Part shown: positions 1-64,000 of the stretch, one piece after another
How positions within the stretch are numbered: position 1 is the first letter of the stretch
How the letters are laid out: the number at the start of each line of letters is the position of its first letter
Assembly: GCA_051294905.1 (NCBI GenBank)
Contig: CM119371.1
Span: 40,364,001-40,428,000 of the forward strand
Direction of reading: 5' to 3'
Length of the DNA: 64,000 nt
From: Botryllus schlosseri
Lineage: Eukaryota
The notes under the pieces: generated by a model
What the model was told of the DNA's origin: nothing
The model's input: the letters and a program-made list of their open reading frames with translations, nothing else
The model's database searches: none
Program-made: the position numbers and the translations under genes

Positions 1-3000
1 AGTTGCAAATCATAATCGGTTTAGAAATTGATGTAAAATGGAGGGTCGTTTTTGTGGTTAAGTCTGCCTGTAAAAACTGAGAAGTGCTTGCATGTCCACC
101 ACTAATTGGTGTTTCCCATGGTCATGCAGTGTACAAAGGACAACAGGGAATCCTTATGATTGTTGCTTTATGCCACCACTTTGTCAGCAGTGATAATTTC
201 ATTCATGTGCTCTGTTAGCTCGCCCTGGTGAATGTTGAAATACACTTGCATTTTCTTGCCTTGTGATATCTTCCTACACTGCTGACTCAAATATTCAATG
301 CATCTTGTGTGGGTCGAATGCTGCTACCAACTGTAATGTTGCGTGGTGACCGGTATATGCTATGCAGAATTGCATTTTTCCCAATCTTATTTACCTTGAT
401 ATTGTCAGAACGGCTGCAGCCATAGATACAAACTGCAAAATCTACACACTTACAGACAGAACTTGTCATGGGTTTTTGAACAAGTCTAAATGTCAATAAT
501 GCCCTCGCCTAATGTTATCAGCCACCTGTACTATTGTTTCGTGACGGTTTTACTTTTCGTATCAGGATAGAGAAGATTCCAAGACTATTGTCACAACCAC
601 AACTGATGATTTGAAAAAGAATTATTAACGAAGGATACATAGATTGGACAGTGGCATTTCAGGTACGTTAGGACTACGAACACATCAGGCTTAATCATTA
701 GTAATAACTGTTTTATTCAATTGTATCAATCCAGTGATAGTGACAGCAGGATTGACGAAGCTACTGAAATTGCAGTCATTACTTTTGAAAGCCTGAATAA
801 ACCGCCAATAAAAGACGGGATTGTCTGCTTTGCAAGTCAAAACAGGTACACACAACTGCGAATTCAATGAATATATATGATTGCCCAAATCATGGAATAA
901 CACTATGAACTATGGCAACCAAGCAGGAAAGATAGACCTATTAACGGGTGTATGTCATGAATGTCCTTACCTTGTAATTAGGGCAATTTTTGTTTCACTG
1001 AAATCCGGTAAAAGTTACATTGAATTTCAACAAAATTTGCAGAACAAAGTTGCATTCATGCATGTATAACCCAGCAGCTCACATATTTATTACTGCGCCC
1101 CTAAAATCTGGTTGCTACAGTTTCATTAGGCTGAAATTCAATGTATCAAATATTCTTACAGTAAAAATGAGAAGCTACCCACACAGAAATCTCATGATGG
1201 AGATCTCTGCCTTAGTCTGTCATTTCAACTTGCGTCAACGTTATCGCTTCTTAGAAAGGAGCGAATGTACTTTTATAAACACACAGTTCGAACTAACTGA
1301 GCTATCTCAAGAAAACATTACTGTTTGTGGTGGTTTGACCAAAATCCAATTGATACTTTCACATCTAATTTAGTTGGGCACTGTCGTGCTTTATTGGGGT
1401 TGTTGAACGTCCAGCTGGCAGGTCAACTGTTGCATCATAGATAACATTGAGGTGCAGCTAATACCGTTACATACCTCTTGGTTATGGAAATCAAAGAGGA
1501 TAGGATGGGAAGCTGCTGGCAGCTGTTGAAAAAATGTTGCAAAGACTTGTCATACCAATCACTTATAAAAATATGTCTGTTTCAGGCTCACAAGATACCA
1601 TAAGTAAGAAGAATGATCCACCGCATCTGGTCGGCGCCAGGCATCAAAATGGAATCAAAGGCTGGATTATTGGACATTCGTTCGTTCATTTACAATGTTT
1701 CATCGTAAACTATGACCATTTTATCCTGTTAAAAGTAGACATGAACAACTAGACAACATGATAATTCTATTTTTTGGTATATTTTCCTGAAAATTCTACA
1801 AAAGAACTACATAGCGTCTATCGAGCTGAGCTTGTACAGATATTTGCCGTTTTCATGTGTTCGAGCATGAACTCTGACGTGATAGGAACTGAACTTCATC
1901 GAATTTCCAAGTTTTCACAAATTCAGTAATTGTAAGTTAATTTTTAAAACATTGTAGTTCTAATTCTAGTTAATTTTGAAAACTAACCTTGTAGCTGTAA
2001 TTCTAATTTGAGTTGAAAAAATCTAATCTTGGTAAAATTCTAATCTAATTTAGATGAGGTGAATTTTTCTTGCTGGCCACATCTGGTTGAAAGTTACGGT
2101 AAGGTATTTGAACTGTCAAGTAACTATGCCAAAAATATTGATTTATACTATTGCAGTGGTCCTGTTTTACTGTGCATTACTTCGTTGCCTTGCATTTAAT
2201 CATTGACTTGACTTGATGGTTACACTGTAAACTATATAAATATCTTGCGCTTATAAGTTCGGAGATGTGCGTCTTGAGTAAGTAATAATTTTTCAGTACT
2301 GCCGTGGCCCTGTTTCATTGTGCATCATATTGTTGACTTCCATTTTATTATAATCAATGGTTACATTGCAAGCCTTAATTATTTCATGCTGTGCGTAAAT
2401 TGCGCAATAGTGCCATGCCAGAATTCCTGATTTATTGTGCATTGTTCGCTTTTATTATCAATTTTTTCATGCTTCGTCTTATCACTGATTTTCACATGAT
2501 AGTCTGATATTGTATTTGATTTTGAATACGATGGTTTCATTATCACATGAAAGATTTTTCAATGCTGCATGCAAGCGGTGGGGTCTGAGTCGACAACGCC
2601 AGATCAGCTAGTAATCGCTCTTACGACTGACAATCCCCTGCTGCACATGTACATTTGGTGGTATCACTTTGATCTTATTCTATTAAGTGCCACTTCTAAT
2701 TCATCAAATATATGTTTTTATCACCACAACAACCAATCCGCAGCACCTTGCTAATTTTCTCTGATATGCGTGTGGTGGTCTCACACTCACCACAAATACT
2801 ATAATTTGACTCAGACAGCCGTATATATTGATTCGTGGTTTGGAGCTTTAGTAGTAAGTGGGCTTTATATACTACAGTATTCTAATGGATTTAATATGTG
2901 CACTATGCAGTAATGGTTGACATTGCTCTATACGCTTAGCATACAAAGTAGCTGGGTAGCGCTGGCGGAATCTTCGAGGCTAGCAATAATGGTCCGAATG

Positions 3001-3246
3001 CCAGAGAAATATTCTGGATTTTTCAGCTCAATAGGGTGTTAATAGGATTTCACCTTTAGGGTGATTTTTGTATATCCACCTTCAAAGTCGGCACAGTTTT
3101 TACATGGTGCCTAGGAAACGTCTATATGAGACAACACCACATGCCACAACACAAAACCACAACATCAACGGCTATTCAGGTGTTCTTTTTTTTTACGTGC
3201 AACGCGTTCTCTTTGGCGTTGTCACCAACGGAAAAATATTTAGAGT

Positions 3247-3890
3247 GTATGTTTAGTGTTGTTGGTATTGTTAAACGTTGTCGCCGGTAGCTGTTGGTAT
3301 ACTATTACGAGTGTGAAAAGGATTTACACGGCCTGTGCAGAGTATCGCGATAGTAAACATATTTTTGGTGCGACGAAACAAGATCGTTGTTTAAATTTTA
3401 ATGCATTTCGATTACCGAGTTGCTGTACAGTAGAGATGACTCTACATTAGACCGTGCTGTATACTTCGATTAAAACCACAAGACCACATGTAAATCTATT
3501 CGCGCAACTCGATGATGTTGATATAGTGTTACTAAAATTAATTATTACCTATTTACACAACATAAAAATAACAATTCATGTCGTAGCAGGTTTCTTGAAC
3601 TCGTGCTTGATGAAACGAATGGTGACAAGTATGCGTTTGTGTTTGAGTGAAAAATAATTATTTTGAGTAGTGACATTTTGTAACCAACGAATGCAAATCG
3701 ATCATGATATTACAATATACGCTTTCGTCAACATAACGACTTGGTGTAGAAATACTTTCACGTTTTTTTGAATAACTGGATTCTCGAGACTTGTTACTTG
3801 TACGATGTGCCATTGGTGTGCAAACTATAACGACCATTTTGTATGATAACATCTTCTAGCTGTTTTGTTGTGAGGACAACCATGTGATGA
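3247..3890 (+). repeat. ~650-bp module also present at ~18841-19497 (+) and ~14239-14895 (-)
   Basis: Long shared blocks such as aatgcaaatcgatcatgatattacaatatacgctttcgtcaacataacgacttgg. Visibly more diverged than the two arms are from each other. Confidence 0.92.
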
Positions 3891-6236
3891 ATTGTGTGTA
3901 AGATGTAAGCACCGTAACTAGAAAACATATGTACTCTGTTGTTGGAGTAGCTGATTTATTGTTATGACATGGACATATCCTGAAGCCTTGGTTTGTTGTC
4001 TTACGAAAGATGAGGCGACCTCGGTGTCGTAAATTGTGTTAACTAAACTCGTATGGATACCACAATTGTGCTGGACTTGCACATGGTATTCGCATACTGT
4101 ACACATACAAACTTTTGTGTAAACAACTCTGGTGTTTCTGGTAATACTAGTTATGTGTTGAACTACTTGATTATTAAGATACATGAACAACCATTCAGAC
4201 AATAAAGTTCTTGAGGTATCGAAACAGTTTGAACGCACCACCAATCATTGTACAGGTTTGTAGCATGAGCGAATATTTTCGTGTAACATGAATATATTTC
4301 GTATGGCTTCGGTAAGAAATGGGTTATGTGGGATAATAATTAGTATCGTAAAACTTGTTGTGTTTGATTGCATACTTTTTTTAACATTGTTTGTTGTTGA
4401 AAGACGGGTGAGTTTACATTTACATTAAGCAGAGCAACTCAAGTAATAAATTTTACTCGTTTGAAAATCGACAACAGAAAAAATACCGATGAATGGAGTA
4501 ACAGTAATAATATGTGTGGTATATTATTTTTAGTGATATGCAACCAATCTTCTGAGCAGAACTTGTCAATAATTTATCGTGCCATAGAAAAGCCTATTGT
4601 TATGAATTCAAAACAAATGTACTTCGCTTATCACGATGATGGAAATTAAGATCAATGCAGTATTTCGAAGTGGTATGTTCCCCAATCACTAAATGTCAGT
4701 TAGTTAAACGATACATTTACAAGTTTACCGAAATCTTGATTTACAAATAACAGCTTGATGATGTAAAGCTCAACCACGCAAATGTGTTCATTGTAAAGTA
4801 TTTGACACAAACAAAATATCGAATGGAGACTTCGGTTTCATTACCAAGCTAGTGAAATTTGTTTTCTGTTGGCCAGGTAGGACACATTTTGACAAACATC
4901 GTACACATTGTATCTTCGTGATGGTAACGACTTTCAGCGGCTTGGTTTCATGTCGGGAATTATTATTTGAGGGTTCAAGAATGATTTCAATCAATACTAG
5001 AAATGAACAACAATACAAAACACGTTTAGCAAATAACAGTCTAGCAAGTACTTTTTTGATATTACGAGTGTTGGGCACTAGACACTTCTAGTTGAATTGG
5101 ATGCATCTAACAAACATATCACAATTTATTTTTACAATAATCAAAGTCTTAGAGTGTATAACCTCGCGATATTTTACATTTAGCACACACAATGGGGAGT
5201 TACTGAAATGATTAAGAATTGATCGCTAGCTTCGAACGGTACTCGATACTCAAAGTGATATTTTCACACTCTGTAAAGTGCATATGTTTCAATTCTCTGT
5301 CACAAATTCCGACAATAAATCGTTGGATTCAATAGTAACGATATTGTGATATACTGATTCTACACATAGTCGTTTCAATTACCCGTTGGGAATCGGGATA
5401 ATAAAGCATTTTGTATCGGATGTTCAATGTATGAATACTGGAATTATTACATCTTTAGTGCTGTTTATCGCAAACGATAGATTTTAATAATTGTACTGAT
5501 TGCTGAATGTAATAATACCGATATTGTCGTTTCATCTTTAGTCTTGGTTACTGGAAATATTTTCTGATATCCGCGATACGCAGAGTGATTTTTACCAAGG
5601 TGGAGTAATTTTCCTATCAAGAACATTTCAGACACACATAGTTTTACAGCTTAATACGTCAATAACATTGGTACTGAAAAGTTTGTTGCTGTCATAACAT
5701 TTACCACAACGCCGGGTCTAATTAACGCAAATAATTTAATAATAAAGTAATGATCAACTATTACAAAATCTCATATGTCAAATCAATGTGTCAATCCTTA
5801 TGTTCACAGCATGATAACTTTGAATATAACACCATCGTTCGATTGTAAGAAATGAATTCTCAACTACGTTGGTCGGACTTTCAAATCTCGTATACTCAAG
5901 CATATTATGTTAATCTCAAGTCGCCGACACTGAGAAGTAATATCGTCATATGAATACAACCAGGATGAATTAATTCAAGTTTGCGAGTTGTGGTGATATA
6001 ATCAAGTAAGTAAAAACTATATTTTTAACACCGGTTAATGTTATGAATAATTCTTTTGAGTATGGTAAGATGTTAAAATGTCTCTTTGGCAAACGGAAAG
6101 CAAGATCGCGAATAGAGTTGTAAGTTTCAAGGATTGTTTCAAAGTATGATCTTGAAATGTGACTGGATCAAAGTTGGTAGTCATGTTTGTCAATATATTT
6201 CAATTCACACTATGTCAAAGTCCAAATATTTCATTC

Positions 6237-6353
6237 TGGATTATTTGGATTTACCTTTAGTACATACCGCGAATGTGGATTATTTGGATTTACCTTTAGT
6301 ACATCCCGCGAATGTGGATTATTTGGATTTACCTTTAGTACATCCCGCGAATG
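6237..6353 (+). repeat. 39-bp tandem repeat, 3 copies
   Basis: Unit TGGATTATTTGGATTTACCTTTAGTACATCCCGCGAATG, with one substitution in copy 1. Confidence 0.95.
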
Positions 6354-7189
6354 GATCCCGATGCGGTACTATAACATTTTTGATAATAATGACTCAAGGA
6401 TTTTCAATCAACAATACTGGAATTTTTTGGTAATGCTAGAGTTGCCAAATGATTAGTTGCGTGTTTTTGTTAAGTGTTTGATTTCAAGTTAATAAAGACA
6501 ATAACTGTGTAATGCACATACTTGTGATTCTTGATTCTTGTAGAGTTATAGTTGGTATTGATTCTATAAGTGTGAAAACAGCGACGCGGAATGTGCGAAT
6601 AATTCGATGCGGCTGAAAGTCGGCGTCAGTAATATTCGGTTACGTTCGATTCAACAAAAACGCGTTAAGGGATTTGTCAAAGGATTAGAGTTGTACCGAT
6701 TTAAAACATTCAGATACGAATCGACTTGATTTGTGTAGTGAGTTTCATTTCGAGTTGACAAATTGACGCATTGATTGAATATTCTCATGATTTGTATCAC
6801 GCAACTAAAGTCAACCACTCTTCTGAAGTGTCAAAACATATAGCGATCGCGGGCAAGTGACAAATTGTTGGTTTTGAATCACCGTCTGCGACGGTTCTGT
6901 GACAAACTAATTACCGAAATATTACCTTGTGAGCGGGCATGAGGGATTGCTATGTCTGCAGCATTATCCGGTGAGTGGTTGTTGGATTTTAAAATTATAT
7001 CACAACCTTTTGAATAAGCGTTCACTTCACAAAGGATTAGGGTTAGAGCGGAAATAAGTGACAATTTGTCGTTATTCAAGTTACCGACACTGGCGGTCTG
7101 TTATTCGTTACTTATTAAATCTTACGAGTGAAATCAAGTTCTGCGACAAACTGATTACTAAAATTTCACCGCGTGAGCGAGCCAACACG

Positions 7190-8020
7190 AGTTTCCAATA
7201 CGACATGCGAGAGATACCTATACTTGAAAGTACGACGTGCGAGCGCACCCATAAGAACACATGGCGAATCACCACCACAGCCTATACCTGTAACGTTATC
7301 ATGTCACCCGAGTCATTATCTTGTCAGCGATCGCGGGGTTTTGCAAATATTTCACATCTTTTTGAAGTGTTCGTTTGCGAACGCGACTATTGTTGATATT
7401 CGAATCGCCGTCTGTCGCACGCACTGCGTAAATCCTCTTGCAAGCCACGTTTCCGTTTGCGCGGTTATTGTTGGTGACTATTCAACACCATGCGAGAGAT
7501 GCCTGAAAGTGCGAATCACGACCGCACCCATAAGAACACATGGCGAATCACCACCACAGCCTATACGCGAAAGTACGACATGCGAGAGATGCCTATACCC
7601 GAAAGGGCGATTCACGACCGCACCCATAAGAACTCATGGTGAGTCACCACAGATCCCGTAAGAATACATGACAGACACATTTATCGTCGTTAGCATGTCA
7701 CCGCACGTATACCAAAAAACATTAGCATGCCACCACGAGTTTTCACGTTAGCATATGCCGCCGCCGTCTATACCCGAAAAAGGTAACCATGTCGCCGCAC
7801 CCATAAGACACAGTGGCACCATGCGACCGCAGCCTATAGTTATAAGGGTCACCATGCCACCACGAGTTTCACGGCACCATGCCGCCGCAGCCTATACCCG
7901 AAAAGGTAACCATGCCACCCCCGCCATAAGACACAATGGCACCATGCCACCCCCGCCATAAGACATAAGGGTCACCATGCCACCCCCGGTTTCTCGGCAC
8001 CATGCCACCCCGCCCATAAG
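7190..8020 (+). repeat. Subterminal repeat array: CATGCCACC/CCCATAAG motifs plus three ~80-bp units at ~7199, ~7487 and ~7571
   Basis: Repeated catgcgagagat...gcacccataagaacacatggcgaatcaccaccacagcctatac, followed by many copies of caccatgccaccccc and gccataag. Confidence 0.85.
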
Positions 8021-8619
8021 GAACCAATGGCGATTCGCGAGCGATCTATATAACTACTGGTGTGGGCGAGGCGTGACTTATTACTATGCGAATCGCATAA
8101 ACCCGACATCAACTTCGGGCAGCATGTCTAATGTCACGTCTAACGTCAACATTTGATCTAAGCAAATCTGTTTGGCGTCGACATCAGACGCTGTTCACGA
8201 ATCAATCGCGTCTAAACATCGTTGGAATATTGCCAGATCGCATATGTACCTGTTGGGATGTTTCCGTGCGGGCCGTTCCGATTTTTGATTGGGTAGAATC
8301 GCATGTGTGTTTGGTTTGTAAATAGCATCGCGTAATTTGCGTAATATGTGTAAGTCTGACGTATTGTAACTCAATGTGTGGACTCACCCCACTTGATTTC
8401 GACGATGTTGTCAGTAATACTTAGTAGAAAAGTCACCATTTCTGATTGAGCTAACTACTTCGTTACAGCTTAATATTAACTTACTTTAATTGGCGTAAAT
8501 ATTTGTTATGCTCCGTACAGTATACACATTTTTTGTGGTTTTGTGGTTTTGTAGTTTTCGTTAGCATTTTACTCTTAGTAGCAATATCCCAATTCATGCT
8601 ATATATACATTGTATATAA

Positions 8620-8775
8620 TGCCGGTGACGTCATTGTTGGTCATACGATTGTTGATTTACAATGTTCTTTCCAATTCTCTACTGGTGTTTGACGATTACC
8701 CGAAACCTTCGGATTTGTTTCAATATGAATATATTATTCAGTTACATATTGAATTTCTGTACCTCCAAGAAACTC
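8620..8775 (+). mobile_element. Diverged solo fragment of the Penelope pLTR
   Basis: Matches ~39548-39718 (ggtgacgtca...ttctttccaattctctact...tttcaatatgaata...ctgtacctccaagaa). Confidence 0.75.
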
Positions 8776-10077
8776 TTCAAGTTGATATCATTTCTATATT
8801 ATTATGTACGGATGCAGTAGCAGTAATTAGTCATCGGCTACCTCTACATATCTCGTAGATATATGACCAGTGGATTGTACAATTTACATATAGGACATTC
8901 CAGCAGACTGACCTGACAATACACTTCGCCTAACGCTGTACGAAATATGCGGTGTCTGGCCAATATATTCGTGTCTATCAGTCACACGCGGCATTCATAA
9001 CATGCGTCAATCCCGTTCACAGCAACTGAAACGCCTACTTGCGATGCGAAAAGATGTCTTCAAATACAATATTGTTGTGTCATGACTAGCGTCTGCAGGT
9101 AATATTTCCTGGTTCAAACATACGGGATATCTCACTTCGAGTGCAGTTAAATTGCCGCATCACGTCGCTTTGAAATCGAATGACAGATTCCTCGCAAATA
9201 GGTAATGAACCCGGATAATTGAGCTATCAATAAAACTCGATAACTTTGCAGTAAAATTAGTATGCTGTAGCTTAAAGTTCCTTCGTCGAAAGGATCTGTT
9301 TGGTGTTCAGTTCAATGCTAATATGACATATATCAAATGGACGAGGATTGAGAAACCGCTCGGCCTGATCATTTCAACGCACGCAATTGATATCAACATG
9401 TATAAATATGCTACCACCACAAGCTTTGGTAACGCCGAAGTGTACGGGAACGGGTAATTTACCGTTAATTTATTGATCAATCTGTTTGGGTGAGGTCGAT
9501 GTGAATAGAAATCGGTAATTTGATGAAGCAAGCCGCTGCATCAAGTCGACCGAAATTCTGGCAGTATACGTCAAATGATACCACTGCTGAATCTCTGTTC
9601 TCAAATGGAACCAACAAGTTTTGCCTTCCAAGTTATAAAGCTCGAATCTAGTTATCTCTATTGAAAGGATAGTAGCCTATGTTTACCAAGGTCATTGTAT
9701 TTACGCCAGTAGTGTAGTTGGGTTCGTTTCGTGCAGGCCAATCAAATTACGCCACGTCGCCCTAATTGCCATGCCTACATTGCCACATCATCCGCCCATT
9801 GCCGCACCTATAGCACACCCATTGCCACATCATCAGCAATTGTGAATTTCAATACCGATTTTCCATGTGTATTTAGCAATATGTATTGATTAACTTGAAA
9901 TGTATCATCACTAATTAATTAATATAAAATGCGATTTTGAGCGCTGCGACTTGATAATATTAATCCCTACGCTTCTGATGAATGATTTTATGTGATAAGG
10001 ACCTTGGTAACATTCAGATTCTGCAACGATTGTTTGGATATACATTTTAGCAATACCCCACTAAACTATAGGTGGTT

Positions 10078-11422
10078 ATATTACTCTATTGGCCGGAGAT
10101 AACTCATCCGTCCATATTTTTGAACTTGATTTTATGTGTACAAGTTACGGTTTCTGCGGTCTCCACATTTTACGACTTATTTTGATTAGACGCAGGTAAG
10201 CGATTCTCAAGTTCGGAGCTATGGAAACAAATCAGTCGCATGTGCTCGTTCCGAACTCGCAACAGCTTAGTAGCATATACGCGAATCCCAAGGCGAAAAT
10301 AATCGAAAGAACTATAGCCGCCGGCGCGCGATTCTCAGGGCTGTAATTATACAAACACTTTATCTGCATATACGCGAACCCCAGCGTTATAACGACAGGG
10401 ACTAATTAGCGCGTTCTGAAGCCGTAAATTTAGTCAACTTCAATGAGATAGTCATGATTTAAAGATGGTAATATCTCTTAATGACTTTAATACTCTGTAT
10501 TTTAAATTATCCACACCTATGAGTCGAAATGTTGTTAAGTAACAAATGTTTTCAACATGACCTAAACGCAAAGTGCACGAATTTTCATGTTGATCAAATA
10601 CCACAAACTTTGCTTGCTTTCAGAGTTAGTAACGAAGCGCATAACAGTATTTACCCAAAAATAAATATTGAGAAATGGCATCATCACTAATTAATTAATG
10701 TTCATTTATTTCGAAAAAATCGCAATCTATACAGACAGACGCATACACTTTGCTGCATCTGAAGTAGAATTTCAGCGTCGGTATTTGTTATAAGCCGAGA
10801 AATGTACCTTCGCGCAATTTTTACAAGTAGTCGCACATACTTTGCTGCATCTGAAGTGGAATTCCAGCGTCGTTGTTTGCTATAAGCCGGGAAATTAGAG
10901 TCGACGCTTCGCGCAATTTTGACAGGTAGTCTCACACAATGTGGTTTTATATGATGATATATCAAAATAATACACATCATCACTAATTACTTAATATAAA
11001 ATGCGGCAGCTATATTACTCTATTGGTCAGAGATAACTCATCCATCCATATTTTAAACTTGATTTTATGTATACAAGTTACGGTCTCTGCAACCTCCACA
11101 TTGTACGACTTATTTTCATTAGACGCGGGCAAGCGATTCTCAAGTTCGGAGCTACGGAAACAAATCACTAGTATGTGCGCGTTCCGAATAGTCTTGTATA
11201 ATTTTCTAAAGTCGTAGCAGCTCAGTAGCATATACGCGAATCCCAAGCGAAAATAATCGAACGAACTATAGCCGCAGGCGTGCGATTCGCGGGACTTTAA
11301 TTATACAAACACTTCGGATGCCTGTACGCGAACCCCAGCGTTATAACGATTAGATCTAATTAGCGCGTTCTGAAGCCGTAAATTTAGTCAACATCATTGA
11401 GATAACCCTGATTTAAAGATGA
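10078..11422 (+). repeat. Diverged direct duplication within the arm (~10078-10470 vs ~11012-11422)
   Basis: Both copies read tattactctattgg...gataactcatcc...gcgattctcaagttcggagcta...gcgcgttctgaagccgtaaatttagtcaac. Confidence 0.85.
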
Positions 11423-12304
11423 TGACCGAGTGTGACAATAGCACTCGTCAAGGTTATACTAACATACCCTTAAACTACTCTCTACTTCACAAAATATAAA
11501 GTTAACGATTCCTAACTCGCAGTTACGAAGCAAAAGTCGATATTGCTTTGTGATGATTTTGATGTTGTTCCATACCGATCGGGAAGATAGCACACCTAAT
11601 TTCGTAACTAACTACATAATCCCTAGTAACGTAGTAAGACGCATAACGGAATTTACGCAAAATCGGTATTGCTCTGCGATAATTTTGATCACTATGTTTT
11701 GATAATGACTTGCTTCCGAGAAATAAATCACATTCATTATACGTTAGATGATACTTTTCCTTGATATTCTATCATGTGTATTTAGGACTAATGCGACATC
11801 ACTATGTTTGCGGCAGATCTGATTTGAACACACTAATTTTGCGTATCACACCACAAACTGCGCAAGCCTTCAAAGTTGATAAGTAAACAAGTATTTGCAC
11901 TCCATCAGAATACTAAAGTAGCTTTTCGCGTATATGTACCTAATACTAAAGTGTTTATGATTTCAAATTGCTTCAACTTCATGACATTTTCAGTATTAAA
12001 CAGAAATATAGACCTAGAATACTAACTTTTATTCGTAAATAGCTACTTCCTATACCTTAATTTAATGGATTTATCTGAGATCATTCCTTTACTTAATCTC
12101 TCCAAAATGTGCATTATACAAGTACGTCACCATCGAAACCCTCTCGCTATAACTATCTGGCAGTATAATTGCATTTATGACATTACGGCAATGTACCATG
12201 TCAAATTTTGTTACGCATTTCATGATTAAACAACTTTAAAACCAACGTAGTTCTATACCGACATTTGCGTGAATCTGTTTTGCGGGAGCGTAGCACATAC
12301 CTAA

Positions 12305-13170
12305 TCGTATGAATTTGTAAACTACTTATTCATGACATAGTAATAATTCTACTTGTGTACTTTTTCATATTTTGCAGCAATTTTAGTAGTACTTAAATAA
12401 AATTCGAAATATAAACTAATCGAAAAATTCGGTAACCAATTTCGCATAGGCTATGCATACAAATGAGGAAAGTTACATCAACGCGTGTTAACTAATTGAA
12501 TTATGTAGCTTGTAATTCATGCAAGTTTCGAAACTTCTACACTGAATCCTTTAAAGTAGATAGAATCGAAAAAACTAATCGAAAATATTCACGAAGTTTG
12601 GATGCGACATATTTGGGTTTTTTAAAATCATTCATACCCATGATTCGAAATACTTTAACTAACTTATGTTTTCGACATAAGATAAGCGTGAAATCTACAA
12701 ATTTCTATGTTGCGCGAATACCACAAACTTTGCTTGCTTTCAGAGCCGGCAACTAAATGCAAGACAGAATTTACGCAAAAGTTGCTATTCTGAAAATTTT
12801 GTCAAGGTAATAGTTTATAAACTTACACTTGAGCACTACGAAATGTTCAAGTACTTTATCTTTACACGACGTTTTTGTAAAATGAATACTAATATTATTG
12901 AAAAAATAAAAAATAAAAAGAGCGAAAAATTACATTTTATATCGGAACGCAACAAGAAAAATCGTATGAATTTGTAAACTACTTATTCATGACATAATAA
13001 TAATTCTACTTGTACACTTTTTCACACTTTATAACACTTTAAGTAGTACTTAACAGTTTCAGTTTTAAATAAAATACGGAATATAAACTAATCGAAAAAT
13101 TCGGTTACCAATTTCGCGTAGGCCATGCATACAAATGAGGAAAGTTACATCAACGCGCGTTAACTAGTTG
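12305..13170 (+). repeat. Direct duplication within the arm (~12305-12500 vs ~12961-13170)
   Basis: Both read atcgtatgaatttgtaaactacttattcatgacat...gcatacaaatgaggaaagttacatcaacgcg. Confidence 0.85.
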
Positions 13171-13252
13171 TATCGAGTTATCGAATGATTTTTTCCTTAC
13201 ATCAAAACAACTAGAACGTGAAACTACATTAAAAACGTATCTAAATGAGCTC

Positions 13253-14000
13253 CAGGGCATTGTGATTATGCAGCATACCAAATTTCATCAACCATTTCAT
13301 GATGGAACAACTTTAAAACTAACGCAGTTCTATAGCAACTTTTGCCTAAATCTGTTTTCGGTAGCGTATACATATACATAGTCAGCTTTAATAACAGAAT
13401 TACCAAGCTAATATGTGACTCCTCACCTTGCAACTTGGTACGTAGTTGTAGGACATTGTGATTATGTAGCATACCAAATTTCCTCACGCATTTCACAATG
13501 GAACAACTTTAAAACTAACGCGGCTCTACATCGACTTTTTGCGTACATCTGTTTTGCGGGAGCGTATAGAACATACCTATACATAGTCAACTTTAATAAC
13601 GGAATTACCATGCTTAACATTGAATCCCAACTCTAAACTTGATACGTAGTTGTAGGGCATTATGGCAATGCACCATGCTAAATTTCATCATACATCTAAT
13701 GATGGAACACCTTTGAAACTATCGCAGTCGAATATCGACTTTTACACAGATCTGTTTTTCGTGAACATAGCATATACCCATACATAGTCAATTTTAATAA
13801 CAGAATTAGCATGCTAAACCTTAAATTCTCACCTTGAACGTTGGTACCCAGTTGTAGGACATAATAACAATGCACCATACCAAATTTCGTCAGGCATTTC
13901 ATGATGTAACACTTTCAAAACCAACGCAGTTCTATACAGGCTTTTGGCTAAATCTGTTTTTCCGTAGCGTAGCACGTACCTATACATAGTCAACTTTAAT
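13253..14000 (+). repeat. Diverged tandem array of ~200-bp units (about 3.7 copies) inside the left arm; mirrored at ~20700-21447
   Basis: Recurring cataccaaatttc...gaacaactttaaaactaacgcagttcta...catagtcaactttaataac with a period of ~200 bp. A further diverged unit lies at ~12130-12305. Confidence 0.85.
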
Positions 14001-16459
14001 ATCAATACATGTTTATCGTAAGTCCTACACAGTCACGATATCCGGCCGAGTTTGACTTTTAGAAAACATTATACCGACATCGCGACATCTTACAAAATTG
14101 AAACCGCGGTGACTGCTTGAGAGACCTACCAGTGATATCGCGGTAATCTAGTTACTTCCACAAAATAGTATGTATTCAACTTACTTTCCACAAATCTAAC
14201 GCGCAAAACAATTTACTTTGCTAACGAAAAGTGCTGAGTCATCATATCATTATCCGCGCAACAATACACCTAAAACATACTATCGTACAAAATGGTCGCT
14301 AACCTCTTTGTGCACCAGCTGTAAATCTCACAAGCAACAAGTTTCAAGATTCCAGTTATTGAAAAAATGTTAAAGTGTTTCTCCTGCGCCAAGTCGTTAT
14401 GTTGACGAAAGCGTATATTGTAATATCATGATCGATTTGCATTCGTTGGTCACAAACTGTCACTACTCTAAATAATTATTTTTCACTCAAACACAACAGC
14501 ATACTTGTCGCCATTCGTTTTCATCAAGCACGAGTTCAATAAACTTACTTACTACGACATGAATTGGTATTTTTATGTTGTGTAAATAGGTAATAATTAA
14601 TTTTAGTAACACTATACCAACATCATCGAGTTGTGCGAATAGATTTACATGTGGTGTTATGGTTTTAATCGAAGTACACTGCACGATCTAATGTAGAGTC
14701 ATCTCTATTGTATAGCAACTCGGTAATCGAAATGCATGCATTAACATTTAAACAGCGATCGTGTTTCATCACGCGAAAAATATGTTCACTACTGCGATAC
14801 TCTGCACAGGGCATGCAAATCCTTTTCACACTCGTAATAGTATACCAACGGCTACCGCCGACAACGTTTAACAATACCAACGACACTAAACATACGATAC
14901 CTACCCAATCTGGAAATTGTTTCGATTTATTCTGTCCGTTTCAATTTAAGATAAGGAAGCCCATTTCACTCAATGTATCGATGCCTACGGTACTCTACAA
15001 AATTTTCTGATTAATTCTCCCTATGCATATTTATCACAAGAAAGATGATTTGACACCTAAAGTACGAAATACTTTTTTCGCTTGAGCTAAGCCGCAGCGC
15101 CTGGAGTGGAATTTTACGGGGTATGTGGACTCATTTCGTAGGGCTCTATGCCATAGGAGCATACTTTACGCTCCAATTCGATTCCCACACATTCCATATA
15201 ATTACTAACAGAACCATTGAGTACCAGCCTTGACATTTTCCGTAGTACTAGATGGCATGTATACAATTTCACGACATCCGACATTACGACGAAGACTATC
15301 AAAATATCGAAAGAAGCCCTCTATTCTTTTCTGAAATAATCAAGGTTTTATCAGGACTTCCCTTCATATAAACTCTAGCAGAATCACTAATAACCTCTCA
15401 AGTGTACTCAATTTACTTTAATTTGATACTCGTGTACCAAATCGCTATTTTCCGCAAGTATGATAGAGGCTATCGCTCGATACTCAACGATTCGTAATTT
15501 TGCTGGAATACAAGTACAATTAGTTTAAAGTAGTTTGAGGTTACGTTTGTATCACCTTGACAAGTGCTATTATCAAAAAATGCTTTTGCTAAACTCTTAC
15601 ACTTTCACTAAACTTCTACACTGAATCTTGTAAAGTAGATAGAAAAGGAAAACTATTAACATAAGGTAAGTGAGAAGCACGCAAATGTCGATTGCATACA
15701 AATGCCACAAACTGCGCTAACTTCCAGAGTTGTTAAGTATAGAAGTACTCGTACGTCTTGAGAATACCCAAGTAGGTTTTTTGCCTACATGTACCAAATA
15801 CTCTCAAGTCCTTATGATATTGGAGTACATCAACTTCATGATAGCTACAGTATTAAACAGAAATAGACCTAGAGTACTAACGTTTTTGTGCAGTGAGAGT
15901 TCGCAAATTATCGAAGTATTTTTGTTATTTTTATTGCGATAAGTCATTCTGCTGCGCAAAAATGCGTCGTAGGATATAGATGAAACTAGCACCACTCATC
16001 AAGACCGCTGATAACAGTACATTTCAACATTTAGTTGCAGTAAATTTCGAGTAAAGTACAAGAAGTGATGATTTCCGAGTGAGTTAAAAAGTAAGTATTG
16101 CAGGTATAGTTTACCTGAAAACCTAATACTCTGAAATAGAAGTAGATGCAGTGTAAATAGTTAATCACTTGATTAAGTATAGCGCAAGCAGATAAAACCT
16201 ATACTTGAGTACTACAAAATACACGAGTACTTCGCTATCGACTCCCTCCACGTAATAAGTGACTACGGTTTAAGACTGCTTTTACCGATACTCGTCAGTT
16301 TCCGTTTTAGATAGAATTCGGAAACCAAATAATTTCATAAACATAAGCTAATTAAATGAATTTATTCGAATGTACTATGCCGCGCCGATAAGATTAATTA
16401 TAATATACTTATCATGTTAGAGCGATTTTTCTAGCGTAGAAAATCTTTAAAATGTAGTA

Positions 16460-17276
16460 TTAGTACTAGGTGGTAGGGTAGGAAGTGTTAGGTTTAGGAG
16501 CGCGCGGGAATGTTTTTTATGCTTATACAACTCAATGAATACCCATCGGCCTGCTTACTACATTTTAAAGATTCTCTCCACTATTGTGTATACAAGAATA
16601 TACTTCTCTTAGTAAGCAATTTCTCGTGAATTCCGAAGCACATTGACGTGTGTTAACTTCTGTATTAGGTGATAGTATCATTTTCATGTCTGATAATGAT
16701 ACTTGTCAAGGTGATACAAACGTAAGCTCAAACTACTTTAAAATTTAAAGTCTCACCAAATTTTATCTAAAACTGTCAAGTACCGATAAAGTAGTCTAAA
16801 CCCTAGTCGCTTTTTACGTGGAGGGAGTACTTGTATATTTTGGAGTACTCAAGTATAGGTTTGGCCTGCTTGCGCTATACTAAATGAAGTGATTGACTAT
16901 TTGCACTGCATCTACTTCTATTTCAGAGTTTTCGAGCAAACTATACCTTCAATACTTACTTTTTAACTCACTCGGAAATCATGACTTCTTGTACTTTAGT
17001 AGGACTTTACTGTTACTAAAATGTTGAAATGTACTTTTTGTCAGTGGGCCAGTGGTCTTGGTGAGTGGTGTCAGTTTCATCTATATCCAACGAAAAGCTA
17101 CTTGAGTACTTTGCGGGTTCGTATCATCGCAAATAATATATTCTAAACATGTTTAGATAGTGAGGAGTGAAAGGGACAAATTTTATCTAAAACTGAAACT
17201 GTAAAGTACCGATAAAGTAGTCTAGAGTATTTTTTATGTTTATTCAGCTCAACGAATATCTTCATATTGGCCTGCT
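16460..17276. repeat. 817-bp central spacer, a mosaic of diverged copies of inner-arm sequence
   Basis: ~16815-17090 resembles ~17480-17770; ~16697-16745 resembles ~18170-18215; ~16510-16580 resembles ~17225-17300. Confidence 0.8.
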
Positions 17277-20200
17277 TACTACATTTTAAAGATTTTCTAC
17301 GCTAGAAAAATCGCTCTAACATGATAAGTATATTATAATTAATCTTATCGGCGCGGCATAGTACATTCGAATAAATTCATTTAATTAGCTTATGTTTATG
17401 AAATTATTTGGTTTCCGAATTCTATCTAAAACGGAAACTGACGAGTATCGGTAAAAGCAGTCTTAAACCGTAGTCACTTATTACGTGGAGGGAGTCGATA
17501 GCGAAGTACTCGTGTATTTTGTAGTACTCAAGTATAGGTTTTATCTGCTTGCGCTATACTTAATCAAGTGATTAACTATTTACACTGCATCTACTTCTAT
17601 TTCAGAGTATTCGGTTTTCAGGTAAACTATACCTGCAATACTTACTTTTTAACTCACTCGGAAATCATCACTTCTTGTACTTTACTCGAAATTTACTGCA
17701 ACTAAATGTTGAAATGTACTGTTATCAGCGGTCTTGATGAGTGGTGCTAGTTTCATCTATATCCTACGACGCATTTTTGCGCAGCAGAATGACTTATCGC
17801 AATAAAAATAACAAAAATACTTCGATAATTTGCGAACTCTCACTGCACAAAAACGTTAGTACTCTAGGTCTATTTCTGTTTAATACTGTAGCTATCATGA
17901 AGTTGATGTACTCCAATATCATAAGGACTTGAGAGTATTTGGTACATGTAGGCAAAAAACCTACTTGGGTATTCTCAAGACGTACGAGTACTTCTATACT
18001 TAACAACTCTGGAAGTTAGCGCAGTTTGTGGCATTTGTATGCAATCGACATTTGCGTGCTTCTCACTTACCTTATGTTAATAGTTTTCCTTTTCTATCTA
18101 CTTTACAAGATTCAGTGTAGAAGTTTAGTGAAAGTGTAAGAGTTTAGCAAAAGCATTTTTTGATAATAGCACTTGTCAAGGTGATACAAACGTAACCTCA
18201 AACTACTTTAAACTAATTGTACTTGTATTCCAGCAAAATTACGAATCGTTGAGTATCGAGCGATAGCCTCTATCATACTTGCGGAAAATAGCGATTTGGT
18301 ACACGAGTATCAAATTAGAGTAAATTGAGTACACTTGAGAGGTTATTAGTGATTCTGCTAGAGTTTATATGAAGGGAAGTCCTGATAAAACCTTGATTAT
18401 TTCAGAAAAGAATAGAGGGCTTCTTTCGATATTTTGATAGTCTTCGTCGTAATGTCGGATGTCGTGAAATTGTATACATGCCATCTAGTACTACGGAAAA
18501 TGTCAAGGCTGGTACTCAATGGTTCTGTTAGTAATTATATGGAATGTGTGGGAATCGAATTGGAGCGTAAAGTATGCTCCTATGGCATAGAGCCCTACGA
18601 AATGAGTCCACATACCCCGTAAAATTCCCCTCCAGGCGCTGCGGCTTAGCTCAAGCGAAAAAAGTATTTCGTACTTTAGGTGTCAAATCATCTTTCTTGT
18701 GATAAATATGCATAGGGAGAATTAATCAGAAAATTTTGTAGAGTACCGTAGGCATCGATACATTGAGTGAAATGGGCTTCCTTATCTTAAATTGAAACGG
18801 ACAGAATAAATCGAAACAATTTCCAGATTGGGTAGGTATCGTATGTTTAGTGTCGTTGGTATTGTTAAACGTTGTCGGTGGTAGCCGTTGGTATACTATT
18901 ACGAGTGTGAAAAGGATTTGCATGCCCTGTGCAGAGTATCGCAGTAGTGAACATATTTTTCGCGTGATGAAACACGATCGCTGTTTAAATGTTAATGCAT
19001 GCATTTCGATTACCGAGTTGCTATACAATAGAGATGACTCTACATTAGATCGTGCAGTGTACTTCGATTAAAACCATAACACCACATGTAAATCTATTCG
19101 CACAACTCGATGATGTTGGTATAGTGTTACTAAAATTAATTATTACCTATTTACACAACATAAAAATACCAATTCATGTCGTAGTAAGTAAGTTTATTGA
19201 ACTCGTGCTTGATGAAAACGAATGGCGACAAGTATGCTGTTGTGTTTGAGTGAAAAATAATTATTTAGAGTAGTGACAGTTTGTGACCAACGAATGCAAA
19301 TCGATCATGATATTACAATATACGCTTTCGTCAACATAACGACTTGGCGCAGGAGAAACACTTTAACATTTTTTCAATAACTGGAATCTTGAAACTTGTT
19401 GCTTGTGAGATTTACAGCTGGTGCACAAAGAGGTTAGCGACCATTTTGTACGATAGTATGTTTTAGGTGTATTGTTGCGCGGATAATGATATGATGACTC
19501 AGCACTTTTCGTTAGCAAAGTAAATTGTTTTGCGCGTTAGATTTGTGGAAAGTAAGTTGAATACATACTATTTTGTGGAAGTAACTAGATTACCGCGATA
19601 TCACTGGTAGGTCTCTCAAGCAGTCACCGCGGTTTCAATTTTGTAAGATGTCGCGATGTCGGTATAATGTTTTCTAAAAGTCAAACTCGGCCGGATATCG
19701 TGACTGTGTAGGACTTACGATAAACATGTAGGGGAGATGTGGTACCGATGGATCACTGGGACCGAAAATACTTTGAAAATTCTCTATGGTAATTCCATGA
19801 TTACACTCCGTGAACTTGTCTACAATTGCATGCTGGCAACATCTTTCCTCACATACAAAAAAATTCGACGTGCGGGAACTATGGGGTCTCTCACAGATGT
19901 TTTTTGTTTTGGGGGGTGTAAACTAAATTTAGATCGACATATACATTTTTCTTTGTAACCTTCAACACGAACAAACCAGCAATCATTTTTATTGTGAAGT
20001 CTAGGGCTTGTATCAGGCTATATAATGGAACCTATTATTTTTTTCATTACTTTCCTTGAGTGGAATTTTTTTCGATTCATGTACAAAATTAGTAGGGTGG
20101 GGACCGATGATACAATAGCCAAATCAAGCAAAATAATCAAGCATACTAATCATGAAACAAATGAAACATGACTACGTACAGAAAATCTTTATGTAATAAT

Positions 20201-23200
20201 TGCATATGATGTTTTATCGCTATAACGAGATCTTTGGAAGTCACACTGTCGATTTGCGGGCAATATGTATGTAGCCCCAAATTTATAAGTCCGAGCCTAA
20301 ATCGAAACGTGATTTTATGACAACATTTGAGTCAATATTTAATCTATTTTTTGACGGTTGCGACCGAAAATTCTTCTTTGGCTTGCTGTAGCTTGGATTA
20401 TAATACTGAGCAAGAAAAGTTGTCACATCTGAGTTTTTTAGGGTATATGTGTCATAGGTCCCTGGGTCGTGTGCCATTGGACCCACCGGGTGGGGACCGA
20501 TGACACGTTCGAGCAACAAATTTTAAACGTCCATAAATATTTTTTGAAAAGACTGATAATCATGTATATGTGCGCGATAGGTAGAGCTTGTATGAAAGTG
20601 CTGAGCCAGCAAAAGATCTGCTGTTTTCGGCTGAACAGTTTGGGGCCAGCGATAATTTTCCAATTTTTGATCCATCGGTACCACATCTCCCCTATTGATA
20701 TTAAAGTTGACTATGTATAGGTACGTGCTACGCTACGGAAAAACAGATTTAGCCAAAAGCCTGTATAGAACTGCGTTGGTTTTGAAAGTGTTACATCATG
20801 AAATGCCTGACGAAATTTGGTATGGTGCATTGTTATTATGTCCTACAACTGGGTACCAACGTTCAAGGTGAGAATTTAAGGTTTAGCATGCTAATTCTGT
20901 TATTAAAATTGACTATGTATGGGTATATGCTATGTTCACGAAAAACAGATCTGTGTAAAAGTCGATATTCGACTGCGATAGTTTCAAAGGTGTTCCATCA
21001 TTAGATGTATGATGAAATTTAGCATGGTGCATTGCCATAATGCCCTACAACTACGTATCAAGTTTAGAGTTGGGATTCAATGTTAAGCATGGTAATTCCG
21101 TTATTAAAGTTGACTATGTATAGGTATGTTCTATACGCTCCCGCAAAACAGATGTACGCAAAAAGTCGATGTAGAGCCGCGTTAGTTTTAAAGTTGTTCC
21201 ATTGTGAAATGCGTGAGGAAATTTGGTATGCTACATAATCACAATGTCCTACAACTACGTACCAAGTTGCAAGGTGAGGAGTCACATATTAGCTTGGTAA
21301 TTCTGTTATTAAAGCTGACTATGTATATGTATACGCTACCGAAAACAGATTTAGGCAAAAGTTGCTATAGAACTGCGTTAGTTTTAAAGTTGTTCCATCA
21401 TGAAATGGTTGATGAAATTTGGTATGCTGCATAATCACAATGCCCTGGGGCTCATTTAGATACGTTTTTAATGTAGTTTCACGTTCTAGTTGTTTTGATG
21501 TAAGGAAAAAATCATTCGATAACTCGATACAACTAGTTAACGCGCGTTGATGTAACTTTCCTCATTTGTATGCATGGCCTACGCGAAATTGGTAACCGAA
21601 TTTTTCGATTAGTTTATATTCCGTATTTTATTTAAAACTGAAACTGTTAAGTACTACTTAAAGTGTTATAAAGTGTGAAAAAGTGTACAAGTAGAATTAT
21701 TATTATGTCATGAATAAGTAGTTTACAAATTCATACGATTTTTCTTGTTGCGTTCCGATATAAAATGTAATTTTTCGCTCTTTTTATTTTTTATTTTTTC
21801 AATAATATTAGTATTCATTTTACAAAAACGTCGTGTAAAGATAAAGTACTTGAACATTTCGTAGTGCTCAAGTGTAAGTTTATAAACTATTACCTTGACA
21901 AAATTTTCAGAATAGCAACTTTTGCGTAAATTCTGTCTTGCATTTAGTTGCCGGCTCTGAAAGCAAGCAAAGTTTGTGGTATTCGCGCAACATAGAAATT
22001 TGTAGATTTCACGCTTATCTTATGTCGAAAACATAAGTTAGTTAAAGTATTTCGAATCATGGGTATGAATGATTTTAAAAAACCCAAATATGTCGCATCC
22101 AAACTTCGTGAATATTTTCGATTAGTTTTTTCGATTCTATCTACTTTAAAGGATTCAGTGTAGAAGTTTCGAAACTTGCATGAATTACAAGCTACATAAT
22201 TCAATTAGTTAACACGCGTTGATGTAACTTTCCTCATTTGTATGCATAGCCTATGCGAAATTGGTTACCGAATTTTTCGATTAGTTTATATTCCGAATTT
22301 TATTTAAGTACTACTAAAATTGCTGCAAAATATGAAAAAGTACACAAGTAGAATTATTACTATGTCATGAATAAGTAGTTTACAAATTCATACGATTAGG
22401 TATGTGCTACGCTCCCGCAAAACAGATTCACGCAAATGTCGGTATAGAACTACGTTGGTTTTAAAGTTGTTTAATCATGAAATGCGTAACAAAATTTGAC
22501 ATGGTACATTGCCGTAATGTCATAAATGCAATTATACTGCCAGATAGTTATAGCGAGAGGGTTTCGATGGTGACGTACTTGTATAATGCACATTTTGGAG
22601 AGATTAAGTAAAGGAATGATCTCAGATAAATCCATTAAATTAAGGTATAGGAAGTAGCTATTTACGAATAAAAGTTAGTATTCTAGGTCTATATTTCTGT
22701 TTAATACTGAAAATGTCATGAAGTTGAAGCAATTTGAAATCATAAACACTTTAGTATTAGGTACATATACGCGAAAAGCTACTTTAGTATTCTGATGGAG
22801 TGCAAATACTTGTTTACTTATCAACTTTGAAGGCTTGCGCAGTTTGTGGTGTGATACGCAAAATTAGTGTGTTCAAATCAGATCTGCCGCAAACATAGTG
22901 ATGTCGCATTAGTCCTAAATACACATGATAGAATATCAAGGAAAAGTATCATCTAACGTATAATGAATGTGATTTATTTCTCGGAAGCAAGTCATTATCA
23001 AAACATAGTGATCAAAATTATCGCAGAGCAATACCGATTTTGCGTAAATTCCGTTATGCGTCTTACTACGTTACTAGGGATTATGTAGTTAGTTACGAAA
23101 TTAGGTGTGCTATCTTCCCGATCGGTATGGAACAACATCAAAATCATCACAAAGCAATATCGACTTTTGCTTCGTAACTGCGAGTTAGGAATCGTTAACT

Positions 23201-24992
23201 TTATATTTTGTGAAGTAGAGAGTAGTTTAAGGGTATGTTAGTATAACCTTGACGAGTGCTATTGTCACACTCGGTCATCATCTTTAAATCAGGGTTATCT
23301 CAATGATGTTGACTAAATTTACGGCTTCAGAACGCGCTAATTAGATCTAATCGTTATAACGCTGGGGTTCGCGTACAGGCATCCGAAGTGTTTGTATAAT
23401 TAAAGTCCCGCGAATCGCACGCCTGCGGCTATAGTTCGTTCGATTATTTTCGCTTGGGATTCGCGTATATGCTACTGAGCTGCTACGACTTTAGAAAATT
23501 ATACAAGACTATTCGGAACGCGCACATACTAGTGATTTGTTTCCGTAGCTCCGAACTTGAGAATCGCTTGCCCGCGTCTAATGAAAATAAGTCGTACAAT
23601 GTGGAGGTTGCTGAGACCGTAACTTGTATACATAAAATCAAGTTTAAAATATGGATGGATGAGTTATCTCTGACCAATAGAGTAATATAGCTGCCGCATT
23701 TTATATTAAGTAATTAGTGATGATGTGTATTATTTTGATATATCATCATATAAAACCACATTGTGTGAGACTACCTGTCAAAATTGCGCGAAGCGTCGAC
23801 TCTAATTTCCCGGCTTATAGCAAACAACGACGCTGGAATTCCACTTCAGATGCAGCAAAGTATGTGCGACTACTTGTAAAAATTGCGCGAAGGTACATTT
23901 CTCGGCTTATAACAAATACCGACGCTGAAATTCTACTTCAGATGCAGCAAAGTGTATGCGTCTGTCTGTATAGATTGCGATTTTTTCGAAATAAATGAAC
24001 ATTAATTAATTAGTGATGATGCCATTTCTCAATATTTATTTTTGGGTAAATACTGTTATGCGCTTCGTTACTAACTCTGAAAGCAAGCAAAGTTTGTGGT
24101 ATTTGATCAACATGAAAATTCGTGCACTTTGCGTTTAGGTCATGTTGAAAACATTTGTTACTTAACAACATTTCGACTCATAGGTGTGGATAATTTAAAA
24201 TACAGAGTATTAAAGTCATTAAGAGATATTACCATCTTTAAATCATGACTATCTCATTGAAGTTGACTAAATTTACGGCTTCAGAACGCGCTAATTAGTC
24301 CCTGTCGTTATAACGCTGGGGTTCGCGTATATGCAGATAAAGTGTTTGTATAATTACAGCCCTGAGCATCGCGCGCCGGCGGCTATAGTTCTTTCGATTA
24401 TTTTCGCCTTGGGATTCGCGTATATGCTACTAAGCTGTTGCGAGTTCGGAACGAGCACATGCGACTGATTTGTTTCCATAGCTCCGAACTTGAGAATCGC
24501 TTACCTGCGTCTAATCAAAATAAGTCGTAAAATGTGGAGACCGCAGAAACCGTAACTTGTACACATAAAATCAAGTTCAAAAATATGGACGGATGACTTA
24601 TCTCCGGCCAATAGAGTAATATAACCACCTATAGTTTAGTGGGGTATTGCTAAAATGTATATCCAAACAATCGTTGCAGAATCTGAATGTTACCAAGGTC
24701 CTTATCACATAAAATCATTCATCAGAAGCGTAGGGATTAATATTATCAAGTCGCAGCGCTCAAAATCGCATTTTATATTAATTAATTAGTGATGATACAT
24801 TTCAAGTTAATCAATACATATTGCTAAATACACATGGAAAATCGGTATTGAAATTCACAATTGCTGATGATGTGGCAATGGGTGTGCTATAGGTGCGGCA
24901 ATGGGCGGATGATGTGGCAATGTAGGCGTGGCAATTAGGGCGACGTGGCGTAATTTGATTGGCCTGCACGAAACGAACCCAACTACACTACT
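17277..24992 (-). repeat. Right arm of giant inverted repeat (6,752 bp plus 964-bp insertion)
   Basis: Mirror of 9708-16459, interrupted by the MITE at 19731-20692 plus a duplicated TA. Confidence 0.97.
19731..20692. mobile_element. 962-bp MITE with perfect 25-bp TIRs and TA target duplication (Tc1/mariner/pogo-like by TSD)
   Basis: TIR GGGGAGATGTGGTACCGATGGATCA at 19731-19755 and its reverse complement at 20668-20692. TA on both sides. The empty site (single TA) is visible in the opposite arm at 14006-14007. Confidence 0.93.
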
Positions 24993-26575
24993 TACGCCCT
25001 AGCGTAACGATGACTTCTGATCGCGTACCAGGAGAAATACCTCAACTATAGTTCATAGAGAGGATAAAAAATGACGTAATCTATAGAAGGGCTTAGGCAG
25101 GCCCGCTGTATTTCTCATAGTCGTTATTGTAAAATGATAACTATGGCTGACTTATAACAGCTGGTTCGCAGTGAAGGAAGACGTTGTGAAGTTGCGTTAT
25201 TGGAGGTCATCTGATTACTTGGGATACACATCATATGTTTATCGTAATAGTGGAGAAAGTCGGTACCTTGACTCATGCGTGACTCTATATTGAATACGAT
25301 CACTTATACGGGGAAATATTCAGGTATCTTGCTCAAGCTATGGATATGAATACTTGAGATAAAGCGATACAGACGCTTTCATCGTAATCATCATAATAAT
25401 TATTATCATATGTTTCGATTCCAGATACTTCAAGACTTGCAATACAGTTAATAAAAAGGAAGGAACAGAAGCGACTTTGCGAAGTCAATCAATCAAACTC
25501 ATTTCTTAGCCTACAAATATATAGTTAGCAATCGGATAAAAAAAACGTGATAAAGGAGGCATACACGCCATAGTCTAGTTTTAGTGAGAAATATCATTCA
25601 GAATTCCAGGTCAACAATGATGAGACAGTTTACAGAATAGTGTACAGGCGAAGTCGCTGTGTCAAGATCAATTCGACAATCTCAATACGCACCCTATATT
25701 AATCCAATAAAATGGGCATGCATTTAGACTTCAAGGTGGTCATGGTCATTGGTCATACTTTGAAAGCTCTACTATCGAACCGAAGACGATACCACGATGA
25801 GGACGCAGGGGCTTGTACACATGTGCGTTAGATTTCATAGTATTGAAGGTGTCAAATTCAGCGGACAGATACATCGATTGAAAGAATACATGAACTAGCA
25901 ATTTCTAGCTACCTCGTTTCTTTATTATTCAAGGCTCGATTTGATCGAAAAGAATCTCACAGAACTAACTTACGTTATATTAGTCGAATAACTAAATTCG
26001 ATATACGTATTTACAGGTGATATAGTCACTTTCGTTTAATCGTGTTTGTGCGTTTGGTTGCTACTACTGCGCCAACATTGGGTTTGGCTGTGAATAGCTG
26101 GCGCTTTCGCGTGTGTCAGCAGTCTCCGAGCGAACGTATTAGATCGTTATGCTATTCCCCCTCAGTTTTCTCTATTCAGTTTATTGTGTGTTATGAACTT
26201 GGGGTATATAAATGTCGTACGATGGGGGGGTATTCTTCAAGGAATCCGCTGTAGCGTAAGCATACTGATTGGATTACATGAGCGTGAGTGAGCTTGGGCA
26301 TCCTGTAATGAATGATTGTCAGATCGAATTTATATCAAACAATGCAAGTTGCCTAATGCCTACATGAGAGGCCCTTGATTATAGGGTAAATGGCTATCCC
26401 ATTTGTCTTGAAAATAACTTGACAGTAGATAGTTATGCAGTTAGACAGTTCTGCAGGCAATAATGTGTTGATTATAGGTTGCAAGGTCAATTTGATTTTG
26501 ATGCTATAGCAACATGACATGTTTTGTTCAGATAATACTACTACTTAACAGTTTCTTTGATATTACGAACTGACG

Positions 26576-28214
26576 ATGTCGGGGAAGCAGTCGGTTCCGG
26601 AGCTGCAAATTTCGCAGACAATAAAAAAGCATCTTCAGAGATCACGTTTCAGTGGGAAGTACGCAGATTTCAAAATCATAGTCGGCAGCAAAGTGTTCCC
26701 AACTCACCGCTTTATTCTCGGAAACAAGTCGGCGTTTTTCCGTGACCTGATTCACAATAACGCGAATAAAGACACCCCAGAATCGTGCGATCATTCGGAA
26801 TACTCAGCAGATGCTGTCGGCGTATGCTTAGAATACATTTACACCGATCGACTCGAATTCGAGTCTCACAACGCGCCAGCTGTTTTGCGCGTCGCGCATC
26901 ACTGGACTTTGCGTCTTGTTGTCACAAAGTGCGAGCAATTGCTGAAGACTAGCATTACATCATCAAACTGTATAAAAACAAGGGCGCTGGCTACGAAACT
27001 TGGCCTTGCGGATCTCGGGGAGTGCGCTAACAAGGTTATTCTCGGGAATTTTGAAATGGTGACCAAAGCTAAAGATCTAATAATTTTAGCAGTTGATGAT
27101 ATGAAGTCCATTAAAGATACTGCTATGGAAAGAGCATCAGTACGCATTAAAGACTTATGGACTCTATTTTACACATGGCACAAACGAAAAATTAAGGCTG
27201 GACCTCACACCTTATGCGAATGCTTGTATATATTCCCGTTCGACCAATTTACAGTCACCGGTTTCAAAGAGCAGATATGGAAAAACGAACACGTGTCGAG
27301 CTGTGACCAGTGTCAGGAAGTCGCGGTACGCGCGTTCCTGAGTACATTTGGCGAACCACGTAAAGACGACGACGTTTTATTCCTTAAAAAGCTCGCGAAG
27401 AAATACGATTTTCGTACGTTGAACGAAATTACGCGCAGACACATTGTAGAGAACCATTTATTTATATTCACAAATCACGGCATGGGTGAGCTCGATAACG
27501 ATGATTTGATGGAGTGCATTAATGATATCGAGGACATGTGCAGTGTGCACGCCCGGCGAGTTTACGGCGATCGTGAAATGGATGATAAAATCAGAAAAGC
27601 GACAAGAAATTTTCCCGCAAATATTTAAATGCGTGGAGGATCCTACCTGCGCGCCGCACAACTTGTTTCTGTCCAGTATTGGCGGATTTTTTGGTCTTTC
27701 CGAACCCACCGCGGCAGAAGTAGCATCTTCTACTTCAAGTGAGCAATATTGGTGGCCGAAATACTGCCTTTTCCTCAAAACGCTAGCGGGAAAATACGAC
27801 TGTAGCGTTACAGAGAAATTCGTGGATCAATGCATAGCCGGGGGTTTTGCCGAGGTCTGTGAAGACGTCGGTTTTTTAGAACTAAGCGCTTCTGACTTGA
27901 TAACTTATTTGTCGTCGAAGTCTACGTATAGCTGTCGCGAAAGCCAGATTTGGGGGGCGATCATGTGCTGGATTCGTCATCACGAGTCGAGACGGGAGTC
28001 GTTTCAAGCTATCTTCGATTCTCTAAAGCTAGAAGAATTTACGACCGGTTTCCTGAGGTCGAACATATTAATCAACGCGTTAGTGATGGAGTCCAAAGCG
28101 AGTGTTTTCTCCGTGATGAGGGAGATTCTGCGAAGATTAGAACTATTGGAAAGCGAACACGCGGAAATGAAGAAAAACCTTCGCAACAAAAGCAATCGGA
28201 AACACACGAAATGA
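26576..28214 (+). pseudogene. Intronless BTB/POZ + repeated BACK-like (kelch-like N-terminal type) gene with one frameshift near 27540-27560; no kelch propeller seen
   Basis: BTB motifs ADFKIIVGSKVFPTHRFILGNKSAFF and CLEYIYT. BACK-like motifs NCIKTRALA...ILGNFEMV and FLELSASDLITYLSS...ESQIWGAIMCWIRHHESRR. ORFs 26576-27628 and 27522-28214 overlap in different frames, and the second carries the FTAIVKW continuation. Confidence 0.85.
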
Positions 28215-29109
28215 ACGACGTATATCTTTATTCCGGAACGTACAGATCTGCTGTGCTCGCTTAAACGCAGACATGTTTACCAAACAAGGTTTGCTGGAAG
28301 CAGTATTGTTTTGTTAGACTTAACCTGGTGCTAACTAGAGAAAGGGTTCCCGACCATTTTTTGGTCGTAACCCCGTATTTGAATTTCAAAATGTATCAGT
28401 TATTCTGTATATGTATACTATTAACACATGAGACTACCGGCTCATTCGTAGATTTCCAGGAACGAGAAATGACAGTCCTATTGATTTCCAGGCACTCGAC
28501 ACTTTAATATTCATAGCAGTGGCCAGATATCATTATCACTTTATGGCAGGTGGTGCTTTAAAATGATGCTCCTACTTCGTTTTTTCTTCATTTAGAAAAA
28601 TGAATTAAGATTTTCAGAAATGACCCGCCGATAAAATCCGTATCCCTATAGTTAACATTCTCGTAATAGTCATTGGTATTTAATTTCCGTCGCCACGTCA
28701 TCCAGAGATAGATAAACGACCCAATGGTGAAAACTCTCGAACTAAAGTCTCACCGGTATCAAATTATATCAGATGTCTCATGAAACCAATATTTGCGGAT
28801 TGACAGTAAACGTTTCCATATTTACTGGATTGCTTATTTGCATAAATTTATATACTTGTTGATCGCAGCACCGTGACTAGGCCTACATTCCTTTCTATCA
28901 GTGGATACCTCATGTAGCGAGGGACTGCTAAACATTTTGCTGACGTGTTCAATGTTTCGGTGAAAATACTTATATTTCAATATTACTTTACTCCACATTA
29001 TCCGTTTTGCTATGCTCCCCGAAGTTTGTAAGTTTTTATATTGATTCGTATCTTTGATGTGAATATAATCTCTATTATCTCGTTGAACTATGTTCTATGC
29101 ATCGCAATC

Positions 29110-30420
29110 ACATAATATTTGCAAACCGAAGGCTATTATGGGACTTCCACTCATGCACTTTGGGCATTTGATCACGGGTGACGGTATCCAAGCTTGCGGT
29201 AGTAGGTGCATGCAGGGCCGTAACAACACTTCGTCAGGCCCCCCAAAAAAAACTTTGGTCTTGGGCCCCCCATAGGGTTATAGACCGAACATCTGGGGGG
29301 CGACCTCCTGTCTGCCATATAAAATATACAATCGCTAAACTAAAAGGTCACACGATTTCAAATTCGTATTTCTTCACTGGCATAAAATTTTTCGCAGCAG
29401 GATGGTATTTGTCTTGTGAGGTTCAGATTGCAAAGACAGGAACATTCGGCGCCAGTCATTTAGGCGCCTATGGACAATTAAACCTATATGTATTTTGTAT
29501 ATATAACGAAGTCTTCGGTCAGCATAAGGGCATAGACCTTTTCGGCCAAGGTTTTCTCGCTGCCGATCGTTCTGGCACACTTCTTGGAGTCGCATGTTAT
29601 ATGGCCTAAAACTTGATTGTATGTCTTGGTGGGTCGTGGCGTGGTAATGGCCCAATACCCAATAATAAAGATAAATGGCTACTTGAGTTCGCGCCCAGCG
29701 CGAAAAAAATTTCAAAAAATTGCATAAATTTTCAAAAAATACTCTAATTGGGGGGTTTGGGGTGCGGCAGTTACGGTGCTGGGTGCATGAGATAGGAGGT
29801 GATATCGTCAGCGAAGAGTGTGGTGTTCGAAGATGTGATATCAAAGACATCATCGACATACATTGTAAAAAGGACCGGTCCAAGAACTGCGCCTTGCAGA
29901 ACACCACAGGTCACAAGATGGGGGAGGACAAGATGATGGATATCGAAACCATTTGAAATCTCCCAGTCGGGTAGCTTTTCATGAACCCTAGTTGTGGACC
30001 CCGGAACCCGTAGCGCGTCAATTTCGAGAGAAGAATAGTGTGATCGACGCAGTCAAACGCTTTTTATTTGGATCAAGGAAAAATGCTACACCTCACACTT
30101 CGTTTCCCCAAGATGTCATAGTACTGTTCAGCCACTGTTAGCAGTGCATGCGAGGTTCGATACTTGTTGCGAAAGCCGAATTGTTGTGGAGAAATGTTAG
30201 ACATCTTGGTGAGGAACGAAGATAAGCGGGAGAGGAGCGCAATTTTTACGAAAACAATTTCGAACACGGTAGGACATATTTATAGCTCGGTAGTTGGTGG
30301 CAGTAGTTATATCTCCGGCTTTGTAAACCGAGACAACTCCGGCAGTTTTCCGATAATTTGGGTAGACACCATTTATTATCAATGGCGGGTGGCGGCGTAT
30401 GTACGACAATGCTGTTAGCG
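29110..30420 (-). pseudogene. CR1/L2-group LINE reverse-transcriptase remnant, split by a MITE
   Basis: Minus-strand translation gives QFGFRNKYRT, KAFDCVDHTILLSKL, GVLQGAVLGPVLFTMYVDD and LFADD, with frameshifts. Confidence 0.88.
29213..29781. mobile_element. hAT-type MITE
   Basis: Imperfect TIR CAGGGCCGTAAC / GTTACGGTGCTG. 8-bp TSD GGTGCATG at 29205-29212 and 29782-29789. Related pieces at ~34090-34293 and, inverted, at ~54960-55460. Confidence 0.85.
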
Positions 30421-30701
30421 AGTCCACATAGTCTTCGTCATTATCGGCGTGAAATGGCTTTGAAATGACATTGCTGTCCATCAAATACATTCATTAAATA
30501 CGATTTATTCCTCGTATATGTGAATAAATGGTCGAATAATGTATCGATTTAGCAATCCAGCCCGCCAAGTACTTAATTTTCCTTTATCCGGCCCGCCGAC
30601 TTGAGAAGTTGCCCGCCCCTGAACTAGTGGATCATACCATTCATTGCGGTGATCGGTCTTCCACTTGTCAATTGGATGATTGAAGTCAGATACAGGCAGG
30701 G

Positions 30702-30768
30702 CATGGTATGGTATGGTATGGTATGGTATGGAAGTAGGGTATGGTATGGATCGATATTTTGGTATGGA
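30702..30768 (+). repeat. (ATGGT)n microsatellite
   Basis: atggtatggtatggtatgg... degenerating towards 30768. Confidence 0.9.
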
Positions 30769-30769
30769 A

Positions 30770-33700
30770 CAGTGACGTGCGGTCCAATGAGGCAGGGGAG
30801 GCAGTGCCTCACCTGTCGTTAGAGTGAGTGAGTGAAATTATGAAAACCCTCGATTATTATTGATATTTCCGTCGATGTTCATAAATAATTAAATCTGAAC
30901 ATTTTTTCACCCAACATCATCAATTTGCCTCATTATTATTCAAAAATACAGCGCGAAAGGAGAGGTGAGGCACGGGTGAGGCACGGGCGGGTCGTGCCTC
31001 ACTTGGAACAATGCAATTTATCATAAATAGCTCGGAATTCATAATAATTGGTATCAATAAAATGCTATCGTCGCACTGATTCCGAAAATCCAAATATTAG
31101 CAGTGTCAGAGCACCAGAACCCCCAAAAAATCGCCAAAGAAGCTGACAGTCGGCTTTATTACAGACAATGCCAAAGCAGAAAAACAATGGCCAGAGGAGG
31201 CACAAACGAATCTAGCTCATGCACTATTCGCTAACAATCGGACAATTGCAGCAAAGTGAAACGCTCTATCGATTTCGGAATCCAACAGTCTCTGTAGGAA
31301 TTGCATAGTAGCGACGACAAATATATATGTTATGTATTTTCCATCCATAGATACGTTAAATTGTGGTATGTGATAGCTACTAGCATGGCCTATTGTCGTT
31401 TTTTTTTGTGGCCTTTATGCTGTGTTCAAATTCAATAGCTGTATAACCTTAAATTATGATATGTGATTGATGTACTTACATAGCCTGCGTTGTCGTTGTT
31501 TGTGGTCGTTTATAGTGTTTTCCTTTCGACTGCAATAGTTATTTACACCAGGTCGATTCTAATGACATCTCTATCCCCAATCATGAATATCACCCTGATT
31601 TGTCACAGGCTGGCTGATGTCTAATCATTTAGGTGTGATAATAGTGAGTGACATATTTAGTTTTGCTGATCAAATACAGAACCGAAGTGATTAAACAGCG
31701 CGCTTGGGGCTCCCAAAATGGAAGAGGATTATATATCCAAGCTTCGGGATTTCTCAAAACTGGAGTTTCGCGCAAAAATAGAAGTGATCGGCAACGGAAG
31801 ACCAACGCCGCAACTAAAAGGTTTGCTTCAAAATATGGGAAAGAAGAAAATGCGAACTTTTCAATCGGACTATGGTATACCCGAAAAGAATGGCTGTGTG
31901 GCTGCGCTTTAAAAAATCGTCTTTACTGCTTTCCCTGCCTTTTGTTTTCAACTTCTAACAATGTCTGGACTACCACGGGATATTGTGACTTGCAAATTTT
32001 GCCACGAAGCCTCAGCAGACATGAGAGATCGACAACTCATATTCAAAGCACGATTTCAGCAAAATATTTCGGAAATTCCAGGATCGATACGGCTGTGAAC
32101 GAACAGCGGAGACTCGATATTAGCATCCACAATGCAAAAGTAACGGAAAACCGAGATATTTTTAAAAGACCTGATTAATGCAACCTGCTTCTTAGGTAAA
32201 CAGGAGCTAGCATTTCGAGGCAACAATGAGAAGGCAAGCTCTACTATAATCGCGGCAATTATGTAGAACTGTTACATGCTTTTGCCGAGAAAGATGAAAG
32301 GTTGGCAAGACATTTGGAGACATCCAGTGTGTTTTCTGGCTTGTCAAATCGAACGCAGAACGATTTAATTGAGGCAGTCGGTGATGTAATTCGTAATGAT
32401 ATAAAAAGTGAGATTAATGCTGCCAAATTTGTCGCTGTAGAGGTAGACGAGACAACGGATGTCACAAATAAAGCACAGATCTCTGTTATTTTCCGCTATG
32501 TAGAAAAAAGGGGATTAGACTGTGAAGTCAAGGAGGCCTTTTTGGGATTTGATGACGTAAGTGAGGACAGACGAGCCTCTGCGGTAGCTTCGTATGTCTT
32601 GGGTGTATTGGAAAAATACAGCTGTGTCGAAAAGTTAGTAGCTCAGACATATGACGGGGCTGTTGTGATGGCATCAGAGCTTAATGGAGTGCAAGCTAAA
32701 ATTAAAGAAAAAGTACCAGAGGCCATGTTCACACACTGCTATGCACACAAGCTTAACCTTGTGCTCCAGCATTCAGCAAAATGTATGCCTGAGAGCAGAG
32801 CGTTTTTTAAAACACTTGAGGGACTAGGGTCATTATTTTAGCAAATCCTCGAAGCGCACCCGTTTATTGGATGAAGTTGTGAAACGGCGCTTACCAAGAG
32901 CAGCGTCCACAAGATGGAGTTCAAATTCCCGCCTGCTACAGACAACAAGCATGTACCAATCTGATCTGCGTGCCGTATTTCGCATCATTATTGAAAATCC
33001 TGACAATTGGGATAATGAAACTCAAATGATGGCCGCTGGATATTATCGTTGGCTGACAAAAGCATCAACATGCTTTTTAATTATGGCATATGAAGACGTA
33101 TTTGGTGAAACAGATGCGCTTTTTAGAGTGTTGCAAAACAAGGTCATGGACATTGGCTATTGTTGTGCGCGAATCCAGGACACCATCGAAGCTGTTGAAC
33201 GCATGAGAAGAGAGTTTAACATGATGTACCAGCGATTTGAACAGAAATGCAGTAGACATGAACTAACCGATAGCGGAAGAAATCAGTCGGTCAGAGATGA
33301 GAGAAAACGAATGTTCTACAGCAATCTGGATAACATCCTTGTTCAGATGAAAGCTAGGTTCGATCATTTTGGGGAGCTAGCTTTCCTCGGTTTGGTCGAC
33401 TGTACAAAATTTAATGAGATGTCACGACATTTTGATGACACCAAACTACAGAGCCTGTCAAAATATGCCAAGTTTTTTGACTTTGTTAGACTAAAGACTG
33501 ACCTCATCGGACTGTACAGCTCGCAAACAGTGAGGAATGAGTGCAAATCTCCAGGAGAGCTTCTGAGATTTTTAATCCAGAAAGATCTGCTTCAGACGGT
33601 TCCAGAGGCCACAAAGTTGCTCCAACTGGTGCTAACTGTTCCAGCTACTACAGCGTCAGTGGAAAGGTCTTTCTCTGCGTTAAAAAGACTCAAGACATAC

Positions 33701-34080
33701 AGTCGAAATAGGACCGATTCAGGGCGACTTTCCTCTTTGGCCCTCATCTCAATTGAGGCGAAGAGACTTTTGAAACTGAAGGAGAACAAGGAGGACTTTT
33801 ACAACGAAGTCACAAAAATTTTTGTGGCAAAGGATAGGCGCATGGACTTTATTTACAAATAATGTCCACAAACAGTGTCCGTTCCAATCCTTGAGACAAT
33901 GTAATACCGAAATTAAGTTCTTGAATAATATTTCTTGTGTTACTTTTCATACTTTTCGTTGGGTAATCTGTAATAAATCGATTAAAACTGAATATTTCAC
34001 GTGCGTGCGTGTTTATGTGTGTGGGGGGGGTCCGTGCCTCCCCAACCACGAACCTCACCCCACGAACCTCACCGCACGTC
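30770..34080 (+). mobile_element. hAT DNA transposon (ZMYM1-like/DUF4371 type), near full length, right TIR clipped
   Basis: Left end CAGTGACGTGCGGT at 30770. Right end ACCGCACGTC at 34071-34080 lacks the terminal ACTG. Subterminal GAGGCA/TGCCTC motifs; contains a transposase. Confidence 0.9.
31718..33862 (+). pseudogene. hAT transposase (TTF-type zinc finger, DUF4371, hAT C-terminal dimerisation domain) with about 4 frameshifts
   Basis: Motifs WLCG...LYCFPCLLF...HERSTTH, LAFRG, GNYVELL, VDETTDVTNKAQISVIFRYV, QTYDGA, HCYAHKLNLVL, TRW and PATTASVERSFSALKRLKTYSRN, spread over successive frames. Confidence 0.93.
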
Positions 34081-34979
34081 TATTTTTATTTTCTATAAAT
34101 CATGCTTTTTTCGTGGGGGAATGGTACTCAATAATCAAAAATTTGGCAACATGAAATCGCGTCCAGCGCGAAAAAAATTTAAAACAGTTGCATAAATTGT
34201 CGATAAGTGATGTATAAATAATTTATGTTCATTCACCGACATAATTTCGGGACCACCAATTAAACAATTTGGGGTGCGGCAGTTACGGTCCTGGTAAGAG
34301 GTCAAAGTCCGGTCGCTGTTTTCTGGTTATATATATAGGCGGATATATTAATTGCATGTGGTATATTCGGGGTCAAATCAAGGTTGTTATAACAGCCATC
34401 GGGGAAGAGTTCATACCATGTGCTTCGAACCAGATGTACGCAATCCGAATTCCCATCTGTGATTGGCAATACGGGAAATTTATTGCATTGGGTTTTGTTT
34501 TAGTGCTTTGTGTGACTAGTAAATCAACTGGGAATGTCATGGAGATATCTGCCCACATTGAATTTGGTACTGGACCCATGCAGTTATTAATTTTAACATG
34601 AATGTATTCCAAACAAAGCTCCGCTCCGTGACGATGTTGGATGCAAATTATTTCATAAATGAAGTAGACTTAACAGCTCCTAAAGCGCGGTAACTGAATA
34701 TATTTTAGAATATTCTACCAAGGGGTATTGTGTCATTATAAACATTTTGCGTTAGCCCAGAAGATACATGTTGCGATTTCGTATGTAGCCACCTCCGACT
34801 AACTGTCGAAAGTATGCGACCACCCTCCTCCGACCAATTATACTTAGATATTTCTGCCACTTGAAGTAGTTTTAACGTGTCTTAAAAATTACTACTTATA
34901 CTGTTAATTGAGTAGAAAATATAGGGAGTTACTTGTGCTACTTGAGTAGCAACGCCGATCACTTCTACAAACTATAGTT

Positions 34980-35857
34980 CAGTGGTTCTCACCCGGGGGT
35001 CCGCGGACCCCTGACCCTTGGAGGTCCGTAAAGTATTTTCAGGGGGTCCACGAAGCGAAGCGAATTTACAAAATTGTTGATAACCTAATTTATATTTTTC
35101 AAACTAGGAAAATCAAGAGGCAGTTTTGCTTCTTTACATTAGAACCCACATCAACAAGATAGCCGTCTGAGATTCAATATCCTGCTGTGTGGACTCCTTT
35201 TAGTTGCTATATTGTCAATAGCCCACTGATACACATATTTGGCTGTATAGACGTGTTTTGCTGGACATTGTGTAAAAAATAAATGGTTTGATACATAAAG
35301 TCAATCACGGAGACTTCGAAATGTTCGCAAAAATCCGTTTTCTTCTGTGATATAGGCCTACATAACCATTTCCCTAATAACTTCAAGATGAGGTGCTAGA
35401 TATAAATTAACAGGCTTGACGTTATATGTTCAATAAAAAAATTTGTTTGTCAAATTTGGTGTCATTGTTGCGATCATATACCCAATTGTGTCGTCGGAAG
35501 CGCTGTGCCTTATTATTACATTCGCCACCACCTTTCTTTGTCTAAATAGATTTTCAGCACTCGTTGATATGAAATCGAAGGCGCATATTTTAAAGACACG
35601 GCCACGTATTTCAAAAAATGCAGTTGAATAATTAGTTTTGAAATAATATAAGTCAACCCAATTTCTACATAAATAGAATGCTGTTAATTTCAGGAAAAGT
35701 AATTTTGTTGCTGTTTATCACTAGTATACAGTTATCAGTTGCAAAAGACAGATGACGATTGTACGATATTGGAGCTAAATTTGAACTAAAACTTCGGGGG
35801 GGGGGTCCGGGAGGGTCCAAAAGGGGTCCGCGAATACAAAAAGGTTGAGAACCACTG
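34980..35857 (+). mobile_element. hAT (Charlie-like) non-autonomous element with a transposase C-terminal remnant
   Basis: TIR CAGTGGTTCTCA / TGAGAACCACTG. Remnant FATTFLC..FSALVDMKSK at ~35520-35580. TSD is degenerate. Confidence 0.8.
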
Positions 35858-36119
35858 CTCAAGTGCATAGTAAAAATATTACGGCAAATCAGAAACCGCC
35901 GAAAATGTAAAGCTTTTCGAATATAGGGCTGGCGTTTAATATTGCAAAACACAAACAAAAAGTCTCGATACCATTTAAAAACACCTCTGCCTCTGTTCAA
36001 TATGGTATTTGGTATTTGTTGTGTAAATGTATGGGTCGAAAAGAGCTTATGATTGGATGATGATAGAGAATCACTGTATTCAAGTTCACCGAAAGACTCA
36101 CTCATTATGTATTACAACA

Positions 36120-36368
36120 ACCCAGGTTTAATAATAATAGATGATTTCAATGACAATATTTTATCTGTTGCTATTGTATGCTAACCGTGATTTCACTAAC
36201 TAAAGCTGAAATTTGATTAATTTATGAAAATGAGAAAAATTAATACGGAAAAAATCTGACGTGACGGAGAAATTATTAGTGCAGAATCGGATTCAGAAAC
36301 CATAAATTAGCCTAAATCAATCATTAAATTTTTGACTCTATTTTTTCATCAAAATTCGTAATCCAGTG
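36120..36368 (+). mobile_element. Possible 3' end of a Chapaev-like DNA transposon
   Basis: Ends ...gaatcggattcag...aaattcgtaatccagtg, resembling from memory the CACTG-type termini of this group. No partner end found. Confidence 0.3.
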
Positions 36369-37701
36369 TTATCTCCGTCTCGGTCAACTTTTGCCCCCTT
36401 AACTTATGATAAATACCTCTTAATAAAGGTATGTTTCATTTTTTGCTGTTCGATTTGTAAATTTGCTTTACTGAGAGTGATATTCCAATTTATGGTGTTG
36501 TATTCTGTTACGAAGGTATCGTGTTTTTGCTTATAATTGTATTTTAATGTCAAGCAAATAGTGCTTTACCCCCTGACACGTTTTCGGTGAGAAGTTTTTT
36601 CCCAAAAGTAAAAAAAATGAAAAAACACATCATTGAAAAGCTGATAAAATTATCTTTCCAACGGTATATAATACGTCTTTATAAGAATTTCTTCTCGGTT
36701 GAGCGAAAATTCTACAGGACTAATATTAAAGACTATAGCTTCAGAAAGTGAGTTGGGATGAGATCGGGTCCTACTGTTTTGTTACTTTCCATTTCAGATA
36801 ATATGATCGCAACTTCTCCTTTACTTGTCGGCTCAAGAAAAATGGATTTCTGAGCGCCAGGACTCAAGTACGAGAGAAAGTCATTGGAGGAGTTTGGTAT
36901 TGAAGCTGCAAGATCCGGACCAATGTTGCAAAAATACTGATTGAACTTTTCTGCTATACTTCAAGCTAGTCCTTGATCATGCTGCCATTCTCGAGTAGCT
37001 CGATGTCAACAGCGCTCTTGGGAGCATTACCTTTAGTTAGGTTGATAATTTCTCCAATGGTTTTCCATGTGTTCTTGGGATCTTTGGAGCACTCTTCGAA
37101 TCTTTTTTGGAAGTATGCTTTTTTGGCATTTTCTTTCATATGTGTCACTTGGTTTGCATATTTTTGTACACTTTTTTGCCTTCGCTTGTGCCTTGCAGAT
37201 AGTAGCAGTGTTGGGACGACTCGAGTCATGACTTGACTCGAGTCAGACTCGAGTCACCTTTTTTGGATGACTTGACTTGACTCGAGTCACTTCGTTGAAA
37301 TGACTTGACTTGACTTGACTTGACTCGACTTATCAAAAATGTGGATTGACTCGTGACTCGAAGCAAATTTCACGAGTCAATTTCAAGTCATCAAGTAATC
37401 GGTGTCGATAAAAATCACAGTATCTCTCATATCTTCGGATTGCTCACGAAACGCTGGTGTAACCCGTGAGAGCGACCAATCATTCAATGATCGTGTGTTT
37501 TACTGACCTAATTGTTCTCTCACAAATATATTGACCACAGAAGAAGTGATCGAAGCTTACACAGCTTACGTTGTCGTAAACTAGTAGTTAAGAAATTTAA
37601 AAGCAAAATATCCATTACTGTTCTCTGTATTCTTACCTTGACCAAACATCTTGTTTTATCGGAATTCAATTCAATTAAATAGTATATTCATATTGAAATG
37701 A

Positions 37702-37745
37702 ACCCGAATATTTCCGGCTGACACTCGTCAGGGGTAATCGTCAGC
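37702..37745 (-). ncRNA. Second copy of the candidate hammerhead (variant ...CC-GGAAAUAUUC-GGGU)
   Basis: Reverse complement reads gctgacgattacccctgacgagtgtcagccggaaatattcgggt. Confidence 0.55.
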
Positions 37746-39171
37746 AACTAGTAGAGAATTGGAACGAACAATGTATATCGACAATCGCATCACAAAATAT
37801 GACGTCACCAGCATGAAATTTCGAATGAGAGAACGTTCTATGTACTATTTTTAGGTGATACACGAACTCCTTTTGTTGACAGAGTTTTGGTTGGTGTATT
37901 TTGATAAAAGTTGATTGCAAGGCACACAAATGGAATTGTGAACGACCTCGACCTACGATTCGAAAGCGGTCGTCTCGATAATTATTCGCACAAATCGGAT
38001 TATCCAACAGATGTTTGCCGATGGCAGAATTAATGGCCTTTGATCGATCAGCATCAATCTTAAGTGGATGAGTTAAGGGTGAGCTTTTCACATCGCGTGA
38101 CGCACGTGTTCTGATAAATCTGGGGACATGTTGGTTTATGCGGTCCTGCAGACGTCTTGACGTTCTTCCCACGTAGCCACAATCACAGTGGCACCTATAT
38201 TCGTACACTAGATTACTTTGTTGAAGTGCAGGAAGCACGTCTTTGCGTGTTGAAGGGAGCAGTTGTGTTGTTGTAAAAATCACATTGGTTTTGACTGTAT
38301 CGTAACATTTACCGACTGCAGAAATCAATTGTTTTTCAAAGCGGGTGGAAATGGGGCCAATCCAAGGTAGATGGATATAAACATCTTTTATTGTTCGTGC
38401 GGTGGGCTCTGCTCGTTTTTCTGCGTTGAATTGCGTTAATTTCCTCTCCATGCCGCGGCTGATGACGTGTTCAGGGTAACCGTTATCAAGTAAGATTTTT
38501 CGGATGTAGTCAAGTTCTAAACTCAGTTTGTTACCCGAACATATCATCAACGCTCTATGCACGAGTGTGCCTATGAGGTTAATTTTTCTGCGCCGAGGAC
38601 TAAATGAATTCCAGCGGAGGTATTGGCCTGTGAATGTCGGTTTTCTGAAAACAGACGTTTCAAATTTGTTGGTATTGCGCTTTTCAACTAATACGTCCAG
38701 AAATGATAACGAGTTATTGCGTTCTTTTTCTATTGTGAATTGCAAGGCCGGGTGAAGCGAGTTTAAGCGAATGAGAAATTGGTCACACTCCGATTCATTC
38801 CTGAAAATGACAAATGTATCATCTACGTATCGGCGGTACAATAGTGGTTTGGCGGACTCACGCTGGGACAGAAGCTCGCCCTCGTAATACCCTACGAAAA
38901 TGTTGGCCAAAATAGGTCCCAGGGGACTACCCATGGCAAAGCCGTCTATTTGGCGAAACATGACCTCGTTAAAGCTAAATTCCACGCAGCAAGTTGCCGC
39001 TTGTAAAAGTTCAACAAAGACGTTACGCGGGATTGATGGTGGCGGTAACTTACCATCGTACAGCGCGTTGGCACAAATATCAATAGTCTCATGCAGCGGA
39101 ACGTTCGTAAAAAGACTAGAGATATCAAATGAGCTCAGAAACACGTCTGGATTCGGCAAATCCAGGTCCAC
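37741..39171 (-). CDS. Penelope-like RT + GIY-YIG endonuclease, N-terminally truncated and probably non-functional
   Basis: RT motifs SFDISSLFTNVP, AMGSPLGPILANIFV, YRRYVDDTF and FLDV. GIY-YIG motif LVYEYRCHCDCGYVGRTSRRLQDRINQH. Confidence 0.92.
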   Translation of the reverse strand: MDLDLPNPDVFLSSFDISSLFTNVPLHETIDICANALYDGKLPPPSIPRNVFVELLQAATCCVEFSFNEVMFRQIDGFAMGSPLGPILANIFVGYYEGELLSQRESAKPLLYRRYVDDTFVIFRNESECDQFLIRLNSLHPALQFTIEKERNNSLSFLDVLVEKRNTNKFETSVFRKPTFTGQYLRWNSFSPRRRKINLIGTLVHRALMICSGNKLSLELDYIRKILLDNGYPEHVISRGMERKLTQFNAEKRAEPTARTIKDVYIHLPWIGPISTRFEKQLISAVGKCYDTVKTNVIFTTTQLLPSTRKDVLPALQQSNLVYEYRCHCDCGYVGRTSRRLQDRINQHVPRFIRTRASRDVKSSPLTHPLKIDADRSKAINSAIGKHLLDNPICANNYRDDRFRIVGRGRSQFHLCALQSTFIKIHQPKLCQQKEFVYHLKIVHRTFSHSKFHAGDVIFCDAIVDIHCSFQFSTSC

Positions 39172-39613
39172 TGTGATTGTGGCTACGTGGGAAGAACGTC
39201 AAGACGTCTGCAGGACCGCATAAACCAACATGTCCCCAGATTTATCAGAACACGTGCGTCACGCGATGTGAAAAGCTCACCCTTAACTCATCCACTTAAG
39301 ATTGATGCTGATCGATCAAAGGCCATTAATTCTGCCATCGGCAAACATCTGTTGGATAATCCGATTTGTGCGAATAATTATCGAGACGACCGCTTTCGAA
39401 TCGTAGGTCGAGGTCGTTCACAATTCCATTTGTGTGCCTTGGAATCAACTTTTATCAAAATACACCAACCAAAACTCTGTCAACAAAAGGAGTTCGTGTA
39501 TCACCTAAAAATAGTACATTGAACGTTCTCTCATTCGAAATTTCATGCTGGTGACGTCATATTTTGTGATGCGATTGTTGATATACATTGTTCTTTCCAA
39601 TTCTCTACTAGTT

Positions 39614-39657
39614 GCTGACGATTACCCCTGACGAGTGTCAGCCGAAAATATTTGGGT
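39614..39657 (+). ncRNA. Candidate minimal type I hammerhead ribozyme in the Penelope pLTR
   Basis: ACCC-CUGACGA-G(UGUCAGC)C-GAA-AAUAUU-U-GGGU: core boxes, stem I ACCC/GGGU and palindromic stem III AAUAUU. Confidence 0.65.
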
Positions 39658-40373
39658 TCATTTCAATATGAATATACTATTTAATTGTATATTGAAGTTC
39701 TGTACCTCCAAGAAGCTCATGGAATTCAATTCGCATATGGTCTATTTATTCCCCAACCATTGGCGCAGGCTCAAATTGTATCATATCAAAATGTGAGTAT
39801 GGGTAATGTATTGCATCTTATCAATTCGTTTCTCTATTTTGGCTGGTTAATATAAGCTAAGGCCAAGCAATTACTTGCGTAGTTTAACAGTTCTACGTAT
39901 CAGTTAGCAACTGAGCAATACAGCGCCTTCTTTTGTGTGTATATTTAACTCGATATTCGTTCCTCAGTTCAGAATCAATGACCAATCAATCTGTATTACA
40001 GACAGCTAGCAAAATGCGATGACGTAATCACGCATCATATTTCGAAAAGACTTGAATTGTGACTTGACTCGTGACTTGACTTGACTTGACTCGAGTCACC
40101 TCCAAAAATTGAGTGACTTGACTTGACTCGAGTCCCCTTTGAAAATCGATTGACTTGAATTGACTCGACTCGAGTCAAAATGTGCAATGACTCGAAATGA
40201 CTCGTGACTCGAATGTAGTGACTTGATCCCAAGACTGGATAGTAGTGCTTATGCATCCAATCCCTTGTTTTGATCGCAACTAGTATGTCATGACCAATCA
40301 AAGGTTTCGATTTCAAGCGTCTTGCATAGCGGTTGACTTTCCTAATTGGGAAAGATGTGTCGATGGCTGCCAG

Positions 40374-43115
40374 CAGACATGGGGTAATCGTGATAAGTAA
40401 TCGTAATCGATTACGGCGATTACAGCATTTCCAAGTAATCGTAATCGCAATCGATTACATTCGAAAAAAATCCGAAGTAATCGTAATCGTAATCGACTAC
40501 TTCACATATCTATTCGATTTCTTTGTGAAAGAACGATTACTTTTCATTTGTGCAATGCCCATGACATGAACTGAACTATGAACATTCATGAGCAATGAGC
40601 ATTGAGCAACGAAGAGTGTGAAAACAGGATTTGGATAGCAGAAATGTCTGGTTTTCAAACGCCTCTATAATCATTATTACGTCACAAGTATTAGCTTGGT
40701 TCTTGATTGCGTAACGAATTATCCGCACGTAGTAAATAGATATTCGATGTAAATAATGTAGTACTGTGATTGTAAGAACACCCGCTGTGGATTACGTCAC
40801 TGCACTGATCATTACACACGCCACTACCTCGCAGCAGGATAATAATCACCACACGGCCTGGTTTAATTTCGAATAGTAACGTATATGTACAAATTGTAGG
40901 CTACATTGTACAATGTATAGATGTTTTGTTATGCTTAGGTAAACGCAATCTGACCGTAGCTGATTGGCGAGCGGTAGGCCTATTTACGTATACCAGTGGT
41001 CGGGAACCTTTTGTGTCCGAAGAGCCATATTGGCCCTATTTTTCCCATCTCAACTCCCAAAGAGCCATACATGGCAATCAACTGTTACGTCACAATTGAA
41101 AATTCGTGACGTCATGGTAGCACTAATTCGAACTCACTACATGGGATTCCTCGTGTGCGCCATATTTTCTCTGTAAAAACTGATATTTATTGTTCGAAAA
41201 TGAAACTCGAAAAGAGAGGTATAAGGTACAGATGGGCCAAGCCTCGCCATTGATGACGCAATTCATCGTAAGTAGCTTGGAATTTAGAATCACTGATATT
41301 AATTAAATGTGACTGTCACACTGATTCCGAGAATTTAAATACTTATCGACTTCTCAGTCTTCAAAGTATTCGGGGGTAACATAACGTTGCGCTACACGCC
41401 TCCATTTTATCGCCTGTACTACACAGCGCTATACTTACCAATCAAGAGCGAAGATAGCTATGGCGTTGTTTGTAATTCGAGTTTGTAATTGTGAATGTCA
41501 CATCCACAACAGTTCATTTCACTCCGAAGATAAACAAGAAAATGTTTATTTGAAAACTGCGTTTTTAAATGGGCGTCGCCATGTCTGCTATGCTCTTTGA
41601 TTATTCAACGTATCGCACAATTCAAGATTTCGAGTCTTGTACATAGAATTATTGAGTGATATTGGCCGCCGGCGTGACAGGAACTTAAATTTGGTGATTT
41701 TGATAAGAGGGGAGTCCGAGCCCCTGAACCTGATGACGGCATTGTCTTTACCTCTAAAAGACGTGTTTATGCTGCCACGAGAATAATTATTCTGGCCGTG
41801 ATGAAAATTTACCAACACGTCGCTGCAATATTGATCAATTCAGTACCTAAATAATTATTTCGTAAAGAGCCATATCTTATACACAAAAGAGCCATATATG
41901 GCTCGCGAGCCATAGGTTCCCGACCACTGACGTATACAATGGACAACGATTTGAAATTTTGTACCCGTCAAATTGAACATGACAATTTCTACATCGAAGC
42001 ATTAAAAACCAGGCTGCTGATAAAAAAATCATAACCGAGCCGTTATTTTCCGTTACTCGTATAACGGCAGATCGAAATAGCCTATATATGTATTAAGTGG
42101 ATTGCAGTCAAAAGTTGATGTTTACCTTATCATATTCTCATACGGCCCTACTTAAAACGGGCAACAATTGTTCCTTCGCAATTTTATACTCATCATTCGG
42201 ATATGCCACTAGCCATCCCCTTACACACCATGTTAGCGTGGATTTCAGCTAGAATCAGTACCGAAACAGCACTTCGCCACCGCCATTCTCACAAATGGTG
42301 ATCTTGTGCTCCCCATAAGGCGATCAATAAAGCTTGTGGCGGGCGAAGTCCCCCAGAACCCCCTTAAAGGCCGGGCTTTTCACAAGAACTGGAAAACACG
42401 ATTTGATGCGATGGATCCGCTGTGAATTTGCTGTCAAGTCGCGCCAGGCGCGAATATTTAGGCACATAATTTACGACTATAACTTTATTGTATGGTGTTA
42501 ACTCGTGACCTCCTGTCTGATGCTATATAGTCATGAGATATTGGAGTCGCCCAAACGTAGCGGACGAAAAGAAAACTAAACGAAAAACTTTTGTGAGACG
42601 CATCAAAAATTGTCATTTATGCACGTGGTTCATCATTTTCCTCAGTGAGTGCCCCCGGTGGCATTTGTATTGTGGCGCTGAGATTGAAAAGACTATTCTT
42701 CGCGACCATCCAGCGCGGCTATGGACAATGGACAAATACACAATGTTTCGGCCAATGTAGCATGTCTTGTTGTGTTGCGGCGCCGTATTGGCTGGCACCG
42801 AAATGCCTATTTCTGTGTGAATCATGCCATGGTATATTATGTCATACACAGGAAATGACGTCATTATATCTCATTTAAAAATAAAGACCTTCTCTCATGA
42901 GGCCTTTTCATCGCATTGTTGTCTTCCAAAGATAACTTCTCAGAAGCAAAATGAGTGTAATCGTGAGTAATCGTGATTACTTTTCCAAAGTGATCGTAAT
43001 CGTAATCGACTACTCGCGGATTTTGCTGTAATCGTAATCGTAATCGTAATCGCGTGATTCATAAGTAATCGTAATCGCAATCGATTACATTCATGAAGTA
43101 ATCACCCCATGTCTG
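40374..43115. mobile_element. hAT-type non-autonomous element with (GTAATC)n subterminal arrays
   Basis: TIR CAGACATGGGGT / ACCCCATGTCTG. Perfect TSD GCTGCCAG at 40366-40373 and 43116-43123. Confidence 0.93.
40994..41929. mobile_element. hAT MITE nested in the previous element
   Basis: TIR CAGTGGTCGGGAACCT / AGGTTCCCGACCACTG. Perfect TSD ACGTATAC at 40986-40993 and 41930-41937. GAGCCATA subterminal motifs. Confidence 0.95.
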
Positions 43116-44403
43116 GCTGCCAGCAGTTTCTCACGGACGACTTCAGCCAGTTCGGAAGATCTGATACAGTTGCGACGGAATAGTTCGAATTACGTTCCAA
43201 CAAGGTTCCCACGATTGCTGCAATAAATCCTCCGTGTCATTCGGAATCCTCTCCCGGTTATTAGGCTTGCTTCTGTAGCCGCATTCTGGTCGTTTTTCAT
43301 CACGTCACTTACATGGCAGCTACACTATGAAATCTAAATCCTCAGTCGAGACTTCCACTTCTTATTCAAGCACAGGATCGTCACCCAAAATGACATCAGC
43401 TGCTACACTGCAATTCTCTGGCAAGGCGATAGTGGATGTATAGTATCTGAGCACGAATCGAATTCCGTTACACCACGCAACTCTTCACTGCCGGACAATT
43501 TCCCGGCTCCAACACCTTCACTGACAGAAGCACCAGAACCTTCAACGCCGATAATATTTTGAGAACCAACACCATCACCTTGTAGTATTGACTTGAGCAC
43601 TGAAATCATTCTATCCTCTGATGCCTGAAACTTGCATTCAGCGATCTCTTCCATAGCTTTCACGCAGTTTGCAGACGTACTGTCGATTCGAGAAATCAAT
43701 GTACCTTCCATGTCCTCAAATCGTCGTTGCAGACATTCAATTCCGGCCTGCAGCATTACCAATTGCTGTGCTTCTATTACTCCTTCCAATTGTCTAACTT
43801 CGCTATCTAGCCAGACTCACTAGCTGATGGACCGCGGCGAATTCTCCATATACTGCTCCTGGCGTGCTCGCCAATGTAGATGCCTGTGTCCACCGTCCAG
43901 TATGGAGGTTTATTCAGCACACAAAATATACTGCAACCCGACAGACAATCCAGATCCAAGAACCAAGTAACGGACCACAAATAACGTCGACCGCCCCGAT
44001 TAGACGAAGCATGACCGATAGCGGACCCGAATAGGGGGGCGCAGGAGGGCTGCTACAGTAACGTAAGTACCCGACTGTGGGCCGCTTGTCGGTGACCCCT
44101 CAATTAGATGAAAAAAACAACCTTTATGCATGGGAAGAACAGTTCTTTGATTTACGAAACGCACCGGCTTTTTATAACACTTTTGTCACGAAAAAATGCC
44201 AGAGTTTTGGCTGTATCCTTTCTAAATCCTATTCGGTGATACGTACAGAAGCCGTCAAAATTGTATTGTCATTTTCATCTTCAGGGCTTCTGTCGTGTGC
44301 GAAATATCTTTGAAATATTGTTTACGCTAATCATCTCGTACGTGGCGCAAAAGACCTAATCGGTTATAAGCGCCACTATTCCAATAATAATAATAATAAT
44401 AAT

Positions 44404-47400
44404 ATTTGGTTGTATTAAGTGTTATAAATCATTAATTACTTTAACCTAACCTAACTTCTGAACTGACGCATCACTGCTGTGAATGCCTGCGAAACGATCT
44501 GGATATATCGCACCTGGACGTACCCGCCGTGGGACCAAGCGGATGACCCCAGAGGACTCGTCAACTCCGACCACACAGGAACACCAAAGAGAAGATATTT
44601 CTCAACATGGCGCCTGTGCAACACCGAACTGTGGCTCACAAAACAGCTCTGCTGCAAAAGAAAAAAAGAAGAGACACAGATGGAGTAAAGAAGAGTATAA
44701 AGAAATAATGAGATGTTACTTCTTAGCCAAATTTGAAAACTCGGCAGGAGTAACCGAAGGAACTTTTCAAAAATGGAAAGAGAGAACAAACAACTCTCCA
44801 ACCATGACTGCCAATACCCTGGCAACAATGAGACGTTTGTGTAATAAAAAATAAAAAATTATCTGAACAAGAACTCGCAGAAATCGAGGGAGAAATGTGT
44901 AACAAAAACATAGAAAACTCTGAGGCAATGGAACTGCAATTCGGCCAAGATGACCTGAACCCACAACAATCACTTGATGACCCGAACATCGCAGAAGTAG
45001 AATTACAAAATACCACCGGGCACCCGAATGAATCAACAACACCTAACGATGGCGACATAGACACGGAATTAGAATTGGAGATCAAAAATCAAATCATCGA
45101 CCGCATGAAATCCACATTGAATGTAAATGACAGAGTGCAGTTACCTGACTTACAAATTACAAAGAAACTGAAAACTGATATTGCAGTAGCGAACAAAATT
45201 TTGACAGAAACCATACTACCTGCAACTCTAAATGACAAACAAGGAGAAAGACCACAATGTCCCTTGACAACAATCAACAACCTCATTTACAGCACTGCGG
45301 CAGTTATCTCAGAAAGGCACTGCAAAATACCAAGAACTGTCAACAAAAAAAAGGGGAAGGCATACGCCAGCTTGGCAACGCAGAATTGAAAACAAAATCG
45401 CAAAACTAAGGTGTGACGATGCGATACTCTCAGAACTAAAAAAAGGAAATGTTTCCCGCAAAGTAAAAAATAAAGTAAAAAGAATAGAACTGGAGCACCA
45501 AACCAAACTGCAGTCAACAGAAAAAGTGACAATGTTGCAAGAAGAATTAAAAATGAGAATATGCGCCAAAGCACAACGATTGAAACGATATAAAAAACGA
45601 GAAACACAATATCGCCAAAATTTGTTATTTGCTCGCAAACCTGGACAATTTTTTCGAATGATGAAACAAAAGTCAAATCAAAAAATTACCAGCAGCAAAA
45701 TACCAGCCACTGCAGATGTGGAATCATTTTGGAAGAAAATATGGGAAACCAAAAAATTGCACTACTCAAATGCAAATTGGATACAAGACCTCCACACTGA
45801 CCATCTACAAACACCAGAACAACAATGGTCAGAAATCACAAAACAAGAAATCAAGGAGGCCCTAAAGAGTTCACTGAACTGGAAAGCAGCTGGTCCTGAC
45901 CAGATCAAAAACTTTTGGCTAAAAAAACTAACTGCAACACATAATTACCTAGCGGTGACCTACAATGAGCTTTTATCCTCAACCAGCACGCACGAGATCC
46001 CAGCCTGGTTCACACAAGGGACCACCTATCTTATTCCAAAAAATGAAAACACCAGGGACCCCAAGAACTACAGGCCAATAACATGCCTGACAACCATGTA
46101 CAAAACACTCACCAAAATCCTGGCAAAACGAAGCTACAAACACCTAGAAAATCTTCTACCGCCTGAGCAGAAAGGATGCAAGGAAGGCGCCCTTGGCTGT
46201 AAGGACCACCTGCTCCTTGACAAAACCATTCTTGAAAACTGCAAGAGGAGACACACTAACCTCAGCATGGCATGGATAGATTACAAAAAAGCTTTCGATT
46301 CAGTCCCTCACACGTGGATACTGAAAACAATGCGTATGTACAAAATGAATCCGATCATCATCAGATTTATTGAAAATTCAATGAAAAATTGGCATACAAA
46401 ACTGTTGATCAAACATGACCAAGGTGAAACAGAAACCTGTACAATTCAGATATGCAATGGTATCTTCCAAGGCGACTCATTCTCACCACTTCTATTCTGC
46501 CTCAGCTTAGCTCCACTCAGTGAGTTGCTGAGAAAAAATGAAACAGGATACGTGATGAAAAAAGCAGCAAATTCTGAAGGTCAAAAGATTCATCACCTTT
46601 TGTTCATGGATGATCTGAAACTGTATGCGAAATCCGACACGGACCTGAATAACCAAATGAAAATTGTTCATGAGTTTTCGGAAGATATAAAAATGAAATT
46701 TGGCTTGGATAAATGCTCAAAACTTACCATACGACGCGGAAGAGCCACCAGCACTGGCGACATGAACTTCAAAATGGACGAAACCATAACAGAATTGAAT
46801 GCCGAAGATCACTATAAATATCTAGGGATCTGTGAAAGCGACAACATTAAACATGCTGCAATGAAATCAAGTCTAAAAAAAGAATACATCAGCAGGCTCA
46901 AGTCAATTCTCAAACCTGAACTCAATTCCAAAAACAAAATCAATGCCATAAACAGTCTTGCAGTGCCTGTCTTGAGATATAGCTTTGGTGTGGTGAACTG
47001 GCGTAAAGATGAAATTAAAAAATTGGACACAAAGACGAGAAAACTGATGACAATGCACCACATGCATCACCCAAAATCTGATACACAAAGACTGTACATC
47101 CCCAGAAAAAAAGGTGGTCGAGGACTACAAGAAATTGAACAAACCTTCAAAACAGAAATCATCGGCTTATCACAGTACATCAACAACAGCGATAACATTT
47201 ACTGCAAACTCATTGCACAGGAAGACAAACAGCGCAAAACAAAATCTCTGAGCTATCGTCACGACAAGTACGCCAGAGAAGTCAACTTGGAAACAGCTAA
47301 CCTGTACACTGCAGAAAACACTGTTGCTAAACCCACAACAATAGCAAAAGCAGCACGAGTCCGATACAAAAATGGAATGCTGAAAATGAGAGAAACGATA

Positions 47401-48460
47401 TGGGAGTCGATGCCTCTTCATGGACAGCACAAGAAGTTAACTTCACAGCCCCATGTAGACGAGCTTTCATGGACCTGGCTATCCAGCTCTGGCCTGAAAC
47501 CGGCAAGCGAAGGATTCATTTTCGCAGCACAAGACCAATCGCTTCCTACAAAATACTATCGCAAAAGAATTCTGAAGCAAAACACGGACGGCAAATGCAG
47601 AATGTGCCACAACCAAAATGAAACTGTAGCACATCTCATGTCCGGCTGTGGTGCACTTGCAGCTACCGAATACACATGGAGACACAATAGGATTGGTCAC
47701 TACATTCATCTTGAATTATGCAAACATTTTAACATCACCACTTCGACAAAAAATTGGTACGATTACAGCCCAGCACCAGTGACAGAAAACGAACAAGTAA
47801 AAATTCTGTGGGATGTACCAGTTATAACTGACCGCGAAATCAGGAGCAACCGCCCGGATATAATCGTCAAACTAAAAAAGAAAAGAGAATGCTTATTCAT
47901 TGAACTGGCTGTCCCAGCTGATCACAACCTACTGCAAAAAGAATCAGAAAAATACTCCAAATACGCAGACCTCAAAATGGAATGTTAGAAATTGTGGCGA
48001 TGCAAAATAAACATTGTACCGATAGTCATTGGTGCTACAGGGGTCGTGAGCAAAAAACTCATGAGACATATCCAACAAATTCCGGGTAACGTTCGATTCG
48101 ACATGATCCAAAAGATCACATTATTGGGCACTGTGCACATTCTTCGGAAGGCCTTGAATGCACCACTGGACTAAAATTACGCTTGTGAATCACAGCATAA
48201 TTTCTGTAATTTCGATTCTTCATCTTCAATCATCTCTACCTCTGCTCTGTAACCCTTGCCAATTCTTCATCTGCTGCAATTCTGTAATCTGACTTCTCCG
48301 TGTATTGCATAGGAATAACAATTTGAATGTATTACTGAAATTTTAAAAATTTACTCCAATCTCGCCATTTTCCTTTGGGGGCAGGTTGCTCCCCGGATTA
48401 GGTGTGTATCTACCAGTTTTACTGTGAATAAAGAGAATAATAATAATAATATAATAATAT
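44404..48460 (+). mobile_element. Near full-length R4/Dong-type non-LTR retrotransposon flanked by (AAT)n repeats
   Basis: Single-ORF RT-CCHC-RLE architecture. (AAT)7 at 44383-44403, and an AAT-repeat tail at ~48436-48460 after AATAAA. Confidence 0.88.
44483..48174 (+). pseudogene. R4/Dong-type ORF: RT, CCHC zinc knuckle and restriction-like endonuclease; frameshifts upstream of 45526 and an in-frame stop at 47986-47988
   Basis: Motifs RHRWSKEEYKEIMRCY, YRPITCL, AWIDYKKAFDSVPH, GIFQGDSFSPLLF, LFMDDLKLYA, CRMCHNQNETVAHLMSGC, RHN, NRPDII, IELAVP and VPIVIGATG. Confidence 0.93.
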
Positions 48461-48598
48461 ATAGAGTGCCGAATATAACAATATATCATTACTACACTAG
48501 GGCCCTGTACATAAAATGCAATAAAATATAAAAGTAAACGATATGTATGAAATATGGAGTGCATAGTTAAAGGGCGGAATGAACACTATACTGTAGCT

Positions 48599-49500
48599 CA
48601 GGGGCGGGCAACTTCTCCATCCGGCGGGCCGGATGAACATAAGGCGGGCCGGAATCGTAAATTGTTTCAATATTCTAGGGGATCTCCCCTCCGTGAGAAA
48701 GAGCCACAGATCCGTCCGTCCTACGCGGCCATGCCCTTTGAACATACAATTCAGAGACGCACACATTCCTACGATTGTGAACTATATCTGGATTGGGCAA
48801 TCGATTCACGGGCGAGCTCAAATCGTTGATATGAATGTGATCAAAAATTCATAGTGCATATGGCTTAAAGTCGCTCGAAGCGCGAATTTTTTTGCATAAA
48901 TGAATGAATTTGATCAATGATATTGGTGAGTGTCTGAGAAAGTGCTTTTTTTCCAAAATTTACATCACGTATAATTGTAATTTTGAACATTGATCGTGGC
49001 ATAAAAATATACTATACATTCATGAGCTTATCGCAGACTATTCACTTCGGGCGGGTTCATTCTTAATAATTACTTTGTTGAAAACTCCTGCAACCCAACG
49101 GCTTCGGGCTATTATAGTGTATCTATGATACTGTATTCTCATGATGAAGACACGTATGTAGATGTAGAGACACTAAATCGCGCGACGGTCGCGAATTTTT
49201 TTTAGTTTGTATTCATCTCCCCGGAAATATTCCACTATTTACATATATTACGAATATTTTCGAAAATTTGGGAATGACATGGCCCCATTCGCTCCTGGCC
49301 CCGTCAATGCGGTGAGCATCACTTGTATTGGAACGTCGCTTTGTTTTGCTAATGTTCATGATCGTAAATGTTTGCGGCTAATTGCCTGTAGATGGCGACG
49401 CGGGCCACATCATCACGTAAGACCGTAAACTGTCGGCGGGCCGCACAAAATCCCGTCGTGGGCCGAATCCGGCCCGTGGGCTGTATGTTGCCCGACCCTG
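48599..49500. mobile_element. hAT MITE
   Basis: TIR CAGGGGCGGGCAAC / GTTGCCCGACCCTG. Perfect TSD CTGTAGCT at 48591-48598 and 49501-49508. A solo end of the same family lies at ~30590-30621. Confidence 0.93.
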
Positions 49501-49539
49501 CTGTAGCTCTAACGCTCGCGTGGATAACACGGTCTTGAT

Positions 49540-50075
49540 TTTGCGTTTGGAAACATATAACGAGTACATATGGTCTGATAGAAAATGAAAGATTGTTCCA
49601 CAGAATGACGGCCGAGAGAGAAAAGGATCTCTCGTCGTAGGTCGATGTTCTGACTCTTGAAACTGACAAGAATTTTTCCGACTGAGAACGTAGTGCTCTT
49701 TGGGGATTATTCAAGTATTCAAGTTCGAGTTTATTCATAAAATTTTCATCACTTCAAAACAAGACAACACTGCAATACAATGAATGATAGGAAGATGCCG
49801 AAACGACTAGGAGTAGTCTTAAGATGTAAAGAGGAGGCATGTACTTGTACACTGAATGGAAGTATAAGAAGGTAATATAAAGTGGCAAGTGACGGGGAGG
49901 GCGAGATCAATATACGTCAGGTCGTGGTCCGGTAAATGGCGAGGGCTGACGAGTATTATAGATTGTCACTAGCTCACGAAGATACGCTGGTACACTTCCC
50001 TCCATGCATTTGAAGACGTACAGAAGAAGCTTGTATTCAGACCGACATTTCACGGGTAACCAATGAACCAGACGC
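49540..50075 (-). pseudogene. L2-type LINE ORF2 C-terminal remnant, interrupted at ~49710-49950
   Basis: HWLPVKCRSEYKLLLYVFKCMEGSVPAYLRELV, then RALRS...ERSFSLSAVILWNNL. Confidence 0.8.
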
Positions 50076-50177
50076 CCCGTGCCATTTGGTGGAAAAGGTG
50101 AATTGATTTCGGTCGTACAACTACCACTGGCATGTGCCATCCGTAAATATTTTGGATTTATTTAACTATTTTTATAC

Positions 50178-50468
50178 GGGGAAGCGAGTGGCGCAGTTGG
50201 TTAAGCGCCAGCGTCACGACACCAATGGCTGTGGTTCGAATCCCGGTTCGAACCATCTTCTATGTGTCGGAGGTTTATCTGGGCTCCTCATCGCAAACCT
50301 CACTCTCTCTCTCAAAAAGCCCAGTATGATTGTGAACCGCGCCAGTACGAAGTCGGCAGTAAAGAAAAGTCCGGATGCATGAAAGAGAGAGAGACTCACG
50401 TTGGAGGCGCGCGAGTGTGGAAGTCGTCCGGAAAGAATACGAAAACCAAAGAACCTGAGCATTACTAA
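50178..50468 (+). mobile_element. tRNA-derived SINE (3' boundary approximate)
   Basis: Pol III A box TGGCGCAGTTGG (50189-50200) and B box GGTTCGAATCC (50233-50243), followed by a non-tRNA body. Confidence 0.7.
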
Positions 50469-50531
50469 TATGATTCTCGTGGTGTACATGATCTTAATAG
50501 GCGATAAACACCACTGCTGTATGCGTTAAAT

Positions 50532-51982
50532 CAGTGGTTCCCAACCGGGGAGGAATTCCCCCCTTGGGGGGAATTTCGCCACTTTTAGGGAGGAATTCTG
50601 CTTTAGAATTGTAACGGATTTCCCAAATTGTTCATGTCCGAACTGTCATGTAGTTATATCCGAATGTATGCTCCTTATGGCTATTTTTTGTTTGCTGATA
50701 GTATATTCAAATGCTATTTGAAATCTTTTTTTCACATTCAAATCCCCACTTTTTTTAAACTAGTTCAGATGTGCTGCAGTTTGCAAGACAATTTTGTAGG
50801 CCAGCAATCAAATCCTAAGCGAGCAAATATCGTGTCGGATCTATCACAACAAGGCCTCTAGTGAAAGAATTTATCTTATATTTTCAGGTCAACATTTTCA
50901 GACAGTGACGAAATATTCCAACGTCATCGATTCAAGTCAAAGAGATCGCTAGCCTTACTTTATTTTTAGTGAACAGCTACCCGATCGAAAAAAGACATGT
51001 TAAACTTGGTGCAATGGTACCGAAACGTAATGGGTGTCCTAAATTTCCATGAGCTCCAGCAGGGAATCTTATCACGTGTATGTTATGTATCAGGGCTGTA
51101 ACCAATAAGTCACGAGGCTCCGAGTCACAAGTCAATCTCAATTTCATAGTTTTGACTCGAGTCAAATTGAGTCATTTTCAATTCACCATTGGGTCAAGTC
51201 CGAGTTCAAGTCAGCGATCAAAGGGTCGAGTCCGAGTCAGGGTATTATGCTCGAGTCCGAGTCCAAGTCACACTCAAGTCAACACTGTTTGGTGATATTG
51301 AATGATTTGGATTTATGTTATACTAATATTCCTCACTTTTAGCAGTTTGACATTGTCAAGTACCAGGATCAATGGACAAAATTCCATGAGAGTGATCACT
51401 TTACTGTTCTTCGAAATTACAATATAATGTCGGTCTACCGGCCGTTTTATAGTCTCGAGTCATATGGCTTGGTTCTAGTCATGCACAGTGACTTGAGTCC
51501 AAGTCGAGTCAATACCCAGATTGTCTCAAGTCGAGTCGAGTCGTTTCCATATTTTGAGAAAATGACTCGAGTCAAGTCGAGTCATCAGGAAATGGTGAAT
51601 CGAGTCGGGTCAACCCTGCTATATATGAAAGTACCAATATTATTGGCCAAATGCATACGCAAACTTGAGAAAAAAATTGCGATACCAGTAAATTTATGGA
51701 TAGTGATTTTTCGCAGTAGTTATATTAGTGATTGGTGCATGGTAAGCCGAAAACACAAACGGAGGTGTGGGGGTCTGTTGAGTCAAGCCTTCCAGAATTT
51801 GTTTGATTGGGACCAAGACCATTGTTTTTGGAGGTCTACAAAAGTATTATTACAGCACTGCTAGAAACAAACGAGGTAAAAATGACCTTTTTTAATCATC
51901 GGGCAGAATTATTCCAAGGGGGGAATTTCGGCTTAAATTTCGGCCAAGGGAGGCACGAGATGAAAAAGGTTGGGAACCACTG
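50532..51982. mobile_element. hAT MITE containing a nested MITE
   Basis: TIR CAGTGGTTCCCAACC / GGTTGGGAACCACTG. TSD CGTTAAAT / TGTTAAAT. Confidence 0.88.
51091..51618. mobile_element. Nested hAT-type MITE with GAGTC/AAGTC arrays
   Basis: Ends CAGGGCTG / CAACCCTG. Degenerate TSD TTATGTAT / CTATATAT. Confidence 0.7.
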
Positions 51983-52443
51983 TGTTAAATAAACTAAACT
52001 AAACTATCTTCATATACTATAAAATTGACGAATGTTTCTGTTTACTACCGCCAAGTTGAAACGAGTCACGGCATATTGGCGTGATTCTGATAAAAAACCG
52101 TTGCTCCAGTCATAAATTATGCCATAAAGCGTTATTGCAGTGTTGAGATAAGAGTTAAATTTACTGCTATTTATCTAAGGTTGCCTTGTACAGTGTAGGA
52201 CTACAATGTACATATCATGAGCAAGGCAGTGTGCTTAACAGAATTAAACACTGTTTGTGGTTAGCGGTCGGACGAATCAGAAATTTAAAAAAGCGGCACA
52301 CCCTCGAATTAAATTGATGTGTAGCAGCAGATAATAACTTGAAATACTGTGTGACTAGAAATTTTTCCAGTTTATACTGCGCGATCCTATGATAAATACT
52401 TGTGTAAGCTCGGAACTTTCTGTTTACTTTACATGGACTACTG

Positions 52444-53400
52444 CAGACCTGGGCAAAGTGCGGCCCGCGAAACTATTCTGTGCGGCCCGCGAAAGGTTGC
52501 TTGGAATTCAAAACTGAGAAGTGGCTTTTTAAATGACCTTTGCGATAGGCTGTATCAACTGAACAGGAAATTAGCTTACTTTGATGCCTATTCCTTAATA
52601 TATCACGATTACACAGCCTGCGTACCTCGCATACTCCAGATCCCAAATAAAGGCCATGTTGGAAAGTATGAGTAACATTTGAAGTCACAAGAAATCACTC
52701 TTTCCATATAGTTTAGTTCAGGGGTTTAGTTCACCATCCTTTTGGCAACCACAGGTTACTTTTGAGTACTGATGGAATCGACGGGCTACCATTTACTCCT
52801 GTCGTTTACCCGCAATAGCCTGAATTTCTGCTTTTGTATTGATAGCACTAGGCAGGAAACACATTGTGGTAAGACTTCTAAGAGAGTGTTCTAAATCACA
52901 ACATCTCATTTCAAATAGCTAGCCACCAAGACTTTTTTAGAAATCACGAATTACTTCACACTATGTTTATATCAATTATGCAACTGTCAGCTCAAATTTT
53001 GAAATAAATCACATCACACCTTAGACTGGACATCATGTTATCTGTTCTTATATCAGTCAGTGGGAGGCCTGGCATTACAGGCTATCAACTAGTGCGCTGT
53101 ACTCGGGTATGTAACTGGACACTGCAACTCTGAGTGAGTGTTCCAGATATCCATTAGTGAGGCGTGTTCTGTGTTGGTTTTTGATGACGTTCATGTCCTC
53201 AAAGGCTGATTCACAACGATAAGTTGAACCAAACACGCCTGCAACCTTCAACCTTAGGCTACACTACTGTACTTTCCCGTGTCAACAAGGCTCCAAAAGT
53301 ATTCTGCAGCCTTATGGGCTTTGAGCTGAAGATCATTTTGCGGGGTTACAATTTCAATCTCCAACCGTTCACCATCCAGACATAATAGATTTCATTATGC
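52444..53400 (-). mobile_element. Decayed hAT element with a GTF2IRD2/EPM2AIP1-like transposase C-terminus (~53060-53385)
   Basis: TIR-like CAGACCTGGGCAAAGTGCGGCCCGCG at 52444. Minus-strand VFGSTYRCESAFEDMNVIKNQHRTRLTNGYL...CQASH. Confidence 0.75.
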
Positions 53401-53924
53401 CTGACAGCAGCATGGATTACGGATTTTCTCATTTTTGGCAGGAGCCGGTTTGAAGCAGGATCAGTACCTTTTCTGATACGGCCGAAGTCAGATCGGAGCC
53501 GGATCAGTACTTTTTACCAATAATACGACGGCCTCAAACTCTTCCACCCTCGAATGAATAGTTGAAGTGAAACTTTCACAGAAATAAACCAATGCTAAAT
53601 CCAAGCAAAATAACTTCAGATAAGGGTTGGGTTTGATCTTCGAGTTTTTAATGTCCTGTTTGCATTGTTTCAATCAATATTCAATACCATCCAGTGAGTA
53701 GATAAATATTACCGGGTTTTTCGGGTCGGATCACGGTCATTTCCTGAATTCAGTCAAGGAGTAGTACCAGAGCTTTTAAAACTAGAAGCGGAGTAGGACC
53801 AGAGAATTTGTCTACCTGCTTCCCACTAATGTCTTCCTGAGTTCCTTAGTGCATGTCAAATTAGTATTTGAATTAAAAAGTTGTACTCGATTTATACCGC
53901 GGTATAATTTTGATATAGGTTCTG

Positions 53925-54028
53925 GTTGTGACACGATTGTTGATATTTAATGTTTTTACCATTCTCTACTAGTTGCTGACAATTACCCGGGTTCATTTCA
54001 ATATGAGTATATTATTCAATTGTATACT
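53925..54028 (+). mobile_element. Penelope pLTR fragment lacking the hammerhead core
   Basis: attctctactagttgctgacaattaccc|gggttcatttcaatatga matches ~39600-39670 with an internal deletion. Confidence 0.75.
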
Positions 54029-54039
54029 TTCGCTTAAGG

Positions 54040-55981
54040 CAGTGGTTCTTAACCTTGTCTCAAGCGTCCCTCAAGCGGCGCTGGCGATTTTGAAGGGACG
54101 GAAACGGCCAGGGGGTGATATGGGGGGCGATGATATCAGGGGAGCAATATGGTGGGTGCTAAAGAAAAATGGCTTCGCAGTAGATGACGTAGTATTAGGG
54201 CATATCATTATTGAGTATTCAGAGGAGATTAACATTCCACAAAATATGTCATATCCTGAAATTTTTGGTCGCGCTATGCGACGATGTTTGCTACATATGT
54301 TTTCATAAATGTAGTGGGTTATTATAATTCATGTAAGATAAATTGGGAGTACTTTTAGATCGCCAATTTCCCATTAAAGCACTGCCATCACGCTTGATAG
54401 GGTTGCTTTCAACAAAATGTATAGATCTAGGTATTATATCCTGCAGCGCATAGCGTGTGGAACTCGAAGAAGGAGGCACTGTATATCACTTTTGAGAATG
54501 AGATTCCCTTGTACATAAAATATGTTTCGAACATGTGCGCGAAATGAATAACCAAACATACTCGTATTTGAGAGCTACAAAATTAAATCATTAGAATATT
54601 TCTTCATCGTATCATAAAGGATGATACTATCTAGTGTTGTGGTCCACAACCTCACATGAACGTTATATAATATGAGTTGCTTTGTTTGGAATACATTCAT
54701 GTTAAAGTTAACGACCGGGCACAGAACTATATTCAATGTGAGCAGATATTTGAATCCCTTTCTCAGTTTACTTAAGTAATTACTTCAGTCACACAATGCA
54801 CTAAAACAAAATCCAATACCATTAATTTCCCCGTATTGCCAATCGCAGAAGTGAATTCGGGATGGTTCGAACCACAGGGTATGGGACCGTACCTGATTGT
54901 TGTTATAACAACCTTGATTTGACCCTGAATATAGCACATACAATTATTATATGTTTATTATAGTCGAGTGGTCCTCGAGAGCGCGATTGAAGCGCGGAAT
55001 ATTTCCAATACTCAATTCCCGAAAAGACCGACTAAACTCTGGCCAGGACCGAAACTGCTGAAACTTAAACCCCAAATATTGGGGGTGAGCTCGAAAGGTG
55101 CCCTAATTATATCGGTGTATGAACATAAATTACACGTAATGTTTAGAAATAGGCATGTCGGCGTCGGACATTACAACGCCACGATGCACGATCGCATATG
55201 AATTTCCGGCTAATAAGGGACTCCGAGAAGTGTGCCAAAAGATCGTCAGCGAAAAAACCTTAGCCGAAGAGAATTACCCTTATGTTGACCGTAAACTTCG
55301 ATGTATATAACTCTAATTGTCCCTATGTGCCTAAATCGCTCTTGCCGAATTATCATGCCGTAGCAATCTGCACCCCACAGGACAAATAAAACATCCATCA
55401 GATAAAAATTATTAGCCAGTGAAGAAATACCAATTTTGAATCGCGTGCTTACTTTAGTTTAATACGTTTATGCGTTTCAATATCTTTTGACTATATAGTG
55501 GACAAGAGGTAACAAAATAACAACATGTAACGAAGTAATTGTACCAAGCAGCACGCACGAATATGTTTAATTATTATTTACGTGACCTTCATTTTCCAAG
55601 ACAACTGCTCACTCAGCACTACTGGTAAATCTGATTACGTGGACTGAGAGTATAAAATGTTTAGTGCGACATATATATGCGAATACCACTTACTCTTTCA
55701 TGCATTATTGAAGATTTTGATGCCTAGGGCGACGAGGCCACACACACTTTGCTGACCATCAAAATCAAGCGACGGGTTTGTTGGGAGCGAATCCCCCAGA
55801 AGTTTGGTTTATCACACTATAGATGCGCAATACAATCGTTTTAGGGTGACTGACATAATGCTGCTACGGCCCTCTTTCTTACCCATTGTCTTTATTACAG
55901 TCCTTATAATATGGGGCGCGGCGCTAGAGCCAGATAATTTTTGAAAGGGGGCGCTGGAGGAGAAAAGGTCAAGAAACACTG
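54040..55981. mobile_element. Old hAT-type non-autonomous element
   Basis: Imperfect TIR CAGTGGTTCTTAACCTT / AAGGTCAAGAAACACTG. TSD is degenerate. Confidence 0.55.
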
Positions 55982-57806
55982 GCTCATAGCATAGTAATTA
56001 GAATTGGCCAGTAACGCCAGTAGCTCTCTTACTCGGGTGATAATAATTTTAGACTACTTGTAATGCTACGTCAATATTTTCTCTTTTTTAGACATTACTA
56101 CTTCTTGAGGGCCAATGATCCCTACTTTGAGCACCTATGGTAGTATCAGACGGGATACTAACATATGTAGATTTTTACCAGTTTGTTCGTATTATTTCAG
56201 TAAATTGAAAATGTGGTCGGAGGACGGCTAAATGTCCTATTTTTAGAGATTTGGGGGCCTTTTTTTGTCAACACAGTACTATTGGTGAAATTTTTTTAAG
56301 AATCACTAGTTCTGTTTTCCGATAGTAGAGCCTTCAGAATTTTTGAAAAGTGTCCTCTTTTTTGGATATCAAAATGTAGTAACCCTTAGTAACAGTAGCA
56401 AACTAATTATATTATAGGATACTATAGTGATTCTTATTTTCTTTGCTGGATATCTGCATTGCAGACTACAATTCGTAACAAGTTACTTTAAATAAACTTC
56501 CTACTGAGGGGCAAGTAAGTCTTATCATTATGAACAGCGCATTGACTACGTGATCTAATCTTCATTTTTAGAGCCTGTCATACAGTTTAATCCCTGATAT
56601 TTCTGATAATAGCAGTTTGCAACAGTAAAATATTTGATATGATTCTATTTCGAATAAAAGCGATATAATTCCAAGAACATCACACTTTTAGGGCGGTTCA
56701 TATGTTCGCAGGGAATATCGTTAATTAATCTCCGACGAAACGACCACCAACAATAACCGATTCGCTGAATGATTGCCCTAACATAGCGAACGAGAGAATT
56801 GTTTATGATTCCCCGGAATGCTGCAGATTTAGAATGCCGCGATTTGGTAACGTTTGCCCTCTGGCGGTGAGATAATTATGACTCGGCTCGTTTGCAGAAA
56901 TACTATTGAACTTTCCCCTGAATTGATCATAACATTGACAACAGTTCTAAGATTATAGGGTACTTTTGGTAGTTAATTCGAGATGAATACTTTTCGAAGA
57001 GCGAGGTACATATTTGCGATTAGCGGAAAATTCATAATGGGGCTGCAAATAGCCTAGGTGCAGTCTACGAAAATAAATCCAGTTACCGCCGTACAGAGGT
57101 TATTTTGCCAGGTTAACATGACAACTTTTCTCAAAAATGTGATGCAAAAATACCCCAAAACTAATTTACACCTTACTGAATTCAAAGTGTGAAAAGCAGT
57201 TAGGCCAAAAACTGTTAAGTAGGAATTGGAAGTAACCAATGATATATATACAATGATTGGAAACTGCCACGCCCCCTAACGCTGTAAGGTTTACTCCCGC
57301 CGAAATCAGCGTGTGCGCGGATAAGGTTGACTGCATACACTTCATTGAGTAATGTTGACCGTGGTGGAGTACTGCTATCACCTTTGCTGGCAGTTATTCC
57401 ACTGTTTTTTCGTTTGTTGGTTGATTGTTAACAGGTTTTGCGAGCATAGTGAGACAGTACTGCATACTAAGGTCTAATCAAACTTCCGCCAATGCGCAAT
57501 ATTCAGGTACTGACTAGCTGCTTAGGTTTTTGCACCTGTGGATGAGCGTAAAAAAGCTTGGAAAATTAGGACAGATTGAGATTCGAACATTTTTAAGCAT
57601 CAATTACGCCATCTGATATCTTGAAAGCGTAACTGATTAAGATGCTTTTGCGAGTCATCTTATTGCTGGTGGGTGGCCAACCTGAAAATTCGATGAGACC
57701 CATTTAACAGAAAGCAATTTTATTGAAGGCTACTATAATATTTATAACTCTTTTTTCTCACTAATAGTTGATTGATGAATAGTTGGTTGCGTCAGATGTG
57801 AGATAG

Positions 57807-60055
57807 TGTTGCATACCAGGGTGTGCTAAAACCTCTGCCAATGCGCATTTGTTTAAAGTTCCAGCAAAACGTTTTTGTACTGGCGCCAAATATGAATGGG
57901 CAGAAAACCTTGAGAAATTTATAAGGAGCATGCGTCAAGATCGTGGCTGGATCAATTGTACAAAAAAAAGACGATTTAAAGATTTGCGAACTTCATTCGC
58001 GTATGCAAAGCTTGGCAAAGATGCGGGAGATTTTTGCAGCTCAGCTTCTCTCTAATAGTGTTGCGCGTATTATGCGAGCAGGAGAGGTGAGGCTAAAGAA
58101 GCTTCTGCATGGTTTGCCGGTATTTACTAGTGCAGTGGTTCTCAACCTTTTTGACCTCGCGGCACCCTTTGAAAATGAAAAATAGTTCGCGGCACACTAG
58201 CACAGGGGTTTTCAAATTTTTGGCTTTTGGCACCTGCAAACTACCAGAATACTTAGCAACACCTACAGTTGTACACAGGTGGTTTCTGACGAAGTATTTT
58301 TTACCTGTACGGAGTACTCAAGTAGGGTTTGCTCTACTTCAGAGGCGGAATTACGGTATCTTGTATATGTCTGCGGACATGTCCCAAATACGTCTACGAA
58401 TGGTATCATTTAACATGGAAATCTTTTTCAATTCTTCCGTCTTCAATTCAAACCGAATAATAACTTCCCCCGCTTCCGTGTGAGGTTTTGAAATTTTAGC
58501 TGTTACCTGCGCTATCACATAACTGGACTGCTGCGATCACGCTGAAACTTCAAACGTTTTGGTAAACGACTTACATTGGTGTTTTCGCTCATCCAAAAGT
58601 CTTAGATCGGCGATATGTCAGATACGTGTGTATGCTTTTTAAAGCGCGTTTTCAATTCACTTGGTACCATAGGTTCATTTGTCAATTTTGCAGATAATGA
58701 AGCCTAGGTCACATCAAGTGAGGCCTATATTTACATAACTGTAGCGTTATAATAACGCTCTTTCTTTTCTAATATACCTCCATTGCCAAAAGCTCCTTTT
58801 TTACTGCAATGGTCATCACCGCGTGACTTCCTTTCTTCAAAATAAGCTTTTTCATTTTATTATTCTCAAAAGCAAACTTTATTACGTACAGCGTCCCTCA
58901 TATAGCTTACAAAGCCCTGATAGAATAATGTCGTCGTAATCATCGGGCCAGAATATCGTACCTTCTTGATTACAACAAGCAGGACATATCAAGACGACAC
59001 TAGAGGGGAGCCCTTTGATTTAGTAGCAAACGACGTCACAGAAACTTCGGGTTGCAATTAGATACTCTTTCATGAGATTTGTATGGCAATAAACTCTGCC
59101 CACTACCGCATTGTCGATGTAATCCATCGCATGGAACAGGTCAAGCACTATCGCCACTAATGAATACAGAGGCCTAGAGGCGTAGGCCTATAGAAGGATG
59201 CCAAACGCATTTTCCCGCAGATCGTGTAGCACGAGTGAGAATAGCCTCGCCTTATCTTAAAAGTTCTACAGGCAGCCACCCGCAGTTCAATTATAGGTCC
59301 AACAAACCGGGATAATCACCTCAGCGGCGGGTTCACTTGTAAACTGATATAATTTGATCAACCTTACTTCTCAATTTAATTCAAATCCGTCGCCGGTAAC
59401 ATAACGTCGCTCTCCGACCCTACATTTTACCGACAGTGCCGGCACGCAACCTAACAATCGCAATGTGGAAGGCTATGTATGTAATTCGAATTTGTAAACG
59501 TGAACATCACCCCCAAATGAGTTCATTTCTTGCTTCTTGCCGCCATGTCTGCTCCTTTCTGTGATCAATCAACGTATTGGGCAACACTGAATTGAGCATT
59601 CAAGGCACGCGATATGTTGGGTAAAGCGAATTCATGAGGGATGTTGATTGTGGGCATGACAGCAATTTTGATTTGTCAAATGTCCGAACTTCACATCGAG
59701 ACCGATTTTGATTATAGATGGTTTGCTATGGATTAGAATTATTTTGCGCATATTTTCAAAATTTCGAAGAAATCGCTTGCGGCACACTTGCGAGACCTAA
59801 ATGGCACACTAGTGTGCCGCGGCACACCGGTTGAGAACCACTGTACTAGTGGTTCGACATTATGAATACATCAACCAAGTTCAGCTACAACGCCAACTGA
59901 AGCCATATTGCAGTCCAGACGATTCACGCTTGGACTGGCTGGAAAATGATTTCTTGCCTAAAATGCGAAAATGGATAGATTCTTGTGCTGAAGGAACAGC
60001 AACTTGGGAAACCAAAAACTTCTTGAGTCTCGATAACCATTTATGCATTTACTAA
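57807..60055 (+). pseudogene. THAP-domain P-element-like (THAP9-like) transposase remnant, split by a MITE
   Basis: THAP-like CCIPGCAKTSANAHLFKVP...W, then KMREIFAAQLLSNSVA. After the MITE: WFDIMNT and LKPYCSPDDSRLDWLENDFL. Confidence 0.65.
58133..59843. mobile_element. hAT non-autonomous element
   Basis: TIR CAGTGGTTCTCAACC / GGTTGAGAACCACTG. Perfect TSD TACTAGTG at 58125-58132 and 59844-59851. GCGGCAC subterminal motifs. Confidence 0.93.
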
Positions 60056-62039
60056 CCATGGACAAGTACGGTCAAATAGCCGAATCCTTATTCTGCACTT
60101 ACAGATATTAATGAATTCGGTGACACCTTGATATCATATAAAATTACGGAAAAAGAATGTTCCCCATCCTACCAATGATTCGGGCAAGAGCAAGCAAAGA
60201 TGGACAAATAGCTAAACAAGGCAGATTTCATCAAGAGTAGATACGGCATCATTCGGGTCGTATTTGGCCATTCTTGAGCCAACGAAAGCGAGTGTACTGC
60301 TGCATTATTAAGGACATCATCCAAATACTTTTCCCAAGTTGAAGATGACAAAACTTGATATCTAGCACTGTTATTGCTTAACAAATCAGGCATAAACTGT
60401 TTTAGTTGTCCACATGGTTATTTTTGCATTGGTCTAGTTCTGTACAGTTGCATATTAATGTTTCTTTTTTTCAAATGCCCGCATCATTATTTCGGTCATA
60501 TACACATGAATTAGGGATTTGAGGATTAAATTATGTATTCGTAAATGTTCTATATCTGTGAAGTGTATGTATCTTCCTTCCTCATTTCTTTACATAACAT
60601 GATGGAATCCTGAAAATTCAATTCTGTATTGTAAGGCATCGAGATTTTGTGGAATGATCATGGATAGGTGACTTTTTTCAGAGGTGGGTGATGTATGCAG
60701 CGTTGCTACTGAAGTAGTGGAAGTATTGCTACAATGATTTACGCAGGTTCAAATAGAAGTAGCGAAAATATAAATCGGTATAGTACTTTTTAAAGTTCTA
60801 TAGTACTTTTAAAAAGTTCTAAAAGTAGATTTGGTTGTTCGCTCCGAGTCAGTTGGAAATAGTCACTTTTGAAATTGCAGGGTTAAGCTTAGTGACTGCC
60901 GCAAAATGGCCATTAAATATGTGCATGCTATTTTCAAAAACCTTCAAAACTCAGGAGATCTAGATATCCCCGGAAAAAAACAAGTTGTGATGTTTTTGTT
61001 TGGTGAGTAGTATGAAAACAATCACCCGCGGAAGTAAGCAAACCTACTCGAATACTCAAAATAACTAGAATTACTCCTTTAGAAACTACGTCTGCTTGAT
61101 ATTTAATTATATATAATGTTATTGATTTAGCAAGTTGGAATGAAGGTTGTGTCACTTGCAACAAAGGTTGAACGACCACGACTGTGTGAACATAAGCCTC
61201 GTTGGTCGTCACAAGGCTACATCACGGGAATTGCGTATAATTACGAGTCGTCAATTTGTGAATTGGATTTACGATACGCGCATGACGCGCGAAATTTATC
61301 TTGTGAACTAGGTGTACGACTGTACGAAGTACGTGTACGTGAATCAACGTTTATATGGCAGCGGTCCGCTAGCATAATCAGAAGAAAAATGCCAGACGCG
61401 AGAGAGAAATGCGCTTTTAAAGCTATTCAACACGTTAACGTTAATTGCCACTGATTAATATACTCAATGAATTATATATCATCGCTAGTTCCTCAAAGAA
61501 GTATTGCTGAGGAAGCCTTTGTTTACAGCACAACTGTGTATGCGATGAAGCGTGACCAGGAACACGCTGAAACGCAGAGCTCACGGTAGTTTCCAATCAT
61601 TGTATATATATCATTGGAAGTAACATATAACCGCTTGAGCTAGTGTAAATAATAGTCAGAGCAAAAAGGCAAAACGTAAAGCACTCCCTGAAAGTAGAAA
61701 TACTTCGTTGATTACTGTTGACTGTGCTTTAGTTTTCAGGAGCTCAGTGCAAATACTCTACCTTCTAATAATAGAAATCAAGAAGCCAAATATCTACGTG
61801 ACCTAACCTATTCTTTACTACAGAAAAATCAACCCGATAGCATCAGAATGTCGGGATTGCTTGTTTATGTTCGAGGAATCTTATTGTTCAATCTTTGACA
61901 AGACGATGATCACAACATCGTAAGATTACTTACCGAGAGATTTATGACTCGTCAGAATCTGTAGATTGATAATGTCACGATTTCGCCCATATAATTTAAC
62001 AGCTTCAATACAATTTTCAATACAATTTTCAACCGCCTC

Positions 62040-62455
62040 CCCGACACGAATAATCGTCATTATGATCGAATATTATTTCGTCTACGGTCAGGTCATTGCC
62101 GCCTTAATTCCCATTTATTCAAGATTGGGTGTGCCGACTCCCCCTTGTGTTCCTTATGCTGCGTCCCGGACACTGTTTCACATTTGCTAATGGAATGTCG
62201 TAAATTTGAATTTCATCGCCGATTTTTGATTGCTCATTGTGCCAATGAAAACGTTGCTTTCTCTGTACAAAATCTATTGACCCTCCATTGCCTAACTATA
62301 CCAGTTATAGAATTTATTCTCTCCAGCGAATTATTTCTCTGATCTCTTTGTTTTTCTCCGATTGCCTCATTGAATGTATACTGAGCGTGGCGCAAATAAC
62401 CATCATCGGTTGAAAGCGCCACTTCTTTCCATATTAATAATAATAATAATAATAA
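62040..62455 (+). mobile_element. 3' end of an I-group (I/Nimb/ingi-like) LINE
   Basis: RLRSGHCRLNSHLFKIG...PLCSLCCVPDTVSHLLMEC zinc knuckle, a GGCGC...GCGCC 3'UTR stem and a (TAA)n tail. Confidence 0.75.
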
Positions 62456-64000
62456 TTTAACGAATACATGCATGAACTCTTCACAATAATAACATAAACT
62501 ACCGCGATTTAATCAAAACAGCACTACAGGAACAACAGCTAATCTGATCGTCGAGTCGATTAATGCGCCGTTGAGCAGTGAAGTCACTGCATGCCAACCA
62601 GATTTATGCTAGATAATAACATACTATGGCAGGCGACGTGTTTACCATAGAGCACATTTGGTTTCCAACCGACACGAATTTCTTTCCAAGATAGGTCAAA
62701 GCATTCGACAAACATTCAAGTGGAAGCAAAAGACGACAACTCTGAAAAATACTCATGTGTAAGTATGGTTGTTGTAGCAGTAATAGGAGGGTTAAATACG
62801 TTTAACAGGTAATCGGAGGTGGCTACTTTCATAACTGCTAGATATATTAGTGACCAATGCTAAACGAAATAGGACACGACTAAAAACACCTCCTTTCTTT
62901 GAAAATGTATTCAGGTACCGCGTATAGTTGTTGTTGTTGTTCGTGGTATTTATGGTGTTTGTCGACAGCTATGGTCATGGTCATCTACACCGGGCCAATT
63001 TTCGTCATTTTTGTACCGTAGACGCCGATTTGTAGTACTGCGAACTTCTAGGCTTTTATACGACGCATCTTAAAATGATGAGATGGCAAGGAGGAGTCTA
63101 TAACCTCCAGCACTTAGGTGGGAATTCTGGAGTCGAACTAGGTCCGACCCTAACCAGCAACCCATTGATGTTGCAGCTGTTGATTTTACTACTACGCTAT
63201 CACGTCACCCATGTCACCGATTTGCGGACAATAGGGTACTGTACGCAGTCGTCATGACACAAGCTGTCGTAAACGTGAGGGAAATATATTCTAAACCGCT
63301 TCCTACTGCACAAAAACAATGTCTCAAAAGAAAGTTGTGTTACTAGCTTACTACAAAAATATTAGTGGCATCCTTCACTCGGGGTTAGTCGTGAAGACGT
63401 GCCCTGGAAGTTAAAAAGTATCCTCCTGTTGTTGTTGTTGTCGTTGTTGATTATGTTTGTTTTACGATTACATTCGCCAAAATCCAAGATTCGTTTTAAT
63501 ACATTACAACGTTTAAACTCAATGTATGTTCAACATCTTCATTGCGTAAGTCAGCAAGTTCATTACGGTGGGAGCGATATTTTTCTTCCAACACGTGTTG
63601 TGTCTCTGATTGCGACATGTCAATAAATAATGGCTGACGCTCTCTACTTGGTTGAACAATTTGCTGAATCTGTTATTCCCAATTTGAACAGGTGAGCTGG
63701 TCTCGTCCGCAATGTCCGGTTTGTAGCCGGAACAAAATCGATTGATATTATTAATAATAATAATATTAATGGCACAGTGACGGTGGCGTTTATCGCCTTT
63801 TTCAGAGTTTGTGCACCACGACACGACTATTTGTAATGTTCCTATTTCTTTGCCTTGCGTAATCTTGAGGACAACTTTCGCTCTTTCTCTCATTCAGACG
63901 CCCGTCTCTCTCGCTCCCATGCGTCTCCATTGTGGTCTTTGCTGCCGACTCGTAGCACGACTAACTTTGCGTCTGGACATTTTAACGTACTATGCGGTAG

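Follow-up and report, generated by a model that had tools for sequence, protein, structure and literature searches.

A 15.3-kb mobile element composed of two nearly identical inverted halves was found at positions 9708–24992 of the window, the whole 64,000-nt stretch of Botryllus schlosseri DNA that was analyzed. The element is read as a gene-less, slightly damaged palindromic Polinton satellite that was moved in trans, with arms that would be re-copied from one another and a length that would be limited by a capsid (probability of the whole reading, approximately 0.7). Its identity as a non-autonomous Polinton/Maverick-type element inserted whole, already proposed in a preliminary description of this DNA, is supported by a 6-bp target site duplication (TSD), (AGT)2 ends, an empty site, and a terminus that is common to elements carrying integrase and capsid-module genes. 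The fold-back itself had been thought to have arisen in this unit, which is contradicted by the family data: this architecture was inherited and is common to hundreds of copies of one family.

Structure and insertion of the window element

Self-comparison of the window gave two inverted-arm matches, 9708–14007 with 20693–24992 (4,300 nt) and 14006–16459 with 17277–19730 (2,454 nt). Compared without gaps, the arms differed by 6 + 4 = 10 substitutions in 6,754 positions and by 0 indels, and the sole asymmetry in that comparison was a 962-bp insertion found in the right arm only (19731–20692). The features of the element are listed below.

9702–9707, no strand: left copy of the 6-bp TSD TACGCC, occurring once in the contig of sequencing run X5 that carries the empty site
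9708–16459, forward strand: left arm, 6,752 bp, non-coding, 10 substitutions relative to the right arm, 0 ORFs with a family match
9708–9742, forward strand: terminal signature (AGTAGT, 24 variable bases, CCAAT), a pattern common to family members
13254–14001, forward strand: 202-bp tandem repeat, 3.7 copies, with a mirror copy at 20699–21446 in the right arm
16460–16499, no strand: central asymmetric loop (about 40 nt) of the family palindrome, from comparison with complete palindromes
16460–17276, no strand: "spacer", 817 bp, made up of the loop and the innermost right-arm segment, as mapped onto the complete palindrome C3b
17277–24992, reverse strand: right arm, 6,752 bp plus a 964-bp insertion event, from the arm comparison
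19731–20692, no strand: nested MITE, 962 bp, with TA duplication, right arm only, from the ungapped arm comparison
24993–24998, no strand: right copy of the TSD TACGCC, from flank reading and the empty-site contig

The left end starts with AGTAGTGTAGT and the right end finishes with ACTACACTACT (AGTAGT/ACTACT). The terminal signature is followed by four ATTGCC-type subterminal repeats, which reach approximately position 9830, and the 202-bp repeat array is also present in other family members. The left arm is a mosaic, its modules matching other members at 85–99%. The MITE in the right arm, bounded by 25-nt inverted ends of its own and by a TA duplication, is a later insertion, and removing it reproduced the previously reported length of 14,321 bp. 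The two 6,752-bp arms with about ten substitutions, the 817-bp spacer, the termini, and the TSD of the preliminary description were likewise recovered on re-reading; the absence of indels held in the ungapped comparison, with the exception of the 962-bp MITE.

Stop-to-stop frames in the element reached at most 113 amino acids. None of the 29 frames of at least 55 amino acids in the left arm and the spacer had a Pfam match below E 0.05, an Rfam search of the element gave no match, and neither PolB nor rve integrase was detected in it (ORFs, Pfam, and tblastn with resident Polinton proteins). When the window was searched by tblastn with the Bcl-2-like ORF of related elements (see below), the best E value was no better than 0.35, and the gene is lost from the window copy. 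The earlier label "gene-less" thus applies to this copy, which has no ORF with a family match, but not to its fuller relatives, which carry paired Bcl-2-like genes.

A 507-nt contig of run X5 joins 9491–9700 directly to 24992–25289 with a single TACGCC, and an empty site therefore exists in another sequencing run, from a related organism, as had been suggested for checking. The element entered its site as a whole and duplicated 6 bp there, in agreement with the earlier proposal of integration in one piece. Among the contigs listed for runs X1, X6, and X7, none bridged an element border, and no piece spanned the element.

The palindrome family and its Bcl-2-like cargo

The signature AGTAGT-N24-CCAAT had 500 + 520 = 1,020 matches in the genome (105 + 112 = 217 for the reversed control), and it bounds about 400 elements, i.e., a family of several hundred copies. 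Genome searches were scored for 38–150 of 237–1,035 candidates per list. On the contig of the window (C1), there were 32 inverted signature pairs (median length, 15.7 kb), and these pairs alone make up approximately 1.3% of the contig. Both terminal 35-mers were identical within the pair in 26 of the 32, and only two of the pairs had a 35-mer in common with each other. All ten other members examined, at other loci, had AGTAGT + N24 + CCAAT ends; eight had perfect 6-bp TSDs, differing between loci as anticipated for independent copies, and two matched at 5 of 6 positions.

The modal length of the family is 14.6–16.0 kb, and 12 of the 32 C1 pairs measure 14.5–16.0 kb; individual lengths range widely, between 5.2 and 34.3 kb, with nested insertions and deletions still included. 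Two C1 pairs (#19 and #24) with the geometry of the PolB-bearing type are 17.65 kb long, although PolB itself did not appear in the rows that were scored; the form lacking PolB is 14.1 kb. The suggestion that length is selected for packaging is favored by the mode, which lies below approximately 17.65 kb, but not by the raw scatter.

Complete members are full palindromes about a loop of approximately 40 nt, which is flanked by two GC-rich stems, CATTCCCGCGCGC and GCGCGCGGGAATG. In the window copy, a one-sided deletion of approximately 805 bp lies beside the loop, and the left partner of the innermost right arm is gone. The 16459/16460 junction was not seen elsewhere among 40 scored of 703 candidates, and from this comparison the deletion appears to be private to the window copy; one-sided deletions at the loop were seen among family palindromes. 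The 817-bp spacer of the preliminary description is thus secondary, resulting from that deletion next to a conserved loop.

Ends and arms match far better within an element than between elements. Arm identity was 99.0–99.9% in 9 of 11 elements, 98.3–99.2% in element C5 (which also has a decayed TSD), and 95.8% in C11, and the best identity between elements was at most 99.1%, with the nearest relative differing module by module. Kilobase-scale module swaps were symmetric in every case, affecting both arms, and the terminal 35-mers of the left and right ends co-varied from element to element.

In fuller members, each arm has one inward-reading Mcl-1/Bcl-2-like ORF, which matched PF00452 (E 5e-22). 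Its best solved relatives were Mcl-1 (E 1.5e-11), in an alignment that includes the NWGR and GGW motifs, and an ascidian host-type bcl-2-like protein (47%) was the nearest relative with a name. With this ORF as the query, a HMMER search gave matches and a word-indexed protein search gave none. No stop was present in 137 of the 150 scored copies, and at least nine Bcl-2 pairs had a spacing of 5.58–5.60 kb. Between two subfamilies, dN/dS was approximately 0.5, a value based on 33 differences, which are too few to claim selection. Viral Bcl-2 homologues exist, and the relatives of the window element are like them in having a Bcl-2-family gene on a viral or mobile element. The same likeness applies to giant planarian Gypsy-like elements, in which a BCL-2 motif is reported (excerpts of PMC6431247). 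The difference from both is that the carrier here is a Polinton-derived palindrome with two copies of the gene each, which are missing from the window copy.

Relationship to Polintons and rival origins

Polinton/Maverick elements reportedly go back to Kapitonov and Jurka in 2006. According to excerpts of Barreat and Katzourakis 2021 (PMC8097293), (AGT)2 ends with a 6-bp TSD are a published Maverick end motif, and intact vertebrate Mavericks are 12.7–24.6 kb long with TIRs of 46–1,447 bp (mean 402). The window element resembles the elements described there in its TSD (TACGCC on both sides), its 5'-AG...CT-3' ends with the (AGT)2//(ACT)2 motif, and its inverted termini, and its length falls within the same range. 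It differs in having 0 genes and encoding no rve integrase, in an inverted repeat of 6,752 bp (TIRs being approximately 0.05–1.5 kb, this is about 4.7 times the largest reported, 1,447 bp), and in being essentially one palindrome. Among the papers covered by a literature search, none described fold-back Polintons or a Polinton or Maverick that carries a Bcl-2-family gene, and no palindromic family was described in the portions of the non-autonomous Polinton literature that it covered.

The terminus of the window element was 87.9% identical over 124 nt to that of another element (the C8 element), which carries an integrase, four morphogenesis-module ORFs, and a Bcl-2-like gene. Here (L055), a terminus of the family type, its ACTACT altered by one substitution, lies 3.2 kb from a Bcl-2-like ORF, and an integrase ORF of 339 amino acids is located 1.95 kb further inward. 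The four morphogenesis-module ORFs run collinear with the corresponding genes in a reference Polinton that was verified by Pfam PolB/rve matches. The ORF in the capsid position had 35 full-length open rows, all four intact C1 copies were within signature pairs, and at nine loci it was 5.56 kb from a 1,294-aa frame for a protein-primed PolB. A match to the outermost 400 bp of the C8 element lay 5–6 kb downstream at 5 of these 9 PolB loci; the tie of PolB to these termini is one of coordinates only, at five loci on other contigs. No PolB was seen within C1 signature pairs, save for one probable nested insertion, and a genome search with Pfam PF03175 gave no match although PolB genes exist, which is a miss of the tool and not an absence. 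The expected autonomous partner was thus recovered in part: the terminus is common to elements with integrase and capsid-module genes, while PolB is linked by the 400-bp coordinate matches. A terminus in common with Polinton-protein-encoding elements and transposition as a unit (TSD, empty site, recurrent architecture and spacings) are both as for a non-autonomous derivative.

The 432-aa capsid-position ORF had 0 matches to solved structures and a pLDDT of 31 in a single-sequence fold. A protein atlas points to double-jelly-roll-like clusters, which is a lead only. The lineage A Polinton at 5.92 Mb on C1 was rejected as the specific partner, having only 11 terminal nt in common with the element and no protein similarity.

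A chimeric fold-back read could in principle have produced the palindrome during assembly, given that the contigs of X1, X6, and X7 end at the element borders and that the run data covered are short contigs, none of which spans it. Such an artefact is scarcely credible in view of the exact TSD and the empty site in X5, the 10 substitutions separating the arms, the confinement of the MITE and the deletion to one arm each, and the hundreds of similar elements. The origin favored in the preliminary description, a one-off snap-back of a normal Polinton by template switching, with subsequent integration of this unit, would account for a fold-back structure with Polinton ends, but it is contradicted by the family data and very improbable: dozens of loci with other TSDs have the same architecture, the loop is conserved, and certain inner spacings come up repeatedly, such as that of the Bcl-2 pairs. 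Equally improbable is an origin as a fold-back transposon from a different superfamily (Foldback/MuDR-like, Galileo/P, or IS3EU/GingerRoot). Foldback (FB) has a 9-bp TSD and a MuDR-type transposase and Galileo a 7-bp TSD and a P-type transposase, whereas the TSD here is 6 bp and the partner Polinton-like. Very long, internally repetitive inverted arms and a mostly non-autonomous state are features in common with Drosophila FB and Galileo (excerpts of PMC3573991). Apart from the transposase superfamilies and TSD lengths, the difference is that their arms are tandem subrepeats and not a unique kilobase-scale palindrome. IS3EU/GingerRoot has a 6-bp TSD with TA..TA (rarely TG..CA) termini, as given in excerpts of PMC10045372, and the window termini are AG..CT. 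Moreover, the terminus also occurs on elements with genes for a Polinton integrase and the capsid module.

Elements of the same Polinton class might also have moved as plain dsDNA, with arm-to-arm gene conversion after insertion and no copy-back or snap-back. Such conversion is established for large chromosomal palindromes, arms of 5–7.7 kb lying 0.04–2 kb apart are good substrates for it, and the high arm identity in nearly all copies could equally be maintained in place. We nevertheless consider this explanation unlikely. Arms do diverge, as follows from C11 (95.8%) and C5 (98.3–99.2%, with its decayed TSD); in the window copy, the opposite arm has acquired neither the MITE nor the 805-bp deletion, and both have persisted; module swaps at the kilobase scale are symmetric without exception; and the two terminal 35-mers co-vary among elements.

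Possible replication mode and implications

For the palindromic Polinton satellite, a helper lineage would supply the integrase, the source of the 6-bp TSD, as well as terminal-protein/PolB replication and probably capsids. The displaced single strand of the palindrome may snap back, or the polymerase may copy back at the GC stem and loop, and every round of replication would therefore rebuild one arm from the other. This re-copying would explain why the arms are nearly identical and why the mosaics are symmetric, and template switching or copy-back may thus be the replication mode of the family, not a single event. Packaging into a capsid built for approximately 17.65 kb would keep the length near 15–16 kb.

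Copy-back and snap-back defective interfering (DI) genomes of RNA viruses have complementary halves and two identical ends and out-replicate the helper. By analogy, a turn-around of the polymerase would yield complementary halves in both systems; the DI genomes differ in being RNA, non-integrating, and without a cargo gene. Defective adenovirus genomes with inverted duplications were reportedly described by Daniell in 1976. Rearrangement occurs in adenovirus vectors shorter than approximately 75% of the genome; with 15-kb vectors, direct or inverted dimers are packaged, their size falling within the packageable 75–105% (approximately) of the wild type (excerpts of PMC4189039). Helper-dependent adenoviruses, in the same excerpts, are comparable to the proposed satellite as protein-primed, gene-poor linear replicons recovered as direct or inverted dimers, but adenovirus genomes of this kind are products of the laboratory or of lytic infection and not integrated, inherited families.

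As a tentative extension, held at somewhat less than even odds, the palindromes may be the integrated record of an endogenous polintovirus satellite with hairpin or copy-back replication on the protein-primed polymerase of the helper, a capsid limit of approximately 15–16 kb, and two copies of an Mcl-1-like survival gene when complete. The co-varying halves, the always-symmetric mosaics, the conserved central stem-loop, and lengths clustered just under that of the PolB-bearing relative are as expected from snap-back or copy-back replication together with size-limited packaging; sequences from natural material are sufficient to test these patterns. In genome annotation, protein-based Polinton searches would overlook this palindromic family, on which a host-type Bcl-2/Mcl-1-like gene has been amplified to more than 100 open copies on a virus-like element. 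To our knowledge, Polinton replication and DNA packaging have never been demonstrated by experiment, and the "self-synthesising", protein-primed replication model is an inference from gene content alone. The several hundred helper-dependent palindromes with co-varying halves bear on that model and, if the tentative extension is true, would be the first natural, sequence-level read-out of Polinton replication and DNA packaging.

Structure and insertion of the element

The element under study consists of two inverted arms, delimited by self-comparison, around a spacer.

Features of the window. For the last four lines (26561-47988), coordinates are paired with features in the order listed.
9708-14007 and 20693-24992: left and right arm segments, inverted
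14006-16459 and 17277-19730: left and right arm segments, inverted
13254-14001: tandem repeat, 202 bp, 3.7 copies
16460-17276: spacer, 817 bp
16460-16499: loop of the family palindrome
19731-20692: MITE, 962 bp, right arm only, 25-nt inverted ends and TA duplication
26561-28214: BTB/BACK gene fragment pair
31648-33862: hAT-like transposase (DUF4371 and hAT dimerisation domain)
37741-39198, minus strand: reverse transcriptase
45268-47988: LINE-type RT ORF, 906 aa

The arms were compared without gaps and differed by 10 substitutions (6 + 4 in the two segments) and no indels. The insert in the right arm was taken as a later MITE insertion because of its inverted ends and TA duplication, and the element measures 14,321 bp once it is excluded; this MITE is apparently very abundant in the sequencing runs compared. 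The element begins with AGTAGTGTAGT, ends with its complement, and is flanked on both sides by TACGCC. The longest stop-to-stop frame was 113 aa, none of 29 frames (≥55 aa, left arm and spacer) matched Pfam at E < 0.05, and Rfam gave no match in the element. The arms, spacer, termini, target site duplication (TSD), and lack of a credible ORF reported in the preliminary description were thus borne out. The end of another Polinton-type inverted terminus lies at 7155-8059, finishing ...ACTACT at 8059; its tandem subterminal repeats are like those of lineage A, a reference Polinton, and no partner arm was found within window positions 1-9700.

Logan contigs of four sequencing runs (X1, X5, X6, and X7) were compared with window positions 9200-25500. 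In X5, which has a different organism label, one 507-nt contig covers 9491-9700 and then directly 24992-25289 (210 nt from the first stretch, 297 nt from the second, 20 differences overall). Since bases repeat at the borders, the contig is read as the two flanks meeting at one TACGCC, i.e., the empty site that had been proposed as a check. The listed contigs of X1, X6, and X7 end at the element borders, and none spans the window element. That the palindrome is an assembly fold-back is very unlikely, because the arms differ by substitutions, the MITE is present in one arm only, and the family recurs.

Family size, termini, and palindromic architecture

The window lies at C1:40364001-40428000 of an animal genome of 495.5 Mb and 219 contigs, which was searched with the terminal 300 bp of the window element. 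Scoring of 40 of 775 candidates gave at least 69 matches, in inverted pairs separated by 10-34 kb. Ten matching elements were fetched and 11 were examined, the window's included. Nearly all fetched elements are fold-backs; arm identity was 99.0-99.9% in nine of the 11, 98.3-99.2% in C5, and 95.8% in C11. AGTAGT, 24 variable bases, and CCAAT start all ten elements with placeable ends (those of C11 lie outside the fetched sequence). Other copies with different TSDs, as anticipated, were found: eight perfect 6-bp TSDs, all different, were CACCAG, TATAGG, TATGTA, CATACC, GATGCT, ATGGTT, TACCCC, and the window's own, and those of C9 and C5 match at 5/6 positions.

Genome-wide, AGTAGT-N24-CCAAT gave 500 + 520 matches vs. 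105 + 112 for the reversed control, corresponding to about 400 elements in excess of chance. A family of this size with the same termini, and with fold-backs at other loci, contradicts the initial view of a one-off snap-back unit. On contig C1, 64 of 96 pattern rows were read as 32 inverted pairs (signature pairs); the other 32 rows had no partner and were left out (seven of these belong to an unrelated repeated 35-mer), and pair #18 is doubtful, its ends being unlike. The pairs are 5,204-34,258 bp long (median 15,694; 12 of 32 within 14.5-16.0 kb) and make up 1.3% of the contig. Both 35-mers are identical in 26 of the 32 pairs, and only two pairs have a 35-mer in common. CCAAT occupies positions 31-35 in every member examined, the preceding 24 bases differing freely between elements; this constancy is that of the 11 sequenced elements, because the pattern search itself demanded CCAAT. 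Adenovirus has auxiliary origin sites, and by analogy CCAAT may be a host-factor site.

Elements C3b (15,472 bp) and C1c (15,214 bp) match their reverse complements across the centre at 99.7-99.8%, the centre being a ~40-nt asymmetric loop flanked by two GC-rich stems of 13 nt, CATTCCCGCGCGC and GCGCGCGGGAATG. The window spacer starts with exactly this loop, and the rest of it is the innermost arm segment, present on both sides in C3b. Mapped onto C3b, the window copy is missing ~805 bp from one side, up to the edge of the loop. The family was ancestrally a complete palindrome, and the window spacer arose later; its reported length of 817 bp was correct, and it is the loop plus the innermost arm segment remaining after a one-sided deletion. 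Independent one-sided deletions adjoining the loop were also found in C10 (~1,044 bp), C2a (~311 bp), and C2b (~2,100 bp). The window junction 16459/16460 was seen nowhere else among the 40 of 703 candidates scored, all other matches breaking there, and the deletion most likely came after insertion. Long palindromes are unstable and are stabilised by central asymmetric deletions, which the one-sided deletions at the loop fit.

The nearest relative changes by module: the terminal 1.5 kb of the window element is 98% like C10 and the inner 3.2 kb is 98.6% like C2b. Each module arrangement is mirrored in both arms.

Polinton relatives and Bcl-2-like cargo

The ends and 6-bp TSD of the window element are published Maverick features (PMC8097293, PMC10748475, and PMC4196379). 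Its inverted repeat is ~4.7 times the largest reported and the defining genes are absent; it counts as a non-autonomous derivative rather than as a true Polinton. IS3EU/GingerRoot was ruled out by its TA..TA termini (PMC10045372).

Lineage A (C1:5.92 Mb) is 18,263 bp long, with 443-bp inverted ends and the TSD GCCGAG, and carries PolB (PF03175, 32.6 bits), an rve + chromo integrase, and an A32-like ATPase. It was rejected as the specific partner: its first 11 bases are those of the window element with no other match, and its terminus did not match the window terminal 124 nt. Searches of the genome with its proteins revealed several lineages, at least three of them divergent (PolB fragment identity to the reference ~92-100%, 66-76%, and 39-41%), each with many long open PolB, integrase, and capsid-position frames. 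Contig C8 has two loci at which an integrase of a 54% class and a Bcl-2-like ORF are separated by 1.95 kb, and there the following element was delimited.

C8:24814930-24829056: Polinton-like element (pieces L055 and L056), 14,127 bp, left terminus placed by terminal match

Its terminus is of the family type, with correctly spaced CCAAT and one substitution in ACTACT. Inward, on one strand, follow 3.2 kb of non-coding sequence, the Bcl-2-like ORF, the integrase (a 339-aa open frame by coordinates), and four ORFs collinear with reference Polinton morphogenesis genes (23-35% identity, E down to 1e-50); PolB is absent from the position where relatives carry one. A second copy with identical spacing is at C8:25.65 Mb. 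The window terminal 124 nt are 87.9% identical to the C8 terminus (E 5e-41), and those of C2a 91%.

The capsid-position ORF (425 aa) gave 35 full-length open rows at 96-100%, and 4/4 intact C1 copies lie inside signature pairs of 26,789, 17,666, 17,647, and 23,832 bp. Nine loci have a PolB fragment, within a 1,294-aa open frame (one shorter), 5.56 kb upstream of this ORF, and the C8 terminal 400 bp match 5-6 kb further on at at least five of the nine (40 of 710 candidates scored). By these terminal matches, the fold-backs have ends in common with a Polinton lineage. That lineage includes PolB-bearing members, whose size the geometry of pairs #19 and #24 suggests to be ~17.65 kb, and a PolB-less, Bcl-2-bearing form of 14.1 kb. 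The proposed autonomous partner was thus recovered in part, as an element with integrase and morphogenesis genes, PolB being assigned by coordinates and terminal matches. Judging by shared modules, the arms of the fold-backs resemble the Bcl-2 side of the PolB-less form. The 425/432-aa ORF had no match in Pfam or PDB; it is a candidate capsid protein, for which a protein atlas gives a lead to double-jelly-roll-like clusters.

Among the few longer ORFs of other copies, Pfam recognised a Bcl-2 domain (PF00452, E 5e-22 to 2e-10): C3a and C3b have it in each arm, C9 has it too, and C10 has it in each arm with a frameshift; the other longer ORFs had no family match. No trace of this ORF was found in the window element (best tblastn E 0.35), so that "gene-less" holds for the window copy and fails for the family. 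Among solved structures, Mcl-1 chains matched best (E 1.5e-11), and the NWGR and GGW motifs align with theirs. A search of 1.84 billion representatives placed Styela clava "bcl-2-like protein 2" closest among the named proteins (47% identity). In the genome, 137 of 150 scored matches (423 candidates) are without a stop, at 74-100% identity. They were read as at least 50 convergent pairs, plus-strand copy first, with recurring spacings (at least nine 5.58-5.60 kb and at least seven ~3.2 kb apart). Between two subfamilies, dN/dS is ~0.5 on 33 differences, a value weak alone.

In the C3b copy (L043:5676-5850), the Bcl-2-like ORF ends early relative to the C3a copy (L037); ~146 nt past the stop an acceptor-like ...ttgttgcag precedes sequence encoding the C3a C-terminal tail, and the break may be a short intron or an insertion. 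At C10:21036694-21057670 and C9:13235353-13257112, convergent pairs stand in tandem with identical spacing (8,886 and 8,875 bp), which suggests that whole fold-back elements were duplicated in tandem. At C1:20425964-20460221, a signature pair 34.3 kb long has identical ends and encloses a convergent Bcl-2 pair together with a 1,310-aa PolB frame and a capsid-position ORF, the last two from another Polinton lineage; this is probably a fold-back into which a Polinton has inserted. Neither palindromic Polinton satellites nor Polinton-borne Bcl-2 genes were described in the open-access literature searched.

Replication and arm identity

The elements are inserted as units with a 6-bp TSD, and their termini are shared with elements that bear integrase and capsid-module genes; their architecture is palindromic, their two ends co-vary, and their mosaics are symmetric. 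Elements of the window type would be inserted by the integrase of a partner lineage, whose terminal-protein/PolB machinery would replicate them from the (AGT)2 ends. The displaced palindrome strand could fold on itself at once, or the polymerase could turn at the central GC stem-loop, and one arm would be re-made from the other during replication. Arms near-identical at insertion and drifting later would follow from such re-making, and C11 (arms 95.8%) and C5 (decayed TSD) fit post-insertion drift. The main rival to re-making during replication is gene conversion in place, by which arm identity would be kept after insertion. Between elements, no match of ≥800 bp exceeds 99.1%, and arm identity within elements is mostly higher.

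Lengths in the family are concentrated at 83-91% of that of the 17.65-kb relative. Such clustering recalls adenovirus, for which PMC4189039 describes rearrangement of genomes below ~75% of wild type and packaging of 15-kb helper-dependent vectors as direct or inverted dimers. The window copy is an ordinary, decayed member, and the interest resides in the family.
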